From Nemertoderma westbladi (Eukaryota; Animalia; Xenacoelomorpha), in contig JAUCBJ010008942.1 of assembly GCA_032718475.1 (NCBI GenBank), forward strand, positions 1 to 64,000: a stretch of 64,000 nucleotides of DNA, written 5' to 3'. The position numbers were made by a program, and so were the translations under genes. Below the pieces are notes generated by a model, which was given only the letters and a program-made list of their open reading frames with translations, had not been told where the DNA came from and did no database searches. The stretch's first letter is position 1; the number at the start of each line of letters is the position of its first letter. Shown piece by piece: positions 1 to 64,000 of the stretch.

Positions 1-280
1 CTAATTCGTAGAACTCTTTCTCTAACTTGATAAAGCAGCGATCCCTGCTCTTGAGGTCCTTGAGGTTGTTTAAACAGTTGTCTTTCTACTCGCTCCATAG
101 AGCTGAAGAATCCCTGGGCGTATCCGGCTGAGGACCTCTTCCATACAGCTGGATCGATGGTTTCCTTGGCTACTCCCATCCGGTGTATGTCTTCCCAGGC
201 AGCTTCTGATAAATCAAACGGGAGTCCGGGTCCGGGGAAGTTCCATTGCGACTCGACAATAGACTTCAGTTCTTCACTAG
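1..280 (-). pseudogene. gag: gag fragment of BEL copy B, continuation after the insertion
   Basis: Matches A 49970-50250 (QWNFPGPGLP, DPAVWKRSSAGY). Confidence 0.8.
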
Positions 281-1545
281 TGTCGCTTGCGTCCTTCTGG
301 GCTCCTCTCTGATGACTCCGAGGCGCACCCATGAGGCGGACGCTGTCCCACCACCCTTGGGGCCAGTCCGACTCCGTTTTTATCAGACTGGGCCGGAGGG
401 TAGCCCGATGCTTCCCGGGTTCACTTTTCAATCCCCCGATCACACCGGCACAGCTCGTCGGTGTAGCCAGATGGTCGGCTACTGTCAACTTACTGTGGCC
501 TGACTGTACATTGAGCCAACTCAGAGAGTCAACCGGCGGGTGGACCAGTCGATAGCGATCGAGCATCAAGGTCGCCCTTGAGCCAAACCGACGGTCTTGT
601 CCCAAGCGGGCTTGCGCTACCCACATGGAATATTGACCGTTTTCACCCGCCTCGCCGGCAGTATTGAGGGGAAGTCGGTTCCACAAACAATACTGACTAG
701 CTCGAAAGCTAGGAACAAGTAACCACTTACCAGTCACTGTACACGTGTACTCAACAGATGTTCACAATATCAAGTACACTACGGTAAACACAAAATCTGA
801 CGCATACCACGCACACACAGAGGACATAATCGGGGAAGACAAAATCGGTGACAAAATCAGAGGGGAAAAAATTGTATCGACTAATAAAAAGTCGAGAGTA
901 CTTTATTTTACCGACAGGGTAAAATAACTTTGTGTGCACAAAGTATGCTGGGGCGCAGTAAAATATGGTCCTACTAATAACCGGCGGCGACTGAACCAAC
1001 CGGCAAGGTTTCCCACACTCACTCGCAGTGGCCATACATACACTCACGTATACCACGTACACACACAAACCACAGATTCCAGAGTATCATTCACTCGGAC
1101 CACACTACAACACCAACCCCTCCTTGCAGCCGATATTCCGGGTGCCACCTCCATTCCAATAGTAGTACCAACAGAATCATCAGAACCTGTCCATTCCGAT
1201 GCAACACCTCCATTCCAATAGTGCTACCCTGGGAAAAAACACGTTTTGGCAACCGATCGGAGACAGTACAGAGTCTGGTCAACTCATACATACCAAACAT
1301 AGACCTACCACATAGACCACATAAACCACAGATCACACTAAGCCACCACCCCTACTGTGTACAGGACTGGCAGTACGGCAACAGGCCGACTAGACGGTAC
1401 CACGGCACCATGTTGATTCATGGTTCGTAAGACACGAGGGCCTTCAGTAACTCCCTTGCACTATAGTTACAATTTAACGTGCCCCCAGACCCTCACGAGC
1501 CCGCCGCCGCCTGTTCGGGACACCCCTATAGAGACCTCACCTCCT
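281..1545. mobile_element. Unclassified ~1.26-kb insertion splitting gag of copy B
   Basis: gag similarity to A stops at ~1546 and resumes at ~280 with little or no host sequence lost. No recognisable domain or clear TSD. Confidence 0.55.
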
Positions 1546-2001
1546 TAGGCATCCCGCGTAACTATCTCTAGTTGACCGTTGACTTCTCGCCCAATCGATC
1601 TGGTGTTCTTCCCCCGCGATCAATAACCCAGCGAGCACGGCTGCAGGAAGGATGAGAAGGGGATCCGTATAAACCGCATCCGTCATCTCTGCTCCGCTCT
1701 CGGGTGTCAGCTCTACAGTATCCTCACTACTGGAGCTGCTGGGCCGCTGAGGAATAAGTTCTTGACTAGTGGGTTGTTGCTGTTCCGCTGCCTTTTGGTC
1801 CCGCTTGACCTGAGCTCGAGTGCCTATGATAGACCTACGATGTTGGACTAGCCTAGGTTCTGTTATTACTACTGGAGGGATGACCTTCCTCACAGTGGGA
1901 GGTGAACTGGATTTACGACCAGACGGTTGTACGTCTCTATCTGAGTCGCAGATAGTTACATCTAATAAACTGTCTGACAGGTTCTGCTTAGTATCAGACA
2001 T
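1537..2001 (-). pseudogene. gag: gag N-terminus of BEL copy B, interrupted
   Basis: 154-aa ORF closely similar to the first ~152 aa of ORFs 49075-50709 and 54335-55879. Confidence 0.85.
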
Positions 2002-3364
2002 GACTAGGTATGTACAGTTGAATGCCTACTGCTATATTACAGTCTAAGCAAGTCTAGTAACTCAGTATGAACTGCTAGCCTAGTAATTAATTACCGGTAC
2101 TGCTACTCAGTGTAGCGCGATATATATATAATATATTAGAATACCGGTATACTTATAGTATATATAACTATATAAGTATTATTACAGACTAGGTTTATCT
2201 CAGAATACCGGTATAATTTTAGCACAAATATATATAAATATATAATAGGCCTATCGGAATACCGGTATACAGCTTACAGTTTGTAGTATATATAATTCTG
2301 GACTAGAATTAATTACAAGTACCGATATAATTTCAGCCTAAATTTATAGAAATAAAGATAATAGGCCTATCGTAAATACCGGTATATCAATTATTTTAAA
2401 TAATTGAATTTCTGAATTTTTAGGGTTACTTGGTTACTTTACTTACTTTATTACCGTTATTTGAGCAGTAATCCAACTGATATTGAGACCTAATGGTAGG
2501 CCTACGATTTATAAATCGTTAGATTTGATTTATAATATATATATACCCGTTTTAGTGGGTTTTGTCAATGTTTGAAATAAATGTTATTATTTCTGGGGTA
2601 ATCACTACACAAAGCGGTGCGCTTTCAATGAAGTGTTACTTATGAGACACTAAAACAAATAATACTAATTTACCTAAGTTACTTAATACTACGAATTACG
2701 TACAATTCGGGTTGAGATTACAATCTCTAAATAAACACAAAATTTACAAAACACAAATACGAATTTTTAGGGTATTTTTACAAGAAGTCTACAAACCAGC
2801 CTAACAAAGGGTTAGAAAACTGGTTCTTACAACGGACAGGGTACTACGGTATTTGAAATAATAAGTAGTAGTAAATACACTGCGTTGTCCAGATAGAAAA
2901 ATACCACCGCCTGACGACCTATAGCCGTATCGCTATAGGTTCTACGTTATGTATCACGGAGTGTTCCTACCTAGAAGTTAATAGAGCTAATCGAATGTGC
3001 CTATCAACCACTTTACAACACAGATATAATGTCTACAATAATTACTTCAGGAAAGCACTGTACACTAAACCCTAAATTAGGTACGAGTACTTGTACAACA
3101 AATAATCAGTAGTTAAATATACTTGAACAGCTAAAAGAACCACGGCATCTGCTGGAGTGACCGATGCACAAAATCACCAGTCTTTACCTACGCCGAGCAG
3201 CCCGTATAGTACCGGGGTTAATTTAACTATAGCGGTATGTATAACAAACACAATTACTGTAGGAACAAACTTAGGGAATGAATGTTGCGGATAATCGCAT
3301 AAACTCTGAATAATAAATATTACGCTACGCGTACAAACTACTCAAATAAAATACAGACCGAACA

Positions 3365-3880
3365 CTGACAGACTACTATCAAGCCTAAACAAACTACGGT
3401 ATATGCAGACTCCGAAATGATTAGGGAGTATGCGCTCTAACCCAGTAGTGCGACTTATTCTTTAGTTGGGGGATTACCTTACAGCGTTCGCTGCCCCTAC
3501 TGCCTAATCGTACTTAATCGGACAGATGATCTACACACGCGGCAATCCGTTCAGACCTAATAACAGCCAGACAACTATCCAGCCTACAAATTATCTAAAT
3601 AAAATTATACGCTACCCGTACAGACTTACACAAACAAAGTACAGACTAAACGATGGCAGACTACTCTCAAGCCTAAATAAACTACAGGACATGCAGACTC
3701 CGAAATGATTAGGGAGTATGCGCTCTAACCCAGTAGTGCGACTTATTCTTTAGTTGGGGGATTACCTTACAGCGTTCGCTGCCCCTACTGCCTAATCGTA
3801 CTTAATCGGACAAGTGCTCTACACACACTGCAATTCGTTCGGACCTAACAGCAATCAGACAACAGCTCAGCCTACAAATT
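3365..3880. repeat. ~290-bp direct duplication in the BEL leader
   Basis: cagactact.tcaagcctaaa...cagcctacaaatt occurs at ~3370 and ~3657. A has an equivalent duplication (~51833/52121). Confidence 0.8.
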
Positions 3881-4174
3881 GTCTGTCCAATCTGATCAGG
3901 TTTACACGCCTTCTGTTCAATACTGGCCTACAAACAAATAAAACTGACAGAAATAAGTAAGCTCCAAAAGAAACAAGGGGTGTACAGTCCCTAATCTCTT
4001 AAACAGCCTACCGGTATACAACAATCAAATCGAATAATACTAGTGTACTTATACGGCAGTACCGGTTCTAGCGGTTGGGCCTACTGACCTACAGGTGTAC
4101 TGTTCAGGTTTACCGGTTGACCGGTACTTTCAACTTTATTGCTTACTGCAATAAAGAAGCTATATATCCTTTAA

Positions 4175-5374
4175 TGTTCGCGCTTTCAGACCTTTGGCAG
4201 TTTAACCCACCAAATTAAGATGTCTTCTAGATATTAAATCTGCTTTTAGTCTATGACAAGTATTTGATTCACTACACTAGTCGAAACCAATCCGTGCGCG
4301 ACCATTCACCCGCTGGATATTCCCGGGAGATTGGGTTCGACGGTTTAATTTTTATTGCTATGTAAGCCTAATGTATTATTCGACTGACAGTATTATATAA
4401 TCTCTGACAATATTATTCACCTTCGGGAATATTAACAGTTCCTTTAGGACGTGGCGCTTCATCTACATAAACAGAGTTATGACTTAAACTACTCACAACG
4501 ATATGGCTTAATTATAATCCACATATATGGCGCATTCTTTAGGAATTGCTTCTTTAACAGACCCACTCATACACAATGCTGCACAATACTGCACACTAAT
4601 CTGCCAATCTTCACTGATTTTAGTCACATATAAAAGGAACACAGGCTGACTCATGTAGGGTCTATCAAATAACATTAGATTCACTTCAAACCACTTTAAC
4701 ATAAGTCACAATCGTTATTGGTAACCTTTCTCTCTTACCTTCGGTATATCAAGATTATTGGGTTTCGGGGTTATTTATCGTTATTCCAAATATAATTATT
4801 CATCAACCATATTATGAAGAACTGACAGCAAATAGCAGTATAAAACAACAAGTCAGTACCGGTATGTCAGCAATGAGATATAGGCATGACGTTTGTTAAA
4901 GGATATATGCCCTTTATAATTAAACCTACCAGTGTACGACTAAAAAGCAGTACAGCACAAAATACTTCCAAGCCGTTCTTTCTTTGGCTCAGGACTGAAT
5001 GTAAACACTGCACATAGGCATTGCGTCATTTCTCGGAAATTCTCTGTACAAGGAGCCACAAAAACGCTCTCATTGGCTGACTGAACTGAGAGACGCCGTA
5101 GAACAAAGGAAATCAACAGGTATGAATGTCAGCTGTTAACCGTAGTCATAGTAACTACTGTTCAAGAGTAGCTATCACCCTTTTGCGTCACGAATTGCCA
5201 TAGAATCATAAAATATGCCTTTCACAGTACACATACAGAGGAAATAGGTCTTAGATCCTCTAAAAACACAGATACAGCAATAATACGGTCTCTTACACTT
5301 ATTAAATCAACTACGGAGTATTTTAATGTAAAAGATAATAAAAATAACGGGGCAATTCAGCAAAGGCTTTTACA
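4175..5374 (-). repeat. 5' LTR of BEL copy B
   Basis: TGTTCGCGC...GCTTTTACA termini. Homologous to A LTRs (TGTACGCGC...GCTTTTACA). Confidence 0.85.
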
Positions 5375-5420
5375 ATTAGAGTATAATCAATTAGTTTCAG
5401 TATACAGTAAAGATAAGAAA

Positions 5421-5855
5421 ATGGCTACATCGCTGGTTGAGGAGTTGGGAAATGGAGGACCTGTAACTACGCCAGCTGAATTATTACAGCTTGCTGGCGA
5501 GATTAATAACGCCCTTATAGTGTTACCCGAACACGAAAAGTATGGTAATCATCCTGATATTCTGAAGGATGTGCTCCGACGACTAAATAAGCGCTATCGA
5601 AGTAAGTGGAGGAAATTAGATGTGAAAATTGAAGAGAGTAGGCAAACACTGACACTGAAGCACCTGCACGACCTTATCGCTACGGAAGCACTAGCTGAGG
5701 TGAGCTCTAATTTCACAGACGAATGCTTACAGGTGGACAAACGACTCAAGGTTAGCATAAATACTGAGCGATCCCGTCTATCATTTAATTCAGTAGGCCA
5801 AGTTGGACCATCACAATCTGCTTCACAAAGTCGATTCGACCATAAGGTTGAATGA
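5421..5855 (+). pseudogene. gag: gag fragment of an older, different BEL/Pao element (E)
   Basis: DVLRRLNKRYRSKW...LTLKHLHDLIATE resembles the BEL gag helical region (cf. A: STLPKGGVCTRWD...TMADLMSFLDGE). Colinear with zinc knuckles and protease at 13.8-15 kb. Confidence 0.6.
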
Positions 5856-5859
5856 TGGA

Positions 5860-6590
5860 CCGTAAGGTCCATCATAGTAGACATGTAACGAACAACAAGA
5901 GTCCCACAAGAAATGAAAACAAATAAGTTGGTGCCAGTTCCCAAGAAGGGCAACCTAACACTCCATGGTTCTTTTCGGGGAATCTCATTGATCTCGATTG
6001 CTGCAAAGCTATACAATAGAATTCTATTAAATCGCAACCGGGATCCCATCCTGAGACTGCTCTGAAATCAGAATGGGTTCCGTAAAGGTCGTGGGACCAT
6101 GGACCCCTTTTTGGCACTTAGAAGGATAATTGAAGAGTTATCAAAAAAGAAAGAGAGGCATCTGGCTGTTATCTTTGTTGACTTCTTCAAGGCCTTCGAT
6201 TCAGTCTCTCGCTCACGTATCTTAAGCATACTTTCATTATATGGCATTCCTGATGAAATTATTGCAGCAATCAGATCAGTATACAATGGTTCGACAACAT
6301 TTGTGTCTACTGTTGACTGTGACACAGAACCATTTGAAGTGTTATGGGGCGTCCTCCAGGGAGACACACTTGCACCATTCTTGTTCATAATTGTTGTTGA
6401 CTATGTTCTACGCATGTCCTTAGATCATCATAATGATGATGGGGTGATGATAACTCCACCTACTGGCTCCAGAAGTTGCGGAAATCCTGCCAAGTACCCA
6501 ACTGATCCAAACTTTGCTGATGACTTAGGAGTACTCTCAGAATCACTAGAGGGAGCCCAATGGCTTCTCAGCTCATTAGAACATGCTGCT
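5860..6590 (+). mobile_element. 5'-truncated RTE-like LINE, RT fragment (left part; degenerate)
   Basis: PVPKKG, RGISL, QNGFR, FVDFFKAFDSV, GVLQGDTLAPFLF and FADD motifs, with stops/frameshifts. Left boundary approximate. Confidence 0.85.
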
Positions 6591-7143
6591 TGTGACGGGA
6601 TCCGAGAATCCCGACCGGTGTTGTTTATGTACGCGTCCCCGCCGTGTGATTGGAAAAGATAGGAGTCTGCTGTTCCGATGTTATTGGGTAATACAGAATA
6701 TAGTGTATGATATACAGATATAGGTATAATCAGTAGCAACAGCACAGTTGACCGGTAATATGGGTGACGGTCTTAAACTGTCACCGTACTGCCATGACTG
6801 TACTGAGATAACTGAGTGACTGAATAACACCGACCGGTAATATACTACACTACCTTTGGCCGTGTTACTCAGCTGATGCCCTGCTGTCCCCCCATTGGCT
6901 AGTAACCTAATTCTCGCCCTGAACTTTGTGGGAGTGTTTCTCCCCCGCTGCTGTTACTCTCTCTCCTTGAGGTAGCTTGACCTCTAACCTCTATTGTGTG
7001 AGGCCCTTTGGGGTTTGTCGTCCCCGTTTATTGGGGGTGGTACGAGGTTGATTGGCAATCAACCTCGTGCTTCCCAATATTGCTTAAAGGCCCTGCTTTC
7101 CCACTTTATGGGGGTTGGTGAGGCGGAATTGAATACGCTCACA
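6591..7143 (-). repeat. 3' LTR of D1
   Basis: TGTGACGGGATCC...CGCTCACA, adjacent to the PPT. Confidence 0.9.
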
Positions 7144-8269
7144 CTCCCCCCCATGCTATCTTCCCGGTGAGAAGATAGCATCCACCTTTAGTGCGCTACA
7201 ATTCCGCTGGATCCCGATCAACCATCGGGTGTGGGGTGGAGTTATTTTCTTCGGAGCCGGCTTTCCAGGCCGCTCCTTATGGGTATGATAGTCGCTACCC
7301 TCGTCTTGGTGCAACTCTATCTACCTTGCACCAAGACATCTGGTGTCTCAGTGTCGGGCCGATTGTGTGCTTCTCTCACACAATTTTTGTTTCCCCAACA
7401 CTCTCTTCACTCTAACTCTGACTCTAACTTCCCCTTTACTCTAACTCTCGGAACTCCTCGTCCCTCACTCATCTCTCACTCCTCCCCCCCCCCCCCCACA
7501 CCTGAATTGCACTCGCACTCTCTCCTCGCATTCTCTACTCAACCTCTCGCTATCTTTCTTCATATTCCTGATCATACTCTTCACTCCCATATTCCTCACT
7601 CTCCACGCCTGTGGTCCCATGAAGTGCCCCTCCTACTCATATCCTGGTAGTGCCTATCTGCACGATTCTTATCCCGCAGGATACGAGCTTTCACAATAAA
7701 TCCTGAGCTCCGCCCTGTTGTTTAATGACCACACACTTATCGGGTCCCACACATGTGTGCACCATGTTACTGGGAGCCGCCCAAGTCCCGTCCTGTCGCC
7801 CTAGTCAATTAGTCCCCAGTCCCAGTAGCTAATTGGAAAAAGGTTGTGCTTGACTACGGTACATACTGTATAATATATATGAATTACTATATAATTATTA
7901 TAAGATTATAATTATAATTATTATATATATTATATTATATGCTCGTCTACATAGCGCGTTTCATTCCTACTACTCACTACTCTCTCTCCGCCTTTCTCGC
8001 CTGGCGTCTTCTTCCAGTCGCTTCCCCTCAAGTCTATCCGCTTCCGACTTCTCCCACCTCTGATATGTGTATCCACCTCCCTGTCTACTAGATGCCGGCT
8101 GTTGTATTACACCGACTCGCCCTCCAGCCCCGGGTGGTCTACCAGACCTTCGAAGGCCACCTAGAAGGCCCTTCTGTAGTTCGGAGGTGATCCTGATATT
8201 CTTAACTTTTATTTTAATTTTGTTTACCCATGTTCCCCCTGTCTGCGCTATTATCCTATCTGCCCTTTC

Positions 8270-9560
8270 TAGCTACTACTTCTATGGTCTCTACTCTCTT
8301 ACTGCTAACTCTACTGACTCCACTAGCTCTACTAACTCCCTAGCTCTACTAACTCTACTGACTAGCTCTACTAACTCTACTAACTCCCTAGCTCTCTAAC
8401 TCTACTGACTCTCTAACTTCTACTAACCCTCTACCTCTACTAACTCTCCAACTCTACTAACTCTCTACTTCTGCTAACTCTACTGACTCTCTACTAACTC
8501 TACTACACTCTACTGTCTCTCTACCTCTAACTAACGGTACTACGTACCCTCTTACTACTCTTACTAACTCCTCTAGCTAACGGTACTACATACCCTCTTA
8601 CTACTCTTACTAATGATGCCCTTAGCGCCCACAGGTTTTACACTTTCCATACTCCTTGGCAATAGCATGGTACATACCCCCCTCCTTTTGTGCCCTCTCT
8701 ACTACTCTACTACCTGGCACCCTATGTGCCCTCTCTACTACTCTACTACCTCTAACTTCTGCTACCACCTCTATCTACGTGGCGCTTGCGGTGCCCACAA
8801 CCACTCTGCTTACTACCTCCATCTACGTGGTGCTTACGGTGCCCACAACCACTCTACTACTTCTAACTCTCTAACTCTACTACCTGGCACCCTATGTGCC
8901 CGCCTCTACTACTCTACTACCTGGCACCCTATGTGCCCGCCTCTACTACTCTACCTGGCACCCTCAACTATGGCTATGTATACATGCTCCCCCTCAATTC
9001 CGTACGTGACGCCCTCAGTGCCGTCAAAGGTGCTCATACTTCCCGTACTTCATACAAGGTACTCCTACACCTAGGTGCTCATACTTCTCATATTTCATAC
9101 AAGGTACTCCTACACCTAGGTGCTCATACTTCTCATATTTCGTACGAGGTACTCTTACACCTATGCATACACCTCGGCACGTCCGTACCCTTTCCGTCCA
9201 ACCCACCAGACTACTCAATAACTTATGGGCCACCCCTTCATCACGCATCTCTCCCGCCTCTATCTACTTCCTCTACATCTACTCCCTCTACTCTATCTAC
9301 ATCTTATCTCCTCTACACCTACCTTACATCTTATCCCCTTTACGTCTCCTCGCCTGCACGTGACGCTCTGAGTGCCGGCAAAGTGGGTATGTTAATTATG
9401 TGAACTACTACTAACTCTTACTAACTCTACTAACCGGTACTACGTACCCTCTTACTAACCTCTAACTCCACTAACTCTTACTAACCGGTACTACGTACCC
9501 TCTTACTAACTCTAACTAACTCTACTACTAACTCTCTTACTACTCTACTACACTCTCTTG
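8270..9560. repeat. Low-complexity (CTCTACTAA)-type and short tandem repeats inside D1
   Basis: Many ctctactaa / ctacctggcaccctatgtgccc units and three ~46-bp ggtgctcatacttc... units. Confidence 0.75.
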
Positions 9561-9717
9561 TGCCCGGCACCTCTTGTGCCCGGCACCCACCCTAATTAAC
9601 ATACCCTGCTCTTACATCAAACACGTCATCACGCCCGTGCCCTACTTAGTTCAACGCATCCCCTGTACCCTTCTCATCTCTCCCATCTTTCTCCTCTAGC
9701 TCACCCTACTTGTTTCC

Positions 9718-11080
9718 CTACTTGTTGCTTGTTCTATACTGCGGATATTTGTAATGGGGGAATGTCACCCTGCCCCCCCCCCCCCCCACCGGTGTTATGT
9801 TTGGTACTGGGGTTGATGTTAATATATTGGGGCCCATACACCTATCTGCAATATCCCCCTCAACCGGGTATTTGCATATATTGTTTTTGTCCAATCTTCC
9901 CGGCTTGTTTATATTGCCTATCTGCAATATCCCCCTCAACCGGGTATTGTTATGTCCCTGGATATTATAGTCATGCTGCTGTGCTGGTACCGATATAGGC
10001 CTATCCACTTCTTGCCTACCTACCGGTATGTACTCCGCGACTTCCGGGTTTAATCCCGTCGTCCGCGCTACCCTATCGCCTACACTATCTCTCCCAGCAT
10101 GGCCTATAATAGTATGTGCAGTAAGGCCTACAGTATGTCCTGCAGTCTGCATGTGCCCTTCCGAACCGAAGTTTAATCTTCTCGAATCTCGAATCTCCCC
10201 GCGACTACCGTACTCTCGATCGGCAGCTATATCCCGTCGGGAAGTTTCTCTTCGATCCCCTCTTCTGTTCTCGTCTTCGTATCGGTACACTCCTGTACCC
10301 CTCTCTTGGCGTGCGGTGCGTCTCTCCGGGGCGACGGCAATCTCCCGAAGTTCGACCCCACTGACTCCCTAACTCCATCTCTACTACCGACGGCTCGCTA
10401 TCCGTCCTCGCTCTCCGGTTGCTCGTAGCAACGCTTCTTCTAGTCTCTTCTCTTCTTCTCTCTTCGACCTCTCGGTTAAACTCTACTAATCTTCTTCTCT
10501 CTTCTGACTGGGCTCGACGTCTCATCGCTCGCCCACTCTCGGCGCTAACATCTGACTCTACTCTGTCCGGCTGGACCCTCCTGGGGATACTCGTCATCCC
10601 CCTACTATTCTCCGTCGTCGGGTGCCGCGGTCACCTAACTTGCCCCGCGCATTATCCGCCGATGCCTGTGGGACATTCTCTGCCCCCCCTCTCTCGCTAC
10701 TAATCTCTCGTGGTGGGGCGCCCGTAGCCCCCCCCCCCCCCCACCCGCCACTTCTAACTTCACTATCTCTTACTACACTTCTGCGTCCCTCTTGTCGGAC
10801 ATTCTCTACCCCCCCCCCCCCTCTCTCGCCACTAATCTTCCGTGGTGGGGCGCCCGTAGCCCCCCCCCCCCCCCCACTCGCCACATCTAACTTCACTATC
10901 TCTTACTTCACTTCTACACCCCTCTCTAGTCGACGCACTGTCTCTACTGCGGCTGGGTCTATTCACCCCCGCCTCTCTCTCTACTACTGCGTGGCCTACC
11001 AGGCCCACCTCGGGTTGACTCAACCCCGCTACTCCCTGCCTACTAACTACGTGGCCTACCAGGCCCCCTTGGGTTCTCAC
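9718..11080 (-). pseudogene. Fragmented Arg/Glu/Gly-rich ORF of D1, function unknown
   Basis: Overlapping minus-strand ORFs (10832-11080, 10594-10896, 10205-10597, 9718-10290), some broken at poly-G runs. No recognisable domain. Confidence 0.35.
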
Positions 11081-11460
11081 CCCGCTACTCCCGCCACTAA
11101 CTCGTGGCCTCAGGCCTCTTGGCCGGACTACCTGTGTCTACATTAGTATTAATAGCCCCGTTATCAATATTATTATTTATTCTAAATTATTATTATTAAT
11201 TTAAGATTATTATTTAATTATTTTGTATTTAATTTAATATTATTATTTCGAATTATTTGGATATTAATATTATTATTTGGAATTTGAATTTAAATTACCG
11301 GGTAAAATATATTTCCTGTAATAAAGGTGATTAGGGTTATCTACTACGGTACTATTAATATTAACATTTCCTAATCGTATTATTATTACCCCCCCCCCCC
11401 CCCCCGCCCGTACGGTTACACCAGTCTTGGGTCTGTCGTCCGGTCCCTGTAAGTGGGGTA

Positions 11461-12403
11461 TTAACAAACGTTTCTCTCTCTCCATCCTCCTCGCAGACTT
11501 TGCTCGGCCAACTCTGTCTCTCTCGCAACCCTCTCAAGCCACCTCGCCTCGCGCTCTTTACACTCGCTCGCCCTTCTCGCCTCACGCTCTTTACGCTGAC
11601 ACGCCAGATTTATTTCTAACACCCTTCTTTCTTTTGCGGAGGATGTAGCAGACTTATCGGTTGCGACGGACTCCCGTCGCCCCTCCGTCCTACTAACTTT
11701 CCCCCGCTTTCCGGGGTTCTCGCTGACCGACGAGACCGAATCCTCGGAGTTAACCTCGGATTCGCCCTCGTGCGGTCCCGCCCAACCCACTAACTTAACT
11801 CCCCTGGCATCAACTAAGTATGGCCCTATGTACACTACACCAGGCTCCATACCCCTACATTCCCACAGTTCAAACAGTTCGGTGGCAACCCCTCTCGCTC
11901 TCTCATCGGCTAGTTCTCCCTGCCCAAAGCGCACTAGATAATCAAAATGTTTATTCGACTCACCTAGCCGCTTCTCTAGCTTCACCTGGTCTATCTTCGC
12001 CCCTCCTTGGCCTTCCTTTACTGTTCCTTCGTGGCGTTGTAGGCCCGTCGGAGCCGGTCGCTAACTCCGACGTCCTCGTCGCCGACATCCCCTCTTTCTC
12101 TCCGTGTCCGGCGTCGTACCGGCGGCCCCACCATCGCCGTTCCGGTGGGCCGTCCGTCGCCCTCGGCCTGTGGCTGGCCGGCGACATCGGTACGTCGACC
12201 GCCGTCGTGCGTCGACTCGTCTCTCCCTTCTCTCGACTCGTCTCTCGTCCTCGTTGTAGACGGCCCCCCTCCGCTTGGATTGCCGGATCGTTCGTCGTCG
12301 ACGAATCCGGCCTCGTGGGTCGATACCGTCTCGCCGTGGCCTCGCGGATCGTTAGGTTGTCGTCCGGGGTCCGCGGCGGTGTCGTCTCTCCTTCTTGGCT
12401 CAT
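11461..12403 (-). pseudogene. First ORF of D1 (gag-position protein, frameshifted)
   Basis: ATG 60 nt after the 5' LTR. Overlapping ORFs 11960-12403 and 11461-11985. Assigned by position only. Confidence 0.4.
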
Positions 12404-12463
12404 CTTTATCTCTGGTGGCTGGCAGTCACAGTTCTCAGCTAGGCAGTTCTTAGAGTTTAAGAC

Positions 12464-13023
12464 TGTGACGGGATCCGAGAATCCCGACCGGTGTTGTTTA
12501 TGTACGCGTCAGCCGCACCGTGTGATGAAAAGGTTTGTTCATTCTTAATAATATAGATATATATGTGATGTACAGATGTAGATACAATAGCAGATAGCAA
12601 CTGGTTATATGTTAATAGACCGGTAATATGGGTGACGGCGGTGATGGTCTTAAACTGTCACCGTACTGCCATGACTGTACTGAGATAACTGAGCTGACTG
12701 AATAACACCGACCGGTAATATACTACACTACCTTTGGCCGTGTTACTCAGCTGATGCCCTGCTGTCCCCCCATTGGCTAGTAACCTAATTCTCGCCCTGA
12801 ACTTTGTGGGAGTGTTTCCCCCCCCCCCCCGCTGCTGTTACTCTCTCTCCTTGAGGTAGCTTGACCTCTAACCTCTATTGTGTGAGGCCCTTTGGGGTTT
12901 GTCGTCCCCGTTTATTGGGGGTGGTACGAGGTTGATTGGCAATCAACCTCGTGCTTCCCAATATTGCTTAAAGGCCCTCTTTCCCACTTTATGGGGTGGT
13001 TAGTGGAATTGAATACGCTAACA
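12464..13023 (-). repeat. 5' LTR of D1
   Basis: TGTGACGGGATCC...CGCTAACA followed by TSD CTGCT. Confidence 0.9.
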
Positions 13024-13028
13024 CTGCT

Positions 13029-13715
13029 TCTAGTGTTGGTCTTTTTATTAACTCCAGAAAGACTACAATTTTGACAGTTAACTTTGAAAGTCCTCAGCAA
13101 GTCTCTGATCGGATGAGCATAAGCTCAAAAGATGGTATGCTTGAGCATGTGGATGACTTCTGTTACCTGGGATCATGGATCCGGAAGTCAGGTGAGGACC
13201 TTCGAATACATAGGGAAAGGCATGGGCAGCCTTGAATAGGCTTTCCAGGATTTGGAAATCACCGAGAATTAATCGGAAACTTAAGGTCCGTTTATTTAGA
13301 GCAGCAGTAGTTCCAGTACTCCTCTATGGGAGTCCATGCTGGGCTCTAACTGCTGAGGACACCAAATCTCTGGATGGCACATTCACAAGAATGCTACGCC
13401 GGGTTCATTGTGTCAAGTACAATGCACACATCTCCAACGAGACACTATATAACATTGGAGGTGTCTCATTGGTTCCCCCAAGCTTGACGCTAGAACAAAA
13501 TCGCCTCCGCTTTGCAGGACATTGCTTTCGCTGTGAGGACCAGCCTGTGCATAATCTTGTACTTTGGCAGCCTCATGGAGTGAATAAGCATGGTGGACAG
13601 CCCATGACTTTCTTGAGACGCATCTTAAAGGACACTGGCCTTGAAGATGCGGATGATCTAGCAAATGTCATGGGTGATAGGGAGTTGTGGCGGTACAATT
13701 TTGTTGATAAGCCAG
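13029..13715 (+). mobile_element. RTE-like LINE, RT C-terminal part (right part)
   Basis: VDDFCYLGSWI, KLKVRLFRAAVVPVLLYGS, RLRFAGHCFR and LVLWQP motifs. Confidence 0.85.
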
Positions 13716-13719
13716 CATT

Positions 13720-15425
13720 CTTTAAAATGCAGCTGCAATGCAGCATGCCGATCCTAGTAGTAGTGCAGCACCCATTGGAGTCAAATCTACACGCCAAGAA
13801 TTACCCAACAACTTCAAAGGTTGTTAGTATTGCTATCAGCAATCCACCCAGCAACTCAATCACAAGTTGGAAACATGTAAGTCATTCATTAAACTTGACA
13901 CTGACAAACGCCGACTTGCAATACGTTCATTGGACGCATGCTGGAAATGCTTATCAGCTGGCCATAAGCGACGCGAATGCCCAGACTAAGCCTCTAAGGG
14001 ATGCCCTGACTGTGGACGATTACATCACAGTCTCCTCCACACGAGCCAACACACACCAACTAAGCAATATTTAGCTGAACACCCCAATGCAATTGCACGT
14101 AAATCTCACGTGAACACAAAGTCTCACAGTGTCACTTTTGCGGCAGTAAGCCCCATAAACTTCAGTGACCAATCAGACACACACTGACATTGACAATGAC
14201 ACATGTAGTGAATAAATCAGTGATATCATTCCTACCACTACGCTTTTATCTATATCCCAAGCGGCTTACATCAGTGTAGTGCCCACCAAGGTAAGTGGTA
14301 GCTATAGTTCCAAGCGAGTATTTGCCATTATTGACCCCGCATCATCTCACAGTTATGTAGATGAGGAAATAGCTCGAGTAGTATCTGATCTAAGTGATGC
14401 CACAGACCACGAGATTGAACTTGGATCACTGCACAGACGGGGAATGCTACCAGGTAAGTTGGTAAAACTCACTATAGACTCACTATTACCTCGTACTCTA
14501 CACACACGGGCAGAGTGTAACATTCTACCCATGCGCGATCTCCAGTTTGTAACTTTAAAAGGGTTTGGAGGGATCCTCGGTAAATATCCTGAACCTACGG
14601 AATGTGAAAATGCATATTTTCATACTCTGAACAGTCCAGAATGTCAGGTAAATTATCGGAATGTGGTAATGCTGCTAGGTATGGATCACTTCGATATAAA
14701 TCACATCTGTGAAACCAGACCAAGCCAACCACAATCCGGTAAGCCTTACGCTAGTCGTAGCGTAGTTGGTTGGTATACCAGGACTCCCCAATCCTTTTTT
14801 AGGAATGCAGACCAGTGTGTAGAGGAATCTACACCATCCATGCCTAACATCAGATACAATGACAACTATAATCTCACTTGCGAGTCCGACTCAGTTGGAG
14901 TAGCACTGCTGATGGAGATCCAGTCAATCTATCCCACCGCTACTGTGACCAATAGGAAGGAAGCACTCGATGCTATAATGACGGCCGACCCAGACCTGAT
15001 GCAATGCTATTAGCACAAGAGTTTCTAGATCGAGATCGCATTCTACATCAGAGAACTCTTGCCTGGCTGGACCAGGATGCATCAGAGCCTGGTAGCTACG
15101 ACCTTGCCATGTCAGCAGATGAGGTCCGTTCTTTACAAATTATGGACCATACCATTAAACAGCTACCCTATGGCCATTTCGAAGTTGGTATGCTGTGGCG
15201 TCAAACATAACGTTCTCGTTAACACGAGAAACCTTCGACCAGGTGACTTTGTTATCCTGGCCGAAGCAAACGTGAAACGGCGCCACTGGGGTCGTAAAAA
15301 CCATCCATCCGGACACAAACGGCATTGCACGGACAGTTAGGTAAAAACCATACATAACAACACCGTCACTAGACCTGTCCAACAACTAGTACTGCTAGAA
15401 AGGTCGCGTTTAGCGGCTGCAGACT
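13720..15425 (+). pseudogene. BEL/Pao element E remnant: gag zinc knuckles, aspartic protease, RT start fused by deletion to the integrase C-terminus
   Basis: CWKCLSAGHKRREC and CPDCGRLHHSLLH (alternative frame), AIIDPASSHSYVD, GHFEVGMLWR, then LRPGDFVIL...RPVQQLVLLE. Confidence 0.8.
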
Positions 15426-18400
15426 ACAAATCTCCACCTTCATATGGCCGTTATATAATGTATACTTTATTTTACTATCCAGCAATTAGTGATATTCCAG
15501 GTACAGGTACTGTACGAAATGTTAAATATGACAAGCCTTTTATCGTAGGAGCGGTTTGTATTGCTGGAATATCACATTCTTTGCCCGTAATTTCCCCAAA
15601 AATTTTGGAATGTCGAGGATGGAAAACCCAGTCAACTCAAACCATAAAATAACCGAAAGTATCCGTTTTCAACCGAAATCAAGCAAATTAGAATTTCGCG
15701 TGGTAGTGTTAGTGGTGTGACTGCTTTGAAGCGCACAACTCCTGAACCAGTTTTCTTAATTGATTAACAACGTTTGACATAATTTTATTCTTTTTCTAAT
15801 AGTCGTGTAATATGTGAAAAGGCAAAATTATATTTGCAACCAGTTTATACACTCAAGCGACATGCGCTATAATCAATTTTCAAACTTTTTAAATTCTAAC
15901 AGCCAATGAGTTGTCGCTACTAACAGTTGTACATGGACTATCCGAACTTGAGTACAGTAGAAACATAGTGTAACCCTGTAACCGTACCTACCTTGTTACG
16001 TGCGTGGGGGGAGGGCAATAACTGAGTCGCAACAGAGTCGCAACAAATCCCCTACCGAGCTCTGTTCACTCAGAGCGAGCAGAGGAGCCGGGGGCTAATT
16101 CCAAGCGTTAGAGATAGTTCTCTCTCTTACTAACCACCATAATTCAGCGGTGTCACGTCTAAGAAGCGCGTGTCTGAAGTATACTCGGAATTCTAAGAAA
16201 TTCGAAAACAAGAAATTCGCGAGTTGGAGCGGCAATAAAAAGGTCATACTTGGTCAGGACCGTAGCGTTCGAATATGGGTCAATGATACCGACACACTGG
16301 GTAGCCACTGCGAGTTGTCGCTGTTGCTGGGCAACCAGCTATTGCGCAACCAAAGACACTACTTCTTATATGAATCCTTTAGCCTTTAGTCTTCACTCGT
16401 GACAGGTTGATGGAAACGACCATAGATTCAACTACAAATTTAATCCAAATCAGCTAATCAAGCGCTCATGCCCCGCCCCCGTCCCATTATCTAATTAAAT
16501 ATATATTCGCCTTAATCACAATACACGTCACTCGTTGCGTAGTTGTAATTAGTAAGACCATGTTAATTTTGAGTTCTATGTGTTACTAACTCGACCTAAA
16601 TATTTCTTTATTACGTAATGTGTTGTTGGTGGAACTCTAACACGTGTTGTTATTTGAAACAAAACTACCTTGTTTCCCATTCTTTGTTTCGAAATCGTGT
16701 TTTCTGTACAACTAGGAACTATCATTGCAGTGCAAGTGTTGCATTTGATTTATATTTTTAAAGATATGTATGTTCAAATTTATAGTTTATACTAAGAGTT
16801 GAATTTATATGGGAATATTACAGTATATTAGTATTTTATTTTTAGATAAAATAAATTTGTCTAATTTTCTAAGTAAGTATGTATACAATTGGATTTATTA
16901 TTTTGCATGAGGAGATAAATATTTGTTATATATTATTATCGTAAATGAATTAATGATTTTTATAATTAAGTACGCTTGTTTGGGGCGACTCTACGCAATA
17001 TTTAATTAATTTTGTAATATTAATACGAGAAAGATGACCAAACCAGTACGAATATTACGCTACGCTATAGTGAATACGTATATTTTGAAACAGATTAAAT
17101 AATTACATGGATGTAGGTAGACATTAGTACTTTATACTTTCTTATTACGGTGTAACCGGTATTGTGATCGACCGTTCCTTTGTCTTATTCGATCAGGAAC
17201 GGTGTTGTTTTCCCTGGGAGTGCAGCTTATTTTTTTGAAAATATTTTAGAAATGTTATTTACTTGGAATTTTATAGGCCATGGCCAAAAACCAGTTCCTG
17301 GTTAGTTTGTTTTTTGCACATACAGATATACACCTACCGTGAATTTTGTATTAACTATTGTTTGCTGGTAAAGGTTCTATTATATCTGCTGTATATATTG
17401 TTCTAAACTGCTCTTTGATGTGTTTGATTAAACATCTTAAGTCTGTACTGATATGCAGTACAGCAGTACCTGATTTGAGACTATAATTTTTTATTCATTC
17501 TTATAAATGTTACGGTAAATATATTCGCCAGCGTAAAATGGCTGCATCGTAAGTATTGACGTCTCAGCGTCTGGATGCTGCATGCTGTGATGATTGACAT
17601 GACACCTGGACACCGCAACTCCCGAATCTAAAGTACCGATAATGGCGGAGTGAAGTAACAATCGGCGGTTTCCTGGACGGCCGACGAATGGGTGCGTGCG
17701 TAAGAGGGACATAATGACATAATGCAGTGCCGGTAATGGTAGGCCTAAGGTACATCTGATACCGAAAGTAAAAAGGGAAGAGCGGGGCAGCGGGAAATTA
17801 TGCTGACACTATATTAAGATGGGAAGGAAGCACTTTTTGTAGCGTCGAAAATGAGAGGCTGTTTTAACTGTCCTGCGGTAGTAACGCAGAGTCCCCCTTT
17901 GTGTTGTTACCCCCTTCGTCTGGTCGTAGGGAAGTCATACAGACAAGAGGTTAAACTTATTACCTACTAACAGACTAGGTTGCACTAGCACAGGCTTGGA
18001 GCCTATAGCACGTTAGAACAGTAGACCCGCATTGGCGTTGGTTAAATTTTTATTAGTTTTATTTAACACTATTTTCTAGAATATATTTTTGGTGTTTGTT
18101 TGCCTTAATTTTGACCCATTTTCTGCTATAAAAATTATATTGTTTCTGCTTAGATCACGCCCTACCAAAATTGCCATACAAATATTTTCCAGTAAATTTT
18201 CAGCTAGACTCGTGTCTATTTATTTATAAAATTAATATATTAGCGCTGAGTTTTAGGATTTCCTTTGTGTTATTAGAATCTCTAATCTCATCCGTTTGTT
18301 TCAAATCTTAGACGCTAGCCGACTGGTAAGTGAGTAGTTAAGTTGGTAGAAAGTGACAGTGCTTGTTTGTTGCTTATGAAATTTCCCTAAACTGTCTCTG

Positions 18401-18664
18401 CGTCCTTTCGGCAATTGCCGTTTACACAAAGGGTTTTTGATTTACTGTTAAGCCTTCACCGTAGTTAGTTCTTCACCAGTCAGTGGGAACAATCTAGTGC
18501 TTTATCCGGTATTTGACGGGGTCCGGAATTGGTTTCGCTTCCATTATATATTTCGGGACATATTAGTTAGATTTGCTTTTGATCTATAAGAGTTTTGGTT
18601 CCGAAATTCCGCTTTTGGTTTGTTTAGCCCTTTTTGCCTGTGTTTTTGAACACATCATTAAACA

Positions 18665-19229
18665 TTATTAGAAAATTTATCTACCAAATTTGATACTTTT
18701 TTAAATACTAGCTATTTTAAAATTGAAAAAAAATACTAGCTATTTGTTCTAGAACATTATATTTTTATTTTATTGATGTTTTAAAATAGTACAAAATACT
18801 TTTCTATTGTTCTAGAACTCTTCAATGTCGCCATAGTAACAATAACATAAGTTTTAATAATGCAGTTCTATACGGAAATCTAGCCTTATTATAAAGCAGT
18901 TTTGAATAGGCCTATGGCATTTTATCAATGCAGTAGCCCCCCCCCCCCCCCCCCCCCCCTTTACAGTGTAGGCTAGCTTATATATTTCTTATACACTACT
19001 GGACTGTAGATAATGTGCTGGCGTATAGCTTAAGAGTCAATGTTGGTAAACTATGATGTTTAAATTCCACCCATTTACTATTTTGTTATTTACGGTTTCA
19101 ATTGGTAATTGCAAAGACATTGAATTGAAGGCAACATTTCCTAAAATAAAAATGAATGATAACGTAGAGAAGGGTGATGTAGTAGTAAATATTTCAAAAA
19201 TTTTGGGTATATCGAAGAAACATAATTAA
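18665..19229 (+). pseudogene. Truncated duplicate of the cadherin upstream region and first ~54 codons
   Basis: 18665-19214 is nearly identical to 23140-23686. ORF 19053-19229 MMFKFHPF...ILGISKKHN*. Confidence 0.85.
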
Positions 19230-19251
19230 GATAAAGAAATTTGTTATCGTA

Positions 19252-20444
19252 TAGTCAGATAGACAGAGGGGTCCACCGTGACTTTGGGTCATCACGCATT
19301 TTTATTTGCTTAAACTTTAGTCGGACCATAGAGTAATCAAAATCCGTCGGGTGCCACTTCGGCACCTTTGGGGAACTTTTTATAATGCACTTAACCTAAG
19401 TTTCCATAGCAACTGGCATACAAGGTTTTATTTTGAGATATCTGCGACCTTGCACCTATTGCCACAGCAAACAGCCACAGCCAACGCAAATTCCTTCAAG
19501 TTGCCGTAAAAGTTTTTTACGTGTTTACACGGAGCAACTTGATCGGAAACCTGGGTTGCTCTACAAGTTGCCGAGAACGTTGCTCTAAAAGTTGCCATGT
19601 GTAAACAGGCCTTAAGGCGCATAATGAATTCGTCAAAGACTTGATTCGATACAACATCACCATGGTCAGACGAAATTCCGGTTGCTCCCAAATAAAAGTA
19701 ACATAACTTTTTGAAATTTTTTTAAAATAAAATTTCATTACTTTATAACTCATTATTTATAACTTATTTTTACTTATAACAAACCTAAAAAAATCGCATA
19801 AATTTGCAGCGCCACCTTGCGGTGTAGAATTATTTTCACAAAATTTCGCCTGATAATTATGTTACCCCATCTTTGATCTATCATATAAAAAATCTTTCAT
19901 GTGATTAGGTTCAAAACTGTAAAAGCCTTAGGGTTTTAAGCGCAACCACGTTTTTTTTATTGTTAACGAGTATTAACTGATATTAAATAGCGAAATATAT
20001 AATTTTTTGAACTGTCATGTAGAATAGCATCTTAGGTACATTTTATCATATATCATTATAGATACATATATCATTTTAGTTCTTACTCGCGAAGTTATTA
20101 CTATGTCTAGATAGAACTACCCTAGTTTGAACTACCATAGTTCATACTACATCTAAGCATACGGCCCCAGATATACGTAGTTGTTTATCTCCTCTGTTCT
20201 AGAACACTTAATTTAATTACTCCAGTAACAAACGTTTCTACTGTAATTTAATGTAATTTTTGGAATAGGTTTACTAATTTGTAGTTGTATTTTATGCTGT
20301 AAAAAAAATTCACCAAGGTATCCCAACTGGCACCCGGTGAATATTTACATTATTATTATCAGGGAAGACATTGAGAAAATAAAATTGCGTGATGACCCAA
20401 GTTCACGGTCCTCCGTTGAGCTCTATTGAGCGTCTACTGGACTA
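19252..20444. mobile_element. Non-autonomous TIR element (MITE-like), degenerate
   Basis: Imperfect ~140-bp inverted ends (ccgtgactttgggtcatcacgca / tgcgtgatgacccaagttcacgg; ggtgccac / tggcacc). Confidence 0.6.
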
Positions 20445-20539
20445 GTAGTATTTGTTAATTTTTATATAATTTCAATTTTTTATACTGTAGTTCCTTTTGA
20501 AAATAATATTATTCTAGAAGGAATACCGTTTTGACTAGG

Positions 20540-21085
20540 TTTCCGTATAGCACTAAATTTTAAAACTTATGTCATTGTTACTATGGCAACGTTGAAGACT
20601 TGTAGAACAAATGGAATGTATTATATACTATTCTAGAACATAAATAAAATAAAAAATTTCATGTTTTGGAACATTTAGTAAATTAAATAAAATTATATTT
20701 ATATGAATTTCTGAATACATTTAAATGAATATTGAAAATTGGTATATTTCTAACATATACTGTAGCTACGGTAGCTAGTTTTTTTTAATTAAAATAGCTA
20801 TTAAATTTAAAAAAAGTTAGTTTTAAATAAATTTCTGAATACATTTAAATGAATAATTGAAAATTACCAAACTAGCAAACATTAATAAAAAAATGTTTGT
20901 AATTTTTTTTAAATTACTAAGCAATTTTAAAATTGAAAAATAACTAGCTATATTTCTAGAACGTTATATTTTTAATTTTATTTATGTTCTAGAATAGTGT
21001 ATACTATGTATATTGTGTTCTAGAACTCTACAATGTTGCCATGGTAACCATGATTTATGGCATATAAATGTAGTGCTACACGGAT
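20540..21085. mobile_element. Foldback/MITE-like AT-rich inverted repeat
   Basis: gttactatggcaac...tattctagaacataaataaaat is mirrored by attttatttatgttctagaata...gttgccatggtaac. Related half-copies at ~18700-18890 and ~23050-23360. Confidence 0.6.
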
Positions 21086-21485
21086 ATGTTACCTTAGTTT
21101 TAATATTGTCTGCGTCAAGAGTTAGTCCCCCAATCTACAAAACTGTGATAACAAAAGTACTACACCGCAGTCACAGTTCAAATATGGGATACCTTAATGT
21201 GCACTTAATTTCTAGGTATACTATCTTATTGAATAACATTATCTGAGCACTCGAGAGCAGGAATTAAAAAACGCGGCTCCTTTCCATCAATTAGTATCAA
21301 ATTTAAACATTCACGATTTTTAGCTTCAATGGAAGTTCTTCATACAGGCGTGCGACATGATGGTAAGTCAGTAGCGGCGGGTGTGTACTTTAACGACCAC
21401 CCAACAACGGTCAGAAAAGTTTTTCAAGAAAGATCGATCGTTGGCGAGACAGGGGGTGGGGGGGGGGGGTGTTAATTTGGGGAAC

Positions 21486-22252
21486 AGTTCCGTATGTGCC
21501 AACATTTTCGTTGTTTTTTTTTCAACAAATTTTCATGCTTTTTTGTCAGGTTTTTCTTTTGATAAATGTTCTAGAACGTATAGTGAGTGTTCTAGAACTT
21601 TAATAAATGTTATAGAATATTTTAATTATGAATTTTAGAGAAAATAAATTACTTGCTCTTAAAAATAAAATTATTCAAAAAATTGTTCAGTTTTAAATTG
21701 TTTATGCTACTGTATTTTGCCTATTTTTTTTCTATTGACAATAGATCTAGACCATTTATTACATGTTCTAGAACATGTACCAAATGTTCTAGAACATTTT
21801 CGAGAAAAAAATATTCTAGATTATTTGTTATTTTAAAAATAATTATTAAAATGATTGTTTAATTAAAAAAAATTGGAATACAGAACAACTAACCATAACG
21901 ATAGCATTCCAGAACATTTTTTATAATGTTAGCTAGGGCTAGCTATAGATATAACTATAGATTATAGGCTATACTGTAGTTATAGATATAAATTACGAGC
22001 TATAATTATAATTTATTACTTGAGTACATAAAACTACTAGATTTTTGTTAATTTTTACAAAAAAGTGATAAAAAAACCAAAAAATACAATTTTTTAAAAA
22101 TGGTCTAGAAAAAAAATATATGTTCTAGAACATTATTTAACAAAAATATAATTCGTAATATCCTAGAATACTTTACACTAACATTAAAAAGTAGTAGCTA
22201 GTAAACTAAACACATTTTAGAGCAAACTGAAAATGTTGGCACGTACGGAACT
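21486..22252. mobile_element. MITE-like element with 24-bp TIRs and internal GTTCTAGAAC repeats
   Basis: agttccgtatgtgccaacattttc / gaaaatgttggcacgtacggaact (1 mismatch). Confidence 0.65.
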
Positions 22253-23524
22253 CTAGCCGTAATTTGACCCATCTAGGCGAATTCATATTTCGTTTCAATG
22301 TTAAATTAAAAATTAAGGGAAATTAGCGGGTTGCGATTGCACATTATTCTAACCAAAACAATAAATTAAACACAATAGAACAGGTTACAGTTGTATTTTT
22401 AGAAGTAATCAGCTGTTATTTGCGTCGATTTTGCCCTGGAGAGGTATAAAAGTAAAAAAAGTAAAACTTTTATTCGACCGTTAGGCAGTGATTACATGCA
22501 AAGTCATGCGACTTATTTCTACTGCGGCCCCCCTCGAACTATTCTCCCCAGAGGAATAGCCAGTTCTCATTTAGCTACCATTTAAGGAAGCAAGCGAAAA
22601 TGCGCCCTTGTTACACCCGCTTTTTATTTCGTTGAAAGTCCCCTTATCTGTAGCTGGGAAATAAATCTGAGAAAGAGCTATGAAATTTAAGCTGTTACTT
22701 ACTACAGTATATAAATACATAATTATTAATAAATTTATTACTCTGCTGCAGAAAGGCCACATGTACAGTATGATATGGCAGCATTAAAAATGACTGAAAT
22801 AATAGACATAAAATAAGATTACTGAAATAATGTCTACCATAAGTCATATTCGTCGAATTAAATAATTTCAATGCAGTATAGGAAAAAATTAGTGATAAAA
22901 AATATATGCATAGTTATTTCCCCCCAAAAATACCATGCCCAATTTTAAATCAACTCCCCCCAAATAAAACCCTTTTAGAAATGTTTGAAGCCTTAGCAAT
23001 AAATTACTCGTAGGTTATTCTCGTATATTGGTTTGGGATTACTTCACTAACATATAATGTTCTAGAACATATAGCTAGTTATTTTTCAAATTTAAAATAT
23101 ATAGTAATACAAAAAAAAATATTTATTTCTATTATTTATTTATTAGAAAATTTATCCACCAAATTTGATATTTTTTTTAAATACTAGCTATTTTAAAATT
23201 AAAAAAAAACTAGCTATTTGTTCTAGAACATTATATTTTTTATTTTATTTATGTTCTAGAATAGTACAAAATACTTTTCTATTGTTCTAGAACTCTTCAA
23301 TGTTGCACTAGTAACAATAACATAAGTTTTAAAAAAGCTGTTTTATACAGAAATCTAGCCTTATTTCATAAAGCAGTTTTGAATATGGCATTTTATCAAA
23401 GCAGTAGCCCCCCCCCCCCCCCCCCCCCCCCTTTACAGTGTAGGCCAGCTTATATATTTCTTATACACTACTGGACTGTAGATAATGTGCTGGCGTATAG
23501 CTTATGAGTCAATGTTGGTAAACT

Positions 23525-24310
23525 ATGATGTTTAAATTCCACCCATTTACTATTTTGTTATTTACGGTTTCAATTGGTAATTGCAAAGACATTGAATTGA
23601 AGGCAACATTTCCTAAAATAAAAATAAATGATAACGTAGAGAAGGGTGATGTAGTAGTAAATATTTCAAAAATTTTGGGTATATCGGAGAATGATGTAAC
23701 ACTTTTAACATATAATGTTGTTGGTCAGGCCGAGTTAAGCGAATATTTCGTAATTAAAGACGAAACTGACAAAATCATAGCGGATCAAACATTCGACCGA
23801 GATAAAGTCTGTAGTACAAACAGGCAATGCACTTGGGACGCTACGGTGTCAGTGGAAGTGAAAAGTACTCAAAATAATATAATGATTCAAGAAGATCGAA
23901 GTTCTAGTAAGTATTACGATGTTACGTTTCAATCCGACGATGAAAACGATAATCCCCCGAAGTTCGATACAGATCAGTTTATAGATAAAATAACAATAAA
24001 GGAGAACAATTACAATTCTAATACTGCAATTTGTAAAAGGGGTTCTTTTCAACCTGATTGGTGTATCTCCCTAGGACCTGTACCAACCGACTTAGATTAT
24101 ACATATGTTCCTCAGGCAACTGTTTCTGGAGATGGTGCGGTTGATTTTGAGGTTTTTATAGATTTCCACAAAACGGTGACAGCAAATAATGTATTCAGGT
24201 ATGAAAATTTACATGTCGATAATTCAATAGTAGCTTCTGTTACCTTTTCTGATGATCCAAATACTCTAGTTCCTTCCACATCACATTTTTGTATTCTTTT
24301 TTTTTGTTGA
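23525..24310 (+). CDS. Cadherin/protocadherin-like protein, first coding exon (signal peptide plus ~1.5 cadherin repeats); probable splice donor after 24198
   Basis: Hydrophobic N-terminus, I.IN/END, FDRD..C....C, DENDNPPKF, TIKENN and TDLD calcium-binding motifs. CAG|GTATGA donor at 24198. Confidence 0.8.
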   Translation: MMFKFHPFTILLFTVSIGNCKDIELKATFPKIKINDNVEKGDVVVNISKILGISENDVTLLTYNVVGQAELSEYFVIKDETDKIIADQTFDRDKVCSTNRQCTWDATVSVEVKSTQNNIMIQEDRSSSKYYDVTFQSDDENDNPPKFDTDQFIDKITIKENNYNSNTAICKRGSFQPDWCISLGPVPTDLDYTYVPQATVSGDGAVDFEVFIDFHKTVTANNVFRYENLHVDNSIVASVTFSDDPNTLVPSTSHFCILFFC

Positions 24311-24534
24311 ATCTGGCTTGAATAGGCAAGTAATTTTTTATGGTAGCTACTGTACAGTAGTGTTTTTATAAGGTAGTTATTATTTTAAAAATATAACTGA
24401 CATCCAAAAATTTGCAATTCTTCACTTTTTTATTCAAAACTATAAATAAACACATACAGTAGGTACCCAATTTGAAAACTTTACTAAATGTTCTGATTAC
24501 ATTATATCTATTGTATTGGTGAATGTTCTTTCAG

Positions 24535-24586
24535 AATGGTGAACTTCAGAATAAGCGCGCCCTACATTTCAGAGCAAATTATAACG
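24535..24586 (+). CDS. Possible small second exon of the cadherin gene
   Basis: Flanked by ttctttcag and gtaggt. Open in the phase given by the 24198 donor. No diagnostic motif. Confidence 0.3.
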
Positions 24587-24974
24587 GTAGGTACTAATAG
24601 TACAGTTTAATTAAAATACAAAAGTACAAAAAATTCAAAAATCTACCCACTGAACTGGCGGAACCATCCCCGTAATTACTATTTAATTGATAAATATTTA
24701 AAACAAATTAAGGCCTACCTTAATAAAACACGAGTTACCAAAATAATTTTTAGCTACACTAAAAATCGAATACCATCAAGGCCATCATATTTCTGTACAA
24801 AGCTCGCTGACATACAGTAGAATAACTCGATCATCTGATATAAGAAGTCATACTTTTTGAGATTTTATTATTTCTGTTCTGTTGGGTAAAATACCATTAT
24901 TTAAAAGCTGTATTACTCGAGCTGACGAAAATAAATTTTAACAATATACGTCATTGTTCATAAAGTAGTATTAC

Positions 24975-26108
24975 TGTAAAAGCTTTTGCGGACATAACAA
25001 GTCATTTTTACGCAATGCGCAGAATACTCTAAAATAGGCCTAAAATTGTTCAACTACGCGTCGGAAAGAAATTAGAACCAAGATGACGAAATCTGTCAGC
25101 TGATTCTTTGTGTACGTGGAGATCTCTTTGTTCAAGCTTATTCAGCCAATCAGAGCAATCTTCCCAGTTATGCCAGTAGAGACCTACCTGAGGAAACTAG
25201 CGCAATGCATTATGGTTATCTTTTTTCTGAGAATTAGATTCATCTCAGAATTTTGTACTAAGTATGGTCGTTTCAGACTTTGGCCCAAGAACATCTAATG
25301 GCCTTAGTTATAAGAACGTAAATCTATTAACTGAACATGGACTTAATCACCGCATTTCACTCATCTCATCTACTCAATACGACGCATTGCACCAAACTGA
25401 ACTTCATGAACACATACTGACTGTTCACCGCACTGTTTTACTGCTGTTTTATATTGTGTTAATTGTTGTTTATATTAATGGATGTTATATTTGGAGAATA
25501 CAGATAAAAAATAATCATAAACCCCCTCAATCTTCTTGATTACTGAGGTAAGCGGAGAAAGAGTCTACCGGTAGCAACTGCGACTTAAATTATAGTGGTT
25601 TTGTGTGAATTAAATGCTATTTCATAATCCCTACGTGTGTCAGTTGCAATCCTCCTTATATATGATCAAAATCAGTGACGGTCGGCAAATTAGTGTAAAT
25701 TAGTGTGAAGTCGTGTGAAGGTTAATAAAGCATCTCCTAAAGAATGCGCTATTTACGAAACACTCTGTGGCCATCTAATTGTGATTAGTGTAAGTCATAA
25801 CTCTGTTTTTATACTTAAAGCGCCACGTCCCAAAGGAACTGTTAATATTCCCCCGAAAGTAAATATAGTTGTCAGAATATATAGTAGCGATCAATCGAAT
25901 AATACAAAGTAGCTTACACCGCAATACTTCCTAAGGCACCCGAATCCAGTCTCCCACACCGCACCGTGGGTCATACGCTGCGCACGGACTGGCTTCGGCA
26001 GATGTAAATCAGTACACCAGGTAATTGGTAAGGGCTAAAGTCGATTCATAATCAAAAGGACATTTAAAATTGGCAGGTTAAACTGCTAAAGGTCTGAAAG
26101 CGCAAACA
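24975..26108 (+). repeat. 5' LTR of BEL copy C
   Basis: TGTAAAAGCTTTTGCGG...AAAGCGCAAACA, the reverse-complement homologue of the A/B LTRs. Confidence 0.85.
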
Positions 26109-27139
26109 TTAATAGATTTTGATTCTTTATTGCTCAGTAGGCAATAAACACAAAACGGACCGGTAGGACGGTAAACTGTAGGCCTGATCTGAACTGGTAC
26201 TTACAGGTACAACAGTATTCATATGATTGTGATAATTATATACCAGTAGGTCTTTATACAATCGGGGACTGCAGCCCTGGTTTTTATTAGGATTTTACTT
26301 ATTTCTGTCAGTTTTATTTATCTGTAAGTGTAATATTGAGCAGAAGGCATGTAAGCCTGCTCAGATTGTATAAATAATTTGTAGGCTGGATTGTTGTCTA
26401 GATGTTGTTAGATCTGAGGCGATTGCAGTGTATGTAGAGTGTCTGTCCGATAAAGTGCTAGTTAGGAAGGTGGAGGCATACAGTGCTGTAAGGTAAATCC
26501 TCTACGAAAGAATAAGTCGTACTACGTAGTTAGAATGCCTACTAACTAACCATTTCGGAATTTGCATATACTGTAGTTTATTTAGGCTTGACAGTGGTCT
26601 GCCAGCATTTGGTCTGTATTTTGTTTGAATAGTCTGTAAGGGTAGAGTAATATTTATTATTCAGAGTTTATGCAAGTATTTGCAACCTACAACTCCCCAA
26701 GTTTATTCCTTACAGTAATTGTGCTTGTTATGCATACTGTTATAGTTAAATTAACCCCGGTACTACTTCAGAGCTGCTTGGCGTAGGTAAAGACTGGTGA
26801 TTTTGTGCTCAGGTCACTCCAGCAGATACCGTGGTTCTTTTGGCTGTTCACGTATATTTAACTGCTAGTTATATGTTGTATAAGTACTTGTACCTAATTT
26901 AGGGTTTAGAGTACCGTGCTCTCCTGAAAGTAATTTAGTGTGTAGGCAGTATACAGTCGGGGTCTCAAAGTGCATCTGTTCTTTGAGATTTTCTCAAAGA
27001 ACTAAAAGTGTCTCAAATTTCTAAAAGTGGTCCAAGAAAATGACAAAGTGTCCTCAAAGATTTCAAAGTAGTACTGTCAGTCATTTCATACAGTCCTGCC
27101 TGAAGCTGGCTATGGTATGGGGTATATTGACTTTGACTA

Positions 27140-27615
27140 CTAAAGGGTAAAATATAAGAAATAAAAACCTCTATGAAACAATAAAGATGCCTCCAAAAAA
27201 TACTGCAGTAATAAATATTTGTTACTGAAAGTAAGAATTAAACTTACTGCAGTACTAAAAAATTGTCTTTTTCTGCAGTAACAAATAATTTGTTACTGCA
27301 GTAGAAATTTGTATTCAATTATTTAATAATATTGACTTCTGCAGTATTAATTTTTATTCAATTATTTATTAATTTATTAATATTGATTATTGCAGTAATA
27401 AATATTTGTTACTGCAGTAATAAATATTTGTTACTGCAGTAATAAATATTTATTACTGCAGTAATAAATATTTATTACTGCAGTAATAAATATTTGTTAC
27501 TGCAGTAATTGTTATATGTTACTGCAGTAACTAATATTTAATACAGCAGTATTTTTTGTAGGAATTTTTATTGTTTCATAGAGGATATTATTAATTTATA
27601 TTTGGGCTCTTTAGA
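27140..27615. repeat. Foldback element with internal tandem TGCAGTAATAAATATTTGTTAC units
   Basis: cctctatgaaacaataaa / tttattgtttcatagagg inverted arms around 22-bp tandem units. Confidence 0.65.
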
Positions 27616-28401
27616 GACGCCGTAATTGCGGGCTATCGGAATGTGTTGGTATTTGTGTCATAGACAGTTTGTCTGTTGCCCTATCTATATTAATGTATAG
27701 TGCTAAAACTGTACTGTTTAAATTTGTTTAGCCCACGTGTACGCCGAACTCCTTTACCAATGCATTTCAATGGTCAACCAGCCATACTTTGCCGCACTGT
27801 AAATTGTGTTATACAAAGTAAAGAATAACGATAGAGGCAGGAATAAAGATAAATGATTCAAGCGCGCTAATTGGCTGTTCCCATAGATGTTTTAGGCATT
27901 GTTGGTGCGCAATGCATATGGTCAGAGCGACCGCCCAGTCTGCCAAAATCTATTATGTAATCAAATGGTACCACAAGCCAAGCAAAGCAAGTGACAGTTC
28001 TTTCCGACTCTGCACCTGTTTGTTTGAAGGTCGCCGACCGTGGGTCGCTACTCACTAGCTGTGATTGATAGTTTAAACTGGGTGCCGCTTTGCCAGAAGG
28101 CGGTACACATCAATTGAATATGAGGCAAACATTTAAAATATGCTCAAATATAAACGCCAGTGACAGGGGATATTTTAATATCTCTATTAAGCTAAAACAA
28201 CACAAGAGTGTAGCCGCTCTATCGTACTTGAAAGTCGAAAGCCTTTCTTAGTTTTTAAGAAGGAATTCTCGCGCTCTCGTCAACATAGTTATCATATTAA
28301 TTAAACAGTAAAGGTAGTACGGTTTGACCTGAGGTGACTAATGAAATGAATAACAAATGTTATTACAAGCTTTCTCCCAACAGGACTTCTTTAGGTCATT
28401 A

Positions 28402-30750
28402 TTAGGAGCCCGCTTGACAGCGGGATACTTACTGTAAGAATCTCAGGGATACTTTCTATAAAAATCTCAGGATACATTACACTGACTGACATACTGACTG
28501 ATAATTATCTAGGTTAAGGCACTTCCTGCCTGGCGATTTTGATGAAATTTTGCAAGTACATTGCTTTGGTGGTTCATAATCGCGTTACAAAATTTCAGAT
28601 CGATTCTATGTGTGGTATTCGATGCCCGCTTGACAGCGGGATACTTACTGTAAGAATCTCAGGGATACTTTCTGTAAAAATCTCAGGATACATTACACTG
28701 ACTGACATACTGACTGACATACTGACTGATAATTATCTAGGTTAAGGCATTTCCTGCCTGGCGATTTTGATGAAATTTTGCAAGTACATTGCTTTGGTGG
28801 TTCATAATCGCGTTACAAAATTTCAGATCGATTCTATGTGTGGTATTCGATATATTTAGTTTTTTGACATTGTTTTGTCGCGAAATTAAAAGCAATGGTA
28901 AAATAACAGCTGGTGTTCATGATGAAATGGCTTAATATGTTATACACAGTCATAGAAAAACGTGTTGGTTGCCAAGTTTTACTAGTAGGCTATAAGGAAA
29001 GGCAATGTTTACTCACACATAAGCTGTTGGTTTCTAATGTATTACCCCATAAGCTGATTGCTCTCCCAGTGCTTCCTAAGGGTATATCTACAATAAGGAT
29101 ACTCACTCTGCTATGTTAGGGGGTGGATCAGGAGAATGAATTTTAGTTACACAAAGCAGTGTGTTGTGTCCTATTGCAGTCGATACTCACTGTGGATTGC
29201 AAAATGTTTTATAGTTGACCTACACTATAATACAGTAGTTGCATGTATTTAAGGAGCCCGCTCTGGCCTACCGCCTAAGGAGTACCTATATTACATATTC
29301 ACATAGAATTCACTGGGAAGAGATATTCCGCTTGACGACGGGGTAATACCTATAGAAGGAAACTAAATTTGTTATTTGGCTCTATTCGTTGTTATTTATC
29401 TGGTTGTGCATCATGGGCATTTTTTATAAATATTCGGTAATCGCATCTTATATCTTGTAAACGTTCTTGATAATGAAATTATTTGCTTCATATTATATTT
29501 TTGTTAGTGGTAGCCAAGTTGCATTTTTTATTATGTGGGGCGAGCCACAAAGTCAGCTAGCCTCACGCCTTGCAGTTTAGACAATTTTAGTTTACTTACT
29601 GCTGACTGACATAGTTCTTTGTAATAGTCTTGGCTAGGATTTTTCCCCCGGGCTCCTTCCAGCCAGCTTGCTGGCTTTCTAGTTAGGAGCCCGCTTGACA
29701 GCGGGATACTTACTGTAAGAATCTCAGGGATACTTTCTGTAAAAATCTCAGGATACATTACACTGACTGACTGACTGACATACTGACTGATAATTATCTA
29801 GGTTAAGGCACTTCCTGCCTGGCGATTTTGATGAAATTTTGCAAGTACATTGCTTTGGTGGTTCATAATCGCGTTACAAAATTTCAGATCGATTCTATGT
29901 GTGGTATTCGATATATTTAGTTTTTTGACATTGTTTTGTCGCGAAATTAAAAGCAATGGTAAAATAACAGCTGGTGTTCATGATGAAATATGGCTTAATA
30001 TGTTATACACAGTCATAGAAAAACGTGTTGGTTGCCAAGTTTTACTAGTAGGCTATAAGGAAAGGCAATGTTTACTCACACATAAGCTGTTGGTTTCTAA
30101 TCTATTACCCCATAAGCTGATTGCTCTCCCAGTGCTTCCTAAGGGTATATCTACAATAAGGTTACTCACTCTGCTATGTTAGGGGGTGGATCAGGAGAAT
30201 GAATTTTAGTTACACAAAGCAGTGTGTTGTGTCCTATTGCAGTCGATACTCACTGTGGATTGCAAAATGTTTTATAGTTGACCTACAGTATAATACAGTA
30301 GTTGCATGTATTTAAGGAGCCCGCTCTGGCCTACCGCCTAAGGAGTACCTATATTACATATTCACATATAATTCACTGGGAAGAGATATTCCGCTTGACG
30401 ACGGGGTACGGTAATACCTATAGAAGGAAACTAAATTTGTTATTTGGCTCTATTCGTTGTTATTTATCTGGTTGTGCATCATGGGCATTTTTTATAAATA
30501 TTCGGTAATCGCATCTTATATCTTGTAAACGTTCTTGATAATGAAATTATTTGCTTCATATTATATTTTTGTTAGTGGTAGCTAAGTTGCATTTTTTATT
30601 ATGTGGGGCGAGCCACAAAGTCAGCTAGCCTCACGCCTTGCAGTTTAGACAATTTTAGTTTACTTACTGCTGACTGACATAGTTCTTTGTAATAGTCTTG
30701 GCTAGGATTTTTCCCCCGGGCTCCTTCCAGCCAGCTTGCTGGCTTTCTAG
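28402..30750 (+). mobile_element. Head-to-tail dimer of a non-autonomous Helitron-like element (28402-29682 and 29683-30750)
   Basis: Each unit ends in hairpin AGCCAGC-TT-GCTGGCT followed by TTCTAG. The dimer lies between A and T with no TSD. Internal (ACTG)n microsatellite. Confidence 0.7.
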
Positions 30751-31385
30751 TAATGAAACTGCGTATACACAGAGAAACTACAGAGAAGTTTCTCTTATAT
30801 TAATTGTTAATCTGATATTGTATTATGTTATTAAAATAATCAATCTTGTCAAGCATTAATCTTGTTTCACAAATTATGTTTCATGTATTATTTGAATGAA
30901 TGTTTTTTAGAAAGACTTTAGTGTGCCGTAAATTCAATTTGTACTTGCGACCGAAAACCCATCCTGTAATGACCTCAGGAACCTCAATTTGATAAATTAA
31001 TGGGAATATAGCTTCTATGCAACAACTGGCCAACACACAAGTATCACTTTGTTGCCCGCATAATATTGTTCCCCGAGAATGCCTCTGCCTCTCAGTTAAC
31101 TTACCACGAGCTGTCAATCAGGAATACCTCAGAGTTTATTTTCTCAAAGAATTAAAAGTGCCGCAAACTACCTCAAAGTGACATTTCTCAAAGAATTCAA
31201 AGAATTCAAAGTGCCTAAAAGCAGGAAATCACTTTGAGATTCCCAACTAAAAGTGTCTACAAGAATTCAAAGCGGCCGTTGGGAGTAATGACTTTTAGAC
31301 ACTTTTAGAAAAACTTTGAGAAAATCTCAAAGAACAGATGCACTTTGAGACCCCGACTGTATTTGTGTTGTAACGTGGTTAATAG

Positions 31386-34170
31386 TGTGACGGGATCCGA
31401 GAATCCCGATTTATCCGGTTGGTTATCTTATTTATGCGTCCCCGCCATTTGTGTGTGAAAAGAGTTCTGATGTTGTTGATTTACTCTGACTTTTCTTGGT
31501 CCGTATGTATAAATATAGAATATAATCGAATAAAGCATAAGCGCAGTTGATTGATAGGTGAATGAGTAAGTACCGGTAAAATGGTTGAATAATGATGGCG
31601 GCAGTGGACGGTAATAAGAGTTCCCGTTCTGCCCTAACTAAACCGACTAACTAAGTGAATAAGTGAGGAACAGTAACTGGTAATATATTGCACTGATTTG
31701 GCCGTATTACATTACTCAGCGGATGCCTGCCCCCCATTGGCTAATAACCCACTTCTCGCCTCCTATCCCTCTGGGAGTGTTTTCCCCCCCGCTACTGTCA
31801 CTCTCTCTCCCTCGGAGGTGTAACCTCTAACCCCCATTGTGTGTGTGTCCCTTTTGGGGTTTGTCGCCCCGTTTATTGGGGTGATACGAGGTTGATTGGC
31901 AATCAACCTCGTACTCCCAATATTGCTTAAAGGCCCTACTTGGCTAACTTTATGGGGTGGTTAGCGGAATTGAATTCGCTAACACTCCCCCCCATGCTAT
32001 CTTCCCGGTGAGAAGATAGCATCCACCTCTAGTGCGCTACAATTCCGCTGGATCCCGATCTACTATCGGGTGTGGGGTGGAATTATTTTCTTTGGAGCCG
32101 GCTTTCCAGGCCGCTCCCTATGGGTATGATATCGCTACCCCGTATTGGTGCAACTCTATCTATCTTGCACCAAGACATCTGGCGTCCCGTGTTGGGCCGA
32201 TTGTGGACTTCTCTCACACAATTTTTGTTTCCCCAACACTCTCGCCACTCTAACTCCACTCTCACCCTGACTTTCCTTTATTCCTCTTTTACTTCCGCTC
32301 TAATTCTTGGACCCCCTTGTCCCTCATTCTGCCTCTTACTTCTCCCCCCCCCCCCACACTTGAATTGCACCCGCACTCTCTCCACGCTATTACTCAACCC
32401 CTATCTCACCCACTTACTCCTGACGAGTCTCACCCCCCTCCTGTGCCGTCGCACTCAAGAAGTGTGATGTCGTCCAATGTCTCGTCTGTGATTCACAGTA
32501 CCATAGTCAAGTGGTCCCCAGTCCCAGTAGCTAATTGAGAAAAGGTTATATGGCTATAGTACTTACTTTGATTATATTTTCTTGCTAAACTAATGATTAC
32601 TACATACGTACATATTAATTGCACTTTTAGTTATTTATTATATTTACTTAGGAGTTCGCACTTCTCATGCGGCACCTTCCAGGCGTCCCACTTCCAACTT
32701 CTAGTTCGTTCCACCTGACTTCGGGAACCATCTCAACTCCTTCCCTCTGTTGTCCTCCTCCCTTGGTCGTTTCCTGGCCGCTGCCGCTCCCTTGGTCTTA
32801 TCTCCCTTCAGGCTCCTGACCCTCGCCGCCACCTCTCTACTGATCCTGGTCATCGACTCCTTGGGCGCTGGTGTTATCAGCTCCCGGTATCGCTTCGCGG
32901 CTGGCCCCTCCGAGTGGCCCTGTTGTCTCCCCCTGGTGGCGTCCAATAGGATCACTTTCATCGCCCGCGGCACATGCTCCGCCAAGAAATCTCTGAACTC
33001 CCCTCTGTTCTGTGGCGTCTACCTGTCCAAATACTTCTGCATATTTATCACCCCGGCATACGACGCCGTCGTCGCTACCTCCTGGTAGGTAAATGGAAGT
33101 CTCCGTTTCAAAATCTCCATGTGGTCTTCCTGATTGATATTAAAGAAGCCCCACCGGAACTCCTGGGCCTTCATACGTTGCCGAGTCATGGCCCCGATGT
33201 CGGCCCACTCCTCGAAGATCCTAAACTTCTCTTCATCGTCCATCCAGTCGCACTGGCGTCCGTAGTGCCCCCGGAAGTTGCACTTCGAACGGCGGTTGTG
33301 CAACCGTGGACACGCCCCCATCCTGTGGCTCGACTCGCGGCAGTAGAGACAACTAGTCCCTTTCTGGAACCGGTACAAACAGCTCCTTTCCTGGTGGGTT
33401 TGCCTCCCACAGTAATCACAGCCGAGCACCAATGTCTCCAGCCCCACGTCGTCTTTCATCCCAAGTGATCTCCGCGGTCTGTGGAGTCGCTGGTAAGTGA
33501 ACTTCTGGACGTTAGCATCCCTGTCCATGTCTATCTCCTCGCCCCTCCTGGGCATCGTCTCCCCGAATACTACCCGTGGTGCCGTTCCCGGTTGCATGCC
33601 CAACCTGATGGTGCTCCCCGCGAAATCCATCGCCGGCTCCTCATGCACCCAGGCCCACTTGCCGGGTCTATCCCAGAAGGCTCTCGCCCCACTGGCCGTC
33701 ACCACCCTCCCGCCAACCCAGTCCGTGTCCGAGTGGCCGATCCTCCCGATGGGCGGCATCTCTCCGAACTCGTCGTCATCCTCGTCCTCCTCTGGGAGTG
33801 GCTCCAACCCCGGTATCCCGGTGGACCCACTGTGTCCCTTCCCACCTTGGCTCTTGCCCGTGACTTTCCATCCTTCCAGCTCCCCTAGCCTCCTTAGCGG
33901 GTGATCGCCCTCGGCGCCCGCTGGTATGGGCGTCACCTGCGATCCCGATGTCGACTGTTTCGGTGATCCCACCGTCCACCCTAATTCTCGCCCTAGAGAC
34001 TCCCCCGAACTCTCTGATGACGTCCAACGAAGTTCGTCTAAGGCCGCCTGTTCCTCGAAGCCGTAGCTCTGCGCTCTAGCTTCTTCCTCCCTTTCCTCTG
34101 CCTCTCTCCTTTCCTGTCTAGCGATTTCTTCCAATCGCTTCGCTTCGCTTCCGTTAGCTCTCGTTGGCTT
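31386..34170 (-). mobile_element. LTR element D2 (same family as D1), 3' LTR plus 3' internal region, 5'-truncated
   Basis: LTR 31386-31984 and PPT/adjacent region homologous to D1 6591-7520. The C leader resumes at ~34171. Confidence 0.85.
32701..34134 (-). CDS. Accessory Cys/His (zinc-knuckle-like) protein of D2, with one in-frame stop at 33019
   Basis: CDYCGRQTHQERSC, CLYCRESSHRMGACP, CNFRGHYGRQC. ORF 32701-32985 continues in the same frame after the TAG. Confidence 0.65.
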
Positions 34171-35548
34171 CGATAATTAACCTCTAGGTATAGGACACTC
34201 CGGGTACATAACGTAGTGCTTATAGTTTAAGACTATAAGCCGCCAGATGGTGGCATTTCCTTATCTGGACAACGCAACATACTTACTATTACTTTATTGG
34301 TTTCAAATACCGTAATTTCCTGTCAGTTTGTAAGAACCAGAAATTCTAACTCCTTGTTAGTCTGGTTCGTAAATTTCTTGTTAAATTACCCTAAAAAATT
34401 GTAAGTGTAACTTGTTTATTGTTTATTTAGAGATTGTGTAATCTCAACCCGATACGTAAGTAATTTGTAGTGATAAGTAACTTAGTTAAGTAGAATTATC
34501 AGTATTAGTGTCTAACAAGTAGCACTCCACTGAGAGCGTCCAGCCTCTGTATAGTGACTTCTTACACAGAAATAATAACATTTATTTCAAATATTGTCAA
34601 AACCCATTACGGGTATATATATATATATATATTTATAAATTAATTCAATCAGATTTATAAATTAATAGGCCTGTTATACATCAATTAGGTCTTAATATCA
34701 GTTGAACTACTGCTTACTATCAGTAATAAAGTAAAGGGAAGTAATCCCTAAAATTGGAAAATCAGTTATTATTAAATAATTGACATTACCGGTATTTACG
34801 GTAAGCTTATTATATTTATATAAATTAGGCTAATACCGGTATTCTGTTACTGATCCGGTCAGGACTATACTGGTCAGGTCAGGTCCCCAGATCCTGCTAC
34901 CACTATGGCAGTAATGTGGTACTACCTGTAGCTGTCAGCCCAGTAGGGCAGGCCCGATAAGCATAGCCTATTCATTATTTAGTTGATCAAGAGTGGGTTG
35001 GTTCAGCCCCGTCAACTAAATAAGTCATTGAGGGCTATAGCGCCTAGGGCACCATTGAAGGCAAAGGCTTGATACGCATCTGCATTAGAGATAATACAAG
35101 CCCCGCCCTGTCTATACTGGATGCTCCTCTACCAGTGTTAGGTAATCTAACCCAGGAGGCACACTTGGTTCAGGGTGTAACAAATGGACCCCTACAGTCG
35201 GCAGCAGGGCTGTAGGCCATGGATAGGCGGAAGGTAATCAACCAACGGCTAGACATGCTGACAAGGTCGGTGGAAGGTAATCAACCAACGGCGACCTACT
35301 GCGAAGACGCTTGTAGGAGTTGCGACCACAAGCGGTTTACCCCTGCAACTGAAAGATATGAGTATGAGAACCCTCCAGGAGAAATACCGGCTCGGTCGTC
35401 GCCCGGGTCAACAAGGACCGCGTCCCTCAGTGGTACACCAGGCTGGGGTCGATAAATTGGCTACTGGAACAGAAGACAGAGAAGAAAGAAGAACCAACCT
35501 GTTGAAATGTAAAAAGACACTAAAGATTGCTACAATGAACGCACGCAC

Positions 35549-38221
35549 GTGAAAGCACAGAGCAAACAGGGTGACATGGTCGCTCTGGCAATGGAATATA
35601 ACATCGACATCATCTGCATCCAAGAACATCGGATTTGTCATGAAGACACTGCCATGAAGTACAATGACATTGGAAATGGATGGACGTTAGTAACAAGCTC
35701 AGCAGTAAGAAACTCGGCCAATGCATCAATTGGTGGAGTAGGAATTCTGCTAAGCCCATTTGCACTTAAGACCCTAAACAACATCGAATCTATAAATTCC
35801 AGGGTTATGATCGCAACATTTGATGGGAATCCCAAGACAACAGTTATATGTTGCTACAGTCCAACCAATGCATCAGAGCCAGAACATGCAGTCAAGTTTT
35901 ATGAAGAACTGACTGGACTTATTAAGGACATCCCGAAACACAATGTTAAAGTCATTGCGGGTGACCTGAATGCGCAAATTGGCCCAGAAGACATCAAGGG
36001 TTACACCTATAACACCAGTTCTAACAGAAATGGGTACTTACTCTTAGACCTAATGGAAGAATGTGAATTGATACCAACAAACAACACATTCGAAAAGAGT
36101 AAGGGGAAGCTATGGACCTTTCAATACCCTAATGGAACCAAAGCACAACTGGATTACATCCTTATAAACAAAAAGTGGAGAAATAGCATGATCAACTGCG
36201 AGGCATACAGCTCGTTCAACCTAATTGGTTCGGACCACAGAATTGTGACTGCAGAGATCAGACTCAGTTTGAGAGCCAGCAAATCCAGGACAAGCAAGCA
36301 AATCAACTATGACTGGGAGAAACTCAGAACTGACAATGCTGTAAAGGATGCTTATACAGTAGATGTTCAAAACCGCTTTGAAGCACTTCAGTCAATGGAT
36401 GAAGACCAATCCACCGATTCAATATACCAGAATATAATAACAGCCCACAAGGAATCAGCTAAGAGGCATATCCCCCAGAAACCTAAACGAAAACAGTATG
36501 TGCCATGGCAAAACTCTGAGGTTACTTGTAAGAGAGAAGATCTTAAGATAGCCTACAGAGTTAAAACCGAACAACCAACAACCGAAAACATTAACAAGGT
36601 TGAGAAAGCTAAGGACGATCTTAAATTGGCCTACAACATCAGCCAGGAAAAGTACATACAGGATAAAACTGAAGCAATTACAACTGCTCACATACAGCAA
36701 CAATCAAGACTTACCTGGCAAACTGTAAATGAGGTATCTGGTCGGAAAAGTTGTGTAAAGGGGCGCCTCAAAGCCGATAGTCCTGAAGAACGTGTTGGGA
36801 AGTGGAAAAATCACTTCAGCAACTTGCTTGGGCAGCCACCAAACATCGAGGTCAGCCCTACAAGGAAAATATATGACAAGACACTACCTATAGAAACAGG
36901 GGACTTCACACCTGCCGAACTCCAAAGAAGCATTAAAAGCATGTCCAATAATAAAGCGAGTGGATTAGATGAAATCCCAGCGGAGGTATGGAAAACCGGA
37001 GTGCTAAATAGACCATTATTGAATGTTTGCAACCGGATGTTAAAAGGGGAAAAGCCACCACCAATTTGGACTAAAGGTCAACTAAAGCCTCTCCCCAAGA
37101 AAGGAGACCTCGGCATACCAACAAACTATCGTGGGATCTGTCTGCTTGTGGTAGCTGCCAAAATATACAATAAAATGATTCTATATAGGATTAGGCCTCA
37201 CATAGAGAAACTACTGCGTAAGAGCCAAAACGGATTTCGACCAAGTAGATCAACAATAGCTCAGATACTTGCACTACGGAGACTGATTGAAGGAATTAAG
37301 TCAAAGAATCTCCCCGCAGTCATGACTTTTGTGGACTTCAAGAAGGCATTCGACTCCATCCATAGAGGTAAAATGCTTGAAATCCTAAGAGCTTATGGAA
37401 TACCAGAAGTAATTGTTGCTGGCATTGGATTGCTATATTGTGACACAGAAGCGCAGGTACTCTCACCAGATGGTGAAACTGAGTTTTTCTCAATCCTGGC
37501 TGGCGTACTGCAAGGTGACACATTAGCACCATTACTATTTGTAATTGTGCTGGATTACGCAATGAGGACGGCCACAAAGGGTGAAGATCTGGGATTCACA
37601 CTTCAAGAACGCAGAAGTAGTAGATATCCGGTAACTACAGTCACAGACACCGACTTTGCGGATGACATCGCCCTGCTCTCTAATACGCTAGAAGATGCAC
37701 AGCTTCTACTAAATAAAGTGGAGAGGGCTGCTAAGGAGGTTGGATTGCATATAAATGCTACCAAGACCGAATTCATGACCTTTAATGTTGATGGAAACTT
37801 GACAACCATTGATAATAATCAACTAAGGCAGGTCGATGACTTCCAGTACCTTGGATCATGGATAGAGAGTAGCAAAAAGGATATAGAAGTTAGGAAAGCA
37901 AAGGCTTGGGTAGCTCTATCAAAAATGGATACCATCTGGAAATCAGATCTCTCCAGGCACCTGAAGACCAAGTTCTTTCGAGCCACAGTGGAAAGTGTAT
38001 TTTTATACGGGGGTGAGACCTGGACACTGACTAAATCACTTGAACAACGAATTGATGGTTGCTACACAAGACTACTAAGGGCAGCCCTAAACATCAGCTG
38101 GAGACAACACATGACAAACGCCGAGCTTTATGGTACAATACCACCTGTATCAACCACCCTCCGTGAATGCAGATTAAGATTCAGTGGGCACTGCTGGCGA
38201 AGTAAATGTACGCGCTTTTGA
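35549..38221 (+). CDS. LINE APE endonuclease-reverse transcriptase (N-terminal frameshift at ~35550; C-terminus displaced to 53935-54126)
   Basis: IICIQEHR, GDLNAQ, QLDYIL, SDHR (APE). FVDFKKAFDS, GVLQGDTLAP, FADD, FQYLGS (RT). Confidence 0.93.
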   Translation: MKAQSKQGDMVALAMEYNIDIICIQEHRICHEDTAMKYNDIGNGWTLVTSSAVRNSANASIGGVGILLSPFALKTLNNIESINSRVMIATFDGNPKTTVICCYSPTNASEPEHAVKFYEELTGLIKDIPKHNVKVIAGDLNAQIGPEDIKGYTYNTSSNRNGYLLLDLMEECELIPTNNTFEKSKGKLWTFQYPNGTKAQLDYILINKKWRNSMINCEAYSSFNLIGSDHRIVTAEIRLSLRASKSRTSKQINYDWEKLRTDNAVKDAYTVDVQNRFEALQSMDEDQSTDSIYQNIITAHKESAKRHIPQKPKRKQYVPWQNSEVTCKREDLKIAYRVKTEQPTTENINKVEKAKDDLKLAYNISQEKYIQDKTEAITTAHIQQQSRLTWQTVNEVSGRKSCVKGRLKADSPEERVGKWKNHFSNLLGQPPNIEVSPTRKIYDKTLPIETGDFTPAELQRSIKSMSNNKASGLDEIPAEVWKTGVLNRPLLNVCNRMLKGEKPPPIWTKGQLKPLPKKGDLGIPTNYRGICLLVVAAKIYNKMILYRIRPHIEKLLRKSQNGFRPSRSTIAQILALRRLIEGIKSKNLPAVMTFVDFKKAFDSIHRGKMLEILRAYGIPEVIVAGIGLLYCDTEAQVLSPDGETEFFSILAGVLQGDTLAPLLFVIVLDYAMRTATKGEDLGFTLQERRSSRYPVTTVTDTDFADDIALLSNTLEDAQLLLNKVERAAKEVGLHINATKTEFMTFNVDGNLTTIDNNQLRQVDDFQYLGSWIESSKKDIEVRKAKAWVALSKMDTIWKSDLSRHLKTKFFRATVESVFLYGGETWTLTKSLEQRIDGCYTRLLRAALNISWRQHMTNAELYGTIPPVSTTLRECRLRFSGHCWRSKCTRF

Positions 38222-39387
38222 AGACCTTTAGCAGTTTAACCTGCCAAAATTTATATGTCTTTTGGTTTATAAATAGACTTTAGAAAATGACAAATATTTA
38301 ATACCAATAAACACAACATTAGCCGAAGCCAGCCTAGTGCGCGTCCATTCACCCGCTGGATATACCCGGGAGACTGGATTCGGAGGGCTTAGATTGTTAT
38401 TGCAGTGTAAGCTTACTGTATTATTCGATTGATCGTTAATAAATAATTTCTGACCAATATTATTCACTTTCGGGAAATATTAACAGTTCCTTTAGGACGT
38501 GGCGCTCTATCTAGGTAAACAGAGATATGACTTATACTAAACACAACGGTTAGTCGGTAAGGCTTATGATTCACGTATGAGGCGCATTCTTTAGGAAATG
38601 GTTAGTTATCAGCAACAATCATGCACACTACCGGTACCACACAATACTGCACACTAATCTGCCGACCGTCAATGAATTTTATCATATATAAAGAGAACAG
38701 CAATTGACTCATGTAGTGCCTATCAAATAGCATTAAACTCACTACAAACCACAATAATATAAGTCGCAATCGCTATATGTAACCTGTCTCTCTAACCTGT
38801 AGTGTATCAAGAAAATTGGGAAATTTGGGTTATTTATCGATGTTCTCCAAGTAATAATATTCAACCAAACAACAGTAAAAACCATTAAGACGGTAGGTTA
38901 AGATATGATATGACAATGTACTGATAATGTAACAATGATATGATCTGCCGATAACAGTTATACGCTCTATAATCTAAGCCTACTAATGTTTCTTCTAAAG
39001 TCTGAAACGAATTGACTCCAGAGCCGGTGTTCTTGGCCTAGATAGAAACAACAAAACAGTATCAAGAAAAACAGTAAGACTGAACACTCCTATCACGATC
39101 TGTAGAATATCTCCACATCGACAATAAAAATTGCCCTGATTGGCTGTTAAGCTAAACAAAGAACCATGTGTCCAACGGCCGTTTCCATGCCAGCAACCAG
39201 CTGTTAGATGTCGTAATCTGAATCATCAAGGCTACACTGTGCTAGAGGATTTGACGCATTGCGGGTTTTGTGCCTTGCCATGTCCGCCAAAGCACACATA
39301 TAGAAGAATGACTTTTATGTCCGTTAAAACACCTACAACGGTACTTTGCGGGCAAGGGGACTGATTATATCCGCAAAAGCTTTTACA
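38207..39387 (-). repeat. 3' LTR of A
   Basis: TG...CA termini. Direct repeat of 52749-53929. Confidence 0.95.
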
Positions 39388-39464
39388 CCGCTCCCAGAAA
39401 ATGGGATTCAAGTCTATAAATATACAAAATCACAGTTTCTAATATACGTAAATACTCTAAACAG

Positions 39465-40901
39465 TTAGTCTTTCATGCGCGGACGGCGTTTACGCAGTTT
39501 TTTAAAGCTGGCCAGAGTCTTTTTCTCTTTGGGGCGAGCCACTTTACAAGGAGGGCTATAACTCCTAGGTGAAGGGTGCAATATGATTGCATCAGAGGGT
39601 GTAGGATTATGGTCGGTGTATCCGCCAGTCGAAGTGCCGGGTTGATTGACATCAATGTCGGGGGAGAGGGATCTAACGGCCTTGAGAGCGCGTTTTAGGA
39701 CAGCCGCTCTTACGGGTCCTTTACGAGTGGTCTGAACGAGAGCCGTGGGTGGACCATAGGCAGTCAGAAACTTCCTGGGTTTAATGGTTCTTTCCAACTC
39801 GCGTTCGCGGGCTCGGTATTCGTAAGGCCGTCGATATACTTCCTGTAACTCGGGGTGTGAGTTAACAAATAAGTCTCCATAGTCCGGATCCTGACGGATA
39901 AAATTGATTAGGTTATATGAATGAAGGTCGCTAGGATTAACACTCCTGAGAAATTTGCGTACGAACTTGGTTGAAATACATTCTCCGACGCGCTTCAGTA
40001 GTTCGTAACTCGATATGCGTGATTTCTGTTCGACAGAAGCGAATAGATAAGGATGGAACGCATAAACACCTTCGTAAGCGCGTCCAGGATAATAACGATG
40101 GCGCAAATCACAATGTAAATCAGCGTTCGCTTCCCAAGCTCTGATGTAACGTAGTGTGATCATTTCATCTACGCTTTCCAAATCGTGATTGGCGTGTCCC
40201 TTTAGTTGACAATGGTGACATTGAGTCATAAATTGAGGGCAAACCGCAAAAATATGCAAATTATTGAGTCTGCAATATGCGCAATAAATTTCCATCGTCG
40301 GTTGTTCTTGGAAATAGGAACAGCGGACGTTTGTGTCCTTCAGTTTGTTGGTTGGGTCTAGGGCATTCGTCACAATAACACCAAAGACGTACGTCCTGTA
40401 GAGGAAACGCGGGTGATCGTTCTCCAGTTTCGCAATATTCTTCCATTTGTTCAAAACTATCCGGGATAACAGGTAGTGGACGATCGGCGGTAAGATACAT
40501 CATAGTGAAATAGAGCTGTTTGAGTTCTACCATGGGGTCATGATGTATACCTTGAGGATATAGAGTCTCGAGGTTCTGCTGACTGGCGATGTTGAGATAG
40601 GTTTCTCCCAAAATTCCAGGTAGTCGTTGAAGTCGATGCGTTTATCCGGTTCTTCAACGTTTTCTCTTTCCAGTCTGTTACGAATAGAATTTTCGTGTTC
40701 TATTCTAGGTTTTTCGTTACGACTCCGCTGGGTATGATATTTAAATAGAACCATTTCCCTTTCGGTGTCTACATCGTCCATATCATGTAAATCGATAGGA
40801 TGGCCGGTAGTTAAGAAGTCCATATATGTACCATTACGATGCGTATAGCGAGCGGTGAATTTTCGATAGTCCAATTCACGCGTAAGTTGCTCTTGGGACA
40901 T
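39465..40901 (-). CDS. Accessory 3' ORF of A (Cys/His-rich, basic C-terminus), broken into three overlapping frames
   Basis: ORFs 40527-40901, 40261-40611 and 39465-40454. CDECPRPNQQTEGH, CAYCRLNNLHIFAVCP, CHHCQLKGH. No TM segment typical of env seen. Confidence 0.6.
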
Positions 40902-42665
40902 CGGCGGTTCGATTTAACGACCATCGTCCTCCGTAATGGTTGGATCGGCTTCACCGCGTATCAAGCTATCCACAAATGCTTGCAAAGGTAGAGTATATCG
41001 CTCCCTGATACCAAGATCATCTTCTATCAACTCCGTCATATCTGCTATTTGGGTTTATTAATATTATAAGGAGTTTATGTTTAGGCGAGCGGGCGTCGCT
41101 GCCTACCTTTCTTTGCCCCCGGACAGTGGGATTCTCAGCGCCGATGTACCGTCGTCGCGGTGTTTACGCCAACCTGTAGCAACAGCACGACAACGATAAC
41201 CGGCACAAGTCACTCCACTGTCCGTCCCAAAGGCTTGGATCCACTTTAGGTTCTTTCTATAGGAGAGTTGGGTTACTTTCACAATTGCGACTAGCTACTG
41301 TAAACATACTTTAGCAGTAACATTCACCTATAAACGCATAAATTCCACACAACTGTCACCAATTGTACACATACAGGCCATTTGTCCGTTAGTCAGTGCC
41401 TTCCAGAATGTCATGTTATTACTGTGTATCCTTGGATACTAACAGTGTGCTATGTATTCTCTATGCTATGCAATGGGACAAGCTTTCTATTGTTCTTTTA
41501 ACTTGCTTCTAATTCTAGCGTGGGTGTTGCTATGGTGACATTATGGAAATCTAGCGGTAGAATTAGGATAATTCTCATGCATACAGATCTGGAATGCTAT
41601 TTAATAGTAATTCTTTAATTGTCAATATCCTCTCTATGTATGATTTTATTAATTTTTATCGGCTATTGACTATATGTTGGAGATTCTCGCACTCTAATAC
41701 GCTCAATAGGATGAATAATCTCCGCTCCCATGATCTATTAATTAATGGAATTTTGGGAATGTTATAAATTGCACAAAATGACAATTTATGAAATTCATTT
41801 AAGATATGAATTTAAATTTATTCCCGTGAATTTTATTATTTGATGGTAAAATTGACACAATTTATTCCAGAGCATGTCTGGGGACCTAGGATCCTTAATT
41901 CTATAAAATTATCTTTTAAGAGTATCGGTAAGTGCTGCGATATCTTAATTGACTAGAAATTTTAACGGATCTATATTTTACAGATTTTAATAAATATTAA
42001 ATTAATATTTAAGATGGGCACCGATTTATTCCAGAACTTGTCTGGGGACGTTAACCACTGATTCTAGAATTTGTCTTTCAAGTATATCGGTGGGTGCCGC
42101 GATATCTTAATCGACTAGAATTACAGATGGTCAAAAGGTTTAACAGATTTATTTGCATTTTACGCTACTGTTATAGGGACATCACACTACTATATGTATT
42201 ATTTAATATAAGGTAGAAGAGCAATATCGCACGAAGCAATGTCAGTGTGAAGAGGCAAGTCGTTTTCAAGGTCTACCCAGAGCTTGGTTTAGCCGAGACA
42301 CGAGGATCTGAACTTTGCATTCCTAATACTCTGCCTACCAATAATACTTGAATATAGTAGTGGCTTTATTGTACTTTAATAAGTACGGATATTTCATCTT
42401 ACTGTAGTCTCGTGTTTATAATATAATACGGACAGTAAGGAAAGAGAAAAAGAATTATTTCTCGCCGTCACACTAAATATATATTATATATGTAATTACG
42501 TAATAAACACTAATATATTGCACTAATCTACCAAATAATCTAAAATAACATTCTACTAAATAAAATTAAATAAAACGATTGTAATAAAGTACATAATAAC
42601 GTTCACATATAAAAATATAATAAAAATAGATAGAATAATATAGTCATGCACCCACTCCAGACGTA

Positions 42666-45338
42666 TCACGTTGGGGAGTCCCTAGATGTTTGAGGAATTA
42701 GGGAGGTGGTCGTGGGAAGAGTGTCTGGCCTTCCATAGTTTCCGGAGAGTTCTCTGTCTCTTTCCAGTAAACATAAACGACCAACTGGGCGGTTGAGTTG
42801 TTGCATCTCAAAGATTATGCCTGGCTTCTTGAAGTTACGCCGCATGACGACGAGTTCTACCGAGCGTACTAAACCATCATCCGAGATGTGAGTCTCGATG
42901 ATACGACCTGTCTGCCACCGTTTACGTGGAAGGTCTGAATCTACAATAAGCACCATATCTCCGGCGCTGACGTTTTCTTGCTGCGCAAACCACTTAGTTC
43001 GAAGTTGTAGCGTGGGCAGATAATGTTTCTCGAAATGGTCAGCGAAACGACGGGATAGCAACTGCATAAGTTGCCAAGTTCGACGGCAGTATTCGTCTCC
43101 GTCGGCAATCTCCGATCGTGGGAGCATGGCTACAGGTTTCTTCAGTAGGAAGTGCGCGGGTGTTAGCGCTTCCAGGGAATCGGGACTCGATGAGACTGGC
43201 ATAAGCGGTCTCTCGTTGAGATAGGCAGCTATTTCCTCCATTAACGTCCGCAAAAGTTCGTCGGTGAGATACGCGCGGCATGGCACTATAAAGTGAAATG
43301 CGGTCTTGACACTCCTAATTAATCTCTCCCAACTTCCTCCCCACCAAGGGGCGTCGGAGGCGTTGAAGGTCCAGCTAGACGCTGTTATCCTTAGCTGATC
43401 GTCCACCTGTCTTTGGTTCCAGTCCTTCACGTAAGCCTGGATTTCGTTGTTGGCACCAATGAAGTTCGTTCCCTTATCCGATCTCATGGTATTACTAGTC
43501 CCAAAGCGAGCGATCTGTCGGCGTAAACTTAATACGAAGCTGTTGGTAGATAGATCGTTCACCATATCGAGATGGATGGCTCTACAAGTCATGCATACGA
43601 AGATGACACACCATCTCTTGATTATAGTCCTAGCACGATATACTTCAATAGGGCCAAATAAATCTACACCAGTATTAGTAAAGGGTGGTTCATAGAAGCT
43701 TACTCGTTCCCTAGGTAATTCTGCCTCTCGCTGTGTTAAAGGCCTACTGAATGCTTTCCTACAGGGTATGCAGTTCCTAAGAACTTGGTTCAGAGCTCTA
43801 CGGGGTTTATCAAAATAATAGCGAGTTCGAATTTCGCTAAGAACTCGTTCTCTACCAGCATGATAAAGTTTACTGTGAACATCTACAATCATCTTGATTT
43901 GTACTTCAAGATTTCTAATGAGTATGGGGAATTTAGTGTCAAAGGATAATGGCGTATTGGTGAGCCTTCCTCCAACACGTATTAACCCATCTATCATTGT
44001 GCTAGAGAAGCGATCCCTTAAGCGCATCTGCGGATTCCTTAACAACAGGAAATACTTATCGGAATCCTCATAGCATTGCAGGAGTCTCAGTATCTGCTTA
44101 TTGGTTTCTTCATGCTCCTGGTAACTAATTTTCTCCTTTAGAAATCGGTCGGATGTCTTATATTTGGGTAAATTTTTAATAACATGAACTTGCGCAGATG
44201 TCAATGGAGCGGTATCACTAATGGTCTTTGTCCTGGAGTAGTGATGATGAAAACATCGCCTTAAATATGTGACGGCTTTACAGAGCCGATTCCAGGAACT
44301 GTAGTGATGCATTGCTCTCTGCAGCATGGGTGAGAATCCTTGCGAGACATCTGGTATTCCAGATTTCCAATCTCTATCTCTAATTTCCACAACAGACTTA
44401 TTTGTGGCGAGGGATTGTGGATCCGAAGCATCGTTTCCGGAAGTATGTAATACAGATAGATCGATAGTCGGTTTAAATAACTTCGATTTACTCGCCCGGG
44501 TTTTAGGTTTGACTTTCTCCGCTCCCTTGGCTTGTCTAATCTCCGCCGTAGTAAGGTGAGGAGGCCATTCATCCTCTTCCTTACTCAGGAAGTCGGGTCC
44601 ACCCAACCAGTCTGGAGTATCTATCAGTTCCTGTGGAGTTGCTCCCCTGGAGGCGATATCGGCTGGATTAATCGTACCAGGGCAATGTCTCCATTGATCT
44701 ATCTTTGTGCGACTAAGAATAATAGCTACCCTGTTAGTAACAAAAACGCTGAACTGACAGACTTCATTGGTTATATACTCCAACACGAGTAAAGCGTCGG
44801 TCCAATAAACAGTTTTCTCCAGTGGATAGTCGATTTGTTCTGTTACGTTCCGGCCGATGGCTGTAGCGTATAAAGCCGCCTTTAACTCCACTCGAGGAAC
44901 CTTTAACTTGTTGTTAATCAATGCCTTAGAGGTAACCAAGGCGACTTTGATTCCATCCGGAGTTTCGACTCGCAGATATGCTACTATACCTATTCCCATG
45001 TCGCTGGCGTCTCCAAACACATGGAGTTGATAGGAATACGTAGGGAGAACATGACCAAAATATGCACGGGAAATTACAAAGCTCTCGATGGCAGGTAGAG
45101 AATCTTCCCATTTCATCCATTTCTTTAACAGTTCTCCCTTAAGCGGATCGTCCCATGAGTGGTTTTCAAGCCACATTTGTTGTACTAAACTCCGAGCAAT
45201 CAATATAACTGGGCTAATAAATCCCAATGGGTCGAAATAAGTGCTCAGGATACTTAAACAAATCCGTTTGGTCCGAACTGGATTATCTCGCTGTTTTAGC
45301 TGAAAAAACAGGATATCTCTTTCGGTGTCCCACTTCAA
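42666..45338 (-). CDS. pol: BEL/Pao pol: RT C-terminus, RNase H (peptidase A17-type region) and integrase
   Basis: FDPLGF, LHVFGDAS, WTDA, NPADIASRG, HHCC (H..LYH...CIPC), GVDLFGP, SDKGTNF, WERLIRSVK. Confidence 0.93.
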   Translation of the reverse strand: MKWDTERDILFFQLKQRDNPVRTKRICLSILSTYFDPLGFISPVILIARSLVQQMWLENHSWDDPLKGELLKKWMKWEDSLPAIESFVISRAYFGHVLPTYSYQLHVFGDASDMGIGIVAYLRVETPDGIKVALVTSKALINNKLKVPRVELKAALYATAIGRNVTEQIDYPLEKTVYWTDALLVLEYITNEVCQFSVFVTNRVAIILSRTKIDQWRHCPGTINPADIASRGATPQELIDTPDWLGGPDFLSKEEDEWPPHLTTAEIRQAKGAEKVKPKTRASKSKLFKPTIDLSVLHTSGNDASDPQSLATNKSVVEIRDRDWKSGIPDVSQGFSPMLQRAMHHYSSWNRLCKAVTYLRRCFHHHYSRTKTISDTAPLTSAQVHVIKNLPKYKTSDRFLKEKISYQEHEETNKQILRLLQCYEDSDKYFLLLRNPQMRLRDRFSSTMIDGLIRVGGRLTNTPLSFDTKFPILIRNLEVQIKMIVDVHSKLYHAGRERVLSEIRTRYYFDKPRRALNQVLRNCIPCRKAFSRPLTQREAELPRERVSFYEPPFTNTGVDLFGPIEVYRARTIIKRWCVIFVCMTCRAIHLDMVNDLSTNSFVLSLRRQIARFGTSNTMRSDKGTNFIGANNEIQAYVKDWNQRQVDDQLRITASSWTFNASDAPWWGGSWERLIRSVKTAFHFIVPCRAYLTDELLRTLMEEIAAYLNERPLMPVSSSPDSLEALTPAHFLLKKPVAMLPRSEIADGDEYCRRTWQLMQLLSRRFADHFEKHYLPTLQLRTKWFAQQENVSAGDMVLIVDSDLPRKRWQTGRIIETHISDDGLVRSVELVVMRRNFKKPGIIFEMQQLNRPVGRLCLLERDRELSGNYGRPDTLPTTTSLIPQTSRDSPT

Positions 45339-45395
45339 GCCAAGCGTCTTGGTTTCTGGAAGATCGTCCTTTATTAAGTCTAGATCTTTCGTTCC

Positions 45396-46115
45396 TCAGT
45401 CTTCTACCGGTATCGCTTCCAGAAACTCACGGGAGTTGCTGGTGAATTTCGTCAGTCGAAATCCACCTCTTTTCAAACACTCTACCATTCCTTTCGCGAC
45501 ATCAATGGCTTCTTCTACTGATGGAAGGGATCTTAAATTATCGTCCATGTATATATTACGCTTGATGTTGTCTATCACCTCTTTTGAGAAGGCGTCTCGG
45601 TTGTCATTCGCAGTGGTCCGCACTTCCACTTTGGAAGGGCTTGATATGATCCCAAAAGCCTGGATGGTCATCCAGTACTCTACCGGTTTCTGGTTGAGAT
45701 CCCCTTCAGGCCACCACAGAAATCTCAGGCTGTCTCTATCTCTATCCAGCGCCTTGACTTGTAAGAACATTCCTTCTATATCGGAGGCGAACGCGATGGA
45801 ATATTGTCTTAATCTTAAAAGTATTCCCAACAAAGATTGGAGTAAGTTGGGTCCTGGTAACAACTCGGAATTGAGGGATTGGCCCATATATAGAGCGGAG
45901 CCATCAAATACGACTCGTACTTCATGGGGTTTACCGGGTTTGGGAACGTAATGATGTGTTAAGTAATACGTTCTCTCAGTCACTGGTGTTCCTTCCGGTA
46001 CTCGCTCCGCGTATCCCTTTGTAATAAATTTCTTCAACTGAGTTTGGTACATTTCTTTAGCTGAAGCATTAGCCGTAAGGCGTCGATGTAATTGAGCGAT
46101 TCTTTTCTCTGCCAA
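45396..46115 (-). CDS. pol: BEL/Pao reverse transcriptase core (frameshifted segment)
   Basis: RVVFDGS, SLNSELLPGP, SDIEGMFLQV, FG..SSP, YMDD. Confidence 0.9.
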   Translation of the reverse strand: MAEKRIAQLHRRLTANASAKEMYQTQLKKFITKGYAERVPEGTPVTERTYYLTHHYVPKPGKPHEVRVVFDGSALYMGQSLNSELLPGPNLLQSLLGILLRLRQYSIAFASDIEGMFLQVKALDRDRDSLRFLWWPEGDLNQKPVEYWMTIQAFGIISSPSKVEVRTTANDNRDAFSKEVIDNIKRNIYMDDNLRSLPSVEEAIDVAKGMVECLKRGGFRLTKFTSNSREFLEAIPVED

Positions 46116-47629
46116 GGATTTACAAATCTAGGTTCTCGTTTTCGAAATGGTAGGCCGATTTCATATCTACCTTGGTCCTTTAAAAAACGTGTAGTTGTTT
46201 CCTGGATTTGCTTGGCTCTTTCTTCTTCTATCGATAGGGCCTTATCGTATGAATTGGGCTCTACCAATTCTTGAGTAAAGAATCGTACGGCGAGTTCGTC
46301 CCGAGTTCTAGCGTTGTAGCGCTCTATCTCATCATTTAGTTCGTCATTGTAATCAATGGGTCCCGATGGGCGAATCAGTTGACATAGGTTCACCTGGTTT
46401 TTCCAAGTTTTGTTTTCTGTAAGTAGGTCGATTGTGTTCTCTTCATCGAAGAGTTGGTAGATGTTGTCATTATCTGAGGAGTATGGTGTTCCCTCAGTTA
46501 GTTCGTCCACCTCACTGCTCTCCACTTCCCAATCGTTTACTTGGTATATTCGTTCTTGTGGCATTCTCTCTTCGAGAGTTCTGCGGGAAGGGCCAGTAAA
46601 GTACCAACCTATTCTAGTTCTTACCGCATAGGTTTGCAGTGGCTGCGGTTGAGCAGGCCGTTTCTCCAATGTCTCGAGCGCCTCATGCGCGTTTTGGCCG
46701 ATGAGTATTTGCACTCCAGGATAATCTGTCTGGAATCGAGGTATCTTAAGCTGTTGGATGCTCTCATCCTCGTCCCAATTATAAAGGTCTGCTTGGGTAG
46801 TAGCGAAGTTCTTTATAGCCACCATTTTTACCGACCTTATACCTTGTGCTCCTAATTTATCCTGGGGGGTGGACAACACACCTACATAGTAATCTGCCGT
46901 TAGGGTAGATTTCCAAACCTGCATAATTCCTGACATATTCAATTTAGTCCGGAATTTGGGTTGTCCAGCAAAGATATCTTCGGCTAGTTCTTGATCGATG
47001 AATGTTCCTGTGCTGCCGGAGTCAAGGAGGGCGTTCACTATGTAACTTTTGTTAGGACCATGAACACATACCTGCACTACAGGAAATTCTCTGATTCCTA
47101 CGTTGGAAGTTGGAGCTTTCCAAGATGGTTGTCTGGCAAAAGTAGTTGGTGGGCGCTCATTGTCGGTGTCCTTTTCATAAGTAAGTGCTCGATACACCGC
47201 GGTATTGATTAGGTAACAGGATTCGTTGGCGTCGGAGAATTCGTCAGTATAGAATCCTTCCATCTCAGACTCTTGATCAGTGTCATTTACATCACTGAAT
47301 TGTACATGTAGTTCGGGCTCACTTACCTGACTCAGGTTGTCTCGTTCGAACTCACTGTGTAACAAGATGTGATGTTTCACACCACACTTTGCACACTTTA
47401 CGTCGGAGTAACAGGTTCGCCATTGGTGTCCTGATCTGAGGCAATTATAGCATAACCGCTTATCCCACATGACTTTATGTCTGTCTACCAGGGATTTCTT
47501 TAGGAATTCAGCACATGCACTCAAACGGTGGGGCCCGTCGCACAGCGCACAGTTTGGTTTGATGTTACTCACTTTACCTTGGGTAACGTTATGCACTCTC
47601 GTTCTTTCTTCGGGCTTTCTTCCGTGCAT
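46034..47629 (-). CDS. BEL/Pao gag zinc knuckles plus aspartic protease (segment)
   Basis: CALCDGPHRLSAC, CYNCLRSGHQWRTC, CAKCGVKHHILLH, ALLDSGSTGTFID. Confidence 0.9.
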   Translation of the reverse strand: MHGRKPEERTRVHNVTQGKVSNIKPNCALCDGPHRLSACAEFLKKSLVDRHKVMWDKRLCYNCLRSGHQWRTCYSDVKCAKCGVKHHILLHSEFERDNLSQVSEPELHVQFSDVNDTDQESEMEGFYTDEFSDANESCYLINTAVYRALTYEKDTDNERPPTTFARQPSWKAPTSNVGIREFPVVQVCVHGPNKSYIVNALLDSGSTGTFIDQELAEDIFAGQPKFRTKLNMSGIMQVWKSTLTADYYVGVLSTPQDKLGAQGIRSVKMVAIKNFATTQADLYNWDEDESIQQLKIPRFQTDYPGVQILIGQNAHEALETLEKRPAQPQPLQTYAVRTRIGWYFTGPSRRTLEERMPQERIYQVNDWEVESSEVDELTEGTPYSSDNDNIYQLFDEENTIDLLTENKTWKNQVNLCQLIRPSGPIDYNDELNDEIERYNARTRDELAVRFFTQELVEPNSYDKALSIEEERAKQIQETTTRFLKDQGRYEIGLPFRKREPRFVNPWQRKESLNYIDALRLMLQLKKCTKLS

Positions 47630-47700
47630 TCTGTTAGGAGACTGAGGAGGAGTCTTGGCAACCTGTTCTCTCCTATCGTTGGTTCGAGCCTTGTATTTAC

Positions 47701-50700
47701 TTACGCTTTTTGAGGTTTTGTTAACGTAGTAAAATCGGTCAGTGTCTTTCCCGCTGTCCTCTTCTTGAGAAGCTTGCTTTCGCCTTCGTCAGTGTAACAC
47801 ACTGGTGTTACTCTTCTCCTAGAAACGGGTTTCTCACTTACCTTATTTTCCGATGTTTTCTCTCTGGACTGCTTGATGAGTTGTAGTTTTACTTCACCAT
47901 CTAAGAAGGACATGAGATCAGCCATGGTAGGGCTTCGTCGTTGCTGCTCATTCATATACAACACTTTCTTGTCCCAGCGTGTACATACTCCACCCTTTGG
48001 TAAAGTAGAGACTACGGCTCCAATAACCATGGAACTCTGATATTCATGAGACTTACCTAACCAGTCCAATAGTCTACAGATCTCCTGAATCTCATCGGAA
48101 AACTCTATAATCCCGCTACTAAGGAAGTTTCGGGGGGCTACTAATTTTGCATACAAATACTTAGCTATGTTATCCTTGTTACCATACCTGGTGTTTAATG
48201 TATCCCAAACTTGTCTTAATCCATCTGGATGTCCAATAAACTTTAACGCCATTAACTTGGGAGGTCCTTCCAAGCACTTGATGAGGAATCTAAGTTTCTC
48301 TCCGTTAGATAGTACAGAGTTCTGTATGCATCTTTGTAATATTCATTGAAAGGTAACCATTTCATCTCATCTCCATTGAATTTGACGATCTCTCCCACTT
48401 TGACCGCTTGGCGGGCTTCTGTTCTAGCCATCTGACGCGTAAAGCTTTCTTGGGCCATCGTGTTATTTAATATCGAATTATCGGTATATGAATTTCTCGG
48501 ATTATTATCAGGTCTATAGGGAATATCATTAACAACAGGTTTATAATCACCCTTAATAGGGTTTGCTATAGGAGTTTCTACTTCACTAGCAGTATAGATG
48601 CGTGTAGGCTCCACACCTTGCGCATGTGATACTTCAGACCTAACAGGTTGACACAATGTTACTGGGGGTATTGGTATACCCTTTTGTATATTGACTAATT
48701 TGTCGCGTTCTAGCGCGATGCTTTGCTGCACTTCTTGCAATTCTAACCTACTTTCCCTTACTGTTCCCTTAAGTTGGTGGACAGTCTCCTGCATCTGTCC
48801 GAGCAGGAGATTCATCCCCCGCCGTCCCTCCTCTACCCACTCAACCGCCGAAGCGGGAGTCGCCAACATTGTAGCGGGCCGACGCAGGACGACGGGAGAC
48901 AAATCTTTGATTTCTCTCTCAGTGTCCAGGACAGGGATATTCGCATGGACTGTTCTACCGGGTACAGGCAGTGTGGTACTGTGTAGAGGGAATTTAGAGT
49001 TAAGCTCTGGAAGTACAGGGGTCTCTAGCACAGGAGTGGCTTTGGGAACGACAGGCCTAATTATTTCAGGCTCATCAACTATCATAGGGAGTCTTAATAA
49101 TTTGGTCTGTGGGTTCTGTACTACCTAAGTCTGTGCTAGCTAGTTGTCTTCTAACCGCTGGGGGCAAATCAGGCAATTTGTGACGGTGAGATGTTTTTCT
49201 ACGCCTGCTTAGACGAGATCTATTTCCTCCGCCTTCAGGATCAGTGGTCTCGCCTTCCTCCGATGATGTGTATCCTTGGCGTTTGGGAGTAGATCGACTC
49301 ATCATCTGCATTTGACTAGCAGTTAACTGTTTATTTATGCAGTCTTGCGTCTCTTGCAGATTTTCCAACTCCAGTTGGGTAGTCTCCTCAGACGCTCTTC
49401 GTTCTGCTTCTGCCACTGCCTTTGCCGCCTTTCTTTCCGCTTCTGCTTCTGCCATTGCCGCTGCTGCCTTTCTTTCCGCTGCCGCTTTTGCCGCTTCCGC
49501 TTCTGCCATTGCTGCTGCTACTGCTGCTGCCTTTCGGTCCTCTATCCGTTTTTTCTTTACTTGTTCTTCCTGGACTCTAGCGAGGCGGAGTTTTTCATCA
49601 AATTTAGCTTGGTTTGCAGCTAACCTTTCTGCATCGATTGAGTCCAACACAAGCTTGGCTCCTTCACTATTGGGGCGAAGTCCAGCCAGTCGTCTCCTCA
49701 ACTCTTCATCACCTAGGAAACGTTGATAGTCTGACAGATAGATGTCTATGGCGTCTCTCGTTCGCGGTCTCTTTGCGGTCACTTCGCTTTCCACTTGAGA
49801 AAAGGTGGCATCGGTTGATTCTTCATAGGTTGGTCTCTCAGCCAGCTGGGATTTCCACTGGGCCGTTTCTTGTACTTTGAGACCTACCCGCTGGAACCAA
49901 GTCTTGACAGCAACTTGCAGCGACGTGTCCTGTCTTCTTTTGGAAGTTTCCTCAAAGGCTGATAGGATTAGTCTAATGCGTAGGGTTCTTTCGCGTACTT
50001 GATATAGCAGCTCTTTCTGCTCTTGAGGTCCTTGGGGTTGTTGAAACAGTTGTTCTTCTAATCGCTCTAAGGAGCCGAAGAATCCCTGCACATATCCTGC
50101 TGCCGACCTCTTCCAAACAGCTGGATCCATCGTATCTTTAGTCACTCCCATCCTGTGTATGTCTTCCCAAGTAGCTTCGGACAAATCTAACGGGAGTCCG
50201 GGTCCGGGAAAGTTCCATTGTGACTCGACAATAGACATCAATTCTTCCCTGGCGTATCCCGCATAACTATCTTGGGTCGCTCGCTTACTTCTCGCCCAAT
50301 CGCCTTGGTGTTCCACCACCGCAATCAATATAGTAGTTAGTACTGCGGCAGGAAGGGTGAGAAGGGGATCCGAATAGGCTGTAGCCGCCATCTTCACTCC
50401 GCGTTCGGGGGTCAGCTCTACAGTATCCGAACTACTGGAGCTATCGGGTCGCTGGGAACGAGTTTCTTGACTAGGATGTTGCTGCTGTTGGACAGCTGCC
50501 TCTTGGTTCCGTTTGACCTGGGCCCGAGTGCCGATGATAGACCTACGGTGTTGGATTAGCCTAGGGTCTGATACTACTACTGGAGGGATGACCTTTCTTT
50601 CAGTAGGAGGTGAGCTGAACCCCTTTCTTAATCGCTCCACACTCCTGTCTGTGTCACAGATGGTTGTATCGATTAGACTGTCTGACAGGTTTTGCTTTGT

Positions 50701-50709
50701 GTCAGACAT
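47701..50709 (-). CDS. gag: BEL/Pao gag with long coiled-coil N-terminal extension (three frameshifted segments)
   Basis: ORFs 49075-50709, 48252-49085 and 47701-48273. KFNGDEMKWLPF and LNTRYG are BEL capsid-type motifs. Confidence 0.85.
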
Positions 50710-52494
50710 ACTTAGCTATACAGTTGAATGCTTGCTGCTATAGTTACAGTTAAAGCAAGTCTAGTAATTCAGTATGACCGTTGGCCTAGTACCGGTAATT
50801 TATTACAGTATATTAGAATACCGGTATACACTTATAATATATAGAAGTATTGTAAACTAGGTTTGTCACAGAGTACCGGTATATAATTTTTGCACAAATA
50901 TATATAAATATATAATAGGCCTATCGTGAATACCGGTATACAGCTGACACTTATAGTATATAAGTATAATTCTGGACTAGAATAAATTACAGAATACCGG
51001 TATAATTTTAGCCTAAATTTATAGAAATAAAGATAATAGGCCTATCGTAAATACCGGTATATCAATTATTTAAATAATTGAATTTCTGAATTTTAAAGGT
51101 TACTTAGTTACTTTAACTTACTTTATTACCGTTATTTAAGCAGTAGTCCAACTGATATTGAGACCTAGTTGTTGTATGGCAGGCCTACTATTTATAAATC
51201 GTTTGAGTTGATTTATAATATATATATACCCGTTTAAAATGGGTTTTGTCAATATTTGAAATAAATGTTATTATTTCCGGGGGGAGTCACTACACAGAAG
51301 CTGTGCGCTCTCAGTGAAGTGCTACTTAATAGACACTAAAACAGATAATTCTACTTTACCTAAGTTACTTAATACTTCAAATTACGTACGATACGGGTGA
51401 GATTAATTCTCTAATTAAAACACAACAAAATATTACGTACGAAATTTTAGGGTAATTTTACAGGGAAACTACAAACCAGTCTAACAAAGGGTTAGAACTT
51501 CTGGTTATTACAACGGACAGGATACTACGGTATTTGAGAATAATAAAGCAGTAGTCAATATACTGCGTTGTCCAGATAGGAAAAATACCACCGTCTGACG
51601 ACCTATAGCCGTATCGCTATAGGTACTACGTTATGTATCACGGAGTGTCCCTACCTGGAAGTTAATTACCGCAGACTACCAGATCCAACGTGCCTATTAA
51701 CCACTTTACAACACAATACACTGCCTACACACTAATTACTTTCGGAAAGCACTGTACACCAAACCCTAAATTAGGTACAAGTACTTATTAAAACAGATAA
51801 CTAGCAGTTAAATATACTTGAACAGTTAAAAGATTCCAAAATGGTTAGTTAGTATGCGTTCTAACACGGTAGTACGACTTATTCTTTAGGAGGGGATTGA
51901 CCTTACAGCTCTGGCTGCCCCAACTTACTAACTGGAACTTTATCAGACAAACTCTACACACGCAGCAATCTCTTCAGACCTAATAATAGCTAGACAACAA
52001 TCCAGCCTACAAAAATATCTGAGTAATAACTATTACGGTACCTGAACAGACCACACAAACAAACACAGACTAAAACGCTGGCAGACTACTATCAAGCCTA
52101 AATTAACTACAGTATGTGCAGATTCCAAAATGGTTAGTTAGTATGCGTTCTAACACGGTAGTACGACTTATTCTTTAAGAGGGGATTGACCTTACAGCTC
52201 TGGCTGCCCCAACTTACTAACTGGCACTTTATCGGACAAACTCCACACACGCCGCAATCTCTCCAGACCCAACAACAGTCAGACAACAGTCCAGCCTACA
52301 ATTATCTGAACAATCTGAGCAGACTTACACGTCTTCAGCTCAATATTAACTTACATGTAAATAAAACCGACAGAAATAAGTAAAATCTCAATAAAAACCA
52401 GGGCTGCAGTCCCTGATTAAATACTAAGACCTACCGGTATACAATAATCAAAATCGAATAATACTAATGTACTTATACTGGAAGTACCGGTTAG

Positions 52495-52686
52495 GACAGT
52501 TGGGCCTACAGACCTACAGCAGTACCGGTTCAGGCAGTTAGGCCTACGGACCTACAGCAGTACCGGTTCTGGCAGTTGGGCCTACGGATCTACAGCAGTA
52601 CCGGTTCTGGCAGTTGGGCCTACGGACCTACAGCAGTACCGGTTCTGGCAGTTGGGCCTACGGACCTACAGCAGTACCGGTTCAGG
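52495..52686. repeat. Five tandem 38-bp repeats in the A leader
   Basis: GGCAGTTGGGCCTACGGACCTACAGCAGTACCGGTTCT units. Single copy in B. Confidence 0.85.
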
Positions 52687-52737
52687 TTTACCGGTCGACC
52701 GGTACTTTCAACTTTATTGCTTACTGCAATAAAGACA

Positions 52738-52748
52738 ATAACTGTTAT
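52738..52748 (-). promoter_or_regulatory. Putative self-priming primer-binding site of A
   Basis: Abuts the 5' LTR and is the exact reverse complement of LTR 53493-53503. No TGG. Confidence 0.65.
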
Positions 52749-53929
52749 TGTACGCGCTTTTGAAGACCTTTAGCAGTTTAACCTGCCAAAATTTATATGT
52801 CTTTTGGTTTATAAATAGACTTTAGTAAATGACAAATATTTAATACCAATAAACACAACATTAGCCGAAGCCAGCCTAGTGCGCGTCCATTCACCCGCTG
52901 GATATACCCGGGAGACTGGATTCGGAGGGCTTAGATTGTTATTGCAGTGTAAGCTTACTGTATTATTCGATTGATCGTTAATAAATAATTTCTGACCAAT
53001 ATTATTCACTTTCGGGAAATATTAACAGTTCCTTTAGGACGTGGCGCTCTATCTAGGTAAACAGAGATATGACTTATGCTAAACACAACGGTAAGTCGGT
53101 AAGGCTTATGATTCACGTATGAGGCGCATTCTTTAGGAAATGCTTAGTTATCAGCCACAATCATGCACACTACCGGTACCACACAATACTGCACACTAAT
53201 CTGCCGACCGTCAATGAATTTTATCATATATAAAGAGAACAGCAATTGACTCATGTAGTGCCTATCAAATAGCATTAAACTCACTACAAACCACGATAAT
53301 ATAAGTCGCAATCGCTATATGTAACCTGTCTCTCTAACCTGTAGTGTATCAAGAAAATTGGGAAATTTGGGTTATTTATCGATGTTCTCCAAGTAATAAT
53401 ATTCAACCAAACAACAGTAAAAACCATTAAGACGGTAGGTTAAGATATGATATGACAATGTACTGATAATGTAACAATGATATGATGTGCCGATAACAGT
53501 TATACGCTCTATAATCTAAGCCTACTAATGTTTCTTCTAAAGTCTGAAACGAATTGACTCCAGAGCCGGTGTTCTTGGCCTAGATAGAAACAACAAAACA
53601 GTATCAAGAAAAACAGTAAGACTGAACACTCCTAGCACGATCTGTAGAATATCTCCACATCGACAATAAAAATCGCCCTGATTGGCTGTTAAGCTAAACA
53701 AAGAACCATGTGTCCAACGGCCGTTTCCATGCCAGCAACCAGCTGTTAGATGTCGTAATCTGAATCATCAAGGCTACACTGTGCTAGAGGATTTGACGCA
53801 TTGCGGGTTTTGTGCCTTGCCATGTCCGCCAAAGCACACATATAGAAGAATGACTTTTATGTCCGTTAAAACACCTACAACGGTACTTTGCGGGCAAGGG
53901 GACTGATTATATCCGCAAAAGCTTTTACA
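52749..53929 (-). repeat. 5' LTR of A
   Basis: TG...CA termini, followed by TSD GTAAA. Confidence 0.95.
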
Positions 53930-54334
53930 GTAAAGACGAGGTCATACCAGATCTACTTCTCTGGCAACCAACTCATGGAAAGCGTAGTCGTGGACGACCT
54001 GCCATAACATATATAGATCAACTTGAAAGGGATACTGAACTTGGGAGAAACGAAATTGCGACAACTATGGAGAATCGGGAAGCCTGGAAGGATCTCATTT
54101 CCACTGTCCGAGTTCGCTCGACCTAGTAGTAGTAGTAGTAGTAGTTACTGATCCTAGTCTGTAATAATACTGATATATACTCTAGGTGTATACCGGTATT
54201 CTAATATTAAGATATATACTACATTACATTGAGTAGTGATATAGGTAACTACTAGGCTGACAGTTGATACTGATTTCCCCTAGACTTGCTTTAACTGTTA
54301 TTATAGTAGTAGGCATTCAACTGTAAAATAAATT

Positions 54335-57300
54335 ATGTCTGACACAAAACAAACACTGTCAGATAGTCTCTTAGAAAGAACGATCTGTGAATCAGATCAA
54401 AGTATAGAACATCTCAGACCGAAGTCTAAGTCCCCTCCTACCTTAAGAAAGGTTATCCCTACTGTAGTAGTATCAGACCCTAGGCTAGTAAAGCATCATA
54501 GGTTTATTATAGGCACTAGGGCTCAAGTTAAGCGAGACCAGGAGATGGCTGCCAAACAACAACAGCACCCGAACCGAGAACTTATTTCTCAACTGCGTAG
54601 TAACTCTAGTTCCGACACCGAAGTGTTAACGCCCGAGATCGGAACAAGGAGGGCAGAAGCGGTTTATCCAGACCCACTTGTAATTCTTCCTGGAGCAGTG
54701 CTCACTAGAGTACTTATAGCTGTAGACGAACATCAAGCGGATTGGATGAGAAATAAGAGATCGACCAGGGACAGTTATGCAGGATACCCGATGGAAGAAC
54801 TAAGGTCTATTGTAGAGACACAATGGAACTTCCCCGGACCCGGGCTCCCGTTTAACTTATCGGAAGCTGCCTGGGAAGACTTATACCAAATGGGGGTAGT
54901 GAGGGACACCCAAGATCCCGCTGTATGGAAGAGGTCAGCAGCAGGATATGTCCATGGATTCTTCAATTCCTTGGAAAGAATAGAAATACAATTATTTCAA
55001 CAACCACAAGGACCTCAAGAGCAGGGAGAGCTGCTTTACCAAGTGAGAGAACGTATTTTGAGGATCAGGTTAATCCTTTCAGCCTTTGAAGAGGCCTCTA
55101 AGAGAAGTCAAGACACGTCGTTGCAGGTGGCTGTGAAGACTTGGTTCCAGAGAGTGAATGTTAAAGTCCAGGGAACAACACAATGGAGGGTTCAGCTTAC
55201 TGAACGAGTAACCCACGGAGAATCAACAGATACAACCTTTTCTCATATGGAAGGCGAGGCGGTATCCGAAAAACCTCAGGAGAAGGATGCTATTGACATC
55301 TATCTGTCGGATTATCAACGATTTATAGGTGACAAAGAGCTAAGGAGACGGCTAGCTGGACTTCACCCCAATAGTGAAAGAGCCAAATTTATTTTGGACT
55401 CTTTAGATGCAGAGATATTAGCCGCGGAGCAGGCTAAATTTGATGAAAGCATTCTCATCGCAATGGACAGAGAAGAACAACTAAAGAAAAGGCAAATAGA
55501 AGACCGAAAGGTAGCAGCAGCAGCGGCAGCAGCAGAGGTTGAAAGAAAAGAGGCAGCGGCAGCTGCGGAAGCTGAAAGAGAGGCAGCAGAAGCTGAAAGA
55601 AAAGAGGCAGCGGCAGCGGCGGAAGTTAAAAGAAAGGCGGCAGAAGCTGAAAGAAAAGCAGCAGCAGCGGCAGTGGCAGAAGCAGAACGGAGGGCATCTG
55701 AAGCGACAGTCCAACTAGAGTTGGAGAACCTCCAGGCGAAACAAGATTACTTAAACAAACAAAGGGCAGCTACTCAGATGCAACTACTGAGTCGATCTAC
55801 TCCCAGAAGTCAAGGATTTACCTCCTCGGATGAAGGTGATACAACTGATACCGAGGGTAAAGGTAATAAATCTCATTAAAGTGGACGTAGAAGAGCGCCC
55901 CACCGGCATAAGTTGCCTAACTTACCGCCTGCGGTGAGAAGGGAGCTAGCTAGTGTAGACTTAAGTAATCAAGAACCAACAGCCCAAATTATTAGAGTAG
56001 AAAAACGCCCTACTATAGTAGATGAGCCAGAAATAATTAGGCCTGTTAGCGAAGCCACTCCCTTAATAGAGACACCTTTGCTCCAAGAACCTAACTCTAA
56101 ATTCCCTTTGCACAGTACCAAACTATATGTGCCCAGTAGACAACTGCCGGAATCCCAAACAGTCCTGGATGCCGAGCAAGACATTATAAACAAATTGTCT
56201 CCCGTCGTCCCGATGCGCCATCCAGCTACTACGTTGGCGACTCCCACCTCCGCGGTTGAGTGGATAGACGAGGGACGACGGGGGATGGAGCAGTTGCTCG
56301 GACAGCTCAAGGATAATAAAATTGAGTCTTCCAAACAAGTCCAAGAATTGGAATTGGAGAAGCAAAAGTATTGCTTTAGAGCGCGATAAATTAGTAAATA
56401 TACAAATGGGTATACCACCACCCCCTGTAACAATGTGTCAGCCTGTTAGGTCTGAAGTATTTCATGCGCAAGGTGTGGAGCCTACACGCATCTATACTGC
56501 TAGCGAAGTAGAAACTCCGATAGTAAAACCTATTAAGGGTATTTATAAACCTGTTGATAATGATATCCCATACAGATCTGATAATAATCCGAGAAATTTA
56601 TATACCGATAATTCGATATTAAATAATACGATGGCTCAAGAAAGTTTTACATGTCAAATGGCTAGAACTGAAGCCCGTCAAGCGTTAAAAGTGGGAGAGG
56701 TCGTCAAGTTCAATGGAGATGAGATGAACTGGTTACCTTTAAATGAATATTACAAAGATAACATACAGAACTCCTTACTATCCAACGGAGAGAAACTACG
56801 ATTCCTCATCGAGTGCTTGGAAGGACCTCCCAAGTTAATGGCGTTAAAGTTTATTGGACATCCGGACGGATTGAGACAAGTTTGGGATACATTAAACATC
56901 AGGTATGGTAACAGGACTAACATAGCTAGGTATCTGTATGCGAAATTAGTAGCGCCCCAAAAGTTTCTTAGCAGCGGGATTATAGAGTTTTCCGACGAGA
57001 TTCAGGAGATCTGTAGACAGCTAGACTGGTTAGGTAAGTCTCTGGAATACCAGAGTTCTATGGTTGTAGGAGCCGTAGCATCAACTTTGCCAAATGGTGT
57101 GTAGGTACTCGCTGGGACAAAAGGGTTCTCTATCTGATGGACCAACAACATAGAGACCCTACCATGGCTGATCTCATGTCGTTCTTAAATGGAGAGGTAA
57201 GATTACAGCTCCTAAAACAGTCTAGAGAGAAGACACCAGAAAGTAAGGTAAGTGAAAAACCCGTTACTAGGAGAAAGGTAACACCAGTGTGTTATACAGA

Positions 57301-60300
57301 TGATTGCAAAAGCCAAACGTCATATGACGAGAACAGCGGCAAGGACACCGAAAGATCTTATTATGTCAACAAAGTTAGGAAAGATGTAAGTAAATCTAAG
57401 TCTCGAACCAGTGACAGGAGAGAACAGGTAACAACTCCCCCTACGTCTCCTAAGAGAATTCATGGAAGGTAGCCCGAAGAAAGAGCTAGCGTACACAACA
57501 CGACGCAGGTTAAGGTAAGTAACATCAAACCTAAGTGTGTATTGTGCGACGGGCCACATCGCTTGAGTGGGTGTGATGAATTCTTAAAGAAAACATTGAA
57601 GGATAGACGTGATGTCATGTGGGATAAACGGTTGTGCTATATTTTCCTCAGGCGAGGACATCAACGAAGAACCTGTTACTCAGAGGCGAGGTGTGCTAAG
57701 TGCGGCGCGAAACATGATATCTTGCTGCACACCGAGTTTGATAGGACCCGTACGAGTCAGGTAAGTGAGCCCGAACTACATGTCCAATTCAGTGATGTGA
57801 ACGACACTGACCACAGTTCGGAGATGGAAGGATTCTACACTGATGAATTTTCAGACGAAAATGAATCCTGTTATATGATCAACACAACTGTGTATCGAGC
57901 ACTTACATATGAGACCGAAACGGAGGGAGAAGAACCCCGACTGTCTATTCCAGATCGACAGCTCTCTGGTAAAGCGCCAACATCATCTGTCGGTATCCGA
58001 GAGTTTCCCGTAGTGCAACTGTTCCACTATATCCCTAACCAGATGAATAATTACATATCTGATATGTGGAAAAGGAGAATTTGCGCTAATTACCAGGATG
58101 ACGTGGATGATATTAGATCGCCACCTCTACAACCAATAAATATGGAGTGCTGGAGAAGCGTTGAATCGTTCATACTTGGTGTCCTCTTGGGTCAACCAAA
58201 TACTGCATATATGAAACATTTATATGGTGATATAGACAACAATATGTGCTTATGTGGGGAACCTGAAACTGCAACACACTTTATATTTGAATGTAACTTA
58301 CCACATAAGATCACATATATCCAGTCACTCAAAAACAAACTATGGAAAAAGGGTCTATCCGAGACATTAAGTAGCTTACAGTTCTGCCGAGATACAGAGG
58401 TTATTTCTGCACTGATAGCGGTGTGGACGAGAACGTGACGATGATTATTGAAACAAAACAAATATCAAACGAGGAGGCGCTAAATTCACAAACATGGTCG
58501 ACTAAATGTTAACGAATAACTGAACTGAATAACTTTTAATTCATTTAAAACACATTTTATCATTCTAATTAATAAATACATACTGTATTTGATTTTAACT
58601 AACTATTATTGTGCCTCCATTTGATCTGCATATATGGATATTTTATTAAAGAATTATATATATAACTGAGGGTCCATGGGATAGGGAAGTGAACGCCCTC
58701 CTTGACTCCGGCAGTACAGGCACTTTTATAGACAAAGACCTAGCCGAAGATATCTTTGCTGGTCAACCTATCTTTGCTGGAATTATGCAGGTTTGGAAAT
58801 CCACAGTATCAACAGATTACTATATGGGTTCGTTGTCCACTCCCCAAGATGAACTCGGAGAAAATAGTGTAAGGTCAGTCAAGATGGTGCCGATAAAGAA
58901 CTTTGCAACTAGCCAAGTGGAGCCTTACAACTGGGATGAAGATCATTTTACCCAGCAATAATGTATCCAGGGGTACAGATTTTGCTCGGCCAAAACGCAC
59001 ACGAGGCGCTTGAGACATTAGAAAAACGGCCTGCTCGACCGCGACCACTCCAGACATACGCGGGAAGAACAAGAGTAGGTTGGTACTTCACTGGACCTTC
59101 CCATAGGACTTTACAAGAAAGACTCCCGAGTGAACAAGTCCACCAGGTAAATAAGTGGGAGGAAGATATAAGTGAAGAAGAAATTCCAGCTGAGGAAACT
59201 CCATACTCCTCAGATAACGACGACATATGTAATTTATATGACGAGGAAAATACCATTGAAATCCTCACTGAGAACCAAACTTGGTTAAACCAGGTCAACT
59301 TATGTAACCTTATCAGTCAACATAGCGAACAATTGACGTATGATGATGAATTAAATGAAGCTGTAGAGCGGTATAATAGTAAAATATGCGATGAACACGC
59401 CATATGATTCTTTACTCAAGAAGCGGTAGAGCCTAATTCCTACGACAAAGCATTATCGGTCGAGGAAGGGAGAGCAAAGCAGATGCAGGAAACGACCACA
59501 CGTTATCTGAAAGATGAAGGTTGTTATGAGATTGCTCTGCCGTTCCGATGGAGAGAACCCAGCTTTGTGAATAACCGACCTTTAGCGGAAAAAAGAATCG
59601 CTCAACTTCTTCGGCGTTTGACGGCTAACGATCGAGCCAAAGAAATGTATAAAACCCAATTGAAGAAGTTTATAGACAAAGGATTCGCGGAGCGAGTTCC
59701 GGAAGAAACACCCATAACGGAGAGAACGTATTATTTGACACATCATTACGTTCCCAAGCCCGGTAAACCAAATGAAGTCCGGATAGTGTTTCATGGCTCC
59801 GCCCTTTACATGGGACGATCCCTGAATTCCGAACTGTTGCCGGGACCCAACTTACTCCAATCTTTGTTGGGAATGTTACTACGACTGAGGCAATATTCGA
59901 TCGATTCGGACATCAAAGGCATGTTTCTACAAGTTAAAGTGTTAGCTAGGGATCGAGACAGCCTACGATTTTTGTGGTGGCCTGAAGGAGACCTCAACCG
60001 AAAACCGGTAGAGTATTGGATGACAATCCAGGCTTTCGGGGTCATATCGAGCCCCTCCAACGCTTGTTCAGTAGTGCGTACCACTGCCGATGACAACAGA
60101 GACGCCTTCTCTAAAGCGGTTATTGACAACATCAAACGGGATATTTACATGGACGACAATTTAAAGTCCCTCCCATCGGTGGAAGAAGCAATCGATGTTG
60201 CCAAGTGAATGGTAGAGTGCTTACAACGAGGTGGATTTCGCCTAACCAAATTCACTAGTAACTCCTGTGAGTTCCTGGAATGATCCCAGTAGAAGACCGA

Positions 60301-62956
60301 GGTGTAAAAGACCTGGACCTCATTAAGGACGATCTTCCAGAAACCAAAACCCTTGGATTAAAATGGGACACGGAGAGAGATATTATATTCTTTCAATTGA
60401 AGCAACGAAACAATCCAGTTAGAACAAAACGGATTTGTCTAAGTATCCTGAGCACCTATTTCGATCCGTTGGGATTCACTAGCCCAGTCATACTAGTTGC
60501 TTGGAGCTTATTGCAACAAATGTGGCTCGAAAACCACTTGTGGGATGATCCACTCAAGGGAGAACTGCTAAAGAAGTGGATGAAATGGGAAAATTCTTTA
60601 CCATCTATCGAGAACTTTAAGATTTCCCGCTCCTATTTCGGTCACATTCTCCCAACGTATTCCTATCAACTCCATGTTTTTGGAGACGCCAGCGATATAG
60701 GAATAGGTATAGTAGCCTACCTGAGGGTTGAAACTCCCGATGGAATTAAGGTTTCATTAGTCTCCTCTAAAGCCCTAATAAACAACAAACTACAAGTTCC
60801 CAGAGCGGAGTTAAAGGCGGCTCTATACGATACAGCCATCGGCCGGAATGTAACGGAACAGATCGACTATCCACTAGAGAAAACTGTCTATTGGACCGAT
60901 GCTTTACTCGTTCTGGAGTATATAACTAATGAAGTCTGTCAGTTCAGCATCTCTGTTACCAAAAGAGTAGCCATTATACTCAGTCTCTCTAATATAGATC
61001 AATGGAGACATTGCCCTGGGACGATTAATCCAGCTGACATCGCTTCCAGAGGTACAACTCCTCAAGAATTGATAGATACTCCAGACTGGTTAGGTGGACC
61101 CGACTTCCTGATTAAAGAAGAGGAGGAATGGCCCCCTCATCTCACTGCAGCAGAGATCAGACAAGCCAAGGGAGTGGAGAAAGTCGAACCGAAAACCCGT
61201 CGAGTAAATCAAAGTTATTTAAGCCAGTGATAGATCTGTCTGTGCTACATGCCTCCGGTGACGACGCTGTGGATCTAAACTCACCCAAGGATGTTACCCG
61301 AAATACAAATAAATCCGTTATAGAAATCACGAAAAGAGACTGGAAATCTGGAACACCAGATGTCTCGCAAGGACTCTCTCCTCTCCTACAAAGAGCGATA
61401 GATCATTATAGCTCCTGGAATCGGCTTTGCAAGGCCATTGTGTATCTGAAAAGATGTTTCCATCATCACTATTCCAGGATGAAGATCGCTAATGATGCCG
61501 CTCCAGTAGTAGCTGAAAAGGTCCATGCTACTAAAGACCTTCCCACTTATAGAGTGTCTGATAGGTTTCTGACTGAGAAGATCAGTTACCAAGAACATGA
61601 TGATACTAACAAGCAGATACTGAGACTCCTGCAATGTTACGAAGATTCCGATAAGTATTTCCTGTTGTTGAGAAATCCACAGATGCGCTTAAGGGATCGT
61701 TTCTCTAGCACAATGATAGATGGGTTAATACGTGTTGGAGGGAGATTAACTAATGCTCCATTGTCCTTTGACACTAAGTTTCCCATACTCATTAGAAATC
61801 TTGAAATACAAATCAAGATGATTGTAAATGTTCACAGTAAGCTTTACCATGCTGGTAGAGAACGAGTTCTTAGCAAAATTCGAACTCGCTATTATTTCCA
61901 TAAGCCCCTTGAGCTCTAAATCAAGTTCTTAGGAACTGTATACCCTGTAGGAAAGCATTTAGTAGGCCTTTAACACAGCAAGAGGCAGAATTACCTAGGG
62001 AACGAGTAAGCTGTTATGACCCACCCTTTACTAATACTGGTGTGAATTTATTTGGCCCTATTGAAGTATATCATGCTAGGACTATAGTCAAGCGATGGTG
62101 CGTCATCTTTGTCTGTATGACTTGTAGAGCGATCCATCTAGATATGGTGAATGATCTATCTACCAACAGCTTCATACTGAGCTTACACTGACAAATCGCT
62201 CGTTTTGGGACTAGCAACACTATGAAATCTGACAAAGGAACTAATTTCATTTGTGCCAATAACGAGATCAAAGCTTACGTAAAGGATTGGAACCAAAGAC
62301 AGGTGGACGATCAGCTAAGAGTAACATCATCTAGCTGGACCTTCAACGCCGCCGACGCCCCTTGGTGGGGAGGAAGTTGGGAGAGACTCATACAAAGCGT
62401 GAAGACCGCATTTCACTTCATAGTGCCGTGCTGCAGGTATTTCACCGACGAACTTTTGCGGACGTTAATGGAAGAAATCGCCGCCTATCTCAACGAGAGA
62501 CCGCTTATGCCAGTGTCATCTAGTCCCGACTCCCTAGAAGCGCTAACACCCGTGCATTTCCTACTAAAGAAACCTGTAGCCATGCTCCCGCAATCGGAAA
62601 TAACAGACGGAGACGAATACTGCCGACAAACTTGGCAACTTATGCAGTAATTATCCCGTCGTTTCGCTGACCAATTCGAAAAACATTATCTTCCTATGCT
62701 ACAACTTCGAACAAAATGGTTTGTGCAGCAAGAAAACGTCAGCGCCGGAGACATGGTCCTTATCGTGGAATCAGATCTTCCACATAAGAGGTGGCAGACA
62801 GGTCGCATCATCGAGACTCATATATCCGATGATGGTTTAGTGCGATCAGTAGAACTCGTCGTCATGCAACGTAACTTTAAGAAACCTGGAATTGTGTTCG
62901 AAACGCAACAACTTAATCGCCCAGTTGGTCGTTTATGTTTACTGGAAAGAGACTGA
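54335..62956 (+). pseudogene. gag-pol of BEL copy C, many stops and frameshifts
   Basis: Series of ORFs colinear with the A proteins (zinc knuckles, LLDSGS, YMDD, FGDAS, SDKGTNF, WERLI). Confidence 0.92.
58022..58663 (+). mobile_element. 5'-truncated non-LTR retrotransposon 3' end inserted in the C protease region
   Basis: TSD AACTG, CLCGEPETATHFIFEC C-terminal zinc motif typical of LINE ORF2, AT-rich 3' UTR and (TA)n tail. The host frame rejoins (FPVVQL|RVHG). Confidence 0.75.
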
Positions 62957-64000
62957 GAGTTGTCCGGAAACTATGGAAGGCGAGAGACTCTTCCCACGAC
63001 CACCTCCCTAATCCAACAAACATCTAGGGACTCCGCAATGTAACAGTGTTTGGAGTGGGTGTGTGACTACATTAATTTATTTTTTATTTTTATATTTATG
63101 TATATATTATTATGTAATCTTATTATTATAATCGTTTTCTTTAATTTTATTTAGTAGAATAATAGTTTAATGATTATTCAGTAGATTAGTACAATATATT
63201 CGTGTTTTATTACTTAATTACTTAGTATAATATATTTCGTTTAACGGCGAGAAATAATTCATTTTCTCTTTCCTTACTGTCCGTATCATACTAGAAATAC
63301 TTGACTACAGTAAGATGAAATGTCAGTACTTATTAAAGTACAATATACCGCCCCTACTATAATTAAGTATTATTGGTAAGTAGAGTATTAGGAATGCAAA
63401 GTTCAGATCCTCATGTCTCGGCTAAACCAAGCTCTGGGTAGACCTTGGAAACGACTTGCCTCTTCTCACTGACATTGCTTCTTGCAATATTGCTCTCATA
63501 CCGTATCTTAAATAATACGTATAGTAGAATGATGTCCATTTAACAGTAGCGATTGAAGCGCAAAATATTTGTTAAACAAATCTGTTAATCAATCTTCAAA
63601 TAAATCTGTTAAACCCTTTGGCAATCTGAAATTCTAGTCGATTAAGATATCGCGGCACCCACCGATATACTTGAAAGACGAAATTCTAGAATCAGTGGTT
63701 AACGTCCCCAGACATGTTCTGGAATAAATCGGTGCCCATCCTAAATATTAAATATTTAATAAATATTTACAACGTTTGATATAACAAATGTTAAAATAGA
63801 GAAAAGTATAAATTAAATCTGTTAAAATTTTAGATCCTCTAAAATTCTAGTCGATTGAGATATTGTAGTACTTACCGATACTCTTAAAAGACAAATTTCT
63901 GGAATTAAGGATCCTAGTTCCCAGACATGTTCTAGAATAAAATTGTGTCTATTTTAATATCAAATAATAAAATTCATGGGAATAAATTTTAAATTCATAT

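Follow-up and report, generated by a model that had tools for sequence, protein, structure and literature searches.

The 64,000-nt window analysed here, the whole stretch of Nemertoderma westbladi DNA under study, carries three members of one LTR retrotransposon family, designated elements A, B, and C. Element A is complete and occupies 15.7 kb of the minus strand (38207–53929), bounded by a 5-bp target duplication (TTTAC). Its 5′ LTR (53929–52749, TG…CA) and 3′ LTR (39387–38207) are each 1181 bp long and 99.2% identical, with 9 differences over 1181 bp. A leader of 2.0 kb (50710–52748) separates the 5′ LTR from the first gag ATG (50709), and the gag-pol region (42666–50715), broken into several reading-frame pieces by stops and frame changes, encodes DUF1759, three Cys/His knuckles, a protease DSG motif, an RT YMDD motif, Peptidase_A17/RNase H, an integrase, and DUF5641. 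A polypurine tract, GGGAGCGG (39388–39395), abuts the 3′ LTR, and between pol and this LTR lies an extra reading frame (39465–40499); like the other features of A, both are read on the minus strand. The extra frame has a basic tail and two motifs resembling Cys/His knuckles; it returned no Pfam match, and its Atlas matches were all below 0.9.

Element B, also on the minus strand, is partial, extending past the left end of the window, and is represented by a 5′ LTR of 1200 bp (5374–4175). Element C lies on the plus strand, with a 5′ LTR of 1134 bp (24975–26108), a middle piece of leader collinear with that of A (34152–34847), and the end of the leader followed by gag-pol (54166–64000), which runs past the window end. 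The three copies stand at the positions given in an earlier, sequence-only reading of this DNA, with the correction that C is the 5′ part of an element whose coding region is found at 54166–64000. At the DNA level C and A are 75–81% identical, and their integrase proteins 90% identical. The leader of C hosts a LINE, and element A is nested inside that LINE, so that A, B, and C represent three separate insertions. The LINE (region 34848–54150) encodes an endonuclease and RT at 35513–38221; its tail consists of TAG repeats, and it has what looks like an 11-bp target duplication. In the sequencing runs the BEL/Pao family is abundant, 12,271 contigs of run X1 aligning to 1651 bases, a figure that is not a copy number. 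Elsewhere in the window, a cadherin-like frame (23522–24310, plus strand) overlaps at its start a repeat common to 18665–19219 (94% identical); it may be part of a gene that a mobile element has picked up, and a search for a longer relative found none. Also seen were long palindromes and a direct duplication of 1.07 kb, its copies nearly identical and flanked by 230-bp repeats (27150–27603, 20542–21084, and 28400–30751).

The BEL/Pao assignment made in the sequence-only reading was borne out by protein domains and their order. Pfam returned Peptidase_A17 (E = 1.6e−36), DUF5641, DUF1759, and Integrase_H2C2, and the Pol order, read from motifs and collinear tblastn matches, is protease, RT, RNase H, and integrase. 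All 120 protein matches listed have PF05380 or BEL-type integrase domains, and the best relatives among these 120 are 33–34% identical across the full query. A Pfam search for a chromodomain gave no match. The family is of BEL/Pao descent, standing outside the Tf1/sushi group and resembling it only in the way it probably works. BEL/Pao elements are metazoan, with the named clades BEL, Tas, Pao, Dan, Sinbad, Suzu, and Flow, and the ICTV description of Belpaoviridae gives a genome of 4.2–10 kb, LTRs of 0.2–1.2 kb, a purine tract of ~10 nt, a target duplication, and tRNA-primed replication, poorly understood, from an 18-nt primer-binding site (PBS) for tRNA-Arg or tRNA-Gly (PMC8742986). The window family agrees with this description (Belpaoviridae, Semotivirus) in its Pfam domains, Pol order, LTRs of up to 1.2 kb, short purine tract, and target duplication; it differs in the 15.7-kb length of A, the 2-kb leader, and the extra 3′ frame, and also in that a tRNA-type PBS is missing, no TGG occurring within 86 nt past the LTR end in any of the three copies. 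Because the tRNA PBS of the ICTV description is absent, we count the family as a variant of the BEL/Pao lineage and not as a typical member. An integrase tree of 62 sequences comprised 45 of the 120 listed proteins (named ones or top-30 matches with long alignments), 15 of 16 relative loci returned by a scan of prokaryote genome bins, and two copies from the window; the references included no named BEL/Pao clade, and the window family fell on a long branch with weak support.

Downstream of the 5′ LTR, TGG is absent for at least 300 nt in A and first occurs at +209 in B and at +87 in C. The bases abutting the LTR are, in every copy, the exact reverse complement of a segment of the same LTR, here called the partner, the longest match being 11 nt in A, 13 nt in B, and 11 nt in C. 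In element A the PBS (52738–52748, minus strand) follows directly on the terminal CA of the LTR and pairs with an 11-nt partner at LTR position 427 (53493–53503, minus strand), the predicted self-primer; a second copy of this partner lies in the 3′ LTR (38951–38961). The corresponding PBS and partner occupy 4162–4174 and 4896–4908 (11-nt core 4896–4906) on the minus strand in B, and 26109–26119 and 25320–25330 (11 nt) on the plus strand in C. All six sequences were found where the sequence-only reading had placed them, and its observations that TGG is lacking, that the abutting bases complement the LTR, and that the partner keeps a homologous position were reproduced: the distance between partner and LTR end is 755, 734, and 789 nt in A, B, and C, respectively, and an unguided MAFFT alignment put the three partners in columns 518–528 and the three PBS in columns 1346–1356. 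The partner begins with A, preceded by a pyrimidine, in each copy.

Across the three copies from which the pairing evidence is drawn, 5 of the 11 pair positions vary, and all 33 cells are Watson–Crick pairs. The PBS of one copy matches the LTR of another over 5–6 nt only (6/6 comparisons), and the only perfect partner of the A PBS is A's own LTR. Dinucleotide-shuffled LTRs contained the 11-mer in 13, 3, and 9 of 5000 cases for A, B, and C, and an 11-nt match arose at 0, 1, and 0 of 266 other leader offsets. The pairing is a real feature: the complementarity is exact, copy-specific, and well past chance. That it arose by accident, or from a single template switch that placed a copy of an LTR segment beside the LTR, is highly improbable. 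The 11-mers are indeed A/T-rich, and that of A is nearly palindromic, but each match alone has p ~0.001–0.003, and ~1e−5 at the aligned position, while the product of a single ancestral switch would decay, yet five positions have changed on both sides. The sequence-only reading had called this compensatory change; the covariation stands, and its origin by paired point mutation is improbable, as priming would itself be expected to transfer the primer sequence to the PBS. A 17-nt palindrome about a central base (52735–52751) is made up in A of the LTR end, the PBS, and the three bases that follow; absent from B and C, it could pair with itself in competition with the primer.

The pair next to the helix on the LTR side is C–A, and hence broken, in all three copies, so the PBS–partner helix stops exactly at the LTR border. 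This bears on the possibility that the pairing is structural, serving circularisation, dimerisation, or a translation/packaging switch, with priming left to a host RNA, for example a fragment from within a tRNA. The surrounding region is rich in conserved structure, the leader past the PBS has two alternative folds, and half-tRNA primers are described for copia elements (PMC6317226). A purely structural role nevertheless seems quite unlikely to us: it gives no account of the helix ending at the border, three different PBS sequences would need three host primers, each coincidentally matching its own LTR, and none of the 33 PBS–partner cells is a G–U pair, whereas neighbouring structural helices do contain G–U. 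ARAGORN identified no tRNA gene in the 64-kb window. Two other sources of a primer were considered and rejected. A splice-built primer is unneeded, the partner being contiguous, and B retains the hairpin close to the LTR end but has lost the AG at that place; for a poly(A)-site primer, AATAAA is absent near the partner and the PBS has no T run.

At −7.9 to −10.3 kcal/mol the primer:PBS duplex is itself weak, and it has to bridge ~750 nt. Nested folding, a method that cannot model a pseudoknot, placed the helix in none of the three minimum-energy structures and gave pair probabilities of 0.04–0.47 at 37 °C. In Tf1, two further duplexes are needed, involving the PBS-adjacent sequence and the LTR behind the primer, and the three together form a 'pretzel' (10.1101/2022.12.06.519325). 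The window family has a candidate for each. Duplex b, obtained by consensus folding, pairs the leader just past the PBS with LTR sequence ~200 nt short of the LTR end (13, 12, and 12 pairs in A, B, and C); in A its predicted LTR arm is 52939–52954, and the leader segment 52712–52734 may pair with that arm (through 52732–52719) or form a local hairpin. Duplex c links the sequence that precedes the PBS by 3 nt with a stretch ~135 nt short of the LTR end (6, 6, and 5 pairs), with predicted arms in A at 52881–52886 (5′) and 52752–52757 (3′), all on the minus strand. Duplex c shows both-side changes at two positions, and its own-copy energy is the best in all three copies. In all three copies the arms run primer, b, c, c′, PBS, b′, which agrees with the Tf1 pretzel; duplex b crosses the primer helix, as in the pretzel, and duplex c also crosses a conserved stem. 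A conserved hairpin near the LTR end (52769–52790 in A, minus strand) retains seven pairs in all three copies.

Tested singly against shuffled LTRs, neither flanking duplex was significant, being equalled on the leader side in 65, 127, and 102 and on the LTR-end side in 129, 46, and 143 of 500 shuffles. The best duplex found differed from duplex b in B and C and from duplex c in C, and a test of duplex b for copy specificity showed none. Conserved in position and singly non-significant, the two duplexes would together give a Tf1-like three-duplex pretzel. In run X3, the leader arm of duplex b is one base longer in one contig, and the LTR arm has a matching extra base in a second contig, unlinked to the first. 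A stem near 52870–52925 shows both-side changes at three pairs. In the middle LTR region, consensus folding detected no net covariation (term +4.8), and a search of the LTR against Rfam returned only a chance-level 6S match (E = 1.5), with no known ribozyme or IRES. LTR identity between copies is 40–55% upstream of the partner versus 70–80% over the 3′ 620 nt (52749–53400 in A), a split that fits a promoter followed by constrained RNA. Beyond U3, conservation within the LTR is lowest directly behind the partner (43–50%).

A TATA-like motif, TTATAGA (53508–53514, minus strand), lies 10 nt upstream of the partner in A, with TATAAA at −12 in B and TATAAG at −11 in C, whereas at −25 to −32 from the partner no such motif was found in the three copies. 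The sequence-only reading had reported TTATA followed by 6–8 nt; the motif does precede the partner, and the gap measured from the 11-mer is 6, 8, and 7 nt in A, B, and C. A CA follows the motif by about 28–31 nt in all three copies, downstream of the partner, and a CCAAT box is found at −182 in A (53681–53685, minus strand), −170 in B, and −174 in C. If TTATA is read as a TATA box, the RNA would start 6–10 nt downstream of the partner's 3′ end, leaving the partner outside the RNA 5′ end. Self-priming stands as the best explanation, with the motif at 10–12 nt, taken as a TATA box, predicting a start past the partner, the case that the sequence-only reading had itself counted against it. Five of the 15 contig joints listed (of 22) leave the reference at 53491–53492, just behind the partner, although short-sided joints of this kind are unreliable.

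These motifs leave room for self-priming by something other than the RNA's first 11 bases. The RNA might start further upstream, giving the primer an unpaired 5′ tail; in a second form, transcription would begin at the TATA-like start just past the partner, and the partner copy in the 3′ LTR, at the end of U3, would be cut and would prime on a second packaged RNA. The position of the TATA-like motif and of the CA beyond the partner speaks for such a scheme, as does the presence of the same partner in the 3′ LTR of A; usual promoter spacing, moreover, puts a CCAAT box nearer the start than 170–182 nt. We still judge it unlikely. A longer 5′ RNA offers no natural stop at 11, where the matches end in A and C (13 in B), cutting the 3′ copy would be expected to deprive that molecule of the R segment on which strand transfer depends, and the canonical TATAAA is present in B only. 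Furthermore, Tf2 of S. pombe has both kinds of start (PMC5341516): RNA from the downstream start is not copyable, and RNA from the upstream start includes the primer. A downstream start in the present family is therefore compatible with priming by the first 11 bases and would not by itself refute self-priming.

Taken together, we consider it probable, by analogy with Tf1, that these BEL/Pao elements prime reverse transcription with an 11-nt RNA segment of their own LTR, and very probable that they self-prime in some form. The primer 3′ end sets the right end of the LTR, so the primer must pair where this helix ends. Element A, moreover, has transposed recently (9/1181 LTR differences, target duplication) and has no TGG, pointing to a primer other than a tRNA 3′ end, and the match length of 11 in two of three copies equals that of the Tf1 primer. 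In Tf1, the primer consists of the RNA's first 11 bases and is released by an RNase H cut between bases 11 and 12 (PMC7175516). On the same pattern, the RNA of the window family would begin at the partner, which would fold back ~750 nt onto the PBS and be held there by the two flanking duplexes; the element's RNase H would then cut after base 11, in each case before C, and the new 3′-OH would prime minus strong-stop DNA of about 720–780 nt. Later plus-strand synthesis would presumably copy the primer to its 5′ end, rewriting the PBS from the primer, and such rewriting would keep the pair matched, free of G–U, and limited to 11 nt. The Tf1 primer, to go by the title of a paper on that element, is reportedly not removed. 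This model predicts RNA starts at 53503 in A, 25320 in C, and 4906–4908 in B, and strong-stop DNA ending at base 12.

The scan of prokaryote genome bins had returned 16 BEL/Pao loci, which are probably host DNA, and both LTR ends could be located in three of them. One of these, L003 (6091–13085), has identical 320-bp LTRs and no TGG, and an 11-nt complement of its own LTR begins 4 nt past the LTR; 5 of 5000 shuffles did as well over eight offsets. An A/T-rich motif lies 20–29 nt upstream of its partner, and in the integrase tree it groups apart from the window family as a distant relative. The second, L009, has TGG after its LTR, and the third, L006, has neither TGG nor a clear self-complement. 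The remaining 13 loci lack one or both LTR ends; 10 of them were scanned for CA-adjacent complements, and none could be assigned to an LTR end. As to their settings, L009 (6671–12650), complete with its two LTRs, its TGG primer site, and a target duplication of 5 bp, lies within a 1.44-Mb record titled as a Wolbachia chromosome; this BEL/Pao element is either host DNA within the assembly or an insertion. L006 (6044–12949) is a BEL/Pao element with 705-bp repeats that are 99% identical and whose ends are not TG…CA, in a 1.42-Mb bacterial metagenome-bin contig. Searches of metagenome contigs by protein or LTR motif, and of viral contigs, found no relative.

Self-priming has been described for Tf1/sushi elements and predicted for the TAR, Houba, and Osr-1 copia elements (PMC6317226, PMC4600332). 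Like Tf1 and Tf2 (S. pombe), Tj1, Tosmo, and the Tf1/sushi group generally, the window family has no tRNA site and an LTR-adjacent PBS that complements an LTR segment; with Tf1 it shares the 11-nt length and candidate flanking duplexes in pretzel order. Unlike the Tf1/sushi elements, which are Ty3/gypsy chromoviruses, it has BEL/Pao proteins, no chromodomain match, a primer–PBS span of ~750 nt, and no TATA at normal spacing upstream of the primer, and it is known here from sequence alone. The plant copia elements TAR, Houba, and Osr-1 offer a parallel (PMC6317226) as a prediction made likewise outside the Tf1/sushi group and on the same kind of evidence, though they belong to another superfamily and another host kingdom. 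For GalEa, a fungal copia element, and the biv-TRIM elements, the accessible parts of PMC5445492 and PMC6934838 report that a PBS is absent and show no mechanism. The window family resembles both in that it lacks a tRNA PBS and has a conserved hairpin directly past the LTR; for GalEa those same parts give no complementary LTR segment, whereas here the complement is exact and covarying. A literature search, mostly of sources other than subscription papers, Repbase Reports, GyDB, and supplements, found no account of BEL/Pao self-priming, and a prior mention may exist. Within the searchable text of the BEL/Pao papers PMC3118150, PMC554778, and PMC2774666, a word search found no treatment of the primer site, and the accessible portions of PMC3601003, PMC3286476, and PMC5443660 added nothing further on BEL/Pao self-priming.

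In a more far-reaching version, a deep BEL/Pao lineage would have independently evolved the full Tf1 solution, comprising an 11-nt self-primer released by RNase H and a pseudoknot of three duplexes, over a 750-nt structured RNA and, in addition, a switch between two starts only a few bases apart, in which a TATA-driven start just behind the primer would give an RNA used only for translation and a start at the primer would give a copyable RNA. This extension is conceivable, though we hold it doubtful. LTR finders that require a tRNA PBS would miss or misannotate elements of this kind. If the family does prime itself, tRNA-independent priming would extend to a third LTR superfamily, after Ty3/gypsy, where it has been shown, and Ty1/copia, where it is predicted, and would represent convergence on an equal primer length and perhaps on an equal RNA fold.
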